This document shows, in pieces, positions 1 to 64,000 of a stretch of 64,000 nt of DNA. The notes under the pieces were generated by a model. It did no database searches, was not told the DNA's origin, and saw only the letters and a list, made by a program, of their open reading frames with translations. The DNA comes from Nevskiales bacterium (GTDB lineage Bacteria > Pseudomonadota > Gammaproteobacteria > Nevskiales > JBOICV01), in contig JBOICV010000164.1 in NCBI GenBank assembly GCA_050740255.1, positions 15,035-79,034 of the forward strand, in the 5' to 3' direction. The first letter of the stretch is position 1; every line of letters begins with the position of its first letter. The translations under genes were made by a program, and so were the position numbers.

Positions 1-150
1 TTGCCGACAAAAATGGCAGCCGGGCTGGCGCCGCAAATCGCGACGCGCATGTGCCAGATAACGAAACTGGCCGTGCCGCTACAAGCCGACTACGGCCTCG
101 GCGCGAACTGGGACGCGGCGCACGAAGGCGGCGGCTCCATCCGCATTTGA
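1..150 (+). CDS. polA: DNA polymerase I, C-terminal fragment (gene begins upstream of the window)
   Basis: Frame +1 is open from base 1 to TGA at 148-150. The tail ..LAVPLQADYGLGANWDAAHEGGGSIRI resembles the conserved PolA C-terminus (VPL..V..G.G.NW..AH). Its position next to engB/cc4/dsbA matches known polA-yihA synteny. Confidence 0.5.
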   Translation: MPTKMAAGLAPQIATRMCQITKLAVPLQADYGLGANWDAAHEGGGSIRI

Positions 151-244
151 GTTCAGGCGGGGCTGCATCTAGAACCCGACCGGCGCCGTACCTGTGCAAA
201 ATAACACGCTTGTCCGGGCGTGCTTCATACATCAAAGGTCTTGC

Positions 245-1093
245 ATGATCCGTCTGGTCATCCGGTTCAGCATCTTCGTCTTGCTCAGCGGCTGTGCCAC
301 CCACTCCGGCGCGCCCGAGGCAAAACCGCCCGCGGCCGTGCATACCGGCTACGAGCTGGAGCGCGATATTGTCTACTCGCCGGCTGGCTGGCCGGAAACG
401 CTGCTGGCGGATGTGTATCGGCCGAAAGCAAACGGCCTCCAGCCGGGCATTTTGCTGATTCACGGCGGCGGCTGGGAAGCGCCGGACCGGCGCGGACAAA
501 TGGACTCCATCGCGGAACGGCTGGCCGAACGCGGTTATGTCGTGATGAACGCCACTTACCGCTTCGCTCCGCAATATCTTTATCCCGCAGCGGTGGACGA
601 TTTGCGTGAGGCCCTGAAATGGCTGCGCCAGCACGCCGCGGAATACGGGATACGCACAGACCGGGTCGGCGTATTCGGCTACTCGGCTGGCGGGCATCTG
701 GCCGCCTTGCTGGCGGTGCAAAATCCGCGTTCGAGTCTGCGCGTGCAGGCCGCGGTGATCGGCGGCGCGCCGACTGACTTGCGCAAATATGCCGGCGGAA
801 AACTGGTGCCGCAGTTTCTCGGCGGAACCCAGACCGAGAAACCGGCACTGTATGGCAAGGCCTCGCCGATAACCTATGTCACGCCCGACGACCCGCCGGT
901 GTTCATCTATCACGGCGGCTCCGATACGCTGGTGTCGCCGGATCATGCGCAGGATTTCAAAGTCGCGCTGGATAAGGCTGGCATCAAGAACGAGCTTTAC
1001 ATTCTGCGCGGCCGCGGGCATGTCACGGCATTCCTCACCGACCGTGGTGCGGTCAGCGCGGCGCTGGAATTTCTGGACCGAAATTTGCGTTAG
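245..1093 (+). CDS. alpha/beta-hydrolase lipoprotein (carboxylesterase/lipase family)
   Basis: ORF 194..1093. ATG at 245 gives a signal peptide with lipobox (FVLLSGC). HGGGW oxyanion-hole motif and GYSAGG nucleophile elbow are present. Confidence 0.85.
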   Translation: MIRLVIRFSIFVLLSGCATHSGAPEAKPPAAVHTGYELERDIVYSPAGWPETLLADVYRPKANGLQPGILLIHGGGWEAPDRRGQMDSIAERLAERGYVVMNATYRFAPQYLYPAAVDDLREALKWLRQHAAEYGIRTDRVGVFGYSAGGHLAALLAVQNPRSSLRVQAAVIGGAPTDLRKYAGGKLVPQFLGGTQTEKPALYGKASPITYVTPDDPPVFIYHGGSDTLVSPDHAQDFKVALDKAGIKNELYILRGRGHVTAFLTDRGAVSAALEFLDRNLR

Positions 1094-1310
1094 TTTTCGT
1101 CAGGTTTTGAGCCGGGCCGCCCACGTCCACGGCGTGGAGTATTCCACCCGCTTTCGGACCACTTCATTAACCAATAAAAATCATGCGCTTACAGATTTTG
1201 CGAACTTTTTCGCAGCGCTAAAGTCTCAGTTTACGAGCGCAAGTGACGGCGCTTCCCGCCTCTCCTCCCTGGGCGGGCTCCTATTCCGGCGCACCCCGCC
1301 GGAGCTAGTT

Positions 1311-1348
1311 CCCTGGCAGGATACCCCTTCCTGCCAGGGATTTTTTTT
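1311..1348 (+). terminator. rho-independent terminator hairpin
   Basis: CCCTGGCAGG (1311-1320) pairs perfectly with CCTGCCAGGG (1330-1339) across a 9-nt loop, followed by A plus a T8 run (1341-1348). Confidence 0.65.
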
Positions 1349-1357
1349 GCCGCAAGT

Positions 1358-1795
1358 TCAGCGACCCATCCTCGGGACCATGATCGCCAGCAAACAAACG
1401 ATGCAGACAACTAAAAAGAATTCAAGGTGAATAAATTTGGAATACAACAACAGTAGGGAGTATCCACCTACGACAACTATCTCGGCTCGAGGAAGTCCCC
1501 ATAATAAATATGACAAGACAAACACCGCTATACAGCTTGCGATTGCTGCAATCCCGACATACAAATTTAGCTGCAGATCAAAAATCTCCTCACCCTTACT
1601 ATAAATCTCCTGTACCTCCTGTGATTTGATGTCCAAATCCCCGCCTCCCTTCTCAACCCTCAATTCGTCGATTTTGCGATTGACAAAAGTGCGCTCCATT
1701 TCGCCCGCGAGATCTAAAGGCAATGGGATCGTCACGAACACGATAAAAATAGCTTCCATTACATAGTAGATTGGTTTCCAGGGTCTTATTGTCAT
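1358..1795 (-). CDS. hypothetical small membrane protein in an AT-rich islet
   Basis: 145-codon ORF in a locally AT-rich stretch (hand count of 1501-1620: 47 G+C of 120), where long ORFs are unlikely by chance. It has hydrophobic N- and C-terminal segments flanking a charged central segment. No family recognised and no clear Shine-Dalgarno. Confidence 0.5.
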   Translation of the reverse strand: MTIRPWKPIYYVMEAIFIVFVTIPLPLDLAGEMERTFVNRKIDELRVEKGGGDLDIKSQEVQEIYSKGEEIFDLQLNLYVGIAAIASCIAVFVLSYLLWGLPRAEIVVVGGYSLLLLYSKFIHLEFFLVVCIVCLLAIMVPRMGR

Positions 1796-1848
1796 GGGGA
1801 AGGAAAGGGGGTGGAACGATTTATTCTCGCTGGTCCCAAGGTCCGGAA

Positions 1849-2463
1849 TTAACCCTCAATCTTGGTAATCCAAGCTTTTAGTTTGCCATCAAGCTCTGGC
1901 AGACCGGCTGATGGGGCGACGGAGAACAGTTGCACGCTCGCGTCCAGGTGAAGGTTCTTCAGTTCGCGCCGCACTGAATTCAAGACTTTCTCGCCAGCGC
2001 TGCGCGACAGTTTGTCGGCTTTGGTAAGCAGCACATGCGCCGGCCGTTCCAGCGCTTGCAGCCACGTCAATAATTGGCAATCGGTATCGGCCAATGGGTG
2101 ACGTGAGTCCATCAGGACCACGACGCCGCGCAAAGTTGCGCGCTCCTCTATATAAGTCTCGATCAACTCGCGCCAATGCTGGCGCATGTCCTTCGGCACT
2201 TTGGCATAACCGTAACCTGGCAAATCCACCAGACGCGCGCCGCCGTCGAGGTCGAAGAAATTGATGAGTTGGGTACGGCCGGGAGTCTTGCTGACGCGCG
2301 CGAGCTTGGCGTGGCCGGTGAGCAGATTGAGCGCGCTGGACTTGCCGGCATTGGAGCGCCCGGAGAAAGCGATTTCCGGCCCCGCTTCGGGCGGAAAATC
2401 GGCCGGAGTCTGGGCGCTTTTCAGGAACTGGCAGCGGGAGAAATCTATCTGCTTGTTTTCCAT
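1849..2463 (-). CDS. engB: ribosome-biogenesis GTPase YihA/EngB
   Basis: 204 aa. P-loop GRSNAGKSS, DLPGYGYA switch region and TKADK G4 motif. Confidence 0.9.
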   Translation of the reverse strand: MENKQIDFSRCQFLKSAQTPADFPPEAGPEIAFSGRSNAGKSSALNLLTGHAKLARVSKTPGRTQLINFFDLDGGARLVDLPGYGYAKVPKDMRQHWRELIETYIEERATLRGVVVLMDSRHPLADTDCQLLTWLQALERPAHVLLTKADKLSRSAGEKVLNSVRRELKNLHLDASVQLFSVAPSAGLPELDGKLKAWITKIEG

Positions 2464-2478
2464 TCCCCTCCCCTGAAT

Positions 2479-2499
2479 CCCCTCCCGCAGGGGGAGGGG
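2479..2499. repeat. G/C-rich REP-type hairpin (CCCCTCCC-GCAGG-GGGAGGGG)
   Basis: Perfect 8-bp inverted repeat in the engB/cc4 divergent intergenic region. Same family as the hairpins at 4226-4246 and about 48722-48763 (translate as ..PLP.GERG..). Confidence 0.7.
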
Positions 2500-2604
2500 A
2501 AAACCGGCGTCGCTTGGCGACCCCGCAGGGGCTTAGGTTACAATGCGGCGCAGCAGAAACCACGCGGCGGCTTGCTTAGACACGCGATTTCTCTGGGAGA
2601 AAAT

Positions 2605-3210
2605 ATGAAGCAAATCCTCTGGCTGGCCACGCTCGGCCTGTTTTCCGCGCAGGTCTGGGCGGCCGATGCAGCGCCGGTTGGCGATGCCCAAGCCGGGCAG
2701 GCCAAATCCGCCGCCTGCGCCGCCTGCCACGGACCCGGCGGCAACAGCCAGAGTGCGCTCTACCCAAAGCTGGCGGGCCAGTCGCCGGTTTACATCGTCA
2801 AGCAGCTCAACAAGTTCAAAAGCGGCGAGCGCAATAATCCAGTCATGATGCCGCAGGCGACGAATCTGTCCGAGCAGGATATGCAGGATATCGGCGCTTA
2901 CTACGCAGCGCAGAAACCGGGTTTTGGCGCGGCGAACGAGCAAGCCGCGCCTATCGGTCAGAAGCTATATCTGGGCGGCAATCCCGCTACTGGCGTACCG
3001 GCCTGTTCGGGCTGCCACGGCCCAGCCGGTGCCGGCAACGCGGCGGCCGGATATCCACAGATCGGCGGGCAGCATACCGATTACGTCGCCAATGCATTGC
3101 GCTCCTATAAGGACGGCACGCGCAAGGCACCGGCGATGAGCTATGTCGCCGCGAAGCTGACCGAGGAAGAGATCCAGGCCTTAGCCTCCTTCCTCGCCGG
3201 TTTGCACTAA
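2605..3210 (+). CDS. cc4: di-haem cytochrome c4
   Basis: ATG at 2605 within ORF 2176..3210 gives signal peptide MKQILWLATLGLFSAQVWA. Two CxxCH motifs (CAACH, CSGCH). Conserved position between engB and dsbA. Confidence 0.9.
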   Translation: MKQILWLATLGLFSAQVWAADAAPVGDAQAGQAKSAACAACHGPGGNSQSALYPKLAGQSPVYIVKQLNKFKSGERNNPVMMPQATNLSEQDMQDIGAYYAAQKPGFGAANEQAAPIGQKLYLGGNPATGVPACSGCHGPAGAGNAAAGYPQIGGQHTDYVANALRSYKDGTRKAPAMSYVAAKLTEEEIQALASFLAGLH

Positions 3211-3300
3211 TCGCACTGGGGCGCGCCAGGCGCACTTTTGTTGCACTTTCTTTTTGGGCCGCGGTCTTAGCAAGCCAGCATCACTTTTCAGGAAAATATC

Positions 3301-3975
3301 ATGTCCGGTCTGCTGTCGGGCCTGTCACGCGTACTGCAGGCTTTGTCGCTTTCGCTGTTCCTGTTGCCCATTGCGTGTTCGGCCGAACAGGCCCCGGCCA
3401 AGCCGGCGGACAGTTACAAGACCGGCGAACATTACATCGAGCTGACCGCCCCGGTACAGTCGGAGGCGCCGCCGGGACAGGTCGAGATTCTTGAATTCTT
3501 CCTCTACACCTGCCCGCACTGTTATCACTTCGAGCCCGTGATCGGACCGTGGTCGCAGAAACTGCCGGGCAACGTCGTGTTCAGGCGCGTGCCGGCGAAT
3601 TTCGGACCCAGCGCACCGTTATACGCGCGCGCGCACTACGCCGCCGAGTCCCTGGGTGTATTGGATAAAGTGCGGCCGGTCTTGTTCAAGGCCATTCATG
3701 ACGAGCGCCGCACGGTGGATAACGAAGCGGCGCTGGCAAAAGTATTTCAGGAAGCGGCGGGAATTGACGAGAAGACCTTCAAGGAGGCCTTCAGCAGCTT
3801 TGCGGTGGACAATCAAGTGCGCAAGTCCGACGCGCTGACCCGCGCCTACACCATTACCGGCGTGCCGGCGCTCGCGGTCGCCGGCAAGTACGTGATAAGT
3901 CCGCGCAATGGGGGCACTTTCGAGAACATGCTGAACATCGCCGATGCCCTGGCGACACGCGAAAAAGTTAATTGA
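3301..3975 (+). CDS. dsbA: thiol:disulfide interchange protein DsbA
   Basis: 224 aa with a signal peptide, the CPHC active site and a DsbA-like layout. Confidence 0.9.
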   Translation: MSGLLSGLSRVLQALSLSLFLLPIACSAEQAPAKPADSYKTGEHYIELTAPVQSEAPPGQVEILEFFLYTCPHCYHFEPVIGPWSQKLPGNVVFRRVPANFGPSAPLYARAHYAAESLGVLDKVRPVLFKAIHDERRTVDNEAALAKVFQEAAGIDEKTFKEAFSSFAVDNQVRKSDALTRAYTITGVPALAVAGKYVISPRNGGTFENMLNIADALATREKVN

Positions 3976-4040
3976 CGAGCCGCATAACGGCTCGTCATCC
4001 CGTGCAAGCCGTCCATAGACGGCGCGACACGGGATCCAGA
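3975..4040. repeat. 66-bp structured interspersed repeat, copy 1
   Basis: Identical base for base to 4135-4200. Contains nested hairpins ACGAGCCG/CGGCTCGT and ATCCCGTG/CACGGGAT enclosing GCCGTC/GACGGC. Starts on the last base of the dsbA stop codon. Confidence 0.95.
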
Positions 4041-4054
4041 GTTTTGCAAGCTGG

Positions 4055-4101
4055 ATTCCGGCGCATTCGACAGGCTCAGGACATGCTTCCGCCGGAATGA
4101 C
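4055..4101. repeat. REP/MITE-like element (ATTCCGGCG .. TTCGACAGGCTCAGGACA .. CGCCGGAATGAC)
   Basis: 9-bp inverted repeat ATTCCGGCG/CGCCGGAAT enclosing the TTCGACARGCTCAGGACA core. That core recurs at 6786-6805, 6857-6876 (opposite orientation) and 26590-26609. Confidence 0.85.
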
Positions 4102-4134
4102 AAAGGGTGGGTGCTCGACCCTCGGTTCGCGTAT

Positions 4135-4200
4135 ACGAGCCGCATAACGGCTCGTCATCCCGTGCAAGCCGTCCATAGACGGCGCGACACGGGATCCAGA
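4135..4200. repeat. 66-bp structured interspersed repeat, copy 2
   Basis: 100% identical to 3975-4040 and separated from it by 94 bp. Confidence 0.95.
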
Positions 4201-4225
4201 ATACCGAAAAGCGCCCTCACCCTAG

Positions 4226-4246
4226 CCCTCTCCCAGAGGGAGAGGG
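4226..4246. repeat. G/C-rich REP-type hairpin (CCCTCTCCC-AGA-GGGAGAGGG)
   Basis: Perfect 9-bp inverted repeat just downstream of the L,D-transpeptidase stop; may also act as a terminator stem. Confidence 0.7.
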
Positions 4247-4255
4247 GAAAAGAAG

Positions 4256-5437
4256 CTAGTCGAGCGCCTTATCCCCTTCGTAGATGATCTCCCAGCGGCC
4301 TTTTTTACCCTGCCGCCAGTACTGTTGTTTGTATTTCACCGCATTGAGATTGTTGCTTGAGTAGGCTTGGCGAAAGCTAGCCAGATAAAGCGGTTGTTTC
4401 TGCGGATAAGTGAACAGGCTTAAGTCCGTAAGCTTCACGCGGATTCTGGTTTTGGCGGCATTGACGCGTTTCTTGTGCGCGGTAAATTCCGCCAAATTCT
4501 GATCGTCAGTGCGAAAATCCCGCGCATAGTGGCTCAAGTATTTAACGGTTTTGCGCGACTCCCAATCCTTGCGCCACTGTTCGATTGCCTTGAGCAAGGC
4601 CGCTTCCTGTTTGCGCGCAGCCTTCGCATCAAGCCATTGCACCTGATCGGATAGCAGCACCGGCGCGCCGGCATCGGCTGCAAGTTCGATGCGTAATGCT
4701 TCCAGATCCTCGTTGGATACGGTGACGCAGCCACGGCTGGAACGCGGCGCCCTTGTATAGGTGTTCGGTGGCACGCCATGTATCCAGATACCGCCGCCGC
4801 TGCGATTTTGCGCGCGATCGAAGCGGTTGGGATAGGACAGCGGCAGCGCGCCGGCGCCGTAGAATTCGGTCAACTCGGCTGGCGGCAGAAATCCGGTGAC
4901 GCGATACAAACCAACCGGCGTCTTGCTGTCGCCTTGCTCGGTTTTGCCAAATCCGCTGACGCCGATACCGGCGTAGTAATGCTCGCGGATGTGCGGCCGA
5001 CCGTTTTTACCGCCTTCCAATAAATACAACCGGGCGCCGTTCAAATCCACCAGTGCTACGCGCATTTTCTCCGCGAGTCGGAGCACGGTACTGGGGATCG
5101 CATCGCTCGGCGGCGCGGTCTTGCGGTGCTGCCCGCGGAAACGCGCCTCTTCGATCAGGGCCTGCAGCCGCGCGTGTTGAGAGTCCACGGCGAGTGCCTG
5201 GGGCGCGCCGCTTTGCGCGCGCAGCAAGTCGCCATAAATCAACTGTGCCAGTTTGAAATTGGGCCGCTCGCGGGTGAGTCCGGCGAGTTCCTGCATCGCG
5301 GCGTCTGCACGGCCGGCCTGCAGTTCATCCAGCGCGCGCACCAGTCGCGATTCGGGATGATTATCCTGTTGCGCCGCGGCCAGCGCCGGCCAGATGCACG
5401 TAAGCGCGGCGTACAGGGCCGCGCAACGGAGTCTCAC
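4256..5437 (-). CDS. L,D-transpeptidase family protein (YkuD domain)
   Basis: ORF 4256..5668. I place the start at GTG 5437, which gives the signal-like N-terminus VRLRCAALYAALTCIWPALAAA and leaves 5 nt after the upstream gene's stop. Catalytic motif IWIHGVP...SRGCVTV. Confidence 0.8.
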   Translation of the reverse strand: MRLRCAALYAALTCIWPALAAAQQDNHPESRLVRALDELQAGRADAAMQELAGLTRERPNFKLAQLIYGDLLRAQSGAPQALAVDSQHARLQALIEEARFRGQHRKTAPPSDAIPSTVLRLAEKMRVALVDLNGARLYLLEGGKNGRPHIREHYYAGIGVSGFGKTEQGDSKTPVGLYRVTGFLPPAELTEFYGAGALPLSYPNRFDRAQNRSGGGIWIHGVPPNTYTRAPRSSRGCVTVSNEDLEALRIELAADAGAPVLLSDQVQWLDAKAARKQEAALLKAIEQWRKDWESRKTVKYLSHYARDFRTDDQNLAEFTAHKKRVNAAKTRIRVKLTDLSLFTYPQKQPLYLASFRQAYSSNNLNAVKYKQQYWRQGKKGRWEIIYEGDKALD

Positions 5438-5442
5438 GTGAG

Positions 5443-6684
5443 TCAGTTCTGCCGCTGGCCGACCTGCTCGCGCAAGATTTTCCAGCCAGCTCCTTCGCGC
5501 ACTAGTTCCAGCCGCTTCTCGACGGTGTCTTCCATGATTTCCGAAGAATAAAACTGTAGAAAGCGCGCCCGGGCCGTCGTATCCGTCAGTAGTTTGATCT
5601 GCATGTCGATCAGCTTTACTTCCACGCGTTTGGGCCGCGTGATGCGATCGCGACGCACTTTGGACCATTCAGCGCGGCTGACACCACCCTCCGGCTGGAA
5701 GTTAGTGGCATAGGCGGCAAGATAAGCGTCGGCATTCTGCGCTGACCAAGATTTCGCCCAACCCTGGACGGCTTCGGTCACCGCGCGTGCCTGCTGCTCG
5801 AGGCCGCTGGCCGCTGGCGTAACGGCAGGGGTCGGCTCAGTTTTCGCTTTTGCGATGGGTGTTGATGTTGCTGGCGTCGCCGGCGCCGTTGGCGCCGCAG
5901 CTGGGGCGGCGGGCGTAGATGGCGGCGTAGCGGCTGCAGTCGGTTTCGGCGCCGGTGAGGGTGTCACCTTCGCGTCTTTCGGCGACTCAAGCTTATTGGC
6001 GGCAAGCGCTGGTGGCGCCGGCGCGACTGACGAGGGAGTCTTGGGCGGCGGTGCGACAGTAGGCGGTTTCGCGGGTTCCGCAGCAGCAGCCGCTGGGGCG
6101 GGTTTCGGCTCCGGCCTCGGTGCTGTGGACACGGTCGGCGCAGGTGCTTCGAGCGGCGGGGGCGGCGCCAGTTGAGCGACCGCCGGCATTTGCATGGAAT
6201 CGAGCAGACTCAGGCGCGGCACCGGCGCCGCTCGCTTCTCGTCCCGCGCCAAGGCGCGGTTATAGGCCTGCGTCGCCATCGCCGAATAAATCTCGCCAAG
6301 ATTCCGGTGCGCGGTGGCGTAGCTCGGATGGGTTGCGAGTGCGGCCTCCAGCGCGGCGCGGGCTTTATCCAACTCGCCCTTTTGCGCGTACAGCACCGCG
6401 AGATTGTTATGCGGCTCGGGTGACTTTGGCAGCTCTTTGGCAAGCTGCTGAAATTCCGTGATGGCCTTGTCGGTCAAACCCAGCTGGGCGGCAGCGAAGG
6501 CGTAGTAAAAACGCAGCGCGGTATCGCGATTGCCTGCTTCGATCTCGGCTTCGGCTTCCTGCATCGCTTGCTGATACTTGCCGCTCGTGATCAGCCCCCG
6601 CAAATCGTCCAGATCGACGTTGGCGAAGGCGCTGGCCGAGAGAAAAAAACAAAGCGGAAACAGGCGGTTGAAGTGCAGGCGCAT
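5443..6684 (-). CDS. secreted TPR-repeat protein with long Pro/Ala-rich linker and an NTF2/Cds6-like C-terminal domain
   Basis: 413 aa. Signal peptide, TPR-like helices (residues about 30-150), about 150 aa of P/A/T low complexity, and a C-terminal ~110-aa domain similar by eye to the C-terminus of the adjacent L,D-transpeptidase. Confidence 0.8.
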   Translation of the reverse strand: MRLHFNRLFPLCFFLSASAFANVDLDDLRGLITSGKYQQAMQEAEAEIEAGNRDTALRFYYAFAAAQLGLTDKAITEFQQLAKELPKSPEPHNNLAVLYAQKGELDKARAALEAALATHPSYATAHRNLGEIYSAMATQAYNRALARDEKRAAPVPRLSLLDSMQMPAVAQLAPPPPLEAPAPTVSTAPRPEPKPAPAAAAAEPAKPPTVAPPPKTPSSVAPAPPALAANKLESPKDAKVTPSPAPKPTAAATPPSTPAAPAAAPTAPATPATSTPIAKAKTEPTPAVTPAASGLEQQARAVTEAVQGWAKSWSAQNADAYLAAYATNFQPEGGVSRAEWSKVRRDRITRPKRVEVKLIDMQIKLLTDTTARARFLQFYSSEIMEDTVEKRLELVREGAGWKILREQVGQRQN

Positions 6685-6785
6685 TGGCTGTCAGCAGGCG
6701 CGCGGCGGCCGCGCCTTTCGGGCACGCATCATAGCAAGAATGACTAACGCTGTAGGCGAATTCCGATCGCCCTGAGGTATCAAAG

Positions 6786-6876
6786 CCTGTCCTGAGCTTG
6801 TCGAATGGGGGCAACCGCTCCGCGCCCGTTCGTGCTTCGATACGCCGCAGGCGTACCCTGTCCTGAGCTTGTCGAA
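6786..6876. repeat. two copies of the CCTGTCCTGAGCTTGTCGAA core (REP/MITE family)
   Basis: Identical 20-mers at 6786-6805 and 6857-6876. They are the reverse complement of the TTCGACAAGCTCAGGACAGG core at 26590-26609. Confidence 0.9.
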
Positions 6877-6902
6877 GGATCAGTACGAACGGAGTGAATC
6901 AG

Positions 6903-7667
6903 TCATGCCAGATAGCCGCCGTCGGCGGTGATACAGCTCCCGGTCACATAACTGGCGGCATCCGACGCCAGGAACAAGATGGCGGGTGCGATCTCGTCTG
7001 GATGTGCCACCCGCTGCATCGGCACATTGGGCAAAAAGGTCTTGAGCATCTGGTCGTTCTTGACCAGGGCCGAGGCGAACTTGGTATCGGTGATGCCGGG
7101 CAATACCGCGTTCACGCGGATCTTGTGCGGCGCGCATTCTTTGGCGAAAGCCTGCGTCATGTTGATGATGGCGGCCTTGGTCACCGAATAAATCGCCTGG
7201 AACATGCCCGGGCTGACGCCGTTGATTGAGGCGGTGTTGACGATGCTGCCGCCGCCCTGCCTCTTCATAATCTGCCCGATTTTCTGCGACATGTAGAAAA
7301 AGCCGCGCACGTTCACATCTATGGTTTTTTCCATCGCATCGAGCGGCGTGTCGAGCACATGGCCGAAGTAAGGATTGGCGGCGGCATTGTTCACCAGGAT
7401 ATCCACTCGTCCGAACTGTTTCTCGACCTCGGCGGCGAAGGCGTCAATCGCCGTCACTTCACCAACGTGACAGACCAGCGCCGTCGCTTTGCCGCCTTCC
7501 TTCAGGATTGCTTCTGCGACCGCACCGCTGCCGTCCAGTTTGCGGCTGGAGCAGATCACATGTGCGCCGTAAGCGGCGAGCAGCCTGGCGGTGCTCTCGC
7601 CGATGCCGCGTGAGGCGCCGCTGACGATGGCAACTTTGCCGCTGAGGTTAAAGATGTCCTTTTTCAT
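6903..7667 (-). CDS. SDR-family oxidoreductase
   Basis: 254 aa. GASRGIG cofactor motif, NNAA, and the YSVTK catalytic Tyr/Lys. Confidence 0.9.
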   Translation of the reverse strand: MKKDIFNLSGKVAIVSGASRGIGESTARLLAAYGAHVICSSRKLDGSGAVAEAILKEGGKATALVCHVGEVTAIDAFAAEVEKQFGRVDILVNNAAANPYFGHVLDTPLDAMEKTIDVNVRGFFYMSQKIGQIMKRQGGGSIVNTASINGVSPGMFQAIYSVTKAAIINMTQAFAKECAPHKIRVNAVLPGITDTKFASALVKNDQMLKTFLPNVPMQRVAHPDEIAPAILFLASDAASYVTGSCITADGGYLA

Positions 7668-7688
7668 GGGTTGTCCTGAAGAATCGAA

Positions 7689-8756
7689 CTAGAGATCGGA
7701 CTTGGCAATGACTTCGTCGCAAATCTTGCCAAGATAAGTCACGAACTGGCCGAACATCGCAAAACGCTGGTCGGTCACTTGCTTGTGGTAGTAGCGGTAG
7801 TAAATCTGCTGGGCAATCACCGCCAGGCGAAACAAGCCAAACACATAGTAGAAATCGACATTCTCTACTTTGACTCCCGTCTGTGCTGCGTAACGCGCGA
7901 CCATTTCCTTGCGCGTCAGCATGCCGGGCAGATGAGTCGGGCCCATGCGCGACAGTTGCAAGGGCGCCGGATCGTTTTTTTCGACCCAGTAGGACAGGGT
8001 GCAGCCAAGGTCCATCAAGGGATCGCCCAGCGTAGTCATTTCCCAGTCGAGCACGCCGATGATTTGCAGCGGGTTCTCTTGGTCGAGCACCACGTTGTCG
8101 AATTTGTAATCGTTGTGGATGATGCCGATATAGCCTGAGTCGCCGGGCTGTTTGTCCTGCAGCCATTGCATGATGGCTTCGCAACCGGGCACATCGTCGG
8201 TCTTGGCTTTGCCGAAGCGCCCCATCCAGCCTTCGATCTGCCGCTTGACGTAACCCTGCGGGTGTCCGAAATCCGCCAGCCCCGCCTTGACGTAGTCCAC
8301 TTTGTGCAGCTTGGCCTGTAGATCAATCAGATTCTCGCAAAGCTGGCGACATTGCGCCGTCGTAAGCGGCATGTCCTTGGGCAAGTCCTTGCGCAGCACT
8401 ACGCCGTGAAAGCGCTGCATCAGATAAAACGGGGCGCCGATGACGGACTCGTCTTCGCAATACGCATAGGCTTTCGGCGCCTGCGCGAACAGCGGCTGCA
8501 GTTTCGACAGCACGCGGAATTCGCGGCCCATATCGTGCGCGCTCCTGGCCTTGGTGCCCGGCGGCGGGCGTCGCAGCACCATTTCGGTATTGCCGACGGT
8601 GACCAGATAAGTGAGATTGGAATGCCCACCGGGAAACTGTGCGATGGAAATGGCGCCCTTGAGTTCCGGCAAGGTTTGGCGGACATGGGCTTCGACCTTG
8701 GCGGTATCCAGCTCCTCCCCTTTACGGAACTGCGTCGCGGAATCTTCAGCGGTCAT
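7689..8756 (-). CDS. phosphotransferase (APH/choline-kinase-like) family protein
   Basis: 355 aa. HNDYKFDNVVL catalytic loop and DWEMTTLGDP motif. Confidence 0.85.
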   Translation of the reverse strand: MTAEDSATQFRKGEELDTAKVEAHVRQTLPELKGAISIAQFPGGHSNLTYLVTVGNTEMVLRRPPPGTKARSAHDMGREFRVLSKLQPLFAQAPKAYAYCEDESVIGAPFYLMQRFHGVVLRKDLPKDMPLTTAQCRQLCENLIDLQAKLHKVDYVKAGLADFGHPQGYVKRQIEGWMGRFGKAKTDDVPGCEAIMQWLQDKQPGDSGYIGIIHNDYKFDNVVLDQENPLQIIGVLDWEMTTLGDPLMDLGCTLSYWVEKNDPAPLQLSRMGPTHLPGMLTRKEMVARYAAQTGVKVENVDFYYVFGLFRLAVIAQQIYYRYYHKQVTDQRFAMFGQFVTYLGKICDEVIAKSDL

Positions 8757-8798
8757 GCGGCTGTGTTGTGCGGCCAGGCGGTGGGCCGGGGGCTCAGT

Positions 8799-9488
8799 TT
8801 AGGCCGGGTTGAGCATGCGCTCCACTATCTCGATAACGAAATCCGCATAACGCTCCACGTCCACGCCACGGCTGCGGTACTTGCCGCGCTTGAGATACCA
8901 ATCTTGCAGCATCGCCTTTAGCAGGGCCGCGGTCAGTTGCGCGTCAGTCGCGCGGAACAGGCCCGCGGCTTGCCCTTGCTCGATCAACTCCCGAAACAGC
9001 GTCTCAGTGGCGATCTCCGCCTCTACCGCCTGTTGCCGTTCGGCTGGCGCCAGATTTTTGGCCTCCATATACGAAAAGTAAAACCAGGCGCGCAGAACTT
9101 CCGACAAATATAAGTGCGCGCGGATCGCCGCTCGAAGTTTCTCGCGCGGCTCGTGGAGGCCCTCAAGCTGCCGACTCAGCGTACGCAGCGCCAGTCTGTG
9201 GCCATGCGTCTGAATCAAGGCCACCAGATCATCCTTGCTGCGGATGTATGCATAAAGCCCGCCCAGGCTCATGCCGGTGGCCTTGGCCAGATCGCGCAGG
9301 CTCATGCTGTGAAAGCCCTTCTCATTGGCGAGGGTTAGCGTGGCCTCGATGATGGTGACCAGCTTGGGCACCGCCACCGCTTCGCTCTGCACCTGGAACT
9401 GGGCGCTATGTTCCCGGTAAAGCTCGCGCACGATGCCCTGCATCGTCAGGCCGATGTCGCGCCGGAACTCTTTGAGAGTTCTCGTCAT
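8799..9488 (-). CDS. TetR-family transcriptional regulator
   Basis: 229 aa with an N-terminal HTH (GFHSMSLRDLAKATGMSLGGLYAYIRSKDDL). Confidence 0.9.
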   Translation of the reverse strand: MTRTLKEFRRDIGLTMQGIVRELYREHSAQFQVQSEAVAVPKLVTIIEATLTLANEKGFHSMSLRDLAKATGMSLGGLYAYIRSKDDLVALIQTHGHRLALRTLSRQLEGLHEPREKLRAAIRAHLYLSEVLRAWFYFSYMEAKNLAPAERQQAVEAEIATETLFRELIEQGQAAGLFRATDAQLTAALLKAMLQDWYLKRGKYRSRGVDVERYADFVIEIVERMLNPA

Positions 9489-9497
9489 GTGGTTTCG

Positions 9498-10211
9498 CTA
9501 GCGATAAGTGATTAACGCGGGGTCGGCGGCCAGGTACAGATGCGTGATGTTGTTGAGCTCCAGCAGGTAGTAACCCGAGCGGCGCACCTGTACTCGCGTG
9601 ATGGAAGCGTTGGCGATGCCCCAGTTGACGCGCATGGCCATATCGTCCGACAGCTTCAACGCGGCGCGCACCGCCACCGAAATCGCGCCGCCGGAAGTAA
9701 AGACCGCGACGTGTTCATCCTTGGCATGGCGCTCATGCAAGCGCGTCAGACCGGCTTCAACCCGCGCGACGAAATCCGTCCACGACTCCATCTGGCCGTG
9801 CTCGGAAGTCTCGCCGCGCAACCAGCAGGCGATCATTTGCTCGAAGGCGCGCTGAAACGTACGCCGGTCCTTGAACAGCAGCGTGCGATCGGCCTGCAGC
9901 ATGGCGGCCAGCTCGGCATCCGCCTTTAACGCGGCCGGCAGATAGCATTTGAACAAGCCATTGGCGTCATACTCGTTGAATGCGCTTTCCGTCTGGGGCG
10001 CCGGCATCGCGCCATGGGCTCGCACCGCAATCTCAGCGGTATCCGCCTGGCGCAACATGTCGCCGGAGTAGACGCCGGCAAAACTCAGGCCGAGTCGTTT
10101 AAGATGGCGGCCGGTGACTTCGGCCTGCCGTTGGCCAATCGCCGAGAGGCGGTCATAATTGTCGCCGCCGAAAGAAGCTTGTCCGTGGCGGATGAGATGA
10201 ATATGAGCCAT
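9498..10211 (-). CDS. histidine phosphatase (phosphoglycerate-mutase-like) family protein
   Basis: 237 aa. N-terminal LIRHGQ catalytic motif, with downstream His/Glu in the expected context. Confidence 0.85.
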   Translation of the reverse strand: MAHIHLIRHGQASFGGDNYDRLSAIGQRQAEVTGRHLKRLGLSFAGVYSGDMLRQADTAEIAVRAHGAMPAPQTESAFNEYDANGLFKCYLPAALKADAELAAMLQADRTLLFKDRRTFQRAFEQMIACWLRGETSEHGQMESWTDFVARVEAGLTRLHERHAKDEHVAVFTSGGAISVAVRAALKLSDDMAMRVNWGIANASITRVQVRRSGYYLLELNNITHLYLAADPALITYR

Positions 10212-10260
10212 AAAGCCCTAATGAAAATTTTATCGGTATGTGTAACATATTATTATCGTT

Positions 10261-10290
10261 GATATTTGTCAATATCGAACGAACGTTCGA
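10261..10290. promoter_or_regulatory. candidate operator: two adjacent perfect palindromes in an AT-rich divergent promoter region
   Basis: GATATT-TGTC-AATATC (10261-10276) overlaps TCGAACG-AA-CGTTCGA (10275-10290). They lie between the phosphatase-TetR-kinase-SDR operon (minus) and the saccharopine-dehydrogenase-like gene (plus). Confidence 0.4.
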
Positions 10291-10307
10291 TTGAGATTAT
10301 ATAGGAG

Positions 10308-11369
10308 TTGAACTTGGATAAACGCACCTGGATGATTTACGGCGCTAACGGCTACACCGGCGAGTTGATTGCGCGCGAGGCGAAGAACCGCGGGCTCAAA
10401 CCGATTCTCGCCGGCCGCAGCGGCGACAAACTCGCGCCGCTGAGCAAGGAGCTTGACTTCGAGTGCCGCGTCTTCGATCTGGGCGACGCGGAGCAACTTG
10501 CCAGGAATCTGATTGGGATAAAGCTGGTACTGCATTGCGCGGGGCCTTTTTCCGCCACCAGTGCGCCGATGATCGAGGGCTGTTTGAAGGCCAAGGCGCA
10601 TTATCTCGACATAACCGGCGAGATCAGCGTGTTCGAGCACGCGCAGGCCCAGCATGCACGTGCACGCGAGGCCAATATCGTCGTCTGCCCTGGTGTTGGC
10701 TTCGACGTCATTCCGACTGACTGCGTCGCCGCCGCGCTAAAAAATGCTTTACCGGATGCGACCCATCTCACATTGGGTTTCGATTCAAGCTCCGGCTTTT
10801 CGCCCGGCACCGCCAAGACTTCGGTTGAAGGGCTGGCGCAGGGCGGTCGCGCGCGCGTCAACGGCAAACTCCAGCGCGTGCCGCTGGCCTACAAGACGCG
10901 TCGCATCGATTTCGGCGACGGCGTCAAGCTGGCGATGACGATTCCCTGGGGCGATGTGTCCACCGCTTACTACACGACCGGTATTCCGAACATCGAGGTT
11001 TTTATCCCGGCCTCGCCGAAGCTGGTCAGCATCCTCAAGCGGCTGAACTATATCCGCTGGCTGCTGGGCTTCGGCCCGATACAGGGCTTGCTCAAGCAGC
11101 AGGCGGCTAAACAAAAAGGCCCCAACGCCGAACAGCGCGAACAATTACCGACCTTTGTCTGGGGCGAGGCCAAGAGCGCGGCCGGCGTGACCAAGACCGC
11201 GCGCATCAAAACCGCGAATGGTTACGCGCTGACCGTTACCGGCTCGCTCGCGGTCACCGAGTTTCTGCTGCGCAACGAGGTACGCGGCGGCGCCTATACA
11301 CCGGCCAAACTCATGGGCGCGCAACTGGTGGAGAAACTGCCCGGCAGTAGCGCGCTGGCGCTGAGCTAG
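10308..11369 (+). CDS. saccharopine dehydrogenase NADP-binding domain protein
   Basis: 353 aa with N-terminal Rossmann motif IYGANGYTG. TTG start at 10308 (alternative ATG at 10332). Confidence 0.8.
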   Translation: MNLDKRTWMIYGANGYTGELIAREAKNRGLKPILAGRSGDKLAPLSKELDFECRVFDLGDAEQLARNLIGIKLVLHCAGPFSATSAPMIEGCLKAKAHYLDITGEISVFEHAQAQHARAREANIVVCPGVGFDVIPTDCVAAALKNALPDATHLTLGFDSSSGFSPGTAKTSVEGLAQGGRARVNGKLQRVPLAYKTRRIDFGDGVKLAMTIPWGDVSTAYYTTGIPNIEVFIPASPKLVSILKRLNYIRWLLGFGPIQGLLKQQAAKQKGPNAEQREQLPTFVWGEAKSAAGVTKTARIKTANGYALTVTGSLAVTEFLLRNEVRGGAYTPAKLMGAQLVEKLPGSSALALS

Positions 11370-11388
11370 CGAGCTAAGCGCGCCCCGG

Positions 11389-12321
11389 CTAGCCGGCTTT
11401 AGCCAACATCGTCTCAAGCTGCGCGCTGAGTCCCAGACTACGGGCTTTCTGCCGCAGCAGTTTGGGCTTTACGCCTTGCGTCAGCGCGAACTGTGTCAGG
11501 CGCTGCTGCGCTGACTCGCCCATGCTGTTGATGATCGGCAGCAGCACATCCCACAGGTCTTGCATCTGCACCGCTTTGAGCATGCTGCCCAGCACGGCAT
11601 CGTCCTGCTGCGCGGCGAGGTCCGCCAGTTTTTTGCGGGTCTTGTCGCCGACTGCGGCCATCAGCCCCAGGGCTTCGTCCCAGTAGCCATCGGTATCAGC
11701 GCCGCCACTCGCCGCGGTTTGGATCAGGCTGGCGAGCCGAGCGGGGCTCATGAAGCCGACGATCTGGTCGATGCGCTGTGGCGACTCCAGAAAGGACGCT
11801 ATCTGCAACAGCACGGCGTCGTCATGAATCGCGTGAATGACCGTCTCCAACGTACTGTCGAGCAGATAATCCACAAACCGCGCCATGACCACGAACTCGC
11901 GCCGCTTGATGAGCTCCTGCGCGATGGCGACCACCTGCTCCGCCGGCAGACGTGCGATGACGCCCTTGGCGCTGCGCGGATCCAGTTCGAGGCTCACATC
12001 GGCGAGGAAACCGGTCGGCAGTTTGCGCGCCGTCTCCAGCGCCTGTTCGGCCGGCAGCAGCCCGGCCACACGCGCACACAGCATGGCGCCGAATACTTTT
12101 TCGCCGATCATGGCGTTGATGCCGGCCGGCAGCAGCCGGCTGGCCGCGGCCACGCGCTGCAAACGCGAACGAGCATCATCGAATAACGCGTCCGACATCT
12201 GCTCGCGCAGCGCGCGGATGGCCAGCGGGTCCACCGCCTGCAGGAACTCCAGCTTCTGCGGCGCCAGGCCGAGCAGCCGGCCGAGCTTGACGATCTCCGC
12301 CCGGCCGCCGAGCTGATTCAT
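11389..12321 (-). CDS. hypothetical all-helical protein (last gene of the DUF1302 operon)
   Basis: 310-aa ORF with host-like codon usage. Its ATG overlaps the stop of the upstream 75-codon ORF (ATGA at 12318-12321). No family recognised. Confidence 0.7.
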   Translation of the reverse strand: MNQLGGRAEIVKLGRLLGLAPQKLEFLQAVDPLAIRALREQMSDALFDDARSRLQRVAAASRLLPAGINAMIGEKVFGAMLCARVAGLLPAEQALETARKLPTGFLADVSLELDPRSAKGVIARLPAEQVVAIAQELIKRREFVVMARFVDYLLDSTLETVIHAIHDDAVLLQIASFLESPQRIDQIVGFMSPARLASLIQTAASGGADTDGYWDEALGLMAAVGDKTRKKLADLAAQQDDAVLGSMLKAVQMQDLWDVLLPIINSMGESAQQRLTQFALTQGVKPKLLRQKARSLGLSAQLETMLAKAG

Positions 12322-12545
12322 TTTCTGAAGAGAATCTTTTTTATCGGGATGCGCAGCAGCGCCGGAATAAAGCTGAGCGAGTCTTCCACCGCGCGGTGCA
12401 GCGCCCTGCGCTGACCCGCGCGCGCGTCGCGGTAAGCTTGCAGCAGGATGGTCAGTTGCGCGTCGGGGAGTTGCTCGAATGCGTCCAGCTCAAGCTGCGG
12501 CGACTTCAACTCGCGGCGCAATTCTTCCAGAGCCTGCCTGGTCAA
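12318..12545 (-). CDS. hypothetical small protein
   Basis: 75-aa ORF 29 nt downstream of the RND gene, translationally coupled to the next gene. No family recognised. Confidence 0.5.
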   Translation of the reverse strand: MTRQALEELRRELKSPQLELDAFEQLPDAQLTILLQAYRDARAGQRRALHRAVEDSLSFIPALLRIPIKKILFRK

Positions 12546-12574
12546 GCGTTTCCCTCGGGGCTTGCGGCGGCCCG

Positions 12575-14980
12575 CTACTTCTCGCTCATCGCCGCGTCCG
12601 CGCCCGCGGTCAAGTCCTGGCCCTTATGCTTGAGCTCCTCGTGCGAGAAGAAGTAGGCCAGCGCCGGCAGCACCACAATCGCGCCAATCATGTTCGCGGT
12701 GAAACCGAACACCAGCAGCACGCCCATATCGCGCTGAAACTGCAGCTCGGAGAACAGCCACATGGCGACGCCGGCGGCCAAGCCTATTCCCGTAAACAGG
12801 GTGGCCTTGCCGGTCGAGCGCATTTTTTGATAGTAGGCTTCCTCGAGAGTCAAACCTTTTCGCAGGCCGTCGGCCACGACCGAGTAGCTGTAAATGCCGT
12901 AGTCCACGCCGATGCCGCAGGCAAAGGCCAGCACCGGCAGCGTCGCCACTTTCTGGCCGATGTCCATGGCGACCATCACCGCGTAGCCCAGCAGAGTGAC
13001 CAGCGACAGCGGCAACATGATGCATAGCACGCCTGACAGCGTGCGGAAAGACAGGAACACGAACAGCGTGATCGCGCCGTATACCCAGTACACCACCGGC
13101 AGCTCGTTTTTCTTGACCTCCTCATTGGTCGCGGCCATCACGCCGACATTGCCGGAGGCCAGGCGGAATTTCACGCGCGGCTCCTGGTTCATATTGTCCT
13201 GGTAATGCTTCACCTTCGCGATCAGATCCGTAATGGTTTCAGCCTTGTGATCGCGGGTGAAGATGAACAGCGCCAGCCCGTCGCAATTGTCGTTGAGGAA
13301 GCCGGTGGTGGTCGGCACCAGCGCCGTGGATTGCGCCAGCGCGTATTGATTGCGCGGCAACACCTCGGCGCTCGGGCGGCCTTCGCTTAAGCCCTCATAG
13401 GCCAGCTTGGCCAGATCCAGCAAGGACAGCACGTCGCGCACACCATCCTGGTTGTACATATACCAGGAGAAGCGGTCTATCTCGCCCATGATGCTGTAGT
13501 CAATGCAGGCATCCGGCACGGTTTCAGCGATGACCTTGAGCTGGTCCACGCCCATCGCGAAGTTGCCGGCGACGACGGCTGCGTCCTTGTTGAAGCGCGA
13601 ATCGGGCCGCAGTTCCGGCACGCCTTCGGTGGTGTCGCCGATGCGGACGAAGTGGAGTTGCGTGGCGCCAAACCCGGCCAGCACCGCGCAAATCAGCACG
13701 ACGGTGGTGGCCGGGCCGCGACGGCACAGCACCGCCATCTTCTTGAATACGACATCGCCGAGCCGCTCGCGCAAGGCCTGCGCCTCGCGGAATTTCTCGA
13801 TGTTCGGGATGCGCATGAAGGACAGCACCGCCGGCAGCAATACCTTGTTGACCATGATCACGCCGAGCATGCCGAAGGCCGCGTTCACCGACATCTCGCG
13901 GATCACGTCGATATTGATCAGGTAAATGGTCGAAAAGCCCACCACATTGGCGAGCAGCGCCACCACGCCCGGAATCGCCAGGTTGCGGAAGGTCGCGAGC
14001 GAAGCCTGATAACCGGTCGCGCCCTTGGTGGAGATTTCATTGGCCCAGGAGCTGACGTATTGCACGCCGTGGCTCACCGACACCGCCATGATCAGGAAGG
14101 GCACCAGCAGCGCGAACGGATCCAGGCCGTAGCCAATCGTTTTCAGCAGGCCCAGCTCCCAGATGCAGGCCACACAGGAAGTGGAGACGACGATGATCGC
14201 CATGGTCAGCGAGCCGACGTAAATCCACAGCAGCGCGCCCATCATGAATAGCGCGACGAAGAAGAAGCCGGCGACCTGGATCGACGCGTCGGTCATGTCG
14301 TCCACGACCTTGGCGAAGCCGATGATGTGCACTGAAGTGTTTTCGGTCTCGTACTTGGCGCGGATCTCCTCGAGCTTGTCGCCGACCTTGACGTAATCAA
14401 GCGGCAGGTTGGTCTCGGGATCGTTTTCCAGCAGCTCCGCCGCGATCAGCGCTGCGCTGTGATCCTCGGACACCAGCCGTCCGATCACATTGGCCTTGCC
14501 GACGTTGATGCGCAGGCGCTCCATCATTTCGGGTGTCGGTACGTAATCAGGCGGCACCACGGTGGCGCCGGCCAGGCCGTCCTCGATCACCTCAACATAA
14601 AGAATGCTGGGCGAGAAAATCGAGGTGACGCGTGCGCGGTCCACGCCCGGGATGAAGAACACCTCGTCGTTGACCTCGCGCAGCACTTCCATGAATTCCG
14701 GCTGATAGATGTCGCCCTTGTGGTTTTTGAGCGCGACCAGCACCGTGTTCGCTCCGCCGAAGTCCTTGTAATACTCCAGAAAGGTCTGCATATACGGGTG
14801 GGCCTGCGGCACCATCTTCAGCCAGCCGGCCTGCGGCTTGAGCTGGGCGGCCTGCACGGCGAAGAACACGGTCAGCAGCGCCAGCACCGTCAGCGTGATC
14901 TTGCGGTGCTTGAAAATCGGCGGCTCGACAATCTTGAGAATCGCCCTCGTGAAAGAGGTCTGACGCATCGGTGCGGCCAT
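12575..14980 (-). CDS. RND/MMPL-family transporter (12-TM type with two large periplasmic loops)
   Basis: ORF 12575..15013; start taken at ATG 14980 (MAAPMRQTS..), 10 nt after the upstream stop. Duplicated hydrophobic halves and about 800 aa length are typical of MMPL/HpnN-like RND exporters. Confidence 0.85.
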   Translation of the reverse strand: MAAPMRQTSFTRAILKIVEPPIFKHRKITLTVLALLTVFFAVQAAQLKPQAGWLKMVPQAHPYMQTFLEYYKDFGGANTVLVALKNHKGDIYQPEFMEVLREVNDEVFFIPGVDRARVTSIFSPSILYVEVIEDGLAGATVVPPDYVPTPEMMERLRINVGKANVIGRLVSEDHSAALIAAELLENDPETNLPLDYVKVGDKLEEIRAKYETENTSVHIIGFAKVVDDMTDASIQVAGFFFVALFMMGALLWIYVGSLTMAIIVVSTSCVACIWELGLLKTIGYGLDPFALLVPFLIMAVSVSHGVQYVSSWANEISTKGATGYQASLATFRNLAIPGVVALLANVVGFSTIYLINIDVIREMSVNAAFGMLGVIMVNKVLLPAVLSFMRIPNIEKFREAQALRERLGDVVFKKMAVLCRRGPATTVVLICAVLAGFGATQLHFVRIGDTTEGVPELRPDSRFNKDAAVVAGNFAMGVDQLKVIAETVPDACIDYSIMGEIDRFSWYMYNQDGVRDVLSLLDLAKLAYEGLSEGRPSAEVLPRNQYALAQSTALVPTTTGFLNDNCDGLALFIFTRDHKAETITDLIAKVKHYQDNMNQEPRVKFRLASGNVGVMAATNEEVKKNELPVVYWVYGAITLFVFLSFRTLSGVLCIMLPLSLVTLLGYAVMVAMDIGQKVATLPVLAFACGIGVDYGIYSYSVVADGLRKGLTLEEAYYQKMRSTGKATLFTGIGLAAGVAMWLFSELQFQRDMGVLLVFGFTANMIGAIVVLPALAYFFSHEELKHKGQDLTAGADAAMSEK

Positions 14981-14990
14981 GTGATTTCCC

Positions 14991-16091
14991 CTAGTTGATG
15001 GCGCCGAGATCAACTACGCCGCGCTTGCCGACGCCGATCACGCGTCCGTCCCGCGCCAGCGCACCGGACAGACTGGCATCGGTGGGCAATTTGAGCGGCG
15101 TCAAACTCGCCGCCGCCAGATTGGTCTTCTCGCCCAGGCCGTTGACGCCCACCAGCAATACCTCGCCGTCCGGCAGCTTGGCCGCGCCGAACATGCTCTC
15201 GCTCAAGCCGCCGTTCAGTTGCTGCCAGCCGAGTTGGGTGATGCCCGCCGCATCGCCTGTGGTCAGACGGGCCGCGGGATCAAACGCGGCCACGTCCTGC
15301 GTGGCCACGGCGCCGATATCGGCCGCGACATACACCCGGCCACGCAGACCGTAAACCAGCACGCCGCGCTCGCCCATCGGCACCGCGCCGAACATGCTGC
15401 CGGCGTAGGGCGAGTGCAGCAACTGCCAGTTTTCGCCGCGGTCCGTGGAGGTCGCCAGCAGGCTTTTCTCGCCGGCGATGAACAGCGTGCCGTTGCCAAG
15501 CTGCACAATCGTGTTGAAGTGCTGGCCGAGATCGCCGATCGGGAACTGGCGCAGTTGCCAGTTGGCGCCGCCATCGGCCGTGGCCAGATAAGCGCCATAG
15601 CCGCCGACGGCGATGCCGTTCTGCGCATCGAGCATCAGGATGTCGAACAACTGCCGCGCTTCGGCGTTATGGTGTTGCAGCGCCCAGCTGCCGCCGCCAT
15701 CGTTCGTATGCAGAATGGCGCCGTCGTAGCCGACCGCCCAGCCGCGTTGCGCGTCCAGAAAGCGCACCCGCGTCAGCATGGTGTTGACCGGGGAGGGGAC
15801 TTGTTTCCAGGTCTTGCCGTCATCCGAGATCACGATACTGCCGCGCTGGCCGACCGCGATCAGCCGCTGGCCGGTATCGGCGATATCAATCATGCGGTAC
15901 TTCGCCGCCAACGGCGCTTCGAGCGCGGGCTGCGGCTTGATTGAATGCGGCGGCGGCGGGGCGGCCTCATCGCTCGCCGCTTCCGCCGTCGCTTCGGGCG
16001 GCGGCACAGCGTCCGCCGCTTTCGGTTCTTCGTCTTTGCCGCCGCAGGCGCTCAGCGCCAGCAACAGCATCCAGCCGATGTGCATTTTCAT
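14991..16091 (-). CDS. Ycf48/BNR-like beta-propeller lipoprotein
   Basis: ORF 14991..16211; start at ATG 16091 gives MKMHIGWMLLLALSACGG (lipobox). Repeated ..DGG.SW.. / ..G..W.. propeller blades resemble photosystem-II assembly factor Ycf48 homologues. Confidence 0.8.
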   Translation of the reverse strand: MKMHIGWMLLLALSACGGKDEEPKAADAVPPPEATAEAASDEAAPPPPHSIKPQPALEAPLAAKYRMIDIADTGQRLIAVGQRGSIVISDDGKTWKQVPSPVNTMLTRVRFLDAQRGWAVGYDGAILHTNDGGGSWALQHHNAEARQLFDILMLDAQNGIAVGGYGAYLATADGGANWQLRQFPIGDLGQHFNTIVQLGNGTLFIAGEKSLLATSTDRGENWQLLHSPYAGSMFGAVPMGERGVLVYGLRGRVYVAADIGAVATQDVAAFDPAARLTTGDAAGITQLGWQQLNGGLSESMFGAAKLPDGEVLLVGVNGLGEKTNLAAASLTPLKLPTDASLSGALARDGRVIGVGKRGVVDLGAIN

Positions 16092-16122
16092 GACTGCTCC
16101 CCGGCGAGCATGACTGACTCTC

Positions 16123-17946
16123 TTATTTGGTGCGCGACAGCTTGGCCATATTGGATTGGGTGAAATAACTGTCGTCGTAACTGATCTCGAAATCCGAAAT
16201 CGCGTCCTCATTGGTCAGGCTGGTGAGGAAATAGCGCTTCGCCTGCAAGTCGTAAATCGCTTCCGGAATGCCGGTCACCGTGGGAATGAAGGGCAGCGTT
16301 ATCAGAGATGCCTCCTGAAACTTCCACAACTGGCCGCGCGCGTCGTAGCAGTCCACCGCGGCGACGGACCAACTGTCCTCGTCCACGTAGAACACGCGCC
16401 GCGCGAACTTGTGGCGGATGCCTTGCCGCACGTTCGCTTCCACCACCCAGATGCGGTGCAGCTCGTAGCGCGCCAGATCCTGGTTGATGTGACCGGGGCG
16501 GATAATGTCGGTGTATTTGAAGGTCGGGCTGTTGAGCAGCGCCGAGTTGTAGGGAATCAGCATTTCTTTCTTGCCGATCAACTTCCAGTCGTAACGGTCG
16601 AGGTTGCCGTTGTAGACGTCCACCTGATCGAAGAACTGCTCGCCGTCGGAACCGATGTTGGGGCCGTCATAGCCCACGTCCGGCGCGCGGTTGGTGCGGC
16701 CGAGACCGGGGTTGTAAAGCCAGGCGGAACGGCCGCTGCCGCCGGTCATGCCGGCGTATTCGTGCACCAGCGTGATCTGGCCGGCCACGCGCGGCGGCTC
16801 CAGCACGCGCTGCAGGTAGTACACCAGAATTTTGTTATCGGCGCCGGGCGGCTCTTTCAGATTGGCGTACTTGAGCTTCACGTCCTCGACCAGTTTGCTG
16901 ATCTTGTAGCTGCCGTCCGGTTTGACGATGGCCTGGTTGTTATAGCGCCGCACGGCCGAACCGCGGAATTTCATCTTGTGGTTCCACAAGACCTCGGCGC
17001 CGCTCTGCGGAATCGGAAAGGGGAAACCGAGTCTCGCGCCGGACACATCATCGGTGCCCTTCAGCTCCGCGCTGCTCGCATTCGCAATCGTGGCCTTGTA
17101 AATCTCCTCCGGGAAAAAGCCGTTGCGCGCGGTTGGATACACAATCATCTTGTAGTCGGCATAGGCCTTGAACATGGCCTTGTGCCCTTCGGTCAGCTTG
17201 CTTTCGTGCTGCGCCAGATTGTCGCGCGTGACGACATACAACGGCCGCAGGAAATCCTCCGGCTTGGTGCCCGGCACCTGGTAGGTGAGGAAATCGCGCA
17301 CATTGGGCGGCATGTACTTCAGCATGAGATCGCTGATGTCCTGCGCACCTTGGCCGCTGGTGACCAGCGCCGACAACTCCAGCACCGAGCCGACATCGAA
17401 TGCGTTCACCAGCCGCGTGAAAATATTCGGATCTTTTTTCAGCTCGGTGATGACGGCGACGATGTCTGCCTCGATCTCCGGCAGCTTTACTGCTCTCGAC
17501 TTTACGTCGGCAATCAAGCCATCCACACTCTTGCCACGGCCGGAGAGTATCCGGTTCATATCGGCCTTGAGCGCGGCATCGGCCGACAGCATCTTCTCGA
17601 CCACCGCGACGACCTTGTCGCCCTTGGCCGGGTCGGCGTCCATGATTCTCTGGCCGGTCGCCAGCATGTCGCTGATCGCGCCGGCATCGCCGACCAGTTG
17701 CTGAATGTCCTTGACCAGCTGGGTGCGGAAATCTTCCAGCTTGGCGCGGGTAAAGGCTTTCGGCGTCGGGCCGAAGGAATCGGCGCCGGTCCAGACCGGG
17801 ATCGAGCCCTCCGCGTTGCCGGGCTTTTCCGCCCCGACCGGCGTCAGCTCATTGCCGAGCTTGGCGGCCTGTTCCGGCGGCGCTTTGGCCCAGGCTGCGC
17901 TGCTGATGGCCAGCATGGCCACCAGCAGCTTGCCGGATTGCTTCAT
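16123..17946 (-). CDS. DUF1329-family periplasmic protein (LolA-like), long paralogue
   Basis: 607 aa with a signal peptide. GFPFPIP and WNH..R motifs. The C-terminal ~370 aa are highly similar to the adjacent 507-aa paralogue. Confidence 0.8.
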   Translation of the reverse strand: MKQSGKLLVAMLAISSAAWAKAPPEQAAKLGNELTPVGAEKPGNAEGSIPVWTGADSFGPTPKAFTRAKLEDFRTQLVKDIQQLVGDAGAISDMLATGQRIMDADPAKGDKVVAVVEKMLSADAALKADMNRILSGRGKSVDGLIADVKSRAVKLPEIEADIVAVITELKKDPNIFTRLVNAFDVGSVLELSALVTSGQGAQDISDLMLKYMPPNVRDFLTYQVPGTKPEDFLRPLYVVTRDNLAQHESKLTEGHKAMFKAYADYKMIVYPTARNGFFPEEIYKATIANASSAELKGTDDVSGARLGFPFPIPQSGAEVLWNHKMKFRGSAVRRYNNQAIVKPDGSYKISKLVEDVKLKYANLKEPPGADNKILVYYLQRVLEPPRVAGQITLVHEYAGMTGGSGRSAWLYNPGLGRTNRAPDVGYDGPNIGSDGEQFFDQVDVYNGNLDRYDWKLIGKKEMLIPYNSALLNSPTFKYTDIIRPGHINQDLARYELHRIWVVEANVRQGIRHKFARRVFYVDEDSWSVAAVDCYDARGQLWKFQEASLITLPFIPTVTGIPEAIYDLQAKRYFLTSLTNEDAISDFEISYDDSYFTQSNMAKLSRTK

Positions 17947-17950
17947 GCGC

Positions 17951-19474
17951 TCACTTCGTGCGCGACAACTTCGCTATGTTCGACTGCGTGAAGTAAGCGT
18001 CTTCCCAGTTGATTTCCCAGTTCGAGTAAGGATCCTCGTTGGTCATCGTAGTGGTGAAGTAGCGCTTCGACTGCAGGTCGTAAATCAGCTCCGGAATGCC
18101 CGACACCGTCGGGATAAACGGAATCGTCAGCAGATGCGCTTCCTGCACCTTCCACATCTGGCCGCGCGCGTCGTAGCAGTCCACCACCGCGATGGACCAG
18201 CTGTCCTCGTCAATATAGAACACGCGCTTGGCGAATTTGTGGCGGATGCCCTGGCGCACGGTCGCTTCAACCACCCAGACGCGATGCAGCTCGTAGCGCG
18301 CCAGCACCGGGTTGATATGGCCGGGCCGGATCAGGTCGCCGTATTTCAGTGAAGGCGCGTTGATGATCCAGGAGTTGTAGGGGATGTAAAGCTCTTTCTT
18401 GCCGACCAGCTTCCAGTCGAAGCGGTCGAGCGCGCCGTTGAACACGTCAACCTGATCGAAGAACTGCTCGCCGTCGGAACCGATCTGCGGCCCGTCATAA
18501 CCCACGTCCGGCGCGCGATTCACGCGGCCGAGGCCGGGGTTGTACAACCAAGCGGAACGGCCGCCGCCTTCTATCGAACCGGCGGTCTCATGCACCAGGG
18601 TGATCTGGCCGGCCACGCGTGGCGGCTCCATCACGCGCTGCAGATAAGTGAGCAACAGTTTGTTGTCGGCCGGCGGTGGCTCCTTGAGATTCGCGTATTT
18701 GAACTTTACGTCCTCGACCAGCTTGGAGATCTTGAAAGTGCCGTCCGGCTTGACGATGGCCTGGTTGTTGAAGCGCCGCACCGCCGAGCCACGGTACTTC
18801 ATCTTGTGGTTCCAGAGCGCCTCGGCGCCGCTTTGCGGAATCGGGAAGGGAAAGCCGAGCTTCGCCCCGCTCACCTGATCGGTGCCGGTCAGCGTGGCGT
18901 TGGCGGCGTTCGCCACCGTGGCCTTGTTGACTTCATCCGGGAAGAAGGCGTTGCGCACCGAGGGGAAGACCACCATCTTGTAAGTGTTGGGATAGGTCTT
19001 GAACATCGCCTTGTGGCCTTCGGTGAGCTTGCTCTCGTGCTCGGCGAGGTTGTCCTTGGTGATCACGACCTGCGCCTCGACCGGGCTCTTGGTCATGCCG
19101 GGGATTTTCACATCCACCGATTCGCGGATATTGGCCGGCATCACCGCCACGATCTTCGGAATGATCGCGATCAACCCCGCGGCATCCTTGGCCGCCTCGG
19201 CTTCCTTGAGTAGTTCGCGGCTCTTGGGATCAAGGTTTTTGCGCTGCTCCTCGAGCCCGGCGTGCGTGATCTTGATCAGCGATTCGGGAAATGCGGTCTT
19301 GCCGATCCACTCCGTGATGCTGCCGTCGGCATTGCCCTTCGCTTCGGCGCCAGCGAAGGTCAGCTCGCCGCCGAGCTTGGCCGCTTGATCGGGCGGCGCC
19401 TTGGCCCAGACCGCGTTGGCGGCCAGCACGTATACAAGGCTGGCGATCAGCCACTTGCTCAAAATCGTTTTCAT
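17951..19474 (-). CDS. DUF1329-family periplasmic protein (LolA-like), short paralogue
   Basis: 507 aa with a signal peptide and the same GFPFPIPQSGAE..WNHKMK..RGSAVRR motifs. Confidence 0.8.
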   Translation of the reverse strand: MKTILSKWLIASLVYVLAANAVWAKAPPDQAAKLGGELTFAGAEAKGNADGSITEWIGKTAFPESLIKITHAGLEEQRKNLDPKSRELLKEAEAAKDAAGLIAIIPKIVAVMPANIRESVDVKIPGMTKSPVEAQVVITKDNLAEHESKLTEGHKAMFKTYPNTYKMVVFPSVRNAFFPDEVNKATVANAANATLTGTDQVSGAKLGFPFPIPQSGAEALWNHKMKYRGSAVRRFNNQAIVKPDGTFKISKLVEDVKFKYANLKEPPPADNKLLLTYLQRVMEPPRVAGQITLVHETAGSIEGGGRSAWLYNPGLGRVNRAPDVGYDGPQIGSDGEQFFDQVDVFNGALDRFDWKLVGKKELYIPYNSWIINAPSLKYGDLIRPGHINPVLARYELHRVWVVEATVRQGIRHKFAKRVFYIDEDSWSIAVVDCYDARGQMWKVQEAHLLTIPFIPTVSGIPELIYDLQSKRYFTTTMTNEDPYSNWEINWEDAYFTQSNIAKLSRTK

Positions 19475-19560
19475 CGCATTATCTCCTGCACCAAGGCGGC
19501 AGCGCGCCGCCGAATGAATGTCAGGCGCCTCAAAACCTAAGCGCCTTACCGGGTCCTGCG

Positions 19561-21672
19561 TCAGAACGAATAAGTTACGCCGAACAGCACGCTGTCGCGA
19601 TCCGCGAGCAAATTGTCTTCTCCCGCATAGTGATTGAACAGAATACTGCCGGACCAGTCATTGCCGTACTCGAAAAAGCTGCCGTACACGATCCAGCGGT
19701 TGCCTTCCACATAATTCTGCGCGGGCGAAGGCGCGATACCGTCAATGTCCTCCATCCACAGAATCGTGGGCTTCAGCGTGAGGCCGAGATCGAATACGTT
19801 GGCGTAGTTGAACTGCACCAGGCTGCGCACACCCCAGGCGAAGTCATCCGCCCAGCCTTCCGTCATCTGGGTTGGATTGATGCGCAGGGCATGCGTCGTG
19901 CCCGGCGGATCGCCGGTGCCGTCTTCGCCGGGGCTGGGATGGGTCTGCTCGCCGGTGCCGTTGAAGAACAGCTCGCCCGGTTCGGGCATGTCCGCCACGT
20001 GGGTGAAGCCGGCCTCGAGCAGGATGGTGATGTCCTCGGCGCGGAACAGATTCTCGCCGGAGACCAGCTTGATCGCGTTCAGCACGAACTGGCCCACCTT
20101 GAGCCGCTCGAAGCCAGGCACATACTCGTTGGCCGAAATCTCCTCGCCGCGGAAAACGCTGATGAAATCCGGCACGAAGGTTCGCGCGCCAGGAATGGTA
20201 CCGAGGGTCAGGCCCGGAATGACGCCCACGCCGATCGGGATATCCTGGGCCGGCAAGGCCGGTTGCTGCGCGGCCATGAGCACATCCGTGAACAGCAATT
20301 GCGCCGGCTGGTTCGGCCGGTAGGCATACTCGCCCGAGAAAGACCAGCCGAAGCCGGTGGTGTTGAAGCTGACGCCGAACAAATGGATGTCTTCCGGGTA
20401 GTCCAGAATGATGCGCGGCGTGTCGAGGGGCAGCGGCTCCAACCCGATGCCCAGGACATTCAGTGTGCCGTTAAAACCCCGGCAGGCGATGGCCGCGGTT
20501 ACGATATCTCCGGGAATGAGCGCATCGCGCAAGCAGGAGCGGTCCGCCGCGAACACGCTCGCCAGCGGCAGGCGGCTGTGGTAATTCATTGCGTAAATGC
20601 CGAACTGGGTGCCGTTGTTGAAGTTTTCGAGATACCAGTTCAGGCGCAGGCCGTACTGACCCCCTTCGTCGGGCGCGAAGGCTTTCTCGTTGGATACGGA
20701 GACCGTTGCCGTCGAGCTGCTGATCAGGCCGGTCATGCCGGCGAACCCGCCACGCCGGTCGGGATCCTCCGCGATCTGGCCGAGGTGCAGAAAAGCCCGG
20801 CGGCCGCCGCCGGCGATGTCGCTGGTGGAGAAAAAGCTGCCCGCCGGATCCGGCCGTACCGGCTCCCAGTCGAACTGGTAAAAGGCTTCCAGGTTGATCG
20901 CCTCGTTGACGTCCACGCCGATCAAGGCCATGCCGGTGGGAATAGCCAGCTCGCTGAGCGCCAGCCCCGGCTGACGCGCCGCGATCGCATCCAGCGGGTT
21001 GATCTCGTCCAGGGTATTGAACAGGTGCAGATTGGCCTCGCCCCAGCGCACGCGTTGATAGCCCACCGCCACGTTGACGTTCTTGTCGAACACGGAGAAG
21101 GGCCTGGCGATGAAGGCCTCGCGGAACTGGATTTTCTTCGCCACTTTCTCCTCGATAGTTTTCTTGCGGTCGGTGAAGCGCGGCTGAAAGCGCGTATTGC
21201 CATGCTGCTCGATGAAGTTGTTATTTACCGTGTCGTAAAAACCGATGCCGGAGAGCTTGAGCGTCCAGTCGCTCCACTTAACCGCCAGCTCGCTATTGAT
21301 CTTGGCCAGGCCGCTGATCAGATCGCCCTTGTCGTAGTTCAGATTGCCGTCGTCGGTGTTGTGCAGCAGAAAACCGCCTTCCGCGGCGATCAGACGCCGG
21401 TTCGGCGCGGGGTCCATATTGGCGGACAGGCAGTCGTCGGCGTTACACAGATTCTCCTGGCCCGGCACATTCAGCTTGCCGAGCAGCGCGTTGTCGCGCT
21501 CTTCCAGGCGCCAGCCGGCGCCTACGGAAAGTTTTGTGATCAGCTCGAGCGTGATCGCGCCTTCAGCAAATTCAAAGTTCAGCGCCCAACTCGCGGGCGC
21601 GACCGCGAACGATAAAAAAACAGACACACCCAGCCGTAAAAGCAGGTGCAAGGCTCTCTCCTCCTGACGCAC
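19561..21672 (-). CDS. DUF1302-family outer-membrane protein
   Basis: 703 aa. Signal peptide, beta-rich sequence, YQRVRWGE motif, C-terminal ..GVTYSF (aromatic terminus typical of OM barrels). The GTG start at 21672 is uncertain. Confidence 0.8.
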   Translation of the reverse strand: MRQEERALHLLLRLGVSVFLSFAVAPASWALNFEFAEGAITLELITKLSVGAGWRLEERDNALLGKLNVPGQENLCNADDCLSANMDPAPNRRLIAAEGGFLLHNTDDGNLNYDKGDLISGLAKINSELAVKWSDWTLKLSGIGFYDTVNNNFIEQHGNTRFQPRFTDRKKTIEEKVAKKIQFREAFIARPFSVFDKNVNVAVGYQRVRWGEANLHLFNTLDEINPLDAIAARQPGLALSELAIPTGMALIGVDVNEAINLEAFYQFDWEPVRPDPAGSFFSTSDIAGGGRRAFLHLGQIAEDPDRRGGFAGMTGLISSSTATVSVSNEKAFAPDEGGQYGLRLNWYLENFNNGTQFGIYAMNYHSRLPLASVFAADRSCLRDALIPGDIVTAAIACRGFNGTLNVLGIGLEPLPLDTPRIILDYPEDIHLFGVSFNTTGFGWSFSGEYAYRPNQPAQLLFTDVLMAAQQPALPAQDIPIGVGVIPGLTLGTIPGARTFVPDFISVFRGEEISANEYVPGFERLKVGQFVLNAIKLVSGENLFRAEDITILLEAGFTHVADMPEPGELFFNGTGEQTHPSPGEDGTGDPPGTTHALRINPTQMTEGWADDFAWGVRSLVQFNYANVFDLGLTLKPTILWMEDIDGIAPSPAQNYVEGNRWIVYGSFFEYGNDWSGSILFNHYAGEDNLLADRDSVLFGVTYSF

Positions 21673-21681
21673 GAATATTAT

Positions 21682-21715
21682 TTACATCCGGTAATGTAAG
21701 AGTTAATACATTAGA
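21682..21715. promoter_or_regulatory. candidate operator array (TTACAT / TAATGTA / TACATTA motifs)
   Basis: TTACAT-CCGGTA-ATGTAA palindrome (21682-21699) followed by TAATACATTA. Located in the AT-rich divergent region between the DUF1302 operon and the Tyr-rich protein gene. Confidence 0.3.
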
Positions 21716-21805
21716 CGCAATTGTGTCAAGCGCAGACGCGCCACAGCGTGCTGGTGTTGCGGTAAGCTGCGCATATTCGCAAAAAAACTATGGGAGGAAG
21801 GGACC

Positions 21806-22561
21806 ATGAAAGCCATCGTGCACCGGACGGTGCTGACCTGCTGCACAGTCATGCTGCTGGGTATTATCGGAGTGGCACAGGCCGGCTACTACCACCCCTA
21901 TAGCGGCGAGTTTTATTCGCCATCCCCCACCGGCTACGACTATCGTTACGACGCCGGTTACTACCAGCCGTATAGCCCCGACTACTTCGCCGCCTACGAC
22001 GGCGATTACCACTCCCCATATCGCTCCGACTACTCGCCGCCTTATCGCGCTGGCCTGCGGGGTAGCAGTCAGGAATGGGAAGTGATTTGCGCCCATGAGG
22101 ACGAAAAACACAACAAGCGCTGCGTCGCCTATACCGCGCTGGAGGGTCTGGTTGGCGGTGTCTGGGGAGCTGCGCACGCGCTCAGCGTATCCAGCAACGA
22201 ACCTGGGGACTACCGGCTTGGCTGGACTCCGCGGCTTTATGTGCCGGACGGCGAGCATCCGCTATTCCTGCAGGTGGACAATCGCTACCGGCGCAGCTTC
22301 TCGGCGGGCAAGAAAGGTTACCGTGGCAATGAATTCGACGGTTATCGCATCGAGACCGACGCCGCCTTGATCAACGCGATGAAGCGCGGCCGCGAGCTTA
22401 GCCTGAGCTATACCGATATCTTCGGCGACACCCGGCAGGTGCGTTTCTCGCTGATGGGTGTAACGAGATCATTACAAATGACCGATCAGCGCCTGACGGC
22501 AAAACCGAAAATGGTGGCGCCAGCGCAAGCACCGGTGGCACGCCTGTACCGGCATAAGTAA
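21806..22561 (+). CDS. secreted protein with Tyr/Pro-rich repeat region
   Basis: 251 aa. Strong SD (GGGAGGAAGG) 4 nt upstream and a signal peptide ending ..GVAQA. It is followed by ~60 aa with 16 Tyr in Y-x-P-Y-S/R-like repeats, then a globular C-terminal domain of unknown family. Confidence 0.75.
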   Translation: MKAIVHRTVLTCCTVMLLGIIGVAQAGYYHPYSGEFYSPSPTGYDYRYDAGYYQPYSPDYFAAYDGDYHSPYRSDYSPPYRAGLRGSSQEWEVICAHEDEKHNKRCVAYTALEGLVGGVWGAAHALSVSSNEPGDYRLGWTPRLYVPDGEHPLFLQVDNRYRRSFSAGKKGYRGNEFDGYRIETDAALINAMKRGRELSLSYTDIFGDTRQVRFSLMGVTRSLQMTDQRLTAKPKMVAPAQAPVARLYRHK

Positions 22562-22600
22562 GCGCGGGGCGCCTGGCGCGCCGCAGTGCCCCGGCGCAGA

Positions 22601-23143
22601 TCAATGAGTCGCGGCCGCCTGCGCGGCCGGCGCCATGATCATGCGGTCGGTCCAGGCGAGCGCGATGGCCGACAGCAGAAACGTGCAGTGGATGATCACC
22701 TGCCATTTCAGCGTATCGTTGCTCATATTCGGCGCGTTGATAAAGCTCTTGAGCAGATGAATGGAAGAGATGCCGATCAAGGCCGTGGCGAGCTTGACCT
22801 TGAGCACGCCCGCATTCACATGCGACAGCCATTCCGGCTTGTCCGGATGTTGTTCGATCCGCAGCCGCGACACGAAAGTTTCGTAGCCGCCGACAATCAC
22901 CATCAGCAACAGATTGGCGATCATCACCACGTCAATCAGCCCCAGCACCACCAGCATGATCTCGGTTTCCTTCAGGCTGGTGGTGTGCGTGACCAGATGC
23001 CAGAGTTCGTGCAGAAAATGATAAACGTATACGCCCTGGGCGACGATCAGGCCGAGATACAGCGGCGCCTGCAGCCAGCGCGACCAGAACATGAAGCTGC
23101 CGACCATGCCGGTGTAACGGGTGTTGGGGACTGATGCAGTCAT
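22601..23143 (-). CDS. yqhA: UPF0114 family inner-membrane protein YqhA
   Basis: 180 aa. SRWLQAPLYLGL, GGYETFVS and SSIHLL motifs match E. coli YqhA as I recall it. Confidence 0.85.
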   Translation of the reverse strand: MTASVPNTRYTGMVGSFMFWSRWLQAPLYLGLIVAQGVYVYHFLHELWHLVTHTTSLKETEIMLVVLGLIDVVMIANLLLMVIVGGYETFVSRLRIEQHPDKPEWLSHVNAGVLKVKLATALIGISSIHLLKSFINAPNMSNDTLKWQVIIHCTFLLSAIALAWTDRMIMAPAAQAAATH

Positions 23144-23259
23144 ATGGTGAACGTCCTTTTTTTGCCGATGCCGTTGCGACCCACGGGAAGGGCGATATTG
23201 TAGCGGGCTATAGGACGGTGTCAGGTTGTGTCTGAGTTTGCCGCCGTATTCCTAAGTTT

Positions 23260-23323
23260 GTCATTCCGGCGGAGGCCGGAATCCATTCTGTTCACGCCGA
23301 TGGACACCGACCTGTGTCGGTGT
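23260..23323. repeat. REP-like hairpin pair (GTCATTCCGGC..GCCGGAAT family)
   Basis: ATTCCGGC/GCCGGAAT (23263-23282) and ACACCGAC/GTCGGTGT (23304-23323) inverted repeats. Confidence 0.75.
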
Positions 23324-23407
23324 GAAAGCAAACTGAGACTACCCGGCGCTAGGCAATGGCCTGGCCGCACCGTACGCAATGGTTCTGTGCGAAAATTCGC
23401 GCGCAAA

Positions 23408-23484
23408 GCGCCCGTAGCTCAGCTGGATAGAGTGCTGCCCTCCGAAGGCAGAGGTCGTGAGTTCGAATCTCACCGGGCGCGCCA
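23408..23484 (+). tRNA. tRNA-Arg (anticodon CCG)
   Basis: Folded by hand into a cloverleaf. Acceptor GCGCCCG/CGGGCGC, D arm GCTC..GAGT, anticodon stem CTGCC/GGCAG with loop CT-CCG-AA, T arm GTGAG-TTCGAAT-CTCAC, encoded CCA. Confidence 0.95.
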
Positions 23485-23587
23485 GTTCCCTCTGTTCCCA
23501 CTTTCACCTTTGCGGCTATACTTGCGCCACTTTGGGGCAGGGCCATAGCCTGACCCCATATTCATATAAGAAGTAGCGAGGGCTGCG

Positions 23588-24058
23588 GTGTCCGCCAATC
23601 ACGACAAGGTGTTTATCGTTACTTTTGCCGGTGTGCTGGCTTTTTTGATGGCTTTTGCCGGCGTCATCTTCATCATCGCGAATCTGATTCAGTCGAGCGC
23701 CGAGGGCGAAGAGATGCCGGCGGAACTGATCGCACGCATCGAGGAGCGTACCGCACCGATCGGCAAGGTCAACACCGATCCCAATGCGGCGCTCGCAGCA
23801 GCGGCAGAAGCCGCGGCCAGCGGTAGCGCCGAACTTAGCGGCGCCGAGGTGGTCAAGCAGGTGTGCGCCGGCTGTCATGCAGCCGGTGTGCTGGGCGCGA
23901 TGAAGATCGGCGACAAGGGTGCGTGGAGCGCGCGCGGCAGCGTGGATCAGATGCTCAAGGTCGCGATTGCCGGCAAGGGCGCGATGCCGGCCCGCGGCGG
24001 CAATCCGGGTTTGACCGATGACCAAGTGCGTGAAGCGATTGTGGAGATGAGCAAGTAG
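23588..24058 (+). CDS. membrane-anchored cytochrome c5-type protein
   Basis: 156 aa from a GTG start. N-terminal TM helix, single CAGCH haem motif, and GAMPARGG with the Met ligand. Confidence 0.8.
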   Translation: MSANHDKVFIVTFAGVLAFLMAFAGVIFIIANLIQSSAEGEEMPAELIARIEERTAPIGKVNTDPNAALAAAAEAAASGSAELSGAEVVKQVCAGCHAAGVLGAMKIGDKGAWSARGSVDQMLKVAIAGKGAMPARGGNPGLTDDQVREAIVEMSK

Positions 24059-24122
24059 TAGGAAACGGGGGCCTCGAGGCTCCGGTACGAATGGAAGTTC
24101 CCGCAATTAAAGGAGAGTGTAG

Positions 24123-24725
24123 ATGCTAGGTAAATCCTGGGCTGTGGCCCTGTTACTGCTCCCGCTGTCGGCGCTCGCCGCAGAGGGCTTGAGTTACAAC
24201 TACGTTGAAGCCGATTATTTTCAAGGCGACATTGATGTGCCGGGCGGCGAAGTAGACTTCGATGGTTTCGCACTAGAAGGTTCGTTTGGATTCAATGAGA
24301 TGTTTTACGTGACGGGCCAATACGCTGATGCTTCAATTGACGAGACCGGTGTTGATGGTGACTCAGAGGGCATCAGCCTGGGCATTGGTGGCCACACCAG
24401 CCAATGGACCGGCGGCGTTGATTTGTTCGGCGTGCTCTCGTATGAGCGTGCGGAAGTCGACATCTCCGTGACTAGTGGCGGCATCACCAGATCCTTTAAG
24501 GCCGACGATGACGGCTTTGGCGTCGAAGTGGGGCTGCGCAGCCTGGTAACTGCGGCGCTTGAGCTGAACGGCAGCGTCAAGTACGTGGATGTCGGCGATG
24601 CGGACGGTACTGGCTTTGAAATCGGCGCCGTTTATTCGTTTACGCCCACCATTGCTGCTCTCGCGGCGTATCAGGACGGCGAAGACAGCTCTGGTTTCCT
24701 GGTCGGCGGACGTTTGTATTTCTAA
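24123..24725 (+). CDS. small acidic outer-membrane beta-barrel protein
   Basis: 200 aa. Signal peptide (..LSALAAEG), alternating beta pattern, C-terminal ..GGRLYF. Confidence 0.7.
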   Translation: MLGKSWAVALLLLPLSALAAEGLSYNYVEADYFQGDIDVPGGEVDFDGFALEGSFGFNEMFYVTGQYADASIDETGVDGDSEGISLGIGGHTSQWTGGVDLFGVLSYERAEVDISVTSGGITRSFKADDDGFGVEVGLRSLVTAALELNGSVKYVDVGDADGTGFEIGAVYSFTPTIAALAAYQDGEDSSGFLVGGRLYF

Positions 24726-24748
24726 AAACCCGTAAGCAGGCTCCAAAA

Positions 24749-24778
24749 CCCCGCGCGCTTCGGCCGCGGGGTTTTTTT
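24749..24778 (+). terminator. rho-independent terminator
   Basis: CCCCGCG (24749-24755) pairs with CGCGGGG (24765-24771), followed by a T7 run. Confidence 0.75.
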
Positions 24779-24852
24779 ATTTCCGCGGCTCATGTCGTAT
24801 AGTTGCCGGCAGATGCCCCACGCCGATGGGGCCGCCTTGAGGGAGGAGAATC

Positions 24853-25464
24853 ATGCGTTTGAGCAAACTGCTTTGCGCCGTGGCCCTGGCCGGATGCAGC
24901 GGCCTTGCCGCAGCCCAGCCTAGCTATAGCCATTTCGAACTCGGTTACATCGCCGACGCGGACTTCGACAAGCTGGATCAGGGCGACGGAGTTGATCTGC
25001 GCTTGCGCTTCAAGCTTGGCGAAAGCTTCTTTTTCCACGGCCACGTCGCCGACGCCGAGGGGGACGACAGCGGCGCGCAGATAGATACCTTTGGTCTGGC
25101 CTTGGGCTTCCAGTGGGTATGGCTGGAAAAGCTCGGGCTTTACGCCACCTACGGTTTTGAAGACCTCGAGCTTTCCGACGTGGTGCTGACCGGACTTGCG
25201 CCGGATTTCGACGACAAGGGACAGGGTTTCGAGCTAGGCGCGCGCTATCCGCTTCTGGAAGGCAAGCTGGAACTGGGCTTCGAAGTGGATTACGACACTT
25301 ACGACCACGCCGAGGCGCGCTTTTACGAACTCGCGGGGGTTTACGCCCTCACGCCGAGCTTTTCAGCAGTCGTGACCTATACCACCGGTGAATATGATTT
25401 CGACGACGCCGAAGACACGGTTGATCGCAGCGATATACGCGTCGGCCTCAGGGTGCAGTTTTAA
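24853..25464 (+). CDS. small acidic outer-membrane beta-barrel protein (architecture like 24123..24725)
   Basis: 203 aa. Signal peptide (..LAAAQP), alternating beta pattern, C-terminal ..GLRVQF. Confidence 0.7.
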   Translation: MRLSKLLCAVALAGCSGLAAAQPSYSHFELGYIADADFDKLDQGDGVDLRLRFKLGESFFFHGHVADAEGDDSGAQIDTFGLALGFQWVWLEKLGLYATYGFEDLELSDVVLTGLAPDFDDKGQGFELGARYPLLEGKLELGFEVDYDTYDHAEARFYELAGVYALTPSFSAVVTYTTGEYDFDDAEDTVDRSDIRVGLRVQF

Positions 25465-25662
25465 TTGGCGCAGGCATCGCCGGTTGTGCGTTGCACAAGC
25501 TCGATGGGTGCACTAGGATGCGCAACAATGCTTTGCAGCGCTGGCGGTCGCACTGTTATTGCGCTATAAGACCGTTCAAGCTGGCGGACACGAAAGAGGT
25601 TCGCCGATCGCCCGGGGAATTTTCGGCTGGATAATGCTCATTCGAGCAACAGGAGAGAAGAC

Positions 25663-26496
25663 ATGCGTGATGCAAAAAGGATAGTCGCCGGGCTGTTGCT
25701 CGGTGCGGGGGGGTTAGCTTGCGGCCAGGCCTTTGCTGATACCACGGGTACAGTGGCGGCCACCAGCGAATATCTATTCCGCGGTGTGGAGCAGGAAAAC
25801 GGCGCCGCCGTGCAGGGCAGCCTGACCTGGAATAATCCCGGCGGCTTTTATGTGGGCGCCTGGGCTTCCAACGCAGCAATTGCCGGCGGCAACGAGCTGG
25901 ATATTTACGGCGGCTGGACCACGGAGTTGGGCAACGGCCTGAGTTTGGACCTCGGTGTGATTTACTACCTGTACTCTGAAGCCGAGGAAACGCCGGGCAG
26001 CAATAGCCTCGATTACCCGGAAGTGTACGCTGGGCTGTCGTTCGGTGGCCTGAGCGGGAAGGTATTCTATGCAGCCGACATCAACGACGAAGCCAGCGAG
26101 GCCGGCACTTGCCAGGCCAATCTGGCCGCTCTGGGTTTTGTCGGGGCGAGCTGCAATAACGATCAGGAAGGCATTTACGCAACGCTCAGCTACGCGCTCA
26201 CCGTGAAAGAGGGCTTGGATCTGACTTTCCAGGTGGGCCATAGCACTGGCGACGGCGTGGAGAATTTGATGGCCGCCGGTTTCTATACTGGCTCTGGCCC
26301 CGGTAATCTGAATGCGGGCGACGACGACAGCTACACCGACTACAGCATCACGCTGTCGAAGGATCTGGGCAATGGCATGGGCGCGAGCTTCGCCTTTGTT
26401 GATACCGATCTTGAAGCGGTTGATGGCACCGGCAACACCGTATTTGAAGACGATGGTAAGTTCGTAGTGTCCTTCAGCAAGGAATTTGCGCTGTAA
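25663..26496 (+). CDS. TorF-family putative porin (TIGR02001-like), copy 1
   Basis: 277 aa. Signal peptide, then the family N-terminal signature ATSEYLFRGVEQ..AVQGSL, and later DYPEVYAGL. Confidence 0.8.
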   Translation: MRDAKRIVAGLLLGAGGLACGQAFADTTGTVAATSEYLFRGVEQENGAAVQGSLTWNNPGGFYVGAWASNAAIAGGNELDIYGGWTTELGNGLSLDLGVIYYLYSEAEETPGSNSLDYPEVYAGLSFGGLSGKVFYAADINDEASEAGTCQANLAALGFVGASCNNDQEGIYATLSYALTVKEGLDLTFQVGHSTGDGVENLMAAGFYTGSGPGNLNAGDDDSYTDYSITLSKDLGNGMGASFAFVDTDLEAVDGTGNTVFEDDGKFVVSFSKEFAL

Positions 26497-26522
26497 ATAA
26501 CGCAGCATCTGGTTTGGAGAAG

Positions 26523-26561
26523 GCGGGCCCCACCGAAAGTGTGGGCCCGCTTTTCTTTTTT
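26523..26561 (+). terminator. rho-independent terminator
   Basis: GCGGGCCCCAC .. GTGGGCCCGC stem (one bulge) followed by TTTTCTTTTTT. Confidence 0.65.
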
Positions 26562-26578
26562 GTCGCTCTGGCGCACAA

Positions 26579-26715
26579 GATTCCCGCCCTTCGACAAGCT
26601 CAGGACAGGCCCCCGCGGGAATGACGGTAGTTCATTATCTTTGACGTCATTCCGGAAGTTGCGCAGCAACTATCCGGAATCTTTAACGCACAAGATTCCT
26701 GCGTTTGCGCGGATG
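26579..26715. repeat. mosaic of three REP/MITE-like elements
   Basis: TTCCCGC..TTCGACAAGCTCAGGACAGG..GCGGGAATGAC (core at 26590-26609); ATTCCGGA..GTTGC-GCA-GCAAC..TCCGGAAT (26649-26680); and a truncated third copy sharing CGCACAAGATTCC with the first. Confidence 0.85.
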
Positions 26716-26788
26716 ACCGTATATGCGGACGGTTGCACGCCGTAAGACGCTATGCGATGTTTAGTTCACGCCGTGTTGGGGAGACATC

Positions 26789-27508
26789 ATGAAGCACGCA
26801 AAGCTGCTGGCCGCTGTGCTGGTCTTGTTCAGTGCGCCGGCGCTGGCCCAGGTCAGCGGCAATATCACCGCCATCAGTGAGTACATGTTCCGCGGCGTCG
26901 CCCAGGAGGGCGGCGCGGCGCTGCAGGGCAGCCTGGACTATAGCCGCGAAGACGGCTGGTATTCGGGCGTCTGGGGTTCCAATTGCAGCGAATGCGGCGG
27001 CAACGAAATTGACTTTTACGGCGGCTGGACGGGTGAAGTCGGCCGTGGCGTAACGCTCGATGCCGGCGTGGTCTATTACCTGTTTACCGAGGACGCAGAA
27101 GTCAGCGGCGCGCCGGACATCGACTATCCGGAAATCTATCTCGGCGCCGGCTATGACGGCTTGAGCGGCACGCTTTACTACAGCAATAAGCTGGTGGACG
27201 AATTGAGCGACATCCCGGGCAGCGACCAGACGGGGTTTTATTTCACCGCGGATTACACCCATGCGCTGCGCGAGGGCCTGGAATTGGTGTTGCAGGTGGG
27301 GCGCAGTTGGGGCGATGGTGTTGACGCCGTCTTAGGCGACGCCTACACCGATTACAGCGTCACCGTGGTAAAAACGCTGGACGACGGCTTCAGCCTCAGC
27401 GCCGCGGTAATCGATACCGACCTGGACGCTGATGCCACCGCCACGACACCGGCCAGGGAGGACGACCCCAAGTTTGTGGTGGGTTTGAGCAAGGATTTTG
27501 CGTTTTAA
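26789..27508 (+). CDS. TorF-family putative porin, copy 2
   Basis: 239 aa. Signal peptide, signature AISEYMFRGVAQ..ALQGSL, DYPEIYLGA, C-terminal ..SKDFAF. Confidence 0.8.
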   Translation: MKHAKLLAAVLVLFSAPALAQVSGNITAISEYMFRGVAQEGGAALQGSLDYSREDGWYSGVWGSNCSECGGNEIDFYGGWTGEVGRGVTLDAGVVYYLFTEDAEVSGAPDIDYPEIYLGAGYDGLSGTLYYSNKLVDELSDIPGSDQTGFYFTADYTHALREGLELVLQVGRSWGDGVDAVLGDAYTDYSVTVVKTLDDGFSLSAAVIDTDLDADATATTPAREDDPKFVVGLSKDFAF

Positions 27509-27656
27509 GTTATTCGCGTGGGGTGAAGCCCTGAAGCTGGATGCGTTCGCGCCGGTCCGCGTGCAGTGGCTGGAGGAAGATTTTTTCCGGCGGTAATCGG
27601 CGGCAGAAGCAAGGCCCGCCAATCCTCGAAGCACAAGCCGGCGTGTTCGGCCGGGC

Positions 27657-30600
27657 TCATCCCTCATCCGCCTGAACCACCAGCAAATCCTGCCCCGCCG
27701 CCACGGCGCCGCCTTCCTTGCAGAACAGATGCGTCAGGATGCCGTCGCAGGGCGCGGCCAGGGAGAATTCCATTTTCATGGATTCGACGACGACCAGGGT
27801 TTGGCCCTGTTTTACGGCGTCGCCCACCCGGGCTTCTAGCCTCCACACGCTGCCGGCGACAGGGGTTGTCACCGGGCGCGCGTGTTCGGGCAGCTCCAGT
27901 TCGCGCTCGACGCCCGCCGCCGCCAGCGTCAGGTCGTTGGCGACCACGTCCTGTCCGGCGGCCTTCCAGCGTTCGCGCTCAGCTTCGAAAGCGGCCTGCT
28001 GGCGGGCCCTGAACTCGCCGATGGAAGCGGCGTTGGCCTCCAGGAAGAGGCGGTAGTCCTTGAGGCGGAAGCGGGCGGCTTCCAGCTTCAAGCGGAATCT
28101 GCCGCTGGCGAAATCCTCGCGCAGCTTGAGCAGCTCCGCCTCGCCCACCGGGTAGAAGCGCAGCTGGTCGAAGAAGCGCAGCAACCACGGTTGCGTGAAG
28201 TCGGCCGTGCGGCGGTGGCGGTTCCACATTTGCACCGTGCGGCCGACGAACTGGTAGCCGCCAGGCCCTTCCATGCCATACACGCAGAGATAGGCGCCGC
28301 CGATGGCCACGGCATTCTCCGGGGTCCACGTGCGGGCCGGGTTGTACTTGGTGGTGACCAGCCGATGGCGCGGGTCCAGCGGCGTCGCCACCGGCGCGCC
28401 GAGGTACACGTCGCCCAGGCCCATGACCAGGTAGCTGGCATCGAACACCACCCGGTACACGTCCTCGGTGGATGCCAGCCCGTTGATGCGGCGAATGAAC
28501 TCGATGTTGCTTGGACACCAGGGCGCATCGGGCCGCACCGACTGCATGTACTTGTCGATCGCCAGCCGGGTCGCCGGGTCGTCCCAGGACAGGGGTAGAT
28601 GGACGATGCGCGATGCCACCTCCATGTCGTCGAGACTGGGCAATCCCGCTTCCAGCGCCACGATTTTTTCGATCAATTCGTCCTGATCGGCGAGGCGGGG
28701 ATCGAAGTGGATTTGCAGCGAGCGGATGCCGGGCGTGAGGTCGAGCACCCCCCCGATCCTCCCGGCGCCGATTTCGTCCCGCAGCGCCTGCATCAGCGCG
28801 TGGATGCGAAAACGCAGTGCGAGATCGAGCACCGGCGGACCCATTTCGATCAGCAGGTTCGCGTCGCCCGATTGCCGGATCACCAAGGCGGGCCTCTCGT
28901 CCTCCCGTTCAAGCTGGCGCAGTACCGGCGTGCCGAGGAGGGCGTGTGCCACCGGCAAGCTGGCGAATGCCGGCGCGGGCGAGTGAAGGCCGGCGATGGC
29001 CGCGTCCTGGGCGGCTTGCAGGGCACGCGCCTGCGCGCCGGTGAGACGCTTGAAGCGAACCGTGGCGCCCGGCTTCAATTGACCCAGCTTCCACAACTCG
29101 GCCTGAACGATGCAGGCGGGGCAGACGAAACCGCCCAGGCTGGGTCCGTCGGGACCGAGGATGACCGGCATGTCGCCGGTGAAATTGACGGCGCCGATGG
29201 CATAGGCGTTGTCGTGGATATTCGAAGGATGCAGCCCCGCCTCACCGCCGTGCGCGCGCGCCCACTGCGGCCTGGGGCCGATCAGGCGGACCCCGGTTCG
29301 GGAGGAGTTGTAGTGCACTTCCCAGGCGGTGGCGAAGAAGCTCGCGATGTCGGCCTCGGTGAAAAAATCCGGCGCGCCATGGGGGCCGTACAGCACGCCG
29401 ATTTCCCAAGCGTCGCTCAGCGTCGGTTGCAGTCGGGCGTCCAGCTCGCTCACGCTTCCGTGTCGCTCGACGGGGATACGGGCTGTGATGTGCAACACGT
29501 CACCGCTACGCAGAGTGCGCCCGCCATGGCCGCCGAACTGGCCGAGGGTGAAGGTGGATTTGGAGCCGAGGGTGTCGGGCACCTCGAAGCCTCCGGCTAC
29601 GGCCAGGTAGCTGCGCAGCCCGGCGCCCTGCACGGCGCCCAGCTTGAGCACGCTGCCCGCCGGCACCGGATGGGCCTGCCATCCGGCCACGGGCGTGCCA
29701 TCCAGGGTGGCCTGCAGGGCCGCGCCGCCGAGGGCGATCAGGCTATCGCAATTGAAGCGCAAGCTCGGTCCGGCTGCCGTGAGTTCCAGCGCCGCGGCCC
29801 CTTCACGGTTGCCCACCAGCCGGTTGGCCAGACGCATGGACAAGTTGTCCATCGGGCCGGACGGCGGCACGCCCACATCCCAATAGCCTTGCCGTCCCGG
29901 CCAGTCCTGGATGCTCGACTGCAAGCCGGGCTCCAGCACGTCGGCGGTCGCCGGCCGGTAGCGGAAGCCGTCCAGCATGCGGGTGGTCTGGCGGCCGGCG
30001 ATGAAGTCCGGACTGGCCAGCACCTGGGCCAGGTAAGCCAGGTTGGTTTCGATGCCGGCCACGGTGCTGGCCTGCAACGCAGCGATCAGCTTGGCGCGCG
30101 CCGCCTCGCGAGTCGCGCCGTGGGCGATGAGCTTGGCCAGCAGCGGGTCGTAGTTGGGCGGCACCTCGGTGCCGGCCTCGACCCAGCCGTCGACACGTAT
30201 TCCGTCCGGGTAGGCCACGGCGCTGAGCAGGCCTGTCGACGGCTGAAAATTCTTGTTGGGATCTTCAGCGTAGAGGCGGACCTGGATCGCCGCACCGTGC
30301 GGTTCGATGACGAAGCTGTCGAGCGCCGGCAACTCGCCGGCGGCCAGGCACACCATCCACTCCACCAGGTCCACGCCGGTCACGGCTTCGGTGACGCCAT
30401 GCTCCACCTGCAAACGGGTGTTCACTTCGAGGAAATAGAACGCGCCGGCGCCGACGTCATAGACGAATTCCACGGTACCGGCGGAGCGATAGTTCACCGC
30501 CTGGCCGAGCTTGACGGCGGTGGCCAGCAGAGCGGCGCGTTGCGCGTCGCTCAAGCCGGGTGCCGGCGTTTCCTCCACCACCTTCTGGTTGCGTCGCTGC

Positions 30601-31289
30601 ACCGAGCAATCGCGCTCGCCCAGGGCGATCACGCCGCCATGGCCGTCGCCGAAGATCTGTACTTCGATGTGGCGCGCGTGCTCGACGTATTTTTCGAGAT
30701 AGCTGCCGGCTTGCTTGAAGTTGGCGCGGGCCAGGCGCTCGACGGTGGCGTAGGCTTGCGCCAGTTCGTCCTCGCTGCGGATCAGGCGCAGGCCGATGCC
30801 GCCGCCGCCGGCGGTGCTCTTCAGCATCAGCGGATAGCCGATGCGCCGCGCCTCGGCGGCGGCATGGCCGGCGTCGGCCAGCAGGCCGGACCCCGGCAGC
30901 AGCGGCACGCCATTTTCTTCGGCCAGTTGCCGCGCCGTATGCTTGAGGCCGAAGTCGCGCATGTGCTGCGCCGCCGGGCCGATGAAGACAATGCCGGCAG
31001 CAGCGCAGGCGTCGGCGAAATCCGGGTTCTCGGAGAGGAAGCCGTAGCCCGGGTGGATAGCCTGGGCACCGCAGGCCTGGGCGATTTCAAGAATCCGGTC
31101 GGCCCTCAGATAACTTTCGCTGGCCGGGGCCGGGCCCAGCAGGTAAGCCTCGCCGGCCTGCCGCACATGGCGGGCGCCGGCGTCGGCGGCGGAATACACC
31201 GCCACCGACGCCACGCCCAAGCGGTCGAGAGTGCGCTGGATGCGGCAGGCGATGGCGCCGCGATTGGCGATCAGGACTTTGCTGAACAT
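27657..31289 (-). CDS. urea carboxylase / guanidine carboxylase (biotin carboxylase + KipA/KipI-like carboxyltransferase + biotinyl domain)
   Basis: 1210 aa. N-terminal [19 protein letters not shown]-grasp biotin carboxylase, central allophanate-hydrolase-subunit-like domains, C-terminal biotin attachment VESMKME. The substrate (urea vs guanidine) cannot be read from sequence by eye. Confidence 0.95.
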
Positions 31290-31305
31290 CGATTACCGGT
31301 GCGGG

Positions 31306-31971
31306 TTACGGCGCATCCCACAACAGAAACCGCACCGGGGTCGGGTTGTAGGCATTGCAGGGATTGTTGAGCTGCGGGCAGTTGGAGGCGAGCAGCCACA
31401 GGTCCATCTCGGCGCGCAGTTCCACATACTTGCCCGGCGCGGAGACGCCGTCCGCGAAACTGAGTTCGCCCGCCGCTGTCACCGGCACGTTCATGAAGAA
31501 GTTGATGTTGGGCACCAGGTCGCGCTTGCCGATGCCGATGTCGGCGTGCTGCAGGGCGGTCAGGAAATTGTCGCGGCAACTGTGCATGAACTTTTTCTGC
31601 AAGGCGTAGCGCACCGAATTGCTCTCGGCGGCACAGGCTCCGCCGAGCGTGTCATGACGCCCGCAGGTATCGGCGACGAGGGTCAGCATCAGCTTGCCGT
31701 CGTTGCTGTACAGCGCCGAATCCGTGGTCAGGTAGATGCCGCCCTGGCGCAGCAGGGTTTGCGTCGCGCTGTAGTGTTCGGCCGGGTCGTGCCGGTTGTA
31801 GAACAGCGCGTCCACCGCCTGGTTGCCTTCCAGGTCGACGATGCGCACGGTCTGCCCGCGCCCGATCTCGAGCAGGTAAGGCTCGCCGGCGGGCAGGGTG
31901 TGGTCGAGCACGGCGGCGGCGGGGTCGAAGCGGCTTTCGCGGATGCGGATGGCCGCGCTGGCATCGGTCAT
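31306..31971 (-). CDS. urea-amidolyase-associated protein UAAP2 (DUF1989; carboxyguanidine deiminase subunit-like)
   Basis: 221 aa. Paralogous by eye to the upstream 270-aa protein, in the canonical position immediately upstream of the carboxylase. Confidence 0.8.
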   Translation of the reverse strand: MTDASAAIRIRESRFDPAAAVLDHTLPAGEPYLLEIGRGQTVRIVDLEGNQAVDALFYNRHDPAEHYSATQTLLRQGGIYLTTDSALYSNDGKLMLTLVADTCGRHDTLGGACAAESNSVRYALQKKFMHSCRDNFLTALQHADIGIGKRDLVPNINFFMNVPVTAAGELSFADGVSAPGKYVELRAEMDLWLLASNCPQLNNPCNAYNPTPVRFLLWDAP

Positions 31972-31980
31972 GGCAGTTCT

Positions 31981-32793
31981 CTATCCGATGAGATAAAGCA
32001 TTTCGGCGTTGTGGATGGCGCGGGCGTTCTCGGGACGGAAGCCGCGGCAGTAATCGTCTTTCGGCGCCGGTCCGGAGCGCCAGGCCGCCAGGCCGACCGG
32101 CTTCGGCGCGTAGGCGGGCGACGGATCGAGCGGGTGCGGCGCGGTCGAACAGGCGAGCAGCACGTCCATCTCGAAGCGCAGTTCCACATGATCGCCGGGC
32201 TGGCTGTGATCGGGAACGAAATGGAAACGCCCTTCGCCGTCCACGCTCACCTTGGAGAAGAAATTCACCGGCGCCGTCAGGTCGCGCTTGCCCAAGCCGT
32301 ACTTGCCCAGTTCGATCAGCAGGCCGTCGCGCCCGGAGCGGTACATGCCGTTGCGCGCCGCCTGGTAGTTGCGCACGCCATATTTGCGCTGCATCGAGCC
32401 GGCGTCCAGCAGCAGGCCCAGGGGGTCGTGCCAGCCCAGCGTATCGGCGGTGATCGAGGCCAGGGCGCGACCCATGTCGCTCATCAGCACGTGGCCGCGA
32501 GTGTAGTGGGCCGTGTGCTGTGCCTTGAGCGAGTCCGGCATGTTGTAGCGCTCCAGCTTTTCGCGCGCCGAGTACAACACCAGGCTGATGTTGGCGCCGG
32601 CTGCCAGCGCCGTCAGGCGCAGCGTGGTGCCGCGCGCCAGCAGATACGACCAGTGGCCGCCGCCGGGAACTCGCTCGGAGAACAGCACCGACCCGGCCGC
32701 CAGGTCGGGCGCGAAACTGCGCCAGTGTTCCGGCGCATCCACCGGCGCGCTCGGGGGCGGATTTTGCGGAGTGAATTCAGCCGGGGTTTGCAT
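31981..32793 (-). CDS. urea-amidolyase-associated protein UAAP1 (DUF1989; carboxyguanidine deiminase subunit-like)
   Basis: 270 aa, in the canonical UAAP1-UAAP2-carboxylase order. Confidence 0.8.
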   Translation of the reverse strand: MQTPAEFTPQNPPPSAPVDAPEHWRSFAPDLAAGSVLFSERVPGGGHWSYLLARGTTLRLTALAAGANISLVLYSAREKLERYNMPDSLKAQHTAHYTRGHVLMSDMGRALASITADTLGWHDPLGLLLDAGSMQRKYGVRNYQAARNGMYRSGRDGLLIELGKYGLGKRDLTAPVNFFSKVSVDGEGRFHFVPDHSQPGDHVELRFEMDVLLACSTAPHPLDPSPAYAPKPVGLAAWRSGPAPKDDYCRGFRPENARAIHNAEMLYLIG

Positions 32794-33298
32794 GATGTTC
32801 CACGTTCGAAGAGCGCTTGGCGCGGGTGGCGGAAAGGGCAGTCGCCGGCAGCGGATGCAGGGGCGGCATCATGGCCGCCAGTAGCTGCAGCTGGCCGGTC
32901 ACCACGCCGCGCAGCGTGATCATATCGTTGGCGATGTCGCGCAAGCGTTTGGCAGGACCCTGGATCAGGATCACTTCCAGCAACTGGTCCTCGCTCAGAT
33001 GCACATGCAAGGAACTGATCACCTCGTCGAGATGGCGGTATTGGAGATCGGCCAGCTTCTTTAGCAAGCCCCGGGTGAGGCGGTCGTAGAGCAGCGTGAC
33101 GGTGCCCACCATGACGTGGTTGCCCAGTTCGCGCTTGTGCTCGGCCAACTGGTAGTTGACCATCTCGCCGATGGCCTGCGAGCGGCTGCCATAGCCGCGG
33201 CTCTGCACCATCCGGTCCAATTCCGCGAGCAGGTCTGGCGGCAGCGAGATGCTGATGCGGCTCACCAGGCGGTTGCTTGCATGCTTTTTTTTTGGCAT
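32777..33298 (-). CDS. NikR-family ribbon-helix-helix regulator with a degenerate metal site
   Basis: ATG 33298 within ORF 32777..33673. The N-terminus SRISISLPPDLLAELDRMVQSRGYGSRSQAIGEMV matches the NikR RHH (E. coli RVTITLDDDLLETLD..RGYNNRSEAIRD). The C-domain has SLHVHLSEDQLLEV versus E. coli [14 protein letters not shown]. The 3' end overlaps the UAAP1 start by 17 nt. Confidence 0.8.
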   Translation of the reverse strand: MPKKKHASNRLVSRISISLPPDLLAELDRMVQSRGYGSRSQAIGEMVNYQLAEHKRELGNHVMVGTVTLLYDRLTRGLLKKLADLQYRHLDEVISSLHVHLSEDQLLEVILIQGPAKRLRDIANDMITLRGVVTGQLQLLAAMMPPLHPLPATALSATRAKRSSNVEHHANPG

Positions 33299-33308
33299 TC
33301 CGTCCCCG

Positions 33309-34670
33309 CTAAAACAGGTAACTGTAGCGTTCGATCTCCCACTGGCTGACGCTGAGGTGATACGCCTCCCATTCCTCGGTTTTATAACGAATGAATTCGT
33401 CGCGCAATTCCTTGCCCAAGGTCGCTTGCACCAGTGGGTCGGCGGCGAAGGCGGCCACCGCCTCCTGCAGCGTCTGCGGCAGGAACTCGATGCCGCGGGC
33501 TTGGCGCTGTTCCTCGCTGATGGCATAGAGGTTGTCTTCGTTCGGGTTGCCCGGATCGAGTTTTTCGCGGATGCCTTCGAGTCCCGCCGCCAGCACCAGC
33601 GTCGCGGCGAGGTAGGGGTTGACCGCGCCGTCGGCGTTGCGCGACTCGCAGCGCCCACCGCCGGCCGGAACACGCACCGAGTTGGTCCGGTTGTTGGAAC
33701 CGTAGGAGTTGAACACGGGAGCCCACGAGTAGTAGCTCATCGCGCCGCGCCGCACCAGGCGCTTGTAGCTGTTTACCGTGGGGGCGAACACCGCGCACAG
33801 CGCGCGGCCGTGCTTGAGCATGCCGGCGATGAACTGGTAGCCCAGGGGCGTGAGCCCGATGCCGCGCCGGTCCTCCTGCGGGTCGCAGGCGAACAGGTTG
33901 CGGCCGCTGCCCGGATCGTAGAGCGACAGGTTGAAGTGGGCGCCGTTGCCGGTCTTGTCGGCGAAGGGCTTGGGCATCATGGTGGCGAGCAGGCCCTGTT
34001 CCCTGGCGTAGTGCTTGGCCATGAAGCGGAAGAAGATCAGGCGGTCGCAGGTGGTCAGGGCATCGGCATAGTTGAAGTCGAACTCGAACTGGCCGTTGGC
34101 GTCTTCGTGATCGAAGGAATACAGATCCCAACCCAGGCCGTTGATGGCCGTCGCCATCTGGTCCAACCACGGAAAGCTATTGGTGAAACCGCGCAGGTCG
34201 TAGCAAGGCTTGGTGAGCTTGTCATCGGCATCCGGCACCGACAGGCTGCCGTCGGCATGTTGCTTCAGCAGGAAGATCTCGCACTCGATGCCGAGGTTCA
34301 TGCCGAAGCCCATTTGTGCCGCTCGCGCCAACTGGCTTTGCAGCGCCACCCGGGTGTTGAGCGGATAGGGCCGGCCCTGGTAATGGTTGTCGGCGGGAAT
34401 CCAGGCGATCTTGGGCTCCCAGGGCAACTGGATCAGGCGGCTGAAATCCGGGACCGAGGTTATTTCGTCGTCATTGGGCGCCTGGCCCAGACCGTCCAGC
34501 GCATAGCCGGTGTAGCGCTCGGAACCGTGCGCCATAGCTTGCAGATGTTCGATGGGAACCACCTTGGCCTTGGGTATGCCGTGGATATCGACGTAGGCAC
34601 CGATGCAGTACTTGACCCCCTTTTCGGACAGCTCTTGCTGCAGGCGGGAGACAGCATCGATGGCGGACAT
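33309..34670 (-). CDS. glutamine-synthetase-family ligase (GlnA-like / gamma-glutamyl-amine ligase type)
   Basis: 453 aa. GS beta-grasp N-domain and catalytic-domain motifs (ECEFFL-like [22 protein letters not shown]). Confidence 0.85.
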
Positions 34671-34698
34671 GGTCTTTCCTCAGGGGCATGCAAGCGGG

Positions 34699-35493
34699 TC
34701 AGAAATCGGCGGTTACCGAGGTAGCGTAGGGCTGGTCCAGCGGGGGGTTCTCGGCCATCCCACGGCGGACCAGGTCGCTCAAGTCCTCGACCAGCCAGTC
34801 GAACCAGCGCGCGCCTTTCTCGGCGGTGGCCAGGCTGGGCTGGCCGGTGACGCCGTTGCGGCTGCTGCGGTTGACCGGATGGGCGAAGACGCAGCCGCCG
34901 CTGCGATCGGGATCGTCGGCGGCGGCTAGCCGTTCGGGACGTACTCCGCCGGGCGCGATAGCCAGCATCAGCGAAGTCTCGGCATCGTTGGCATGCCAGT
35001 CGGCGGCATCGGCAAAAAAATGGAATTGGCGCACCCGCTCGCTGATGTTGGCGGTATCGATCACGGCCACCATCAAGTCGTCATGCTCGGCGCGCAACAT
35101 TTCCAGCGCGCAGCGCAGGGGCGCGGCATTGGTCACGTGGGCGTTGACGATGAACAGCCGGCGCACGCCGCTGTGATAGGCCCAGTCGCCGATCTGCTTG
35201 ACCAGTTCGATCAGGGTGATCGGCTGCACCGCGAGGGTGCCGGGCCAGCGTTGGCTATGACCGATGGAACAGCCGTAAGGCAAAGTGGGCAGCATCGGTA
35301 CGCCGGTTTTTTCGGCGACGGCGGCGCATAGGTGTTCGGCGATCACCGTGTCCACGCCGCAGCCCAGATGCGGGCCATGTTGTTCGGTGGCGCCGACCGG
35401 CAGCAGGGCAGCGTGTCCGACCCGCGCCAAAACCGCGGGTATCTCGGACCAGGTCAGATCGGACCAGCGCCGGGAGCTTGGCCTATTCGACAT
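34699..35493 (-). CDS. creatininase-family amidohydrolase
   Basis: 264 aa with the family motif [13 protein letters not shown] and downstream His/Asp/Glu metal ligands. Overlaps the ABC ATPase stop by 11 nt. Confidence 0.8.
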
Positions 35494-36397
35494 TGTCGTT
35501 GACGTCCGTGAGCCGGATCAGCTGCGGCTTGACCGTCGCGTCCTCTTCCGCATCGAAGCTGACCGGCGGATGGATCAGTTCTTCCAGGCGTGCCCTGGTG
35601 GCGCGGAATTCAGCAGAGTTGAACTGCGCCGGAGCGCGCGGCCGCGGTACCGGTACCTCGATGAATTCCTGCACCTCGCCCGGCTGCGCCTTGAGCACCA
35701 GGATGCGGTCCGCCAGATAGGCGGCTTCGTCGAGATCGTGGGTGATGAACAGCACCGTGATGTCGATGTTCTTCCAGATGTCGAGCAGGTGCGATTGCAT
35801 GCGCGCCCGGGTCTGCGCGTCGAGCGCGCCGAAGGGCTCATCCATGAGCAGGATGCGGGGCTGATTGACCAGGGCGCGGGCGATCGCCACTCGTTGCCGC
35901 ATGCCGCCCGACAATTGATGCGGATAGGCGTCGGCGAACTTCGACAGGCCGACCAGGTCCAGCCACAGCAGGGCGTCGCGCTCGGCCTCGTCGCGGCCGT
36001 AGCCGCTCGTCTGGGGACCGAACATCACGTTCTTCTTGACCGTGAGCCAGGGGAACAGGGAATAGCCCTGGAACACCATGCCGCGGTCGCGGCCCGCGCC
36101 AAGCACTGGCTTTCCGTCCAGCAACACCTCCCCCGAACTATGGCTTTCCAGGCCGGCGAGGATGCGGATCAGGGTGGACTTGCCGCAGCCCGAGGGCCCG
36201 ATCGCGCAGATGAATTCGCGGCGATGGATCTTGAAGCTGACGTTGCGCAAGGCGTCCACTGCTCCCTGGGACGAGACGAAACGCTTGTTGAGATCGCGCA
36301 CTTCGAGGATGACTTCGCGCCGGTGGATTTTTTCGAAGCGCGCCTTGACCGCATCCGACTGCTGCAGGTAGTGGGGCCGGGGCAGTTCCGCTTGCAT
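35483..36397 (-). CDS. ABC transporter ATP-binding protein (NitT/TauT nitrate/sulfonate/bicarbonate family)
   Basis: 304 aa. Walker [10 protein letters not shown], signature LSGGMRQR, Walker B LLMDEP. Confidence 0.9.
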
Positions 36398-36400
36398 GGC

Positions 36401-37363
36401 TCAGCTCCGCTCCTGCGGACGGTCCCAGGGGAACAAGCGGCGGCCGAGCCGGTCGAGCGCCGCGTCGGTGCCGAAGCCGATGATGCCGATGATGATGATC
36501 GCGGCGTAGACGTTGTCGAAGTGCTGATAGCGCGCCTGCTGGGTGATAAAAAAGGTGATGCCCGAGCTGGAGCCGATCAGTTCCGCCACGATCAGGTAGG
36601 TCCAGGCCCAGCCCAGCAGGATGCGCTGGTCGCGGTAGAGGTCGGGCAGGATGCCGGGGACCACCACCCGCGTCAGCAGGCGCAGGCGGCGCGCGCCCAG
36701 GGTCTTGGCCGCCTCGAGAATGGTGGTGTCGAGTTTACGCGTGGTGTTGGCGACGATCAGCACCTGCTGGAACAGGGTGCCGATGACGATGATGGCGATC
36801 TTGGGACTGTCGTAAATGCCCAGCACGGCTACCGCCAACGCGCCGAAGGCGGGCGCGGGCAGGTAGCGGAAGAATTCGATGAAAGGCTCGTTGAGCCGGG
36901 ACAGGGTGACGTAGGTGCCCGAGAGAATGCCCAGCGGCACGCCGATCAGCGAGGAGAGCAGGAAGCCCCAGGCGATGATCTGAACGCTATGCCACAGACT
37001 CTCGTGCAGCCAGGGCGCGTCCCTCTGTTCCGGCGCGCGAGTGAAGGCGGTGTAGAAGGCGGCCGCCACCCGATGCGGCGCCGGCAGGTAAATCGGGTTG
37101 GCCGCGCGGCCCTTGGGCAGCGCTAGTCCCTGGGCGCGCATCTGGGCGACCTCGTCGGCGAAGACATCCTTGTCTACCAGCATGCCGACCTGGAAATAAT
37201 CCACGGCGCCGACCTCCTCGACCAGCACCTTGGGGTGCCAGACGAAGGGGACGTAGCTGACCACGCACCAGAGCAGGGTCGGCAGCAGAAACGAGCCGAG
37301 CGTCAGCAGCGAGCGCCGGCGTCGTGGGCGCCATTGGGGAATCATGTGGACGCCGCTGCCCAT
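36401..37363 (-). CDS. ABC transporter permease (NitT/TauT family)
   Basis: ORF 36401..37399; ATG 37363 is preceded by GGGAGG 5 nt upstream. Multiple TM segments, BPD-transport EAA-like loop (EAAKTLGA). Confidence 0.8.
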   Translation of the reverse strand: MGSGVHMIPQWRPRRRRSLLTLGSFLLPTLLWCVVSYVPFVWHPKVLVEEVGAVDYFQVGMLVDKDVFADEVAQMRAQGLALPKGRAANPIYLPAPHRVAAAFYTAFTRAPEQRDAPWLHESLWHSVQIIAWGFLLSSLIGVPLGILSGTYVTLSRLNEPFIEFFRYLPAPAFGALAVAVLGIYDSPKIAIIVIGTLFQQVLIVANTTRKLDTTILEAAKTLGARRLRLLTRVVVPGILPDLYRDQRILLGWAWTYLIVAELIGSSSGITFFITQQARYQHFDNVYAAIIIIGIIGFGTDAALDRLGRRLFPWDRPQERS

Positions 37364-37413
37364 GGAGGCCTCCCGCCGACGCCGGGTCGGTGGGAACAAA
37401 AAAATAAACTCGG

Positions 37414-38412
37414 TTACTCGGCGTTGGTGAAGGACGGATCGAGATAGCTGTCAACGTTCTGTGGCGCCTTGTAGACGCCGTTAGTGACGTTGAAGCTGTC
37501 GGCTACCTTGGTGGAGCCATAGAGGGACTCGAAGCCGTCGCCCTCGACGTAAATCTTCCTGCCTTCACTCAGACTGAGGAGCTTGGTGCCCTTGAGCAGG
37601 GGCAGGTAAGCCTCGGGCGCAATGCCCACCCGGGCCGCCATGATCTTGACCGCATCCGGCTGGGTCTTGGGGTCCTCGATGTAGCTCACCACCCGATCCC
37701 AGACCTTGACCACCTTCTGCCAATCGGCGCGCCGGCTCTTGACGCTGGCTGGACTGACGGCGAGCACGTCGTAGATCAGCCCCGGTTCGTCGGCCGAGGT
37801 GTAGATGGGATGGGAGCCCGGCACGGCTTTCATCGCCTCGCCGATGACCGGCTGCCAGGCGCCTACCGCGGCGATGTCGGCCGCGCCCAGTATTTGCGGC
37901 ATTTCGTTGGTCTTGGCGTTGACCAGGGTGAGGTCGGATTCCTTGAGACCGGCTTTCTCCAGGCCGTTAAGCAACAGCAGGTGCTCCACCAGGCCGGCTT
38001 CCACCGCCACCTTCTTGCCCTTCAGGTCCTTGAGGGACTTGTACTGGGGCTTGGCGACGATCATGTCGTTGCCGTTGGAATAGTCGGTCAGCATCACCAT
38101 GATGCTCTTGGCGCCGCCGGCGCCGGTCACCAGCGCGTCGCCATTGGTCATGGTGACGGCATCAATCTTGCCGGCGGTGAAGGCGTCCATCGAGGCGGAA
38201 TAATCGAACCACTCGAAAGTGACGTCTACACCCGCCTCCTTGAACCAAGCCTTGTCTATCGCCACCTGCCAGGCCACCCAGCCCGGCCAGTCGCTATAGC
38301 CGATCTTGAGCGGCGCAGCCGCCTGGGTGGCGACGGATGCCAGCGTGGTGGCGCCCACCAGCAGGCCTGCGAACCAGCGTTTCACCCTTCCCCCGGTCCT
38401 GTTCGTTTCCAT
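37414..38412 (-). CDS. ABC transporter periplasmic substrate-binding protein (NMT1/THI5-like)
   Basis: ORF 37414..38556; ATG 38412 is preceded by AAGGAG 7 nt upstream. It gives signal peptide ..LVGATTLASVATQAAA followed by PLKIGYSDWPGW. Confidence 0.85.
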   Translation of the reverse strand: METNRTGGRVKRWFAGLLVGATTLASVATQAAAPLKIGYSDWPGWVAWQVAIDKAWFKEAGVDVTFEWFDYSASMDAFTAGKIDAVTMTNGDALVTGAGGAKSIMVMLTDYSNGNDMIVAKPQYKSLKDLKGKKVAVEAGLVEHLLLLNGLEKAGLKESDLTLVNAKTNEMPQILGAADIAAVGAWQPVIGEAMKAVPGSHPIYTSADEPGLIYDVLAVSPASVKSRRADWQKVVKVWDRVVSYIEDPKTQPDAVKIMAARVGIAPEAYLPLLKGTKLLSLSEGRKIYVEGDGFESLYGSTKVADSFNVTNGVYKAPQNVDSYLDPSFTNAE

Positions 38413-38434
38413 GGTTCGACTCCTTGAAGATGCG

Positions 38435-38462
38435 GTATTACGATTCAACACGAAAGTCATAC
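38435..38462 (-). promoter_or_regulatory. NikR-type operator candidate GTATGA-N16-TAATAC
   Basis: The minus strand reads GTATGA-ctttcgtgttgaatcg-TAATAC (plus strand GTATTA 38435-38440, TCATAC 38457-38462). This is one mismatch from the E. coli nik operator GTATGA-N16-TCATAC. It lies between the sigma54 promoter and the SD/ATG of the first operon gene. Confidence 0.5.
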
Positions 38463-38482
38463 TTGGCGCGTCCTCTATCTCT

Positions 38483-38498
38483 AGCAAGAACGGGGCCA
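38483..38498 (-). promoter_or_regulatory. sigma54 (-24/-12) promoter of the ABC-to-carboxylase operon
   Basis: The minus strand reads TGGCCC-CGTTC-TTGCT, with exact GG-N10-GC spacing versus consensus TGGCAC-N5-TTGCW. It is about 70 nt upstream of ATG 38412. Confidence 0.6.
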
Positions 38499-38814
38499 GT
38501 GCCGGGTCAGCGGTCAAGCGTCTGTTTGCGCCAGGTTTGTGGTTTTTCGGGGGCACAGGCGGCCCTTGGGCGCCCGTTCAGCCTTGTGCGAGTGCGCCGA
38601 TGCACCAAAGTAAGCGCGTAGGGAAGCGCACCGGGTTAGCGGCGCGTAGCCGGTTCCGTGTCATTCACGCACCACTGTCTTGGTCCTGGTGTCCGTGACT
38701 TACGCGGGAGATCGCGCAGACCGGCCCTAACTCAGGTTGACCCACGACCGGTTGCGGAGTAATTTCGCTGGGAGGGGCGCTGACATTCCTATTCTTTTGG
38801 GGGACAAGCACGAC

Positions 38815-40635
38815 GTGCAGGAGCGCGCCGATGCGTCCGGCCTCGGCCTCGATTTGACGACCCTCACGGCCCGGTACGGGGCCGGCGCTACGACCCCCTC
38901 GGAGGTCGTCCGCGTCGTCTACCGGCGCATCCCCGAGTACCTCTCGAACCCCCTCTGGATCACCCTCCGGCCCGAGGAGGACGTCCTCGGCGAGGCCCTG
39001 GCCCTCGAAGCGCGCGGGCCCGCGCGAGGGCCGCTCTACGGACTGCCCTTCGCGGTCAAGGACAACCTCGACTGCGCGGGGTTGCCGACGACCGCGGCCT
39101 GCCCGGCCCTGACCTATATCCCCGCGAAGAGCGCCCATGCGGTGCAACGTCTCCTGGATGCCGGGGCCCTCCTCATCGGCAAGACCAACCTGGACCAGCT
39201 CGCGACCGGGCTCACGGGTACTCGTTCGCCGCACGGTGTCTGCCGCAACCTGTTCGATGAGCGTTACATCGCCGGGGGCTCGAGCAGCGGCTCGGCGCTC
39301 TCGGTGGCCGCGGGTCTCGTCTCTTTCGCGCTCGGTACCGACACGGCCGGCTCGGGCCGGGTGCCGGCGGCGTTCAACAACATCGTGGGTCTCAAGCCGA
39401 CGCGCGGGCTGGTGAGCACCCGCGGGCTGGTGCCGGCCTGCCGCTCGCTCGACTGCGTCTCGGTCTTTGCGCTCTCCTCGACCGACGCGCTGGCGGTCCT
39501 GCGCGTGCTTGCCGGCCACGACCCCGAGGACCCGTATTCGCGGTCGGACGCCTCGGTGATCGGGCTTGCGCCCGTCGCGCCGCCGGCGAGCTTTCGGTTC
39601 GGCGTCCCGAACGCGCTCGAGTTCTTCGGCGACGGCGAGGCGGAGCGGCTCTTTCACGCCGCGCTGCGACGCCTCGAGACGCTCGGCGGCACAGCCATCG
39701 AGATCGATTTCGCCGCGTACCGGGAAGCCGGGCGGCTCCTCTACGGCGGCCCCTGGCTCGCCGAGCGCTTCCTCGCACTCGCGCCCCTCCTGGCGCGCGA
39801 TCCCGATGTCCTGCACCCCGTCGTGCGCGCCGTGGTCGAACCCGGGGGACGACACTCGGCTGCCGAGTGTTTCGCCGCGCAGCATCGGCTACAGGCACTC
39901 GTCCAGGCCACCCGCCGAGACTGGGCGGCGATGGACCTCCTCGTCACCCCCACGGCCGGGACGTGTTATACGCGCGCGGCCATTGAGGAGGAGCCCATCC
40001 GGCGCAACGCCGATCTCGGGTACTACACGAACTTCGTCAACCTCATGGATCTGTGCGCCCTGGCCGTGCCCGCCGGCTTCACCGGCTCGGGTCTGCCGTT
40101 CGGGGTGTCGCTGCTCGCACCCCCCTTCCGTGAAGGCTTCTTGTGCGCGCTGGGCCATGCGCTACACGCCGCGCAAGGGTTGACGGTGGGGGCGACCCGC
40201 CATCGTCTGCCTGTCGGTCCGGCCGCGCTACCAGCGGACGGCACGACGGTGCGGCTCTGCGTCTGCGGTGCGCACATGTCGGGACTGCCCTTGAACGGCG
40301 AGCTGCTGCGGCTGGGTGCGCGGTTTGTCGGACCCGCGCGCACGGCGCCGCGTTACCGTCTTTATTGCCTCGATCGCTTCGCGCCCCCGCGGCCGGGGCT
40401 CGTGCGCGAGGCGCTCGGCGCCGCGATCGAGGTCGAGGTGTGGGCGCTGCCGGTCGCGGGCTTCGGCGCCCTGGTCGCCGGGATTCCCGCCCCACTCGCG
40501 ATCGGACGGGTCGAGCTCGAGACCGGGGAGGAGGTCGCGGGCTTCCTGTGCGAGGCCCACGCGACCGAGGGCGCCCGCGACATCACCACGCATGGCGGTT
40601 GGCGCGGGTATCTGGCCACCGGGGGCGGGCCATGA
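38815..40635 (+). CDS. atzF: allophanate hydrolase (amidase-signature family)
   Basis: ORF 38737..40635. Amidase signature GGSSSGSA and the C-terminal AtzF-type domain are present. The start is uncertain: TTG 38737 coincides with a -35-like TTGACC, so I prefer GTG 38815, preceded by GGGGGA. Confidence 0.85.
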   Translation: MQERADASGLGLDLTTLTARYGAGATTPSEVVRVVYRRIPEYLSNPLWITLRPEEDVLGEALALEARGPARGPLYGLPFAVKDNLDCAGLPTTAACPALTYIPAKSAHAVQRLLDAGALLIGKTNLDQLATGLTGTRSPHGVCRNLFDERYIAGGSSSGSALSVAAGLVSFALGTDTAGSGRVPAAFNNIVGLKPTRGLVSTRGLVPACRSLDCVSVFALSSTDALAVLRVLAGHDPEDPYSRSDASVIGLAPVAPPASFRFGVPNALEFFGDGEAERLFHAALRRLETLGGTAIEIDFAAYREAGRLLYGGPWLAERFLALAPLLARDPDVLHPVVRAVVEPGGRHSAAECFAAQHRLQALVQATRRDWAAMDLLVTPTAGTCYTRAAIEEEPIRRNADLGYYTNFVNLMDLCALAVPAGFTGSGLPFGVSLLAPPFREGFLCALGHALHAAQGLTVGATRHRLPVGPAALPADGTTVRLCVCGAHMSGLPLNGELLRLGARFVGPARTAPRYRLYCLDRFAPPRPGLVREALGAAIEVEVWALPVAGFGALVAGIPAPLAIGRVELETGEEVAGFLCEAHATEGARDITTHGGWRGYLATGGGP

Positions 40636-40682
40636 GCGCGGTTACCCCTACACTTTACGCCTCCCTTCCGGATTGAGCCGCG

Positions 40683-41576
40683 ATGGGAACCCGGCTGTTC
40701 AAGGCGGCGAAAAGTCCGCACCTCGTGGCCTTTGATGGCAGGTTCAAGCTCAAGCACGCGCCGACCGAAGCACCCAAGGGCGCGCCGGATAAAACCGCGG
40801 CGAAAGCGCGGCTGGCGGAACTGGTCAAAAAGCTCGACGAGCTGCAGCGCGTACTCTACGCGCATGACAATCATTCGGTATTGCTGGTGTTTCAGGCGAT
40901 GGATGCCGCCGGCAAGGACAGCACCATCCGCGCGGTGCTGAGCGGTGTGGATCCCGCCGGCTGCGAGGTCTACTCCTTCAAGCGGCCCAGCGAACAGGAG
41001 CTGGGCCACGACTTTCTGTGGCGCACCGCGCAATGTCTGCCGCAGCGCGGCCGCATCGGCGTGTTCAATCGCAGCTATTACGAAGAGGTGCTGGCGGTGT
41101 GCGTGCATCCGGAATTTCTGGGCGCACAAAAACTGCCGGCCTTGCCCAAAAATCTGGATCGGTTATGGGAAGAGCGCTACAAATCCATCCGCGACCATGA
41201 AAAGCATCTGGCGCGCAGCGGCACCCTGATTCTCAAGTTCTGGCTGAACGTCTCGGCCGAGGAACAACGCAAGCGTTTTATGACGCGATTGCAGGAACCC
41301 GAGAAGAACTGGAAATTCGAACTGGCCGATGTACGCGAACGTGGCTTCTGGCGGCAATACATGCGGGCCTATGAGGACGCACTGAACGCGACCTCGCGTC
41401 CCTGGGCGCCGTGGTATGCGATTCCGGCCGACAACAAAGCTTACATGCGCATGGCGGTGGCCGAAATCATCGTGCGCAGCCTGAAAAAGCTCGACTTGCA
41501 TTACCCGCGTCTTGAGGCAGACGAGCTGGCCAAGTTCGCTCGGCTCAGGCGCCAGCTCGCGCGCAAAGACGCGTAG
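40683..41576 (+). CDS. ppk2: polyphosphate kinase 2 family protein
   Basis: 297 aa with the PPK2 Walker-like motif FQAMDAAGKDSTI and lid motif. Confidence 0.9.
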   Translation: MGTRLFKAAKSPHLVAFDGRFKLKHAPTEAPKGAPDKTAAKARLAELVKKLDELQRVLYAHDNHSVLLVFQAMDAAGKDSTIRAVLSGVDPAGCEVYSFKRPSEQELGHDFLWRTAQCLPQRGRIGVFNRSYYEEVLAVCVHPEFLGAQKLPALPKNLDRLWEERYKSIRDHEKHLARSGTLILKFWLNVSAEEQRKRFMTRLQEPEKNWKFELADVRERGFWRQYMRAYEDALNATSRPWAPWYAIPADNKAYMRMAVAEIIVRSLKKLDLHYPRLEADELAKFARLRRQLARKDA

Positions 41577-41621
41577 CCGAATTTGGACAGTGTTTCAGTT
41601 TGCCGCCTAACCTTTGAGCTC

Positions 41622-41695
41622 GTCATTCCCGCGCAATCGGGAATCTTGGCCGCAAAAAGATTCCGGATAGCCGCTATGCGGCTTCCGGAATGACG
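41622..41695. repeat. REP-like hairpin pair (GTCATTCC.. family)
   Basis: ATTCCCG/CGGGAAT (41625-41643), and ATTCCGGA..GCCGC-TAT-GCGGC..TCCGGAAT-GAC (41660-41694). Confidence 0.8.
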
Positions 41696-41745
41696 GGTTG
41701 ATGGCGACTGAACGCTGAACTGAGGCACCACCAGACAAAAAAGGC

Positions 41746-41776
41746 CGGCTTACGCCGGCCTTTTTGCAAGCAGTGA
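41746..41776. terminator. bidirectional rho-independent terminator
   Basis: AAGGCCGGC-TTAC-GCCGGCCTT stem flanked by an A-run (5') and a T-run (3'). It lies 5 nt from the stop of the minus-strand TorF gene and downstream of ppk2. Confidence 0.75.
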
Positions 41777-41780
41777 ATCT

Positions 41781-42557
41781 TTACAAGCTTCGCGCAACCG
41801 TGAACACCACGCGCCCTTCGCACACGTCCTCGCCCACACCCGCGAACAGCAAACAGTCTTTCTCGTTCAGATCGGTGTCGGTGTAGGCCAGCGTGAAATT
41901 CAGGCCGGCCGCCGCCAGTCCGAGCGCGACGCTGTAGTCCGTGTAGCTGTCCTCGAGGGCGACGGGGAGGGGTGGCACGAGCGTTTCCTTATCCAGCGTC
42001 TGATGGCCGACGTGGAAGCCCAGCGAGAAATTATTCTGTAACGGTATGCCCAGGTTCGCTTCGTAGTAAAAACCGTCATCGAAGGCAAGCCCGAAGAAAT
42101 CCGGCGAATAGTGGATTTTGCCGTTGATATTGAAAGTGCCGAAGTCGTAGAACAGCGCCGGGGTCAGCTCGAGATAGTCGTATTCCAGCTGGCTGTCGGT
42201 GCCCGGGTAGAGGAAGTACGTCAGATTGATGTCCCAGCCGGCTTTTTCGTTCGGGAACTTGCCACCCCAGCCGACATAGATATCGAACTCGACTTGCCCG
42301 TCGTCAACCTCAAGGGGATCGGGTAGCAGTTCGTTTTCGTTGAAGTCCACATTGGAACCCCATACTCCGGCGTAAAACCCGTTGTCCTCCTTGAAGTCTA
42401 TGCTGCCCTGAAACGCCGGGTCTTGTGAACTTTGCGAGATGCCGCGGAAGACGTAATCGCTGGTTAAATAAACGGTGCCGCTAAAGCCGGTCGCGAGCGC
42501 TGCGCTACTCAATCCCGCCAAGGCGGCCGCCACACCTGCTGTGAAAATCTTACGCAT
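41781..42557 (-). CDS. TorF-family putative porin, copy 3
   Basis: 258 aa. Signal peptide, then the signature LTSDYVFRGISQ..AFQGSIDF. Confidence 0.8.
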   Translation of the reverse strand: MRKIFTAGVAAALAGLSSAALATGFSGTVYLTSDYVFRGISQSSQDPAFQGSIDFKEDNGFYAGVWGSNVDFNENELLPDPLEVDDGQVEFDIYVGWGGKFPNEKAGWDINLTYFLYPGTDSQLEYDYLELTPALFYDFGTFNINGKIHYSPDFFGLAFDDGFYYEANLGIPLQNNFSLGFHVGHQTLDKETLVPPLPVALEDSYTDYSVALGLAAAGLNFTLAYTDTDLNEKDCLLFAGVGEDVCEGRVVFTVARSL

Positions 42558-42625
42558 GGTTCTCTCCCTTTAATGTGCTTGGGCGAGGTCGGCCCGCGCG
42601 GGCCTGGCTCGCAGTGGTTGTATAT

Positions 42626-42641
42626 AGCATCATCTATGCCA
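42626..42641 (-). promoter_or_regulatory. sigma54 (-24/-12) promoter candidate for TorF copy 3
   Basis: The minus strand reads TGGCAT-AGATG-ATGCT with exact GG-N10-GC spacing, about 70 nt upstream of ATG 42557. Confidence 0.5.
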
Positions 42642-42662
42642 GCGTGGCAGCCCTTGACGAAA

Positions 42663-44174
42663 TCAGGCCGCTAGGGTTCGGTCCAGCTGGCGGTAAGCGA
42701 TCGCTTCGCTGACCTGGGGCAGATCCACCGCCTGGGCGCCGTCGAGATCCGCGATAGTGCGCGCCACTTTAAGCACGCGGTGATAGGCGCGGGCCGATAG
42801 CGCCAGGCGTTCGAGTGCCTGCTCCAGCACGGCGCGTGCGGCCGGCGTCGGCACGGCGTCGCGTTCCACTTCCTTGGACGTGAGCGCAGCATTGGGTTTG
42901 CCCGCGCGAGCAAGCTGGCGTTCGCGCGCAGCGCAGGCCCGCGTCCGCACTTCGCTGCTGCTGGGGCTGGCCGGCGCTTCGGTTCGCGTCAGTGCTTTTT
43001 TGTCCACCCGCGCTACATTCACGTGCAGATCGATGCGGTCGAGCAGCGGCCCGGAGATACGGCCGGCGTAACGCTGCACCTGCTCACTGGTGCAGCGGCA
43101 TCTGCCGCTCGGATCGCCGAGATAACCGCAAGGACAGGGATTCATCGCCGCGACCAATTGAAAACGCGCCGGAAACTCCATCTGCTGCGCCGCACGCGAG
43201 ATGCTGATGTGACCGCTCTCCAGCGGCTCGCGCAGCACTTCCAGCACGCGGCGGTCGAATTCCGGCAGCTCATCGAGGAATAACACGCCGCAGTGCGCGA
43301 GTGTGATCTCACCGGGGCGCGGCACGCTGCCGCCGCCGACCAGCGCCACCGCGGACGCGGTGTGATGCGGGCCTCTGAAGGGGCGCAAACCCCAGTGCGC
43401 GTAGTCGAAGCCGCCACGGCTGACCGATTGCACCATCGCCACCTCCAAGGCCTCGGCCTCAGTCAGGGGCGGCAGCAATCCCGGCAGACGCGCAGCGAGC
43501 ATCGATTTGCCGCTGCCGGGCGGACCGAGCATGAGCAGGCTGTGGCCGCCCGCGGCGGCAATCACCAGCGCGCGCTTGGCCTGGTGCTGGCCGCGCACTT
43601 CGCTTAAGTCGGGAATCTCGCGGTGTGAGGCGGGCGCTGGCGGCTCGGGCCGCGTTAGCGTCTCCTGCCCCGCCAGAAACGCACAGACCTGCAGCAAGGT
43701 TTTCGCAGCGCGGGCACTGACGCCCTGGGCCAGGACGCTCTCCGGACCATTGAGCTCCGGCACTACCAGCGTGCGTTTCTCATCACGGCAGCGCAGGGCC
43801 GACGGCAGTACACCGGTGACCGGTCGGAGCTCGCCCGATAGCGACAGCTCGCCGAGAAATTCGTACTCCGCCAGCTTGGCCGCGTTGACCTGACCGGAGG
43901 CCGCAAGCACACCGAGCGCGATCGCCAGATCGAAGCGCCCGCCTTCCTTCGGCAAATCGGCCGGCGCAAGATTGACGGTGATTCTGCGATTGGGAAACTC
44001 GAAGCCGCTGTTGACGATTGCGGCCCGGACGCGGTCTTTGCTTTCCTTAACCGCCGCTTCCGGCAGGCCCACCAGCGACAGCGCGGGCAGGCCGGCGGCG
44101 AGATCTACTTCGACCGCTACGGGCGGTGCGCCGAGCCCGTCCTGAGCACGGCTGAACACGGTGGCCAGCGGCAT
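42663..44174 (-). CDS. comM: YifB/ComM family Mg-chelatase-like AAA+ ATPase
   Basis: 503 aa. Lon-protease-like N-domain, Walker A GPPGSGKS, ChlI-type core, C-terminal HTH-like tail. Confidence 0.9.
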   Translation of the reverse strand: MPLATVFSRAQDGLGAPPVAVEVDLAAGLPALSLVGLPEAAVKESKDRVRAAIVNSGFEFPNRRITVNLAPADLPKEGGRFDLAIALGVLAASGQVNAAKLAEYEFLGELSLSGELRPVTGVLPSALRCRDEKRTLVVPELNGPESVLAQGVSARAAKTLLQVCAFLAGQETLTRPEPPAPASHREIPDLSEVRGQHQAKRALVIAAAGGHSLLMLGPPGSGKSMLAARLPGLLPPLTEAEALEVAMVQSVSRGGFDYAHWGLRPFRGPHHTASAVALVGGGSVPRPGEITLAHCGVLFLDELPEFDRRVLEVLREPLESGHISISRAAQQMEFPARFQLVAAMNPCPCGYLGDPSGRCRCTSEQVQRYAGRISGPLLDRIDLHVNVARVDKKALTRTEAPASPSSSEVRTRACAARERQLARAGKPNAALTSKEVERDAVPTPAARAVLEQALERLALSARAYHRVLKVARTIADLDGAQAVDLPQVSEAIAYRQLDRTLAA

Positions 44175-44180
44175 CAGGAA

Positions 44181-44270
44181 ATCCCCCCGGCGCTACGCGC
44201 CGGCCCCCTTTTTGCAAGGGGGCACTGCAGTACTCCCCCCTTTCGTAAAGGGGGGCGAGGGGGGATTTCT
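44181..44270. repeat. cluster of three G/C hairpins (CCCCC..GGGGG REP family)
   Basis: CCGGCGC-TAC-GCGCCGG (44187-44203), CCCCCTT..AAGGGGG (44204-44222) and CCCCCCTTT-CGT-AAAGGGGGG (44235-44255). Confidence 0.8.
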
Positions 44271-44289
44271 TCGATACCGCAGACAACCC

Positions 44290-44562
44290 TCATTCTTTGT
44301 CGCGTCCTTGCTGAGAGCGCTCCAGGACGGCGAGTTGTTTTTCCAGCTTGTCCAGTTTGGCGCGGGTGCGCTTCAGTACTTCCTGCTGCACCTCGAACTC
44401 CTCGCGGCCGACGAGTTCCAGCCGGCTGAGCTGGCTTTGCAGCAGCGCACGAAAATTACGTTCCAGCTCCGCGCGTAAATCCTTGAGACCCGGTGGAATC
44501 AGTTGACCCAGGCGGGCGGCGAGATCTTCAACCAATTGGGCGTTGGGTTTGCGCTGGGTCAT
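44290..44562 (-). CDS. ubiK: ubiquinone-biosynthesis accessory factor UbiK (YqiC/BMFP family)
   Basis: 90 aa. The coiled-coil motif LQSQLSRLELVGREEFEVQQEVLKRTRAKL matches E. coli YqiC as I recall it. Confidence 0.8.
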   Translation of the reverse strand: MTQRKPNAQLVEDLAARLGQLIPPGLKDLRAELERNFRALLQSQLSRLELVGREEFEVQQEVLKRTRAKLDKLEKQLAVLERSQQGRDKE

Positions 44563-44583
44563 GTGGTGATGGGGGCTGGCTGA

Positions 44584-45147
<564 letters not shown>

Positions 45148-45173
45148 ATTTCTTACCAGGGGAGAGAGTTGTC

Positions 45174-46889
45174 ATGATCCGTAAACTATTACTTGTTTCG
45201 CTGCTCGCTGTGTGTGCGGGCGCAAGCTATGCCGAAGTCGCGCCGGAAGCGGCGGCTGCGTTGGCGGCCGAGCAGGCGCGGCTCGCACAGGCCGAGGAGC
45301 CCGCCGCAGAACCGGCTCCAGCGATGGAGCCGGAGCCTGCGCCCGCGCCGAAGCCGGCAGCGAAACCGGCCGCGAAGGCAAAACCGGCGCCGCGGGCCGC
45401 GGCTGTCAACACGCAGCAGGTAACCAATATCGCCACCGAAGTCGCCGAGCGCGTGGCGGCTGAAGCGGTGGCCAAGGCACTGGCCGACGCGGAAGCCGCC
45501 AAGCAAGCTGCGGAAGAAGCGGCGGTAGCCGAAGCTGCACCGGCGGAGGAAGCGCCAAAAGCCCCCGTTTACAACGAGGGCAACGTCAGCTGGATGCTAA
45601 CGGCGACCGCTTTCGTGCTGTTGATGTCAATCCCAGGCTTGGCCTTGTTCTACGGCGGCATGGTGCGCACCAAGAACATGCTGTCCACGCTGATGCAGAT
45701 CTTCACGATTTTCTGCGTGATCTCGATCTTGTGGGTGATCTACGGCTATAGCGTGGCCTTCTCCAACGGCAATCCCTTCTTCGGCGGATTCAGCAAGCTG
45801 CTGCTGGCGGGTGTGGTTTACGATGCGAACGGTTTCTTCGTGCCGACCGCGACTTTCAGCAAAGGCGTGTTGATCCCGGAACTGATCTTCGCGATGTTCC
45901 AGCTCACCTTCGCCGCGATCACGGTTTGCCTGGTCGCCGGCGGTTTCGCCGAGCGCATGAAATTCTCCGCGGTGCTGCTGTTCTCGGTGATCTGGTTCAC
46001 CTTCTCCTACCTGCCGATGGCGCATATGGTCTGGTGGTGGCCGGGGCCGGACGCCTACACTTCGGCTGAAGTGGTCGCCGAAATGAACGCGACCGCAGGC
46101 TGGCTGTGGCAGATGGGCGCGCTCGACTTCGCCGGCGGCACGGTGGTGCACATCAACGCCGGTGTCGCGGGTCTGGTGGCGGCGCTGTTCGTCGGCAAGC
46201 GTCTGGGTTACGGCAAGATACCCATGCCGCCGCACAGCCTGACGATGAGCATGCTCGGCGCGTCCCTGTTGTGGTTCGGCTGGTTCGGCTTCAACGCCGG
46301 CTCCAACCTCGAAGCCAATGGCTACGCGGTACTGGCCTTCGCCAACACGCTGTTCGCCACTGCGGTCGCGGCGGTGACCTGGCTGCTGGCCGAGTGGATC
46401 GTCAAGGGCAAGCCCTCGCTGCTGGGCATCATCTCCGGCGCCGTCGCCGGCCTGGTCGGCATCACGCCGGCCTGCGGCTTCGTCGGCATAGAAGGCGCGC
46501 TCGTCATAGGCCTGTCCGCCGGCTTGCTGTGCTTCGTGGCCGTAACCTTCATCAAGAAGATGCTCGGTTACGACGATGCGCTGGATGCCTTCGGCGTACA
46601 TGCCATCGGCGGCATGGTTGGCGCGATTCTGACCGGCGTGTTCGTCAACCCGAAGCTGGGCGGCGCCGGTTATGTGACTGACGGCTGGCTGGTGCCGACC
46701 TTCGGCTACGACTCCGCGCAAATCATGATTCAGGTGAAGGCGGCGGCGGTCGCGGCGGTCTGGAGCGCGGTCGTCAGCTCGGTGGCGCTGTTGCTCATCA
46801 AGTTCACCATCGGTCTGCGCCCGAGCGAAGAGTCCGAACGCGAGGGCCTGGACATCGCCGAGCATGGTGAAACCGCCTACAACTACTAA
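45174..46889 (+). CDS. amtB: ammonium transporter AmtB with a ~120-aa Ala/Glu/Pro-rich N-terminal extension
   Basis: 571 aa. Signal peptide, low-complexity region to about residue 140, then the canonical Amt core (DFAGGTVVHINAG, twin-His context). Confidence 0.9.
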   Translation: MIRKLLLVSLLAVCAGASYAEVAPEAAAALAAEQARLAQAEEPAAEPAPAMEPEPAPAPKPAAKPAAKAKPAPRAAAVNTQQVTNIATEVAERVAAEAVAKALADAEAAKQAAEEAAVAEAAPAEEAPKAPVYNEGNVSWMLTATAFVLLMSIPGLALFYGGMVRTKNMLSTLMQIFTIFCVISILWVIYGYSVAFSNGNPFFGGFSKLLLAGVVYDANGFFVPTATFSKGVLIPELIFAMFQLTFAAITVCLVAGGFAERMKFSAVLLFSVIWFTFSYLPMAHMVWWWPGPDAYTSAEVVAEMNATAGWLWQMGALDFAGGTVVHINAGVAGLVAALFVGKRLGYGKIPMPPHSLTMSMLGASLLWFGWFGFNAGSNLEANGYAVLAFANTLFATAVAAVTWLLAEWIVKGKPSLLGIISGAVAGLVGITPACGFVGIEGALVIGLSAGLLCFVAVTFIKKMLGYDDALDAFGVHAIGGMVGAILTGVFVNPKLGGAGYVTDGWLVPTFGYDSAQIMIQVKAAAVAAVWSAVVSSVALLLIKFTIGLRPSEESEREGLDIAEHGETAYNY

Positions 46890-46928
46890 GCTTGCGGATT
46901 TACTTGGCCTAGCCAGGCCGGGTCTTCG

Positions 46929-46957
46929 AGGCGCCCCTTCACCGGGGCGCCTTTTTT
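46929..46957 (+). terminator. rho-independent terminator after amtB copy 1
   Basis: AGGCGCCCC-TTCACC-GGGGCGCCT stem followed by a T-run. Confidence 0.8.
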
Positions 46958-46971
46958 ATTGGCCGCGATAA

Positions 46972-47394
<423 letters not shown>

Positions 47395-47421
47395 GGCTTC
47401 AAGTTCCTGGGGAGGAGAGAA

Positions 47422-48717
47422 ATGAAGACGTGGCTTAGCCGCGCGTGGCTCGTTTGTACGCTCGCCGTTTTTCCGGGTGTGGCGCTGGCGCAGGAAATTA
47501 GCTCCGGCGATACCGCCTGGCTGCTGACCGCCACCGCCCTGGTGCTATTCATGACGCTACCGGGTCTGGCCTTGTTTTATGGCGGCCTGGTACGCACCAA
47601 GAACGTGCTATCCGTGCTGATGCAGTGCTTCGTCATTACCTGCGTCGTCTCCGTGCTATGGGTACTCTATGGTTACAGCGTCGCCTTCGGCGCGGGTGGC
47701 CCTTACTGGGGTGGGTTGTCCAAGGCAATGCTGAACGGCGTGGCCGAAGGCAGCGTCAGCGGCACGATTCCCGAAACCGTGTTCTCGATGTTCCAGCTTA
47801 CCTTCGCCGTCATCACACCCGCGCTGGTGGTCGGCGCCTTCGCCGAGCGCATGAAATTCACCGCGATGCTGTTGTTTTCGGTGTTGTGGCTGACATTTGT
47901 TTATCTGCCGGTCGCGCACTGGGTCTGGGCGGGCGACGGCTGGCTGTTCAAGAAAGGTCTGCTCGATTTCGCCGGCGGCACGGTGGTGCACACCACTTGC
48001 GGTGTAGCTGCGCTGTTGTGCGCGCTGGTCATGGGCGCGCGGCGCGGTTTTCCGCAGACCGCAATGCCGCCGCATAACCTGACCATGACCGTGATGGGCG
48101 CCGGCATGCTATGGGTCGGCTGGTTCGGCTTCAACGCCGGCTCGGCGCTCGCCGCCAACGGCAATGCCGGCATGGCGATGCTGGTGACGCATACTTCTGC
48201 GGCAACCGGTGCACTCGCGTGGATGGCGATGGAATGGATTAAATATGGCAAGCCGAGCGTGCTGGGCGTGGCGACCGGCACGATCGCGGGCCTGGCGACG
48301 ATTACGCCGGCCTCCGGTTATGTCGGCCCCGGTGGCGCGCTGGTGATCGGACTTGGCGCCGGCGTGATTTGTTTCACCGCTACCAATTTCATGAAGCGTG
48401 CGCTGAATGTGGACGACTCACTGGACGTATTCCCGGTGCACGGCGTCGGCGGCATGCTCGGCACCATCGCGGCGGGCATCTTCGCCTCCACCGAGCTGGG
48501 TCTGTTCAGCGGCCAGGGTTATGCCGAGGGCATGAACATGGGCTCGCAGATTATTGTGCAGTTCACGGGTGTGGTGGCGGTTGCGCTCTACACCGTGATC
48601 CTGACCTTTGTGTTGTTGAAACTCGTCGATTTCACGCTCGGCTTGCGCGTGAGTGCCGAGGAAGAGACGCTGGGTCTGGATACTACGCAGCACAACGAGA
48701 GCGGTTACGATCTTTGA
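47422..48717 (+). CDS. amtB: ammonium transporter AmtB, copy 2 (canonical length)
   Basis: 431 aa. Signal peptide directly followed by the Amt core; DFAGGTVVHTTCG. Confidence 0.9.
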   Translation: MKTWLSRAWLVCTLAVFPGVALAQEISSGDTAWLLTATALVLFMTLPGLALFYGGLVRTKNVLSVLMQCFVITCVVSVLWVLYGYSVAFGAGGPYWGGLSKAMLNGVAEGSVSGTIPETVFSMFQLTFAVITPALVVGAFAERMKFTAMLLFSVLWLTFVYLPVAHWVWAGDGWLFKKGLLDFAGGTVVHTTCGVAALLCALVMGARRGFPQTAMPPHNLTMTVMGAGMLWVGWFGFNAGSALAANGNAGMAMLVTHTSAATGALAWMAMEWIKYGKPSVLGVATGTIAGLATITPASGYVGPGGALVIGLGAGVICFTATNFMKRALNVDDSLDVFPVHGVGGMLGTIAAGIFASTELGLFSGQGYAEGMNMGSQIIVQFTGVVAVALYTVILTFVLLKLVDFTLGLRVSAEEETLGLDTTQHNESGYDL

Positions 48718-48778
48718 CCCCCCTCACTCCAACCCGCTCCCCGCTTGCGGAGAGAGGGAGACGCGCAGCGCGCGGCGG

Positions 48779-51043
48779 GTGAGGGGCGCTGGCGCGGCAT
48801 GCGCCGTGCTGCTGGCCGGCTATCTCGCCGGATGCGGTGACGGTTCCTCGACTGTGGCGACCCCGAGCGCCCGGCCGCCGAGCACAGACTTCAGTCCGCG
48901 CTCCTTATACAGCGGCCCCGAGCCACGGCCCGGGCCGGATATTCTCTATGCCGCGCCGGCCAAGGCGCCGCAGCTCGAAAATACCGGCATCTGGCGCGCT
49001 CAACCGATTCTGATCTCCGGCGCTTCGGCCTATCGCGACGGTGAATTTCTCTATCAGGACTTTCTGTACGACGACCACGGCGCCAACGGCATATTGCCCG
49101 ACCTGAGCGATCCGCGCACCGGCGACGATCTCTTTTCGCGCCCTGCCGGCACTTACACCTATCCCACCGATCCGGCTTACGCGAATAACGCGGCCGATCT
49201 GATCGAGTTTCGCGTCAAATCACTGCCAACGGCCACCGCGTTTCGCGTGACGCTCAACACTTTGCTGGATCCGGAGCGCGTGGCCTTCACGCTGGCGCTC
49301 GGCGACAGCAGCGCTTCCCGCGTACTGCCGCATGGCGCCAACACGACGACGCCCGCGGCCTGGTTTCTGACGGTGCACGGCAGCAAGGCTGAGTTGCTGG
49401 ACGCGGCCAGTGGTGCGGTGATTGCGCCAGCGCCGACCGTGAGCGTGGATTTGCCGCGACGGCAGTTCGAAGTGCGCCTGCCACATGCGGCCTGGAATCC
49501 GGCGCAAGCGGCCGTGCCGATGGCATTAGGCGTCGGGCTCTGGGACTCTGCTCGCAACGCTTATCTCGTACCTGGCTTGCAAGCCAGCAATGCCACGCCC
49601 GGTGGTGGCGGACTAATGTCCGCGCCGAGCGCGTTTTTCAATCTCGGCTTTCGCTATGACGAGCCTATGCCGGATGTCGCCAACGGCTTGAGCGTCGTGA
49701 TCGCGCCTTCGTGGTGGCGCGACCAAGCACAGGCTGAAGCACTTGCGGCCGGCGATCTGGGCCGTTTCCGCGCGCAGGTGGACTTCAGCAAGTTGGCCGC
49801 TGGCGTGAATGACGACATGCCGGATCAGCCCGGCGGCGTGCCGACGCATGGTCCGATGAACCGCATTTTCGCCAGTCATGTCGAGACCGCGCAGGGCGCG
49901 ACCTATCCGAGCGCTTGCGGCGGCGCGGCGGGCTGTGTCGGCGCGCTACGCGGCCAGCTACAGCCTTATGCGCTCTACGCGCCGCAGCGGGCTGCGCCGC
50001 CCGAAGGCGGCTACGGTCTGACCCTGCTGCTGCATTCGCTCGGCGCAAACTACAACCAATATCTGGACAGCCGCCATCAGGCCCAGCTGGGCGAACGTGG
50101 GCGTGGCTATCTCATCATCACGCCGGCCGGACGCGGCCCGGATGGCTGGTACGTCGAGCACGCCGGCGCCGACACCTTCGAGGTGTGGGCCGATGTCGCG
50201 CGCCACTATCCGCTGCATCCGGATTTCGCCAGCGTCAGCGGTTACTCGATGGGCGGCTATGGCACTTTCCGTTTCGCCACACGCTACCCCGATTTGTTTT
50301 CGCGTGCGCATACCGTGGTCGGCCCACCCGCAATTGGCGCGTGGCTACCGCCGTTACAGCCCAGTCCCGGACCGGCCAGTAATACTTTCGAGTCGCTGGC
50401 CTCGCTGCGCAATCTGCCGATTCTGATGTGGGTGGCGCTGACCGATGAGTTGGTGCCGTATCTCAGCACGCTGACACAGGCGCGGGGTTTGGACGCGCTC
50501 GGTTATCGCTATGGCTTCGAGTCCTATGCGCCGGCGGAGCATCTGACCTTCGCTATTAACGACGAATACGCGCCAGCCGCTGAGTTTCTGGGCGACGAGC
50601 CGGCGCAGCGCAATCCCGCGCACATCACCTATGTAGTCAATCCGGCGATGGATTTTCCCGGTGTAGGCATGATTGGCGACCATGCCTACTGGTTATCGGG
50701 AATGACGGTGCGCGATACCGCCACGCCCGGCACGGTGGACGCCATATCGCTGGGCTTCGGCCACGGTGACGCGCCGGTCGGATCCACCCAGTTCGGCGGC
50801 GGTGCGCTCACGGGGGGTACGTTGCCGGCGATTGTCTATATACGCCAGTCAAGAACCTGGGGCGCAGCGCCGGCCACCGCGCAACAAGACCGTTTGCAAT
50901 TGACTGCGCGCAATCTGGCGACGGTCACCGTTCATGCGACGCGGGCACATCTCAACTGCGGCGCGCAACTGGTCGTAGATACCGATGGACCCCTGAAGGT
51001 GCGTTTAGACGGCTGTAATCGGGTCGAGAACTTCGGCCCCTAG
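48779..51043 (+). CDS. large lipoprotein with C-terminal alpha/beta-hydrolase (esterase/peptidase) domain
   Basis: ORF 48653..51043. GTG 48779 gives a lipobox (LLAGYLAGCGD). The N-terminal region includes GDD..AGTYTYPTD..ADLIEFRV, reminiscent of a glucodextranase-like C-domain. The C-terminal part has the nucleophile elbow GYSMGGYG. Confidence 0.7.
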   Translation: MRGAGAACAVLLAGYLAGCGDGSSTVATPSARPPSTDFSPRSLYSGPEPRPGPDILYAAPAKAPQLENTGIWRAQPILISGASAYRDGEFLYQDFLYDDHGANGILPDLSDPRTGDDLFSRPAGTYTYPTDPAYANNAADLIEFRVKSLPTATAFRVTLNTLLDPERVAFTLALGDSSASRVLPHGANTTTPAAWFLTVHGSKAELLDAASGAVIAPAPTVSVDLPRRQFEVRLPHAAWNPAQAAVPMALGVGLWDSARNAYLVPGLQASNATPGGGGLMSAPSAFFNLGFRYDEPMPDVANGLSVVIAPSWWRDQAQAEALAAGDLGRFRAQVDFSKLAAGVNDDMPDQPGGVPTHGPMNRIFASHVETAQGATYPSACGGAAGCVGALRGQLQPYALYAPQRAAPPEGGYGLTLLLHSLGANYNQYLDSRHQAQLGERGRGYLIITPAGRGPDGWYVEHAGADTFEVWADVARHYPLHPDFASVSGYSMGGYGTFRFATRYPDLFSRAHTVVGPPAIGAWLPPLQPSPGPASNTFESLASLRNLPILMWVALTDELVPYLSTLTQARGLDALGYRYGFESYAPAEHLTFAINDEYAPAAEFLGDEPAQRNPAHITYVVNPAMDFPGVGMIGDHAYWLSGMTVRDTATPGTVDAISLGFGHGDAPVGSTQFGGGALTGGTLPAIVYIRQSRTWGAAPATAQQDRLQLTARNLATVTVHATRAHLNCGAQLVVDTDGPLKVRLDGCNRVENFGP

Positions 51044-51064
51044 TCAGAGACAGCCCCTGATTTC

Positions 51065-51112
51065 GTAGGAGCGACCCCGGTCGCGATCACTCGCGCGTGG
51101 GCGCGCTCCTAC
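51065..51112. repeat. REP-type element (GTAGGAGCG .. CGCTCCTAC)
   Basis: 9-bp inverted repeat enclosing GACCCCGGTCGCGATC. It overlaps the stop codon of the CDGSH gene. Confidence 0.75.
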
Positions 51113-51348
51113 AGCCTGTTATGCGTACCGTCGCAGAGGGGTTTGGTCTTGCTGTGCTTGCAGCCGCACCACCACAGTTTGCGGTCTTTTTCAGTCACCG
51201 TGTACCTGACCGGCTGGAACTCGGAACCCTTGTGTGAACCGTCGCAAAACGGCTGTTTCCGGGAGCGCCCGCAGGCGCACCACCAGTAGTCGCCGGGCAC
51301 CAGTTCGAGCGGATAAGGCCCCCTCTGCGGGATCGCCGGCTCGGCCAT
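51109..51348 (-). CDS. CDGSH iron-sulfur domain protein (two CDGSH motifs)
   Basis: 79 aa with [16 protein letters not shown] and [16 protein letters not shown]. Confidence 0.85.
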
Positions 51349-51430
51349 AATTTCCCTCCTCGACTGTTGTCCAAGCTTGGACTAAGGTAGTCGCTGCAAT
51401 ATAGCAGCGGTTGGATGAGGGGTTTGAGTC

Positions 51431-51853
51431 ATGCGCGCAGTCATACTGGGTGTAATTCTCGCGTTCAGCGCAGTCGCCGCGCAGGCGGCGGTGTACAAAT
51501 GGGTCGATCAGAACGGCAAGACCCATTACAGCGACAAGCCGGTGCAGAACGCCGAAAAACTCAAGGTGCCGGGCGACAAGAAGGCTGAACCGGGACAACA
51601 GCCGGACTCGGACAAACCGAAGCTCGACGAAGCCGCGACGGCCCAGGTCCGCGCGCAGAAGTGCGAGCAGGCGCAAAGCCGTCTGGCCGAGTATCAGAAC
51701 TCTTCCAGCCTGGTCAGCAAGGACGAGTTCGGCGCGCAGCGCACCTTATCGCCGGAAGAGCAGGTTCAGGCCATTGTCGAGATGCAGAAAAACGTGGACA
51801 GTTTCTGCGCCGGCCAGCCGGAACAGACCCAGGCCGAAACCGCTTCACCCTAG
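51431..51853 (+). CDS. DUF4124 domain protein
   Basis: 140 aa. Signal peptide followed by VYKWVDQNGKTHYSDKP. Confidence 0.8.
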   Translation: MRAVILGVILAFSAVAAQAAVYKWVDQNGKTHYSDKPVQNAEKLKVPGDKKAEPGQQPDSDKPKLDEAATAQVRAQKCEQAQSRLAEYQNSSSLVSKDEFGAQRTLSPEEQVQAIVEMQKNVDSFCAGQPEQTQAETASP

Positions 51854-52704
51854 CCGCGTATTGCCGCGGCTACGAAGGGCGGCAGCGCAAACGCCGCCTG
51901 GTGTATTTCCGCGTTGTAGTAGCGAGTACGCAACACACCGATATCAATCTCCGCTAGACGCGGCTTGAGCGGCACAGCGCTTTTGCCGGCGAGTGAGGCC
52001 GACCAGTAGCCCGAAGGGTACAGCGGCTGCGGAAAACCGAGCACATGCGTTTGCCTGAACCCGGTCTCGCGCATGGCCTGATGCATCGCCGCCAGAATTC
52101 CGGTGTGCAGCAAGGGCGATTCACTTTGCTGTACCAGCAGACCGTCATCGGATAACGCGCGGAGTGCGTCCGCATAGAACTGCTTGCCGAACAGGCCTTC
52201 GGCCGGCCCCACCGGATCGGTCGAGTCCACGATGATCAGGTCCACGCTGCCGGGCTTGGCCTTCTTCACCCACTCGATGCCGTCGCCAAAATACAGCTCG
52301 GCGCGTGGATCGCCGTTGGCCTCGCACAGCTCCGGAAAATACTTCTCGGCCAGGCGCGTGACGCGCTCGTCGATCTCCACCTGCAGTACATGCGCCACGC
52401 CTCGATGCTTGAGCACCTCGCGCAAAGTACCGCAGTCGCCGCCGCCGATGATGACCGCGCGCTTGGGCTGCGGGTGCGAGAATAGCGCGGGATGCGACAT
52501 CATTTCGTGATAGAAGAAATTGTCGCGCGTGGACACCATGGTGCAGCCGTCAATCACCATCAGCTTGCCGAAGGTCCTGGTGTCGTAAATCTCGATTTTC
52601 TGGAACGCGGTTTGTTCCTCGTGCAGCTTCTTACCAAGCTCCAGGGAAAAAGCGGTGCCGGCGCCGGCATGAATTTCCGTAAACCAGTGGTGATCGAGCG
52701 CCAT
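51850..52704 (-). CDS. speE: spermidine synthase (polyamine aminopropyltransferase)
   Basis: ATG 52704 within ORF 51850..52869. Contains WFTE.., QKIEIYDT, GGGDGG-like IIGGGDCG and VDSTDP motifs. Confidence 0.9.
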   Translation of the reverse strand: MALDHHWFTEIHAGAGTAFSLELGKKLHEEQTAFQKIEIYDTRTFGKLMVIDGCTMVSTRDNFFYHEMMSHPALFSHPQPKRAVIIGGGDCGTLREVLKHRGVAHVLQVEIDERVTRLAEKYFPELCEANGDPRAELYFGDGIEWVKKAKPGSVDLIIVDSTDPVGPAEGLFGKQFYADALRALSDDGLLVQQSESPLLHTGILAAMHQAMRETGFRQTHVLGFPQPLYPSGYWSASLAGKSAVPLKPRLAEIDIGVLRTRYYNAEIHQAAFALPPFVAAAIRG

Positions 52705-52776
52705 AGGAATTCCTTGCGTCACGGCAAAAGTGCGCGGATTATACGCGCCTCTAACGACTGTTCCTGTGATTCCTAG

Positions 52777-54657
52777 ATGACTAAAAACTGGAACCCCAGC
52801 GACGCGGACGAGCTGTATAACACCGCGCATTGGGGTGAGGGCTACTTCAGCAGCACTGCCGAAGGACACCTAAGCGCGCGACCGCAACGCAACGGTGCCG
52901 CGATTGATTTATTCAGTGTCGTGCAGGAATTGCAGCGCCAGGGCAGCCATCTGCCCGTGTTATTGCGGCTGACCGATATCCTGCACGACCGCGTGCTCGC
53001 GCTGACCGGCGCCTTCGCTACGGCGATACGCGAAAGCAATTATGGCGGACGCTATACCGCGGTTTATCCGATCAAGGTCAATCAGCAGCGCACCGTGGTC
53101 GAGCACATCCTGCAGGCGGGCAACGGCGACGTCGGACTCGAAGCGGGCAGCAAACCGGAGCTGATGGCGGTACTGGGGCTGGCGCCGGCCGGCAGCACCA
53201 TCGTCTGCAATGGCTACAAGGATCGCGGCTTTATCCGGCTCGCTCTGATCGGCCGCAAGCTCGGTCATCGCGTATATATCGTGGTGGAAAAACTGTCCGA
53301 GCTGGATATCGTACTCAGTGAAGCAGAGGCTCTGCAGGTAGAGCCGTTAATCGGTATCCGCGTGCGCCTCGCTTCGGTCGGCGCCGGCAACTGGCAGAAC
53401 ACCGGCGGCGAAAAATCCAAGTTCGGCCTGTCCGCCAGTCAAATCCTGCAGGCGGTGGAACATTTGCGCGCCGCCGGCAAACTCGACTGGCTGCGCATGG
53501 TGCATTGCCATCTCGGCTCGCAGGTCGCCAATCTGCGCGACATCCAGCGTGGTCTGGGTGAGGTCGCGCGGTTTTACGCGGAGCTGCGACGGCTCGGCGC
53601 GCCGGTGGATTGCGTGGACGTGGGCGGTGGTCTCGGTGTGGACTACGAGGGCACGCGTTCGCGCAGCTATTGCTCGATCAACTACGCGATGGAGGAGTAC
53701 GCCCGCGCGGTGGTGGAAGCGCTCGCGGACTGCTGCCGCAAAGAGCGGCTGCCGGCGCCGGACATTATCAGCGAGTCGGGCCGCGCGCTGACCGCGCACC
53801 ACGCGGTGCTGGTGGTCAATGTGGTGGACAGCGAGTCCGCGCCCAAGGACGAGCCAGCCGTGCTTGCAATTGACGCGGCACCGGTGCTGCGCGATCTGCA
53901 TCGTTTATACGAGAACCCGGAGCAGCGGCCTGAACTGGAGCGTCTGCAGGACGCCGCCCAGGCCTTGCACGACGCACAAACCCAATACTGCGAGGGTGGG
54001 CTATCGCTCACCGCGCGCGCGCAAGCCGAGCAGCTTTACTACGCCATCTGCCGCAGAATTCAACCCGGGTTGGAGCCGGGTGCGCGCGTGCATCGCGAAG
54101 CGGTCGATGCTTTGCGGGAGAAGCTGGCGGACAAGTATTTCTGCAATTTTTCGATTTTTCAGTCCATTCCCGACGCCTGGGCGCTGGACCAGATTTTCCC
54201 CATTCTGCCGATTCATCGGCTGGACGAAGCGCCGACCGCGCGCGTCAGCCTGTGCGACCTGACCTGCGACTCCGACGGACGGCTCGATCAGTATGTGGAT
54301 CGCGACGGGCTCGACACGACGCTGCCGGCGCATGCGCTCAAACCCGGTGAGCCCTATCTGCTGGGAATTTTCATGGTCGGCGCCTATCAGGAAATTCTCG
54401 GCGATATGCACAATTTGTTCGGCGATACGGACGCGGTGGACGTGGCGCTGGACGCGAACGGCGCGTGGCAGATTACGGCCGCAGAGCGCGGCGACCGGGC
54501 CGACGAATTATTGCGCTACGTGCACTTCGCGCCGGAGGAGTTGCTCGCTGCCTATGAGCGCAAACTCGCCGGGGCGGCGCTGGCATCGGAACAGCGCAGG
54601 CAGTTTCTTGAGGAGCTGCGGGCGGGATTGACCGGCTATACCTATTTGCAGAGTTGA
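52777..54657 (+). CDS. speA: biosynthetic arginine decarboxylase
   Basis: 626 aa. N-terminal YNTAHWGEGYF, PLP lysine context YPIKVNQQ, and the length are typical of SpeA. Confidence 0.95.
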   Translation: MTKNWNPSDADELYNTAHWGEGYFSSTAEGHLSARPQRNGAAIDLFSVVQELQRQGSHLPVLLRLTDILHDRVLALTGAFATAIRESNYGGRYTAVYPIKVNQQRTVVEHILQAGNGDVGLEAGSKPELMAVLGLAPAGSTIVCNGYKDRGFIRLALIGRKLGHRVYIVVEKLSELDIVLSEAEALQVEPLIGIRVRLASVGAGNWQNTGGEKSKFGLSASQILQAVEHLRAAGKLDWLRMVHCHLGSQVANLRDIQRGLGEVARFYAELRRLGAPVDCVDVGGGLGVDYEGTRSRSYCSINYAMEEYARAVVEALADCCRKERLPAPDIISESGRALTAHHAVLVVNVVDSESAPKDEPAVLAIDAAPVLRDLHRLYENPEQRPELERLQDAAQALHDAQTQYCEGGLSLTARAQAEQLYYAICRRIQPGLEPGARVHREAVDALREKLADKYFCNFSIFQSIPDAWALDQIFPILPIHRLDEAPTARVSLCDLTCDSDGRLDQYVDRDGLDTTLPAHALKPGEPYLLGIFMVGAYQEILGDMHNLFGDTDAVDVALDANGAWQITAAERGDRADELLRYVHFAPEELLAAYERKLAGAALASEQRRQFLEELRAGLTGYTYLQS

Positions 54658-54660
54658 CAG

Positions 54661-54936
54661 ATGAACGATTCAGAAACCATCGCCCGTCTGCTGGCGGAGA
54701 TACGCGACAACCAGAAGCTGCAGCTCGAGCGCCAAGCCGAAGCCTTGGCGCTGCAGCGCGAGCAATTCGGCATGGCGCAGAAGCAATTCGAACGCGCTGA
54801 ACGACTGAATGACCGGGCCGCGCAAATCCAGGAGAAAAGCGCGCAATTAATTGCGGGTGCACGCAAGGTCCTGGTGGTGGTCGTTCCGATCATCGTGCTG
54901 CTGATCGCCTATCTGTCGTGGCTGATCTTTCGCTAA
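54661..54936 (+). CDS. hypothetical coiled-coil protein with C-terminal TM anchor
   Basis: 91-aa ORF starting 4 nt after the speA stop. Host-like codon usage; C-terminal VLVVVVPIIVLLIAYLSWLIF. Confidence 0.5.
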   Translation: MNDSETIARLLAEIRDNQKLQLERQAEALALQREQFGMAQKQFERAERLNDRAAQIQEKSAQLIAGARKVLVVVVPIIVLLIAYLSWLIFR

Positions 54937-55104
54937 GTGCTGCAGCAGGGAGAGCAGCATCAGCTCCCTGAACAATTCTTGCAGCGAGGCGTCTTTGCGC
55001 GCATCGTTCGCGCGCCACGCCAAGCGCACGGCGTTGGAGTCCCGATCCAGAATTTGCAGCCGCGGTTCGCCGTTCTCAATCCAGGCGTCAATGGTGAAAC
55101 CCAT
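54847..55104 (-). CDS. hypothetical small protein
   Basis: 85-aa ORF with GAGGA 7 nt upstream of the ATG. The last 90 nt overlap the convergent ORF 54661..54936. No family recognised. Confidence 0.45.
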   Translation of the reverse strand: MGFTIDAWIENGEPRLQILDRDSNAVRLAWRANDARKDASLQELFRELMLLSLLQHLAKDQPRQIGDQQHDDRNDHHQDLACTRN

Positions 55105-55160
55105 GGTCTTATCCTCATTGATAACCCCTCACTTGTAACGATAATGATTCTCATTCGTAT

Positions 55161-56021
55161 ATGTCAAGTCCAAGGGTAGGTCTATTGGGTCTCGGCGCCA
55201 TGGGTCAGCACATGGCGCGCAACTTAAGCAAACACAAATTACTGACCGGCGTCTGGAACCGCAGCCGCGCGCGGGCCGAAACCCTGGCTGTGGAGCTTGG
55301 TTGCGATAACCCTGCAACACCCGGGGAGCTGGCCAGCCGCTGCGACGCGCTGCTGCTGTGCGTCTCCGCCGACGCGGATGTATTGGAAGTGATCGTCGCG
55401 CTGAAACCCGGCCTGAGCCGTGGCGCGCTGGTGATTGACTGCTCCACCGTGAGCCGAGAAACCGCGCAACGCGCCGCACGCGAACTGACGGAAGTCGGTG
55501 GGGAATTTCTCGACGCGCCAGTGTCCGGTGGCGTCGAAGGCGCCAGAAACGCAACGCTCACTATCATGTGCGGCGGCACGCCGGCGGCGTTTCAAAACGC
55601 CCAGCCGCTACTGTCAGCAATTGGCCAGCGCGTTGTGCACATGGGTCCCGTCGGCAGCGGCCAGGCAACGAAAGCCGTGAACCAGGTGATGGCTGCCGGC
55701 ATCAATCAAGCAGTATGTGAAGCGCTGGCCTTTGCGCGGGCGCTGAACTTGCCGCTGGATGAAGTGATTGACGCGATTGGCTCCGGCGCCGCGGGCAACT
55801 GGTTTATCAATCACCGTGGCAAGGCCATGACGAAAGGCGTATTTGCGCCCGGCTTCAAACTGGCGCTGCATCACAAGGATTTGGACATCTGCCTGCAGAT
55901 GGCACACCAGGCCGGCGTTGAAATCCCGCTGTCAGCACAGACGCGCGATGAATACGCGAAGCTGATGCGCGACGGTCACGGCGACGACGATATCTCCGGC
56001 TTGTTCCGCTTGCGCCGATGA
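55161..56021 (+). CDS. NAD(P)-dependent oxidoreductase (3-hydroxyisobutyrate dehydrogenase family)
   Basis: 286 aa. GLLGLGAMG Rossmann motif, DAPVSGG, and catalytic Lys context GQATKAVNQ. Confidence 0.85.
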   Translation: MSSPRVGLLGLGAMGQHMARNLSKHKLLTGVWNRSRARAETLAVELGCDNPATPGELASRCDALLLCVSADADVLEVIVALKPGLSRGALVIDCSTVSRETAQRAARELTEVGGEFLDAPVSGGVEGARNATLTIMCGGTPAAFQNAQPLLSAIGQRVVHMGPVGSGQATKAVNQVMAAGINQAVCEALAFARALNLPLDEVIDAIGSGAAGNWFINHRGKAMTKGVFAPGFKLALHHKDLDICLQMAHQAGVEIPLSAQTRDEYAKLMRDGHGDDDISGLFRLRR

Positions 56022-56629
56022 TTGCCGTTCCGACTCAGGCGATACTCGAGCTGTGGTTTGGCGATGGGCTCGCTCAGCCCGCACGCTTAACCGAGGTCGC
56101 CGGCCGCTGGTTTGAAGCCCACCCGCAATTCGACCAATCGCTGCGTGAAAGATACGCGAGCTTGTTGGCGACGGTGGTGCGCGAGACGCCGTGGCAGGGA
56201 GCCATTGACGAAACCCTGGCGCGAGTGCTGCTGCTGGATCAGTTCAGCCGGAATATTCACCGCGGCCAAGCTGCCGCCTTCGCCTACGATGCTTCGGCAC
56301 AGGCGCTGATGCGCGGCGCAATTGACGCGGGTACGGATACGGCGCTGCCGCCCATCGGGCGCTCTTTTCTCTACATGCCGCTGCAGCACGCGGAAGATCC
56401 GGCGCTACAGCGGGAATCGGTGCAGCGCTTTACGGCGCTGGTGGCCGAAGCGAGACATCCGGCGGAGCGAAAGTTGCTCAGTGGCTCCGCCGATTACGCC
56501 AGGCTGCACGCGGATATCATCGAACGCTTCGGCCGCTTTCCGCATCGTAATGCCCTGCTCGATCGACCGTCCGATCCGGCGGAACGGGCCTATCTCGAAT
56601 CAGGCGCACCGCGTTTCGGCCAAAGCTGA
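56018..56629 (+). CDS. DUF924 family protein
   Basis: 203 aa. LDQFSRN and RFGRFPHRN motifs. 4-nt overlap with the upstream gene. Confidence 0.8.
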   Translation: MIAVPTQAILELWFGDGLAQPARLTEVAGRWFEAHPQFDQSLRERYASLLATVVRETPWQGAIDETLARVLLLDQFSRNIHRGQAAAFAYDASAQALMRGAIDAGTDTALPPIGRSFLYMPLQHAEDPALQRESVQRFTALVAEARHPAERKLLSGSADYARLHADIIERFGRFPHRNALLDRPSDPAERAYLESGAPRFGQS

Positions 56630-56660
56630 AACGCGGCGCGGCCGGGCCTCCGCAAGATTT

Positions 56661-57758
56661 CTAACGATAGAGAATCTTGAACTCGACCCGGCGGTTCCGG
56701 GCGCGACCATCCGGATCATCGCGACCGTCGCTGCGCGTGTTGGGCGCCACCGGCCGCGTCTCGCCATAACCGGCCGCCGTCAGGCGCGAGCGCTCGATGC
56801 CGGCGTTGACCAGAAAATTCATGACGCTCGCGGCGCGCTCGAGCGACAGGCGCTGGTTATACGTCGGGCTGCCGATGTGGTCCGTATGGCCGGCAATCTC
56901 CACCCTCATTGACGGCTGCCCGCGCATCGCGTTCACGGCCGCCTGCAGTATCGGGTGTGAGGCCGGGGTGAGCCGCGCGGAGTCGAACTCGAAATTGACG
57001 TCGCGCAAGACCACGACCAGCTTTTCCTTGGCGCAGCCGTAGCGATCCACCTCGCTTCCTCGCATCGTATCGGGGCAGCGATCGGCACGATCCAGCACGC
57101 CGTCGCCGTCGGAATCACGCGGCGGTGGGGGCGGCCGGCGCACCGGCTCCGGGATCACTTCCACTTCCCGGCGTTCGGTACGCTCAACGTGTTGCGTTTG
57201 GCGCGTCGGTATGACGAGCGCGAGGTTTAGGTGCAGGTCTTCGGGGTCCTCGTGGTAGTTGTCTATGACATAGCGCACATCGCTACGCAGACGCAGGCCG
57301 TAGGAGTTGAGCTTGCCCGTCATCAGGCCGACACCCACGTTGCCGAAGACATCGGTTTTTTCGCGGCCCGGGTCCGGGCTGTTGCGCACCGCGCCGAGCC
57401 CGGCCAGGAAATACGGCGTGAAGCGGTCGGGATTCACATAGAAGACGCTGTCCAGCCCCAGCGCAATACGGTCCGCGTCAGTGCCTGAAACCGGCGCGTC
57501 GAACTCGGCGTAGGACAGGTTCAGTTCAAACGCCCAGCGCTGGGATGAGGGCCAACCGAAGAATACCTGGGCGCCGGCGCCATCGTCGGTCTCCACGGGG
57601 CGGTTACGCTCATCGCTGAAGACATAGGTCCCGCCGAAGCCGAAATACGGGGCGTCGATTTGCCCGTCGTCGTGAGCGGCAAAGCTCAGGCCGGGGCAGA
57701 TCGTGCAAACAACAACGGAAAATCCGGTCAGCAGTCGCGCCAGAGTCAGCCGTTTCAT
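56661..57758 (-). CDS. OmpA-family outer-membrane protein with thrombospondin type-3 repeat
   Basis: 365 aa. Signal peptide, N-terminal barrel, DSDGDGVLDRADRCPDT calcium-binding repeat, and a C-terminal OmpA peptidoglycan-binding domain (GHTD..G...YN..LS..RA). Confidence 0.85.
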   Translation of the reverse strand: MKRLTLARLLTGFSVVVCTICPGLSFAAHDDGQIDAPYFGFGGTYVFSDERNRPVETDDGAGAQVFFGWPSSQRWAFELNLSYAEFDAPVSGTDADRIALGLDSVFYVNPDRFTPYFLAGLGAVRNSPDPGREKTDVFGNVGVGLMTGKLNSYGLRLRSDVRYVIDNYHEDPEDLHLNLALVIPTRQTQHVERTERREVEVIPEPVRRPPPPPRDSDGDGVLDRADRCPDTMRGSEVDRYGCAKEKLVVVLRDVNFEFDSARLTPASHPILQAAVNAMRGQPSMRVEIAGHTDHIGSPTYNQRLSLERAASVMNFLVNAGIERSRLTAAGYGETRPVAPNTRSDGRDDPDGRARNRRVEFKILYR

Positions 57759-57985
57759 AGCTCTCTCCCATCATTGTTAGGTTCACGGCGTCATGAGTTG
57801 ACGCGGGCCTTTGGAAAATAGTTCCGCGCCTCCCGTCGCCAAAAGCAACAGGTCTCCCGGCTCGGGACGGCAGGCGGCCACGCGGAACATACCCTGTTGC
57901 GGGGCGCTGGCTCTGTACGCCATCGCACTGAGTGAGTGTATACGAACCCGGGTAAGGGGTCGCTACAACGGCCGCGGGGTTGGCT

Positions 57986-58705
57986 TCAGTTCAGCCCAAG
58001 GGTGGTATTGGTGCCGGAGCGGCCCACGGTGTCGGGATCAGGCGCGGTGCGCAGCAGCCGATCACCCAGGCCCATCGAGACCCCCCACCAGTAGTTTTCG
58101 TTGCGGAAATGGTGATAGCGATGCTCGCGCACGCGGCGTTTGTAGTACTCAATCTCAGGGCACCACGGAATATGCGACAGCATGTGCACCCATTCGTAAT
58201 GCAGGCCGAGCAGGAGATAAACCGTGAGTCCGGTCAGTGCGAGCTCCTTCCAGGGCCACAACGCCCACAGGATCAAACCCGCGGTGAACGGCGTCCAGAA
58301 ATGCACATGCCGCGGGATGAACACCCACTTCGGATTCCAGGGGTCGGCGTGGTGACGGCGGTGCGTCTTCGGCAGATAGAAGTCAAGCGTGCGGCCGAAT
58401 ATTTTGCGCGGCTTGTAGTGCAGCATGAAGACATGAATCAGCCACTCGTTGATGGGAAAATAGGCCACAAGTGCGAGCGCCACCGCAGCGTCTTTCCAAC
58501 TGAAAGCGCCAAGCGATAGACGCCAGATGCCGAAAATGGCGATGAACAGCGTAATCAACTGCCCGCTCGGGTGCGACACGAACAATTTGAGCGCGGCGCC
58601 GAAATCTTTGGGCAGCGTATCCGGCGGACGCATCGGATTGCGCCTGGCAGTTTCGGAGGCGGCAATCATCTCGCTGTCGGTGGCGCGTGCTTCGATGCTA
58701 GTCAT
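57986..58705 (-). CDS. membrane fatty-acid desaturase/hydroxylase family protein
   Basis: 239 aa with three His boxes: HVFMLH, HRRHH, HRYHH. Confidence 0.8.
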   Translation of the reverse strand: MTSIEARATDSEMIAASETARRNPMRPPDTLPKDFGAALKLFVSHPSGQLITLFIAIFGIWRLSLGAFSWKDAAVALALVAYFPINEWLIHVFMLHYKPRKIFGRTLDFYLPKTHRRHHADPWNPKWVFIPRHVHFWTPFTAGLILWALWPWKELALTGLTVYLLLGLHYEWVHMLSHIPWCPEIEYYKRRVREHRYHHFRNENYWWGVSMGLGDRLLRTAPDPDTVGRSGTNTTLGLN

Positions 58706-58716
58706 GGGTAAGCTCC

Positions 58717-60186
58717 TCAGGAAGGAAAGGCCACGGGGCCGGTCCAGAAACCGTGCTCGCCGGCTTTTTCATACAGACCGCGCAATTGGCGCACATGCAG
58801 CTCGTCCGCTGATTTAACCGTCGGTGCGAATGAAGGAAGCGAGAGCGTAGGCAGCGGCAAGACCACGCCCGGATCCAGCGGGCCGGGCAGATTGATCTGC
58901 GGCCAGTTGCTGTAGCGCTGGCAGTCGAGGCCGTAAGTGCCGTTCTGCACGCTGTAGCCACGCGAGGCGAGATTGGGTGGATGGTCCCAGTCCAGCGCGT
59001 GGGCCAGATTGCCCGAATGCGCCGCGCGGCTGCCAATCGGCGGCAGGTCAAAGCGCCAGGAAAAGAAATTCAGAATGGCGTTCGGATGCAGCAGATCGTG
59101 GCAGACATGGCCACGCCGTGCACGCGGTCCGATCAGCGCGCAGGGGACGCGAAACCCGAGCCGGCCATCGTTGCCGGTAACTTCGAGGTCACGCGTGGAG
59201 GGCGGCACGATGGGCGGCGCTACGTGATCGAAGAAGCCGCCCCATTCGTCGTAGTTGATGATCAGCAGCGTCTTGCCCCATTGGGGTCCGGTGCGCAGCG
59301 CGTCGTAAACGCGGTTCAATAGCACCTGACCGGCGCGCACATCGGAATGCGGATGATCGTCGTTCGACAAGGCGTTCGGCGCACCGGATTCGAAAATCGG
59401 GTCCACGTAGCTGATCGCCGGCAGATTGCCGAGTGCGCAGTCAACAAAAAAGGTTTCCAGCGGGCGGCTGATTGAAAGATACTTGGTCTTCGACCACAGG
59501 CCGACGAAGGGCAGGTTGCCGTAGTAGTAACGGCCTTCAACACCCGCGGTGGCGAGCGCGTCCCATAAGGATGGCAACTGCGACTCCTTCTCGATGCCAT
59601 CGCCGTCGAGGAAGTCGTTGTCGCCGGCGTGCATGTAGAAGCGATTCGGCCAGGTGCCGGCCATGATGCCGCTGAAGTAGTTGTCGCAAATGGTCCAGTC
59701 GTCGGCTACGCCCGAGTAAAACGGCAAGTCTTCGCGGCGGTAATAACCGAGCGGCAGGGTGTCGCCGAGCAGGGTCGGATCGGTGTGCAGCCAGCCACCC
59801 TGCAGATGGATACGTCCGCCTTCGTAACCATGATTCGGATCGCTGCTGCCGCAGCCCTGCCAGGGCGAGGCATGGCCGTCCAGCATCGGATAGGTGTTTT
59901 GCATCACCCCGGCGCGATCGGGGAAGCTGAGACCGGCCTGCACACCGTCGGCGCCCGGCACCCAGCCGAGAAAATGATCGAAGGAGCGGTTCTCCATCAT
60001 CAGCAGCACGATGTGATCAATACCGCTATCGCGCGGATCTGGCAGCGCGCGCGAACTGCTGGCACTCGCTGCGCTCGCCAAACCGCTGTCGCCGCCGGAT
60101 TTGCAGCCCGGTAGCGTCATCGCGCCGATGCCGGCGGCGAGGCCGGCCAGCAGTTGGCGGCGGCCGGCGTCGTACTCTTTCGTCAC
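58717..60186 (-). CDS. phosphoesterase family protein (non-haemolytic phospholipase C / AcpA type), Tat-lipoprotein signal
   Basis: 489 aa. RRQLLAGLAAGIGAMTLPGC (twin-Arg plus lipobox) and the MENRSFDHFLGW family motif. Confidence 0.85.
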   Translation of the reverse strand: MTKEYDAGRRQLLAGLAAGIGAMTLPGCKSGGDSGLASAASASSSRALPDPRDSGIDHIVLLMMENRSFDHFLGWVPGADGVQAGLSFPDRAGVMQNTYPMLDGHASPWQGCGSSDPNHGYEGGRIHLQGGWLHTDPTLLGDTLPLGYYRREDLPFYSGVADDWTICDNYFSGIMAGTWPNRFYMHAGDNDFLDGDGIEKESQLPSLWDALATAGVEGRYYYGNLPFVGLWSKTKYLSISRPLETFFVDCALGNLPAISYVDPIFESGAPNALSNDDHPHSDVRAGQVLLNRVYDALRTGPQWGKTLLIINYDEWGGFFDHVAPPIVPPSTRDLEVTGNDGRLGFRVPCALIGPRARRGHVCHDLLHPNAILNFFSWRFDLPPIGSRAAHSGNLAHALDWDHPPNLASRGYSVQNGTYGLDCQRYSNWPQINLPGPLDPGVVLPLPTLSLPSFAPTVKSADELHVRQLRGLYEKAGEHGFWTGPVAFPS

Positions 60187-60929
60187 GCGGGCGTCCGATT
60201 TTTCGGCATGGCGTCCAGTACACGCTCCAGCGCCATGCGGCCAATCTCGACGTGTTTGCGGCCACAGTCCCGCGCCAGCTCACTATCGCCGTCGCGTACG
60301 GCATTGACGAGACGCTGCAGATTGTCGAAATCACGGAACTCGGGTTCGAGCACCCGCGTCAACAGGCCCCAAATATTCCGGTAGGTCTTGTTCATGGAAT
60401 TGAACGCCAGCCGGAAAGCGATGTTGCCGCAGTTCTGGACTAGCAATTGCCAGAACTCCAAGGCGAACGGCTGCAGTGCGGCAGTATCCTTGGCGCAAGC
60501 GCGCATTTTCATCAGCACCGCGTCCAGCGCATCCGCCAGCGTCGCGCCACCGCGCTTGGCCGCCGCGGCGGCGATATCCGGCGCGAAACTACTGCGCATG
60601 CCCATGATCGAGCGCGCGACGGTTGGATTGATATTTCCGTGTTGGTCGGTAAGCAGGCTTGGTAGCAATTCCAGTCCCCCTTCGGTTTCGTAATCGAGCA
60701 CCACGTGATTGCCGCCCTGGCGCACCGCGATCAGACCGGCCTGCTGCAGTCGTTTGACCGCCTCGCGCACCGCGCCACGGTTCACGCCCAGTTTTTCCGC
60801 CAGAACGCGCTCCGCGGGCAGCTCGCTGCCGGGCGCCAGATCACGGGCGACGATGCGCCGCCGCAGTTGCTGGTATACGGCTTCGGAAACAGGTTGGCGC
60901 TGGACGGACTGGAACATCATGGCCCCCAA
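60183..60929 (-). CDS. GntR/FadR-family transcriptional regulator
   Basis: 248 aa. N-terminal winged HTH (LPAERVLAEKLGVNRGAVREAVKRL) and FCD-type C-domain. 4-nt overlap with the phosphoesterase start. Confidence 0.9.
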   Translation of the reverse strand: MGAMMFQSVQRQPVSEAVYQQLRRRIVARDLAPGSELPAERVLAEKLGVNRGAVREAVKRLQQAGLIAVRQGGNHVVLDYETEGGLELLPSLLTDQHGNINPTVARSIMGMRSSFAPDIAAAAAKRGGATLADALDAVLMKMRACAKDTAALQPFALEFWQLLVQNCGNIAFRLAFNSMNKTYRNIWGLLTRVLEPEFRDFDNLQRLVNAVRDGDSELARDCGRKHVEIGRMALERVLDAMPKNRTPA

Positions 60930-60933
60930 TATG

Positions 60934-60953
60934 CTGGTAACATATCATACCAG
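60934..60953. promoter_or_regulatory. FadR/GntR-type operator candidate
   Basis: Perfect dyad CTGGTA-ACATATCA-TACCAG, 5 nt upstream of the GntR start codon. It fits the GntR-family core t.GT...AC.a. Confidence 0.5.
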
Positions 60954-61002
60954 TTCATGGAATCAAAATATACATGACTATAACTACAGTGTATTCAATC
61001 TC

Positions 61003-61380
61003 TTAGCTGGATAAAGCTTGGCGCCAGAGCCGCCACAGGGTGAAGGGACCGAAACTCAAGCAGAACCCCACAATGACTGTCTCGGCCCACATTTGGGCGC
61101 TCATCGGCGCGCGGAAATGGCCTTGCTCGATATTGAACAGCAAGTCCATGCAGCCCAGGAAAATCATGGCGCTGCCGGCGCATAACCCCCAGAACAGGGC
61201 GCGCCGGTCGCCGCGCCACAGAAAATAGGCGGCGAACAAAAAGCACAGCGCCATCCAGCCGTCAGCAAGCGGGAAGGCGTTTTCAAACGCGAGATAGACT
61301 TCATCGACACGGACCTGGGTATCGCCGGTGGTGAAGTACACCAGCCAATACGCGACGGTGCCGAGTGCGGCGATCAGCAT
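61003..61380 (-). CDS. hypothetical 4-TM membrane protein
   Basis: Only the C-terminal 125 codons of ORF 61003..62025 lie outside argH. ATG 61380 (MLIAALGTVAYWLVYF..) gives a compact hydrophobic protein. Confidence 0.6.
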   Translation of the reverse strand: MLIAALGTVAYWLVYFTTGDTQVRVDEVYLAFENAFPLADGWMALCFLFAAYFLWRGDRRALFWGLCAGSAMIFLGCMDLLFNIEQGHFRAPMSAQMWAETVIVGFCLSFGPFTLWRLWRQALSS

Positions 61381-61415
61381 GAACGCCGCGTGAATGCGAT
61401 CAGACTTTCGCGAGC

Positions 61416-62822
<1,407 letters not shown>

Positions 62823-62918
62823 GACTCCAAGCCCGCCCGAAGTTCACCGTCCCTGCGCAAAACGCGCGCAGTATAACGCCGGGCGCTTGACCCCCGCGTC
62901 CGGGCGCACAAGACTGGC

Positions 62919-63977
62919 GTGATGCGCGCCGATTTCAGCTCTCGCCAGCCGCCCACCGCCGGCAATCCCTTTCTGCCGGATTTTTGCGCGGCTGGGCCGG
63001 TGCTGAGCGTGCTGCTGATCACCCAACTCGTGGCGATTCTGCTGACTCTCGCCAGACTGCCGGCCACGACCGAGCTATGGCCGCAGTTTCTGATGTTGTC
63101 GCTTTATCTGCAGTGGATCGGTTTGTGCAGCGCCGCGGCGCTGTGCGGCCTACGCCGCTGGCTGATGATGGCCAGCGGACCGGTGATGGCCTTGACCTGT
63201 TATGCCGCCTTGCTGGCCGTCACCTGGCTGATCAGCGAGTTCGCGCTGTTGATTGCGCAGCGCTATGCGCTCGCGCCGCTGGCGGACATATCGCGCGGCG
63301 AATTCCTGATCCGCAGTCTGGGCGTGTGCGCCATCGTCAGCGCGCTGGCGCTGCGCTATTTCTGGCTGGCGCGGCAATGGCGCACGCAGACCCTGGCCGA
63401 GGGCAATGCGCGTTACCAGATGCTGCAGGCGCGCATCCGCCCGCATTTTCTGTTCAACAGCCTAAACAGCATCGCTGCGCTTACCGCGCTGAATCCGAAA
63501 CTGGCCGAACACGCCATAGAAGACTTGTCGGCCTTGTTCCGCGCCAATCTCGCCGAAGATGCCGCGGCCGCGACGCTGCAGGAAGAGGTTGATCTGGCGC
63601 AGGCTTACGCGCGCATCGAACAACTGCGGCTCGGCGAGCGCCTGCGCCTGTCGTGGAAGCTGGCGCCGGCGAGTCTGAGCGCGCGCTTGCCGCCGCTGAC
63701 GCTGCAGCCGCTGATCGAGAATGCGGTGCGCCATGGTATTGAGCCGCTAGCGGAAGGTGGCGCGGTGGAGGTGCGGGCCGACGCGAGTGACGGCGTGCTG
63801 GAGCTGTCCGTACGCAATCCGGCGACCGGCGACAGCGGACGCCCCGGCCGCGGCGAAGCCCTGGAAAATATCCGGCAACGCCTCAATCTTTTATATGGGG
63901 CGGGCCGCGCGGCCTTGCTGACTGAACATAACGGTAATGAATTTATCGTGCGCTTGCGTGTCCCGAGCCTGAGTTAA
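62919..63977 (+). CDS. algZ: LytS/AlgZ(FimS)-type sensor histidine kinase
   Basis: 352 aa. N-terminal FLPDFC and TM segments, His_kinase motif RIRPHFLFNSLNSI, and an HATPase tail. Synteny argH-algZ-algR as in Pseudomonas. Confidence 0.85.
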   Translation: MMRADFSSRQPPTAGNPFLPDFCAAGPVLSVLLITQLVAILLTLARLPATTELWPQFLMLSLYLQWIGLCSAAALCGLRRWLMMASGPVMALTCYAALLAVTWLISEFALLIAQRYALAPLADISRGEFLIRSLGVCAIVSALALRYFWLARQWRTQTLAEGNARYQMLQARIRPHFLFNSLNSIAALTALNPKLAEHAIEDLSALFRANLAEDAAAATLQEEVDLAQAYARIEQLRLGERLRLSWKLAPASLSARLPPLTLQPLIENAVRHGIEPLAEGGAVEVRADASDGVLELSVRNPATGDSGRPGRGEALENIRQRLNLLYGAGRAALLTEHNGNEFIVRLRVPSLS

Positions 63978-64000
63978 TGCGCCTGGTTATTGCCGATGAT
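63977..64000 (+). CDS. algR: response regulator, first 8 codons only (probable LytTR/AlgR type)
   Basis: The ATG overlaps the kinase stop (TAATG). MRLVIADD is a typical receiver-domain N-terminus. Truncated by the window end. Confidence 0.4.

Follow-up and report, generated by a model that had tools for sequence, protein, structure and literature searches.

Within the window, by which we mean the whole 64-kb stretch of DNA analysed here, a 402-bp intergenic spacer (38413-38814) separates a minus-strand operon, running from a transporter to a carboxylase, from a divergent allophanate hydrolase gene on the plus strand (38815..40635). The limits of the spacer, given in the same terms by a first-pass annotation of the sequence, are right if the hydrolase begins at GTG 38815, its probable start. 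The operon opens with the gene for an NMT1/NitT-TauT-type periplasmic substrate-binding protein (37414..38412, minus; assigned with Pfam and NCBIfam), whose start codon is ATG 38412. The remaining genes (27657..37399, minus), identified by domain assignments and by synteny across loci, follow in the order ABC permease, ABC ATPase, creatininase-family protein, type III glutamine-synthetase-like protein, NikR-family regulator, two DUF1989 proteins of the carboxyguanidine deiminase type (UAAP1/2) and, in last place, a urea/guanidine carboxylase of 1210 aa.

Judged from profile matches, the gene set of the guanidine carboxylase pathway appears to be present, comprising a urea-carboxylase-type biotin carboxylase (TIGR02712, 1843 bits), the two DUF1989 proteins (TIGR03424 and TIGR03425, both over their cut-offs) and the allophanate hydrolase (TIGR02713, 748 bits). 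Divergence of the hydrolase gene from the transporter gene was seen in none of the related loci examined. Exact-sequence look-ups of the window's substrate-binding protein and of its NikR-like protein returned no record; a 173-aa form of the latter is recorded under the NCBI name NikR. An orthologue also occurs in a cultured carrier, Sideroxydans lithotrophicus. The first operon gene is preceded by a Shine-Dalgarno sequence, AAGGAG (38420..38425, minus), which lies 7 nt 5' of ATG 38412 and aligns with the AGGAG of relatives. Scans of the spacer for a sigma-70 promoter and for a terminator found neither, and no second sigma-54-like site was found there as a candidate promoter for the allophanate hydrolase gene.

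The spacer contains a sigma-54-type -24/-12 element, TGGCCCCGTTCTTGCT, at 38483..38498 on the minus strand. It differs from TGGCAC-N5-TTGCW at one position and holds GG and GC 10 nt apart, in the correct register. By itself this match carries no significance, since the window contains two sites with at most one mismatch against 2.5 expected. We therefore compared 80 loci carrying orthologues of the binding protein (63-80% identity, one per species), counting as conserved any -24/-12 element with no more than two mismatches and with GG and GC intact. Such an element occurs in about 69 of the 80, at a chance expectation of about 0.04 per 300-nt upstream region, and its end lies 45-93 nt before the binding-protein ATG in most loci, a distance that grows to 206-227 nt where a riboswitch intervenes (Methylophilaceae group). 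This conservation at a fixed distance, so far above chance, argues that the promoter is real, and the spacer carries what is by sequence a classical sigma-54 promoter for the transporter-to-carboxylase operon.

The one-mismatch sites of the window, at chance frequency, are what would be seen if the -24/-12 match were accidental and the operon were read from an unrecognised sigma-70 promoter. We regard that as highly improbable, given the position that the element keeps across the orthologous loci, the lack of any sigma-70-like site in the spacer, the conservation of enhancer-type sites further upstream and the NtrC dependence of a homologous cluster (PMC5491218). The element reported by the first-pass annotation at 38483-38498 (minus) thus stands, with the sequence as it was given there. 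When the C of GC (38484) is set at -12, transcription is predicted to start at 38472 (minus; +/-2 nt), leaving a predicted leader of about 60 nt to ATG 38412, the length that had been estimated before.

Control of nitrogen-scavenging operons by sigma-54 and NtrC is ordinary. In the window, a six-frame scan for GAFTGA and Walker-A signatures revealed no enhancer-binding protein, and a tblastn search with the NtrC central domain gave nothing better than E=0.46, in keeping with the earlier statement that the window holds no gene of this kind. An enhancer-binding-protein gene lies nearby in only 2 of the 80 related loci as well, which together with the negative result for the window hints at a global activator. 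Upstream of the -24 element, at a distance of some 90-130 nt, alignment of the nearest upstream regions revealed two adjacent NtrC-like dyads. In the window they correspond to a proximal site, CGCACTCGCACAAGGCT (38580..38596, minus; centre about -116; 6/14 positions), which stands at the homologous position to sites of the form YGCACY-N5-AAKGC in relatives, and to a distal site that reads TGCACCAAAGTAAGCGC on the plus strand (38601..38617, minus; centre about -137; 8/14, with one half-site perfect), 21 bp away.

Across the family, the best match to TGCACCA-N3-TGGTGCA averages 9.97/14, against 8.27 in shuffles (maximum 8.55), and many relatives, riboswitch-bearing loci included, reach 10-12/14 at consistent offsets. 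Despite this family-wide enrichment, the window's own sites are weak (6/14 and 8/14). An IHF-like site, AAACAGACGCTTG (38515..38527, minus; centre about -48), has one mismatch to WATCARNNNNTTR and is assigned tentatively. Sites with at most one mismatch occur in 25 of 70 loci, compared with about 9 in shuffles (maximum 16), a modest family-wide enrichment that makes the IHF-like site suggestive only.

In Burkholderia cenocepacia H111, transcriptomics placed the urea carboxylase cluster BCAS0269-0272 in the NtrC regulon (PMC5491218). The window resembles that cluster and the glnAp2-type NtrC/sigma-54 promoters in the -24/-12 class of the promoter, in the paired candidate dyads 100-140 bp upstream with a possible IHF site between, in its nitrogen-scavenging role and in the presumed encoding of the enhancer-binding protein elsewhere in the genome. 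It departs from them in the poor consensus match of its NtrC-like sites and in a putative dedicated repressor operator placed directly downstream of the promoter. Control by an enhancer-binding protein, as the first-pass annotation had proposed, gains support from the comparison of orthologous intergenic regions, in which NtrC-like sites recur family-wide while remaining weak in the window.

No guanidine riboswitch was found in the window. We ran cmscan with all 4227 Rfam families, guanidine-II, guanidine-III and other guanidine classes included. At the gathering thresholds (63 bits for guanidine-I, RF00442), only a tRNA and an anti-hemB match appeared in the whole window, and, with the filters relaxed and E<=10 allowed, the interval 38300-38900 yielded only a meaningless mir-1473 match (E=0.48). 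The ykkC aptamers of orthologous loci, made into an nhmmer profile, had no match in the window either, and the predicted leader RNA does not fold better than shuffled sequences (z = +1.26). The predicted leader offers neither space for a guanidine aptamer nor any trace of one. The earlier reading by eye, which found no guanidine class and judged the leader too short for an aptamer, agrees on the first point with the Rfam results at both the curated thresholds and E<=10.

The same annotation had taken a riboswitch to be usual at such loci, and on this point the orthologues say otherwise. By a core-motif scan together with the nhmmer profile, 14 of the 80 loci proved to carry a guanidine-I aptamer in this leader and five more to carry one elsewhere, which makes 19 with one anywhere in the locus, so that the riboswitch is a minority state in this transporter orthologue group and its absence alone is unremarkable. 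Rfam confirmed four of the leader aptamers, those in the short loci submitted, with 76-90 bits, and the same scan of 15 riboswitch-less relatives gave no guanidine-I match. The binding proteins encoded behind a guanidine-I riboswitch are 63-75% identical to that of the window, and the aptamers in these orthologous leaders place the orthologue group in the guanidine regulon.

A feature that the first reading missed is a 28-bp dyad of the NikR-box type (38435..38462), set between the -12 element and the Shine-Dalgarno sequence, that reads GTATGAC-N14-GTAATAC on the minus strand and spans about +11 to +38. A scan of the relatives gave the perfect palindrome GTATTAC-N14-GTAATAC as the family consensus, and the half-site GTATGA of Escherichia coli was dropped as an operator model in its favour. 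The window dyad has one mismatch to this consensus and is the only site with one mismatch or fewer in the 64 kb. The related loci, 1.29 Mb in total, contain 11 perfect and 31 one-mismatch dyads (n=42), every one of them in a leader of the transporter operon. With a start 2-20 nt past the -12 motif, the dyad always covers about +10 to +19, which falls within the open-complex footprint of RNA polymerase and marks the dyad as lying in a repressor position. It also stands immediately upstream of three NikR-like genes that are more distant (40-54% identity) and share this gene neighbourhood.

The form of the dyad is that of published NikR boxes. The operator of E. coli NikR is GTATGA-N16-TCATAC (PMC7055735), and the box predicted for delta-proteobacterial NikR, GTGTTAC-N13/14-GTAACAC (PMC545781), is very near the family consensus found here. 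The geometry, 7-nt arms around a 14-nt spacer in 28 bp, coincides with that of these boxes (PMC545781, PMC7055735), and 38435-38462 falls in the range that defines a NikR operator, a dyad of 27-28 bp with 6-7-nt arms close to a promoter.

A palindrome in a leader might instead act as RNA, forming the hairpin of an attenuator or of an unrecognised riboswitch. Its arms could pair in a 7-bp stem, and the symmetric double arm changes present in some loci (GTAATAC...GTATTAC) would keep that pairing, although a dyad bound by a protein dimer predicts such changes equally. Several loci have the dyad starting only 2-6 nt past the -12 motif, upstream of the transcription start, so that the left arm there is not transcribed, and the dyads of the distant loci lie in non-transcribed divergent spacers. 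In the window, the minimum-free-energy fold of the leader lacks the stem, its z of +1.26 is no better than shuffles, and the arm change GTATGAC is uncompensated. The sequence of the arms, and not just their pairing, is conserved in alpha-, beta- and gammaproteobacterial loci, and the dyad tracks the gene for a DNA-binding protein. With the left arm untranscribed in several loci and the fold no better than shuffles, we rejected the hairpin, to which we give only a very slim chance, and treat the dyad as a candidate DNA operator.

The protein that would bind it is encoded by the sixth gene of the operon (32777..33301, minus; assigned by Pfam, NCBIfam and an alignment of its ligand positions). 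It combines a ribbon-helix-helix domain with NikR_C (Pfam PF01402 and PF08753), scores 117 bits against NCBIfam NF003381 (cut-off 105) and matches the structure of Pyrococcus horikoshii NikR (PDB 2bj1) with E = 9e-30, so that it is unambiguously homologous to solved NikR structures. In NikR, nickel is bound with high affinity by the square-planar ligands His76', His87, His89 and Cys95 (PMC7055735). Alignment to solved NikR structures shows that the window protein has Y-H-H-L at these four positions and not H-H-H-C. Among the 49 NikR-like proteins collected from the loci, position 95 is never Cys (0/49; T, M, V, L or I), position 76 is His in only 4 (elsewhere Y, F, R or C), and His87 and His89 are kept in 49/49 and 45/49. 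The replacements at 76 and 95 vary, so the changes look like the loss of a site and not like a new pocket. Other parts of the protein are conserved: Arg3 of the DNA-reading strand is invariant, residues 5 and 7, Thr in E. coli NikR, are invariantly Ser, the NikR_C domain is fully retained with many invariant residues, and the clade shares a C-terminal tail, AAxxPP[LI]H, in which the last residue is usually His.

The departure from HHHC is not confined to close relatives. When 1.8 billion cluster representatives were searched exhaustively, with 150 of them listed, those nearest to the window protein proved to be non-HHHC. The 27 top-scoring full-length ones include no HHHC protein, and the best HHHC match ranks 32 of the 150 listed, while the canonical NikR representatives carry HHHC in 62/62. 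Three non-HHHC representatives that could be placed on contigs carry RHHT, RHQR and RQQL, at 54%, 48% and 40% identity, and either adjoin an NMT1 binding-protein gene or sit inside pathway clusters of creatininase, GS-like, NikR-like, DUF1989, carboxylase and allophanate hydrolase genes. The NikR-like gene always lies within or beside clusters of transporter, DUF1989, carboxylase and allophanate hydrolase genes, and no linked nickel transporter or nickel enzyme was found in the loci examined. By its sequence and gene context, the clade is a NikR-like branch dedicated to the carboxylase pathway, even where no nickel ligand survives.

Compared with E. coli NikR, the window protein has the same architecture and the same Arg3, and in both systems the regulator gene adjoins the genes it targets, with a site whose overlap with the promoter or start region implies repression. 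The differences lie in the two lost ligands (His76 to Tyr, Cys95 to Leu), in the C-terminal extension, which E. coli NikR lacks, in the target, an assimilation operon for guanidine/urea carboxylase in place of nickel uptake, and in the predicted sigma-54 dependence of the promoter, unlike that of the E. coli nikABCDE system. As the nickel site that defines NikR sensu stricto was looked for and is lost, the protein falls outside NikR in the strict sense and probably does not report nickel. The NikR-like repressor named in the first-pass annotation thus keeps its family and gains a putative operator, and it is not to be taken as nickel-responsive, the canonical ligands being missing.

Whether the dyad belongs to this regulator can be judged from their distribution. 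The dyad occurs in 47 of 48 loci with the NikR-like gene and in 1 of 13 without it (p = 1e-10). It is absent from all 14 riboswitch-bearing leaders and present in 59 of the 66 riboswitch-less ones (Fisher p = 8e-11), and in loci long enough to judge, the NikR-like gene accompanies a leader riboswitch in 0/8 cases and its absence in 48/53 (Fisher p = 4e-7). The Fisher p-values overstate the support, since the genomes are related and represent roughly three independent transitions. A neighbour-joining tree of the binding protein places the riboswitch state in no fewer than three distinct clades nested among operator-state lineages, namely the Methylobacterium group, most Methylophilaceae and locus L073. 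In orthologous leaders, the dyad with its NikR-like gene and the guanidine-I riboswitch are mutually exclusive.

The orthologous operons with a guanidine-I riboswitch (ykkC, RF00442), among them Methylotenera, Methylophilus and Methylobacterium loci (L056, L043, L063), share with the window the gene order, a 63-75% identical binding protein and a control device set between the transcription start and the ribosome-binding site. In the Methylophilaceae they also have an upstream sigma-54 promoter of the window's type. Their device consists of RNA, an aptamer of about 105 nt within a leader of roughly 200 nt, whereas that of the window is a 28-bp putative protein operator, set in a predicted leader of some 60 nt and paired with an in-operon regulator gene. 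Because the Methylophilaceae riboswitch lies behind the same type of sigma-54 element, RNA and protein appear to occupy the same slot of the circuit. They are not strict alternatives at the level of the locus, as L062, L068 and L071 combine a guanidine-I riboswitch on the divergent carboxylase operon with the dyad and NikR-like gene on the transporter operon, and the two devices could report different signals. Four evaluable loci (L014, L076, L078 and L080) have neither a leader riboswitch nor the dyad nor the NikR-like gene, so a specific control layer is dispensable; L014 is the closest of all to the window on the binding-protein tree.

Promoter conservation, the absence of the riboswitch, the dyad and its pairing with the regulator gene, the exclusivity of the two devices and the loss of nickel ligands are all computed observations. 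On these grounds we consider it likely, arguing from sequence, that the operon is under nitrogen control through sigma-54 and NtrC and under an operon-specific NikR-family repressor in the place of the riboswitch. The earlier expectation of protein-based control finds its support in the dyad, the riboswitch exclusivity, the NtrC-like sites and the NtrC data from B. cenocepacia.

In the scheme that we propose, the operon would be activated under nitrogen limitation by an enhancer-binding protein, most likely NtrC, whose gene lies outside the window. NtrC-P, or a similar enhancer-binding protein, would loop from the upstream sites onto the sigma-54 holoenzyme, with a possible IHF bend site at about -48 between those sites and the -24/-12 element. 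The NikR-family protein made from within the operon would bind the dyad at +11 to +38 and there block open-complex formation or promoter escape, forming a second, autoregulated and operon-specific layer in the logical position held by the guanidine-I riboswitch in orthologous operons. Expression would then require both nitrogen limitation and relief of the NikR-family repression, as in an AND gate. The protein would most likely release its operator on binding guanidine or a related metabolite of the pathway. Guanidine or a close pathway metabolite is our leading guess for the effector, and a tentative one; beside the rival readings taken up below, other signals would be candidates as well. The fuller proposition, that the Cys95-less protein is a former metal sensor that now senses guanidine, or a metabolite of its pathway, and has repeatedly been swapped with the guanidine-I riboswitch, is possible and a shade more doubtful. 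Canonical NikR binds DNA when liganded, and this logic, the wrong one for induction by a substrate, counts against guanidine as an inducer.

The same architecture would serve if the NikR-like protein had remained a sensor of nickel or another metal, repressing the ATP-consuming, nickel-independent route when metal is plentiful and nickel enzymes (urease, guanidine hydrolase) are used instead. Its score above the NCBIfam NikR cut-offs, the retention of His87 (49/49) and His89 (45/49) and the mostly His-ended tail all speak for this reading, which would preserve the canonical co-repressor logic and finds a published precedent in a nickel-independent isozyme that NikR is predicted to repress (PMC545781). 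Set against it are the lack of Cys95 in 49/49 and of His76 in 45/49 orthologues, where HHHC is strict in 62/62 canonical representatives, the distant members in the same gene context that carry RHQR or RQQL and keep one ligand or none, and the absence, in the loci examined, of any linked nickel transporter or nickel enzyme. We judge a surviving metal sensor to be decidedly improbable.

Somewhat less improbable, while still unlikely in our estimate, is an effector-free autorepressor, within the same architecture, that damps sigma-54-driven expression by negative feedback and leaves nitrogen status as the sole signal. Many ribbon-helix-helix repressors are ligand-free, the gene lies inside the very operon to be repressed, the residues at the former ligand site are variable, and the four loci with neither regulator nor riboswitch manage without. 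Against it stand the full NikR_C domain, kept with its many invariant residues and its conserved extra tail, and the strict mutual exclusion with an RNA that senses a ligand from that position, a sign of equivalent function. A repressor that responds to guanidine or to a close metabolite remains our leading hypothesis.

Should that reading hold, this would be the first known protein transcription factor to respond to guanidine. A 2025 review names riboswitches as guanidine's sole known receptors aside from transporters and enzymes, and describes guanidine-binding regulatory proteins as yet to be found (PMC12186494). Our literature searches for NikR with guanidine or urea carboxylase, and for guanidine and urea carboxylase with NtrC, found no prior description. 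What appears to be new, on sequence comparison, is a widespread NikR-family subclade that lacks the nickel site, is associated with a putative NikR-type box behind a sigma-54 promoter and seemingly alternates with the guanidine-I riboswitch. The window locus and its relatives thereby offer a concrete and widespread candidate for a protein guanidine sensor, together with a candidate operator, and a natural example in which an RNA and a protein sensor would have been swapped at one point behind the same sigma-54 promoter.

In synthetic biology, the pair of operator and regulator could also provide an orthogonal means of control that needs no riboswitch. The name 'nickel-responsive transcriptional regulator NikR' is given to hundreds of database entries for which it is probably incorrect, and nickel regulons deduced from them would be wrong.

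In three of the 80 orthologous loci, which comprise one locus per species, a divergent DUF1989-carboxylase-hydrolase operon is headed by a guanidine-I riboswitch on the minus strand (L062, about 9540-9690; L068, about 2240-2380; L071, about 7510-7630), and the neighbouring operon, carrying the transporter, creatininase-family, GS-like and NikR-like genes, has a sigma-54 element and the NikR-type operator. Thus, the riboswitch and the operator serve adjacent divergent operons, so that both sensors occupy one spacer while facing opposite operons. Elsewhere, in L027, L034, L043, L052, L055, L056, L058, L064 and L069, a guanidine-I riboswitch is preceded by a sigma-54 -24/-12 element and NtrC-like sites, the element lying about 206-227 nt 5' of the binding-protein ATG. 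In these nine loci, an enhancer-dependent promoter and a riboswitch are combined in a single leader. L051, which has both the NikR-like gene and the operator, also shows a borderline guanidine-II (mini-ykkC) match at 8112-8156 (plus strand), 3' of its DUF1989 genes; the match scores 32.1 bits, where the gathering score is 32.

L014, the nearest neighbour of the window on the binding-protein tree, groups the transporter, DUF1989, carboxylase and hydrolase genes into one operon with a sigma-54 element; across the whole locus there are no creatininase, GS-like or NikR-like genes, no operator and no riboswitch. The absence of the operator, the NikR-like gene and the riboswitch from this locus indicates that the substrate-specific control layer is dispensable.

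Among the 80 loci, only L029 and L065 have a sigma-54 enhancer-binding-protein gene near the cluster, at 8775-9359 (plus strand) and 17989-18579 (minus strand), respectively, each about 51% identical to the central domain of NtrC. In L029, this gene lies directly 5' of the binding-protein gene. The two enhancer-binding proteins may act as dedicated activators in their genomes.

Within the window, a second sigma-54-like element, TGGCATAGATGATGCT, was found at 42626-42641 (minus strand); it departs from the consensus at two positions and retains both the GG and the GC dinucleotide. Its end lies 68 nt 5' of the start codon (ATG at 42557) of a gene for a porin-like outer-membrane protein, a spacing almost identical to that at the transporter promoter, and a paralogous porin-like gene (26789-27508, plus strand) lies on the far side of the cluster. 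Besides the transporter promoter, the sole one-mismatch match to the sigma-54 consensus in the window is TGGCACAGGAAGTGCT, at 44715-44730 (plus strand). The spacer portion closer to the allophanate hydrolase gene also contains an exact direct repeat, GCGCGTAG, in two copies 28 bp apart (38614-38621 and 38642-38649).

The creatininase-family gene and the gene resembling type III glutamine synthetase (TIGR03105, 668 bits) occupy window positions 33309-35493 on the minus strand, in the stretch that separates the transporter genes from the carboxylase genes. Across the orthologous loci, the two are jointly present in many and jointly absent from others, and the pair occurs with either type of control, riboswitch or operator; their products may act on a guanidino precursor. 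In L087, a distant cluster relative, genes for FGE-sulfatase-domain, AP_endonuc_2 (xylose isomerase-like TIM barrel), Rieske oxygenase, short-chain dehydrogenase and polysaccharide deacetylase-family proteins are inserted between the GS-like gene and the NikR-like gene (3412-7916), which hints that a more complex guanidino substrate is processed there.

Alignment of 49 orthologues revealed that the NikR-like protein is extended at its C-terminus (window positions 32777-32880) by a conserved segment, LQLLAA-x-x-PP-[LI]-H. E. coli NikR lacks this segment, which may contribute to a new surface for an effector or for oligomerisation.

At window positions 1253-1348 (plus strand), an Rfam anti-hemB (Burkholderia RNA 7) match barely exceeds its threshold (51.6 against 49.5 bits), in a genome labelled Nevskiales.

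Follow-up and report, generated by a model that had tools for sequence, protein, structure and literature searches.

A conserved candidate operator for a predicted NikR-family repressor without the nickel site, at the sigma-54 promoter of a urea/guanidine carboxylase operon

The window, that is, the whole stretch of 64,000 nucleotides (64 kb) that was analysed, comes from a Nevskiales bacterium (GCA_050740255.1, JBOICV010000164.1:15035-79034). Starting from an ATG at 38412, nine tightly packed genes follow one another on its minus strand, and neighbouring genes overlap by up to 17 nt or are separated by at most 50 nt, in keeping with a single transcription unit. Judged from the sequence, this operon likely ends at the hairpin at 27638-27654. 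An allophanate hydrolase gene, the start codon of which is uncertain, shares a 324-bp intergenic region with the operon leader. A pair of DUF1989 proteins (CgdA/CgdB-type), the carboxylase and the allophanate hydrolase, the genes expected of a guanidine carboxylase pathway operon, are all encoded in the window. The features are as follows:

38737-40635, plus strand: allophanate hydrolase, divergent (Pfam Amidase and AH_C; NCBIfam match over the cut-off)
38483-38498, minus strand: predicted sigma-54 promoter TGGCCCCGTTCTTGCT with the -24/-12 elements, TGGCCC-N5-TTGCT
38435-38462, minus-strand reading: candidate operator of 28 bp, GTATGAC-N14-GTAATAC, half-sites 38462-38456 and 38441-38435
38420-38425, minus strand: ribosome-binding site AAGGAG, 7 nt 5' of the ATG at 38412-38410
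37414-38412, minus strand: first gene, periplasmic binding protein, NMT1/SsuA-like (Pfam NMT1 and NMT1_2)
36401-37363, minus strand: ABC transporter permease (Pfam BPD_transp_1; start codon uncertain, open reading frame to 37399)
35483-36397, minus strand: ABC transporter ATPase (Pfam ABC_tran)
34699-35493, minus strand: creatininase-family amidohydrolase (Pfam Creatininase, E 1.6e-69; under the NCBIfam creatininase cut-off)
33309-34670, minus strand: type III glutamine-synthetase-like ligase (NCBIfam TIGR03105, 668 bits, over the cut-off)
32777-33298, minus strand: sixth gene, NikR-like regulator of 173 aa (RHH, NikR_C and a disordered tail)
31981-32793, minus strand: DUF1989 protein UAAP1, carboxyguanidine deiminase subunit family (Pfam and NCBIfam)
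31306-31971, minus strand: DUF1989 protein UAAP2, carboxyguanidine deiminase subunit family (Pfam and NCBIfam)
27657-31289, minus strand: biotin-dependent urea/guanidine carboxylase of 1210 aa (TIGR02712, 1843 bits)
27638-27654, minus strand: terminator-like hairpin directly 3' of the carboxylase stop codon (consensus match only)

The binding protein encoded by the first gene scores 151 bits against NCBIfam TIGR03427, the 'urea carboxylase-associated' type, for which the cut-off is 334. On the minus strand, the leader (38498 to 38410) consists of the sigma-54 element, 20 nt, the 28-bp box, 9 nt, AAGGAG, 7 nt and the ATG, with 22 nt between the box and the start codon. All elements of this layout, as listed in the first-pass annotation of this DNA, were found at the given spacing, including the hexamers GTATGA (38462-38457) and TAATAC (38440-38435) separated by N16, and the NikR-family regulator that it had placed inside the same operon (32777-33298) is borne out by Pfam and NCBIfam matches. 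The sigma-54 element, with GG at -24 and GC at -12, matches 10 of the 11 positions of the consensus TGGCAC-N5-TTGCW and is the single match to TGGCMC-N5-TTGCW in the window, where 0.22 are expected. Likewise, the pattern GTATGA-N16-TCATAC with up to one mismatch is matched once in the 64 kb, at the leader site, against 0.01 expected from shuffled sequences (one of 100 shuffles gave a match), and this is still the only site when two mismatches are allowed (0.45 expected). The site is statistically unexpected in the window, which counts toward a true operator. The next match, at 3597-3624, has three mismatches and was rejected as a second box in the window, this being chance level. By analogy with canonical sigma-54 geometry, in which transcription begins 12 nt downstream of the -12 GC, the start point would lie near 38472 and the box at about +11 to +38. 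The window sequence and this predicted start point agree with the earlier proposal that the box lies 3' of the sigma-54 promoter at a spot suited to repression.

Close relatives of the locus share this arrangement. A scan of one genome per species picked out relatives of the regulator in 404 stretches, of which the best 80 were retained. Operon synteny with the regulator is conserved in these best 80 loci, the usual order being binding protein, permease, ATPase, creatininase-like protein, glutamine-synthetase-like ligase, NikR-like regulator, UAAP1, UAAP2, carboxylase and allophanate hydrolase; the hydrolase gene, divergent in the window, is the last gene of the operon in the relatives. Scanning the 80 loci with the Escherichia coli consensus recovered solely sites of the type GTATTAC-N14-GTAATAC, and the consensus was therefore rebuilt from the regulator's own family, giving RTATTAC-N14-GTAATAC (54 distinct 28-mers). 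In these 54 distinct sites the core TATTAC/GTAATA is 94-100% conserved while the flanks and the spacer sequence vary, with T at position 5 in 53 of them and an invariant A at position 24 (54 of 54). The alignment of orthologous leaders, which the first-pass annotation had proposed, showed a spacer of 14 nt in 65 of 65 related sites, and a sigma-54 element with at least 9 of 11 consensus positions stands ahead of the box in each of the 65 leaders. This element mostly ends 13 nt before the box (range 3-20 nt). Among the best 80 of the 404, the box is present in the leader of the binding-protein or permease gene in all leader-containing loci but one, 9-65 nt 5' of the start codon and after the sigma-54 element. 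The exception, L005, keeps the regulator gene and has a guanidine-I riboswitch in its leader, with no recognisable box. The box of L042 was missed by the scan and spotted by eye, its right half-site being degenerate, as is that of L047. Where the operon is split (L011, L015, L032 and L078), each unit has its own box, and no off-target box with up to two mismatches was found elsewhere in the 1.26 Mb of loci.

Two side observations concern the box itself. The half-site GTATGA of the window is a one-base departure from the family consensus, and the window box combines this G with the greatest distance from the promoter among the aligned leaders (20 nt, the extreme of the range). Loci of the Thiobacillus/Gallionella group carry a further palindrome, TGAATATT-ACG-AATATTCA, which overlaps with the left half-site; a box for ArgR or for a different known regulator was considered for TGAATATT-N3-AATATTCA and rejected, the spacing not being that of an ARG box.

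The enterobacterial NikR box has been described as GTATGA(T)-N16/N14-(A)TCATAC (PMC545781, PMC7055735) and the delta-proteobacterial one as GTGTTAC-N13/14-GTAACAC (Rodionov et al. 2004, PMC545781). Per half-site, the family consensus is two bases off the enterobacterial type but only one base off the delta-proteobacterial type (GTGTTAC versus GTATTAC), with which it also shares the 7-N14-7 layout. Its two inverted half-sites of 6-7 bp around a fixed spacer of 14-16 bp, making 28 bp in all, agree with the architecture of both published types. Delta-proteobacterial boxes precede nickel transporters and the corresponding NikRs are assumed to bind nickel, whereas the regulon here is that of a guanidine/urea carboxylase. 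The E. coli nik operator, one base apart from the window box, has G at position 5 in both halves; the window has it in one half only and the family has T. The first-pass annotation had called the site an E. coli-type NikR operator. The attribution to the NikR family stands and the E. coli type does not, the family consensus being GTATTAC-N14-GTAATAC; judged from the family alignment, the resemblance of the window box to the E. coli type is a coincidence of one base.

The box also accompanies more distant regulators. In the plasmid and chromosome records used for this comparison, proteins of 42-46% identity in Acinetobacter, Novosphingobium and Asticcacaulis are encoded in the same gene clusters with the same box before each unit, and in all three genera the regulator's own gene is preceded by a box. 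In Acinetobacter baumannii three boxes precede UAAP1, the regulator gene and the permease gene, respectively, and an Acinetobacter plasmid carries the same three, one of them with the half-site GTATGAT, which has the G seen in the window. The Novosphingobium cluster has four boxes, and Asticcacaulis has one in a divergent intergenic region. One of the Acinetobacter boxes sits just upstream of the -24 element. As the A. baumannii chromosome record has a NikR-family match in one place only, no other member of the family is present there to account for the three boxes. The box is absent from five homologous operons without the regulator (Cupriavidus, Paraburkholderia, Pantoea, Caballeronia and Burkholderia), in which the sigma-54 promoter is followed by a guanidine-I riboswitch. 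Box and regulator thus travel together, the box being found with the regulator across three proteobacterial classes and absent from these five operons. Based on this co-occurrence and on analogy with NikR, we hold with good confidence that the box is the operator of the NikR-like protein encoded in the same operon.

The regulator matches the Pfam models NikR_C (E 1.5e-24) and RHH_1 (E 4e-7) and scores 117 bits against NCBIfam NF003381 'NikR'; it is named 'nickel-responsive regulator' in public records because the cut-off of this model (105) is passed. An AlphaFold model (mean pLDDT 71) comprises an RHH domain (strand 13-18, helices 21-34 and 39-58), a ferredoxin-like domain and a disordered tail of about 30 residues with a conserved PP motif. 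Its top Foldseek matches are NikR structures, and the C-terminal domain fits NikR 1q5y and 2y3y with a TM-score of about 0.9 and an rmsd of about 1 Å. Alignment confirmed the DNA-reading beta-strand as previously annotated, R-I-S-I-S in the window protein versus R-V-T-I-T in E. coli. In NikR the high-affinity nickel site is formed by His87, His89, Cys95 and His76', and the square-planar His3Cys coordination couples nickel to DNA binding (PMC7055735). At these positions the window protein has Tyr87, His98, His100 and Leu106, and hence two of the four ligands are kept, namely the equivalents of His87 and His89 in the motif LHVHL. Relatives of 65-80% identity have Tyr or Phe for His76 and Leu or Met for Cys95. 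The ligand set reads Q-H-Q-I in the Acinetobacter regulators and A-H-F-S in those of Novosphingobium, so that the His89 equivalent is Gln and Phe, respectively, with the same box beside both. Among the nearest ~67 cluster representatives (one per 50% identity) Cys95 is never present and every ligand position is variable, H62 included, whereas the more distant canonical NikRs among the representatives are uniformly HHHC. Specifically conserved in the clade are the Ser at the second reading position, a Leu-Pro after the strand, Gln113, Leu119 and the C-terminal PP, and the C-terminal domain and tail are strongly conserved in the beta/gamma group. No conserved ligand pocket replacing the former nickel site was found in the ~67 representatives. 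Nickel sensing by the regulator was rejected on this ligand conservation: the canonical nickel site is gone and the protein is therefore very probably not a nickel sensor. This agrees with the earlier caveat that the effector may not be nickel, made in view of the degenerate ligand set.

Several features are shared with E. coli NikR: the RHH and NikR_C architecture, a 28-bp dyad in which two helical turns separate the half-site centres, the role of repressor (predicted here) and a gene near the controlled genes. The two proteins differ in their reading residues, which are R-S-S in the window and R-T-T in E. coli, and in that E. coli NikR has the H76 and C95 ligands and a nickel-uptake target, whereas the window protein lacks both and has a nitrogen-catabolic target. 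Also, unlike that of E. coli nikABCDE, the window promoter is predicted to be sigma-54 dependent. The closest solved relative is NikR of Pyrococcus horikoshii (PDB 2bj1 and related entries; E 9e-30, ~40% identity), which shares an R-x-S-x-S strand and the motif EVISSLHVH with the window protein; in contrast to the full His3Cys site of this NikR, two of the four ligand positions are taken by Tyr and Leu in the window protein, which also has an extra PP tail. Helicobacter pylori NikR has in common with the window regulator the reading residues R-S-S, an AT-rich operator and a nitrogen-releasing enzyme, urease, as target. However, it is nickel-dependent with a full ligand set, activates the urease genes and has no link to a carboxylase pathway. 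The operator of H. pylori NikR is TATWATT-N11-AATWATA.

How might such a protein act at a sigma-54 promoter? As in NikR, a tetramer is predicted, in which each 7-bp half-site would be read by one RHH dimer, the half-site centres being 21 bp apart. Bound at about +11 to +38, the protein would block open-complex formation or promoter clearance; in the relatives the predicted position of the box is about -7 to +38. Repression would cover the transporter, creatininase-like, glutamine-synthetase-like, regulator, DUF1989 and carboxylase genes, and would amount to negative autoregulation, as the regulator is encoded in the repressed operon. This repression would be layered on sigma-54 activation, for which the input is probably nitrogen limitation through NtrC: in many relatives NtrC-like TGCACC-N5-GGTGCA matches (9-11 of 12 positions) cluster 110-157 nt upstream of the box, which suggests nitrogen limitation as the activating signal. 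In the window, no upstream NtrC-like site with at least 9 of 12 positions was found. The distance of 3-20 nt from the -12 element to the box, together with the Acinetobacter box upstream of the -24 element, favours steric occlusion over a phase-dependent activator contact. AAA+ enhancer-binding proteins are the only activators known for sigma-54 promoters, which also points to steric repression. The full model of autorepression at the sigma-54 promoter, including the predicted binding, repression and start point, is likely in our view.

The signal to which the protein might respond is suggested by the operons that lack it. The guanidine-I riboswitch (ykkC, RF00442) occupies the same spot in those homologous operons, between the sigma-54 promoter and the first gene, and differs from the box in that it is an RNA that senses guanidine and acts on elongation, the box being a DNA site for a protein predicted to act on initiation. 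Box and guanidine-I riboswitch are nearly mutually exclusive in leaders, which suggests that the regulator supplies the substrate-dependent induction that the riboswitch supplies elsewhere. Because the box holds the leader position of this riboswitch, the leading candidates for an effector are guanidine, urea and metabolites of the pathway, any of which would serve as inducer, an assignment that we put forward tentatively. Equally tentative is the wider idea, which is tied to such sensing, that a metalloregulator fold without nickel took over the role of the guanidine-I riboswitch at sigma-54 promoters. Failing these, and unless the protein has no effector at all, the signal would be a different one, for instance the nitrogen status or a partner protein bound by the PP tail. 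The two kinds of control do coexist at some loci. L068, L075 and L076 have a separate carboxylase operon that begins with a guanidine-I riboswitch, and this riboswitch is also found in the leaders of L005 and L079; in L079 and in the Acinetobacter UAAP1 leaders it lies 3' of the box. In addition, 53 of 55 loci have tandem hairpins of the guanidine-II or guanidine-II-like kind in the gap that separates UAAP2 from the carboxylase gene, as counted by motif-level (regex) matches rather than confirmed riboswitches, with five reaching the Rfam gathering threshold; many of these hairpins have ACGC or ACGT loops in place of ACGR. This coexistence weakens the idea of the protein as a guanidine sensor.

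What kind of element the box is and which protein reads it can be weighed on the aligned sites. An RNA hairpin in the 5' untranslated region, with a 7-bp stem and a 14-nt loop and acting on translation or mRNA stability, would fit a repeat that is probably transcribed (predicted +11 to +38) and that lies 22 nt upstream of the start codon. However, among the 54 distinct sites there is no compensatory change and each change breaks a pair, with A-C mismatches at pair 1/28 (19 sites) and at pair 3/26 (six sites) and a G-A mismatch at pair 5/24 in the window; what is conserved is the bases and not the pairing, and the Acinetobacter box upstream of the promoter would stay untranscribed. As no change preserves pairing, the element is better read as DNA recognised by a protein, and a hairpin function is extremely unlikely. 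That this protein is a different, unlinked transcription factor, with the NikR-like protein having other targets, appears just as improbable. Such a factor gains some room from the fact that the assignment of the box draws on co-occurrence and analogy, and the palindrome of the Thiobacillus/Gallionella group could belong to another factor. Yet box and regulator co-occur in three proteobacterial classes with the box missing from the five regulator-free operons, the half-sites have the sequence and spacing usual for operators of the NikR family, and in Acinetobacter, Novosphingobium and Asticcacaulis a box stands ahead of the regulator gene itself.

Two further explanations accept the NikR-like protein as the reader of the box and differ on what, if anything, it senses. 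The first-pass annotation had offered a nickel-sparing switch, in which the nickel-loaded regulator would repress the carboxylase route as long as a nickel-dependent urease or guanidinase is functional. Physiologically the idea is attractive, the regulator is over the NCBIfam NikR cut-off and the LHVHL motif keeps two histidine ligands. This rationale fails on the protein itself: His76 is replaced by Tyr and Cys95 by Leu in the window, with Tyr/Phe and Leu/Met in the close group; the Gln and Phe at the His89 position in Acinetobacter and Novosphingobium go with an unchanged box; ligands vary and Cys95 is missing throughout the nearest clusters, as opposed to the HHHC of distant canonical NikRs; and in NikR it is through the square-planar His3Cys site that nickel is coupled to DNA binding (PMC7055735). 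No nik, urease or hydrogenase genes stand next to boxes in any locus examined, where the boxes precede ABC-transporter, DUF1989/carboxylase and regulator genes. Nickel control of the operon is thus very unlikely on the sequence evidence, and the sparing switch with it. It is less far-fetched, though still unlikely, that the NikR-like protein has no effector, binds constitutively and caps the sigma-54-driven expression of its own operon. Hydrophobic replacements at the former nickel site would then lock the DNA-binding form, and guanidine riboswitches would give specificity. The absence of a pocket replacing the nickel site means that the protein could act without a small-molecule effector, the unconserved former site, H62 included, points the same way, guanidine sensing would already be provided by the guanidine-II-like elements ahead of the carboxylase gene (53 of 55 loci), and many RHH autoregulators, such as Arc, Mnt and CopG, are generally known to be ligand-free. 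Against this, the riboswitch-free window operon would be left with no substrate-specific control, the near-exclusivity of box and guanidine-I riboswitch suggests equivalent rather than unrelated roles, and the C-terminal domain and tail are strongly conserved in the beta/gamma group.

Taken with these alternatives, the box is very probably a conserved operator for a repurposed NikR-family protein that has lost its nickel site and is predicted to act as a repressor at the sigma-54 promoter of a nitrogen-catabolic operon. In the openly searchable literature, no description of a NikR-family protein with urea or guanidine carboxylase operons was found, in line with the earlier remark that this wiring was not known to be described. 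The literature also includes a paper on the A. baumannii 'mum' urea carboxylase (PMC5050338). If the reading is correct, the regulon would be widespread, relatives of the regulator being encoded in 404 stretches from Beta-, Gamma- and Alphaproteobacteria including A. baumannii, and the label 'nickel-responsive regulator NikR' would be a systematic but correctable misannotation within it. For the guanidine carboxylase pathway, so far explained by riboswitches only, control by a protein would be added as the layer that has been missing. The reading would also offer a natural case of a riboswitch and a repressor-operator pair swapping within one leader, and a clear-cut example of repression at a sigma-54 promoter. 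According to a 2025 review, riboswitches are the sole known guanidine receptors besides transporters and enzymes (PMC12186494); should the protein indeed sense guanidine, guanidine metabolism would have its first known transcription factor. A. baumannii, where one NikR-family gene goes with three transcription units that carry the box, is a tractable organism in which to test this.

The window operon departs from its relatives in the carboxylase region. A published criterion for the guanidine enzyme is Asp at the carboxylase position equivalent to 1330 of Kluyveromyces lactis (quoted in PMC11410670). Asp is found there in 59 of 59 related carboxylases, and together with the riboswitches this residue clearly marks the pathway in the relatives as a guanidine pathway. 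Aligned to the K. lactis urea carboxylase (3va7/5i8i), the window carboxylase has Asn702 (codon AAT) at this position, which by the same criterion is a urea-type residue. No riboswitch reaches the Rfam gathering threshold in the window, and the gap between UAAP2 and the carboxylase gene measures 16 nt, in which only the 3' flank of the second hairpin and the Shine-Dalgarno sequence are left; read from this remnant, the window operon has lost the riboswitch region before its carboxylase gene. The peculiarities of the window, taken together, hint at a change of substrate, and we hypothesize that its lineage may have shifted from guanidine towards urea. After such a shift, no substrate-related regulator other than the NikR-like protein would remain in the operon.

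The pairing of the 28-bp box, an inverted repeat predicted to be the operator of the NikR-like regulator, with the regulator gene has one sole clear exception among the related loci, namely L005, which encodes a NikR-like protein and has a leader (4620-4879) where the sigma-54 promoter is accompanied by a guanidine-I riboswitch and no recognizable box was found. In locus L079 (3628-4605), a perfect box is preceded by a sigma-54 promoter and followed by a guanidine-I riboswitch, and a 271-aa ORF without any Pfam match lies between the riboswitch and the binding-protein gene. Two more boxes, with 1 and 2 mismatches, are present on the Novosphingobium plasmid L082 (20418-20527), both 5' of a gene annotated as 'sterol desaturase family', which is followed by a TPR-sulfotransferase gene. 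It is possible that the two genes are extra regulon members with no connection to the carboxylase. On the plasmid of Acinetobacter sp. NCu2D-2 (L084, 13326-17456), the boxed permease-ATPase unit runs on into genes for a 2OG-Fe(II) oxygenase, a hypothetical protein and an SMR transporter, a set resembling the genes for methylguanidine demethylation and guanidinium export that the abstract of PMC12508155 describes.

In L013, L024-L027, L035-L037 and many more Thiobacillus/Gallionella loci, a second palindrome, TGAATATT-ACG-AATATTCA, overlaps the box in its left half-site and in some of the spacer. It accompanies an A in place of G at box position 1 and is not present in the window. This palindrome could provide a second binding register or could be the site of another factor.

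The regulator itself (32777-33298, minus strand) lacks the full set of nickel ligands although it is named nickel-responsive. Public records give it the name 'nickel-responsive transcriptional regulator NikR' because its score exceeds the cut-off of the NCBIfam equivalog NF003381, and this naming is probably a systematic misannotation across the whole clade. Genes coding for a creatininase-family protein and a GS-III-like protein (33309-35493) are kept between the transporter and regulator genes in most beta/gamma loci. Neither occurs in the Acinetobacter, Novosphingobium and Asticcacaulis clusters or in the regulator-free operons.

At the K. lactis 1330-equivalent position, Asn is indicative of a urea carboxylase and Asp of a guanidine carboxylase, a criterion quoted in PMC11410670. 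The carboxylase encoded in the window (27657-31289, minus strand) has Asn at this position (residue 702, codon AAT at 29184-29186), and Asp is found in 59/59 related carboxylases. Asn702 represents either a shift in substrate towards urea or a one-base oddity of this assembled genome. Upstream of this gene, the gap separating it from UAAP2, a gene of the DUF1989 pair, is only 16 nt long (31290-31305), compared with 65-240 nt in the relatives, where it contains guanidine-II-like tandem ACGN hairpins. The window still has the Shine-Dalgarno sequence together with the 3' flank CCCGCACC, and the gap looks as if the riboswitch had been precisely deleted.

The flanking genes and the Rfam matches in the window are:

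1253-1348, plus strand, anti-hemB (Burkholderia RNA 7), 51.6 bits, barely over the 49.5-bit threshold
23408-23481, plus strand, tRNA
26789-27508, plus strand, Gcw_chp-family (PF09694) gene flanking the locus
41781-42557, minus strand, Gcw_chp-family (PF09694) gene flanking the locus

The two RNA matches bear no relation to the operator finding. The Gcw_chp-family proteins may be channels that carry the substrate across the outer membrane. In Cupriavidus (L085), the homologous operon is likewise followed by a gene annotated as 'TorF family putative porin', a possible member of that family.
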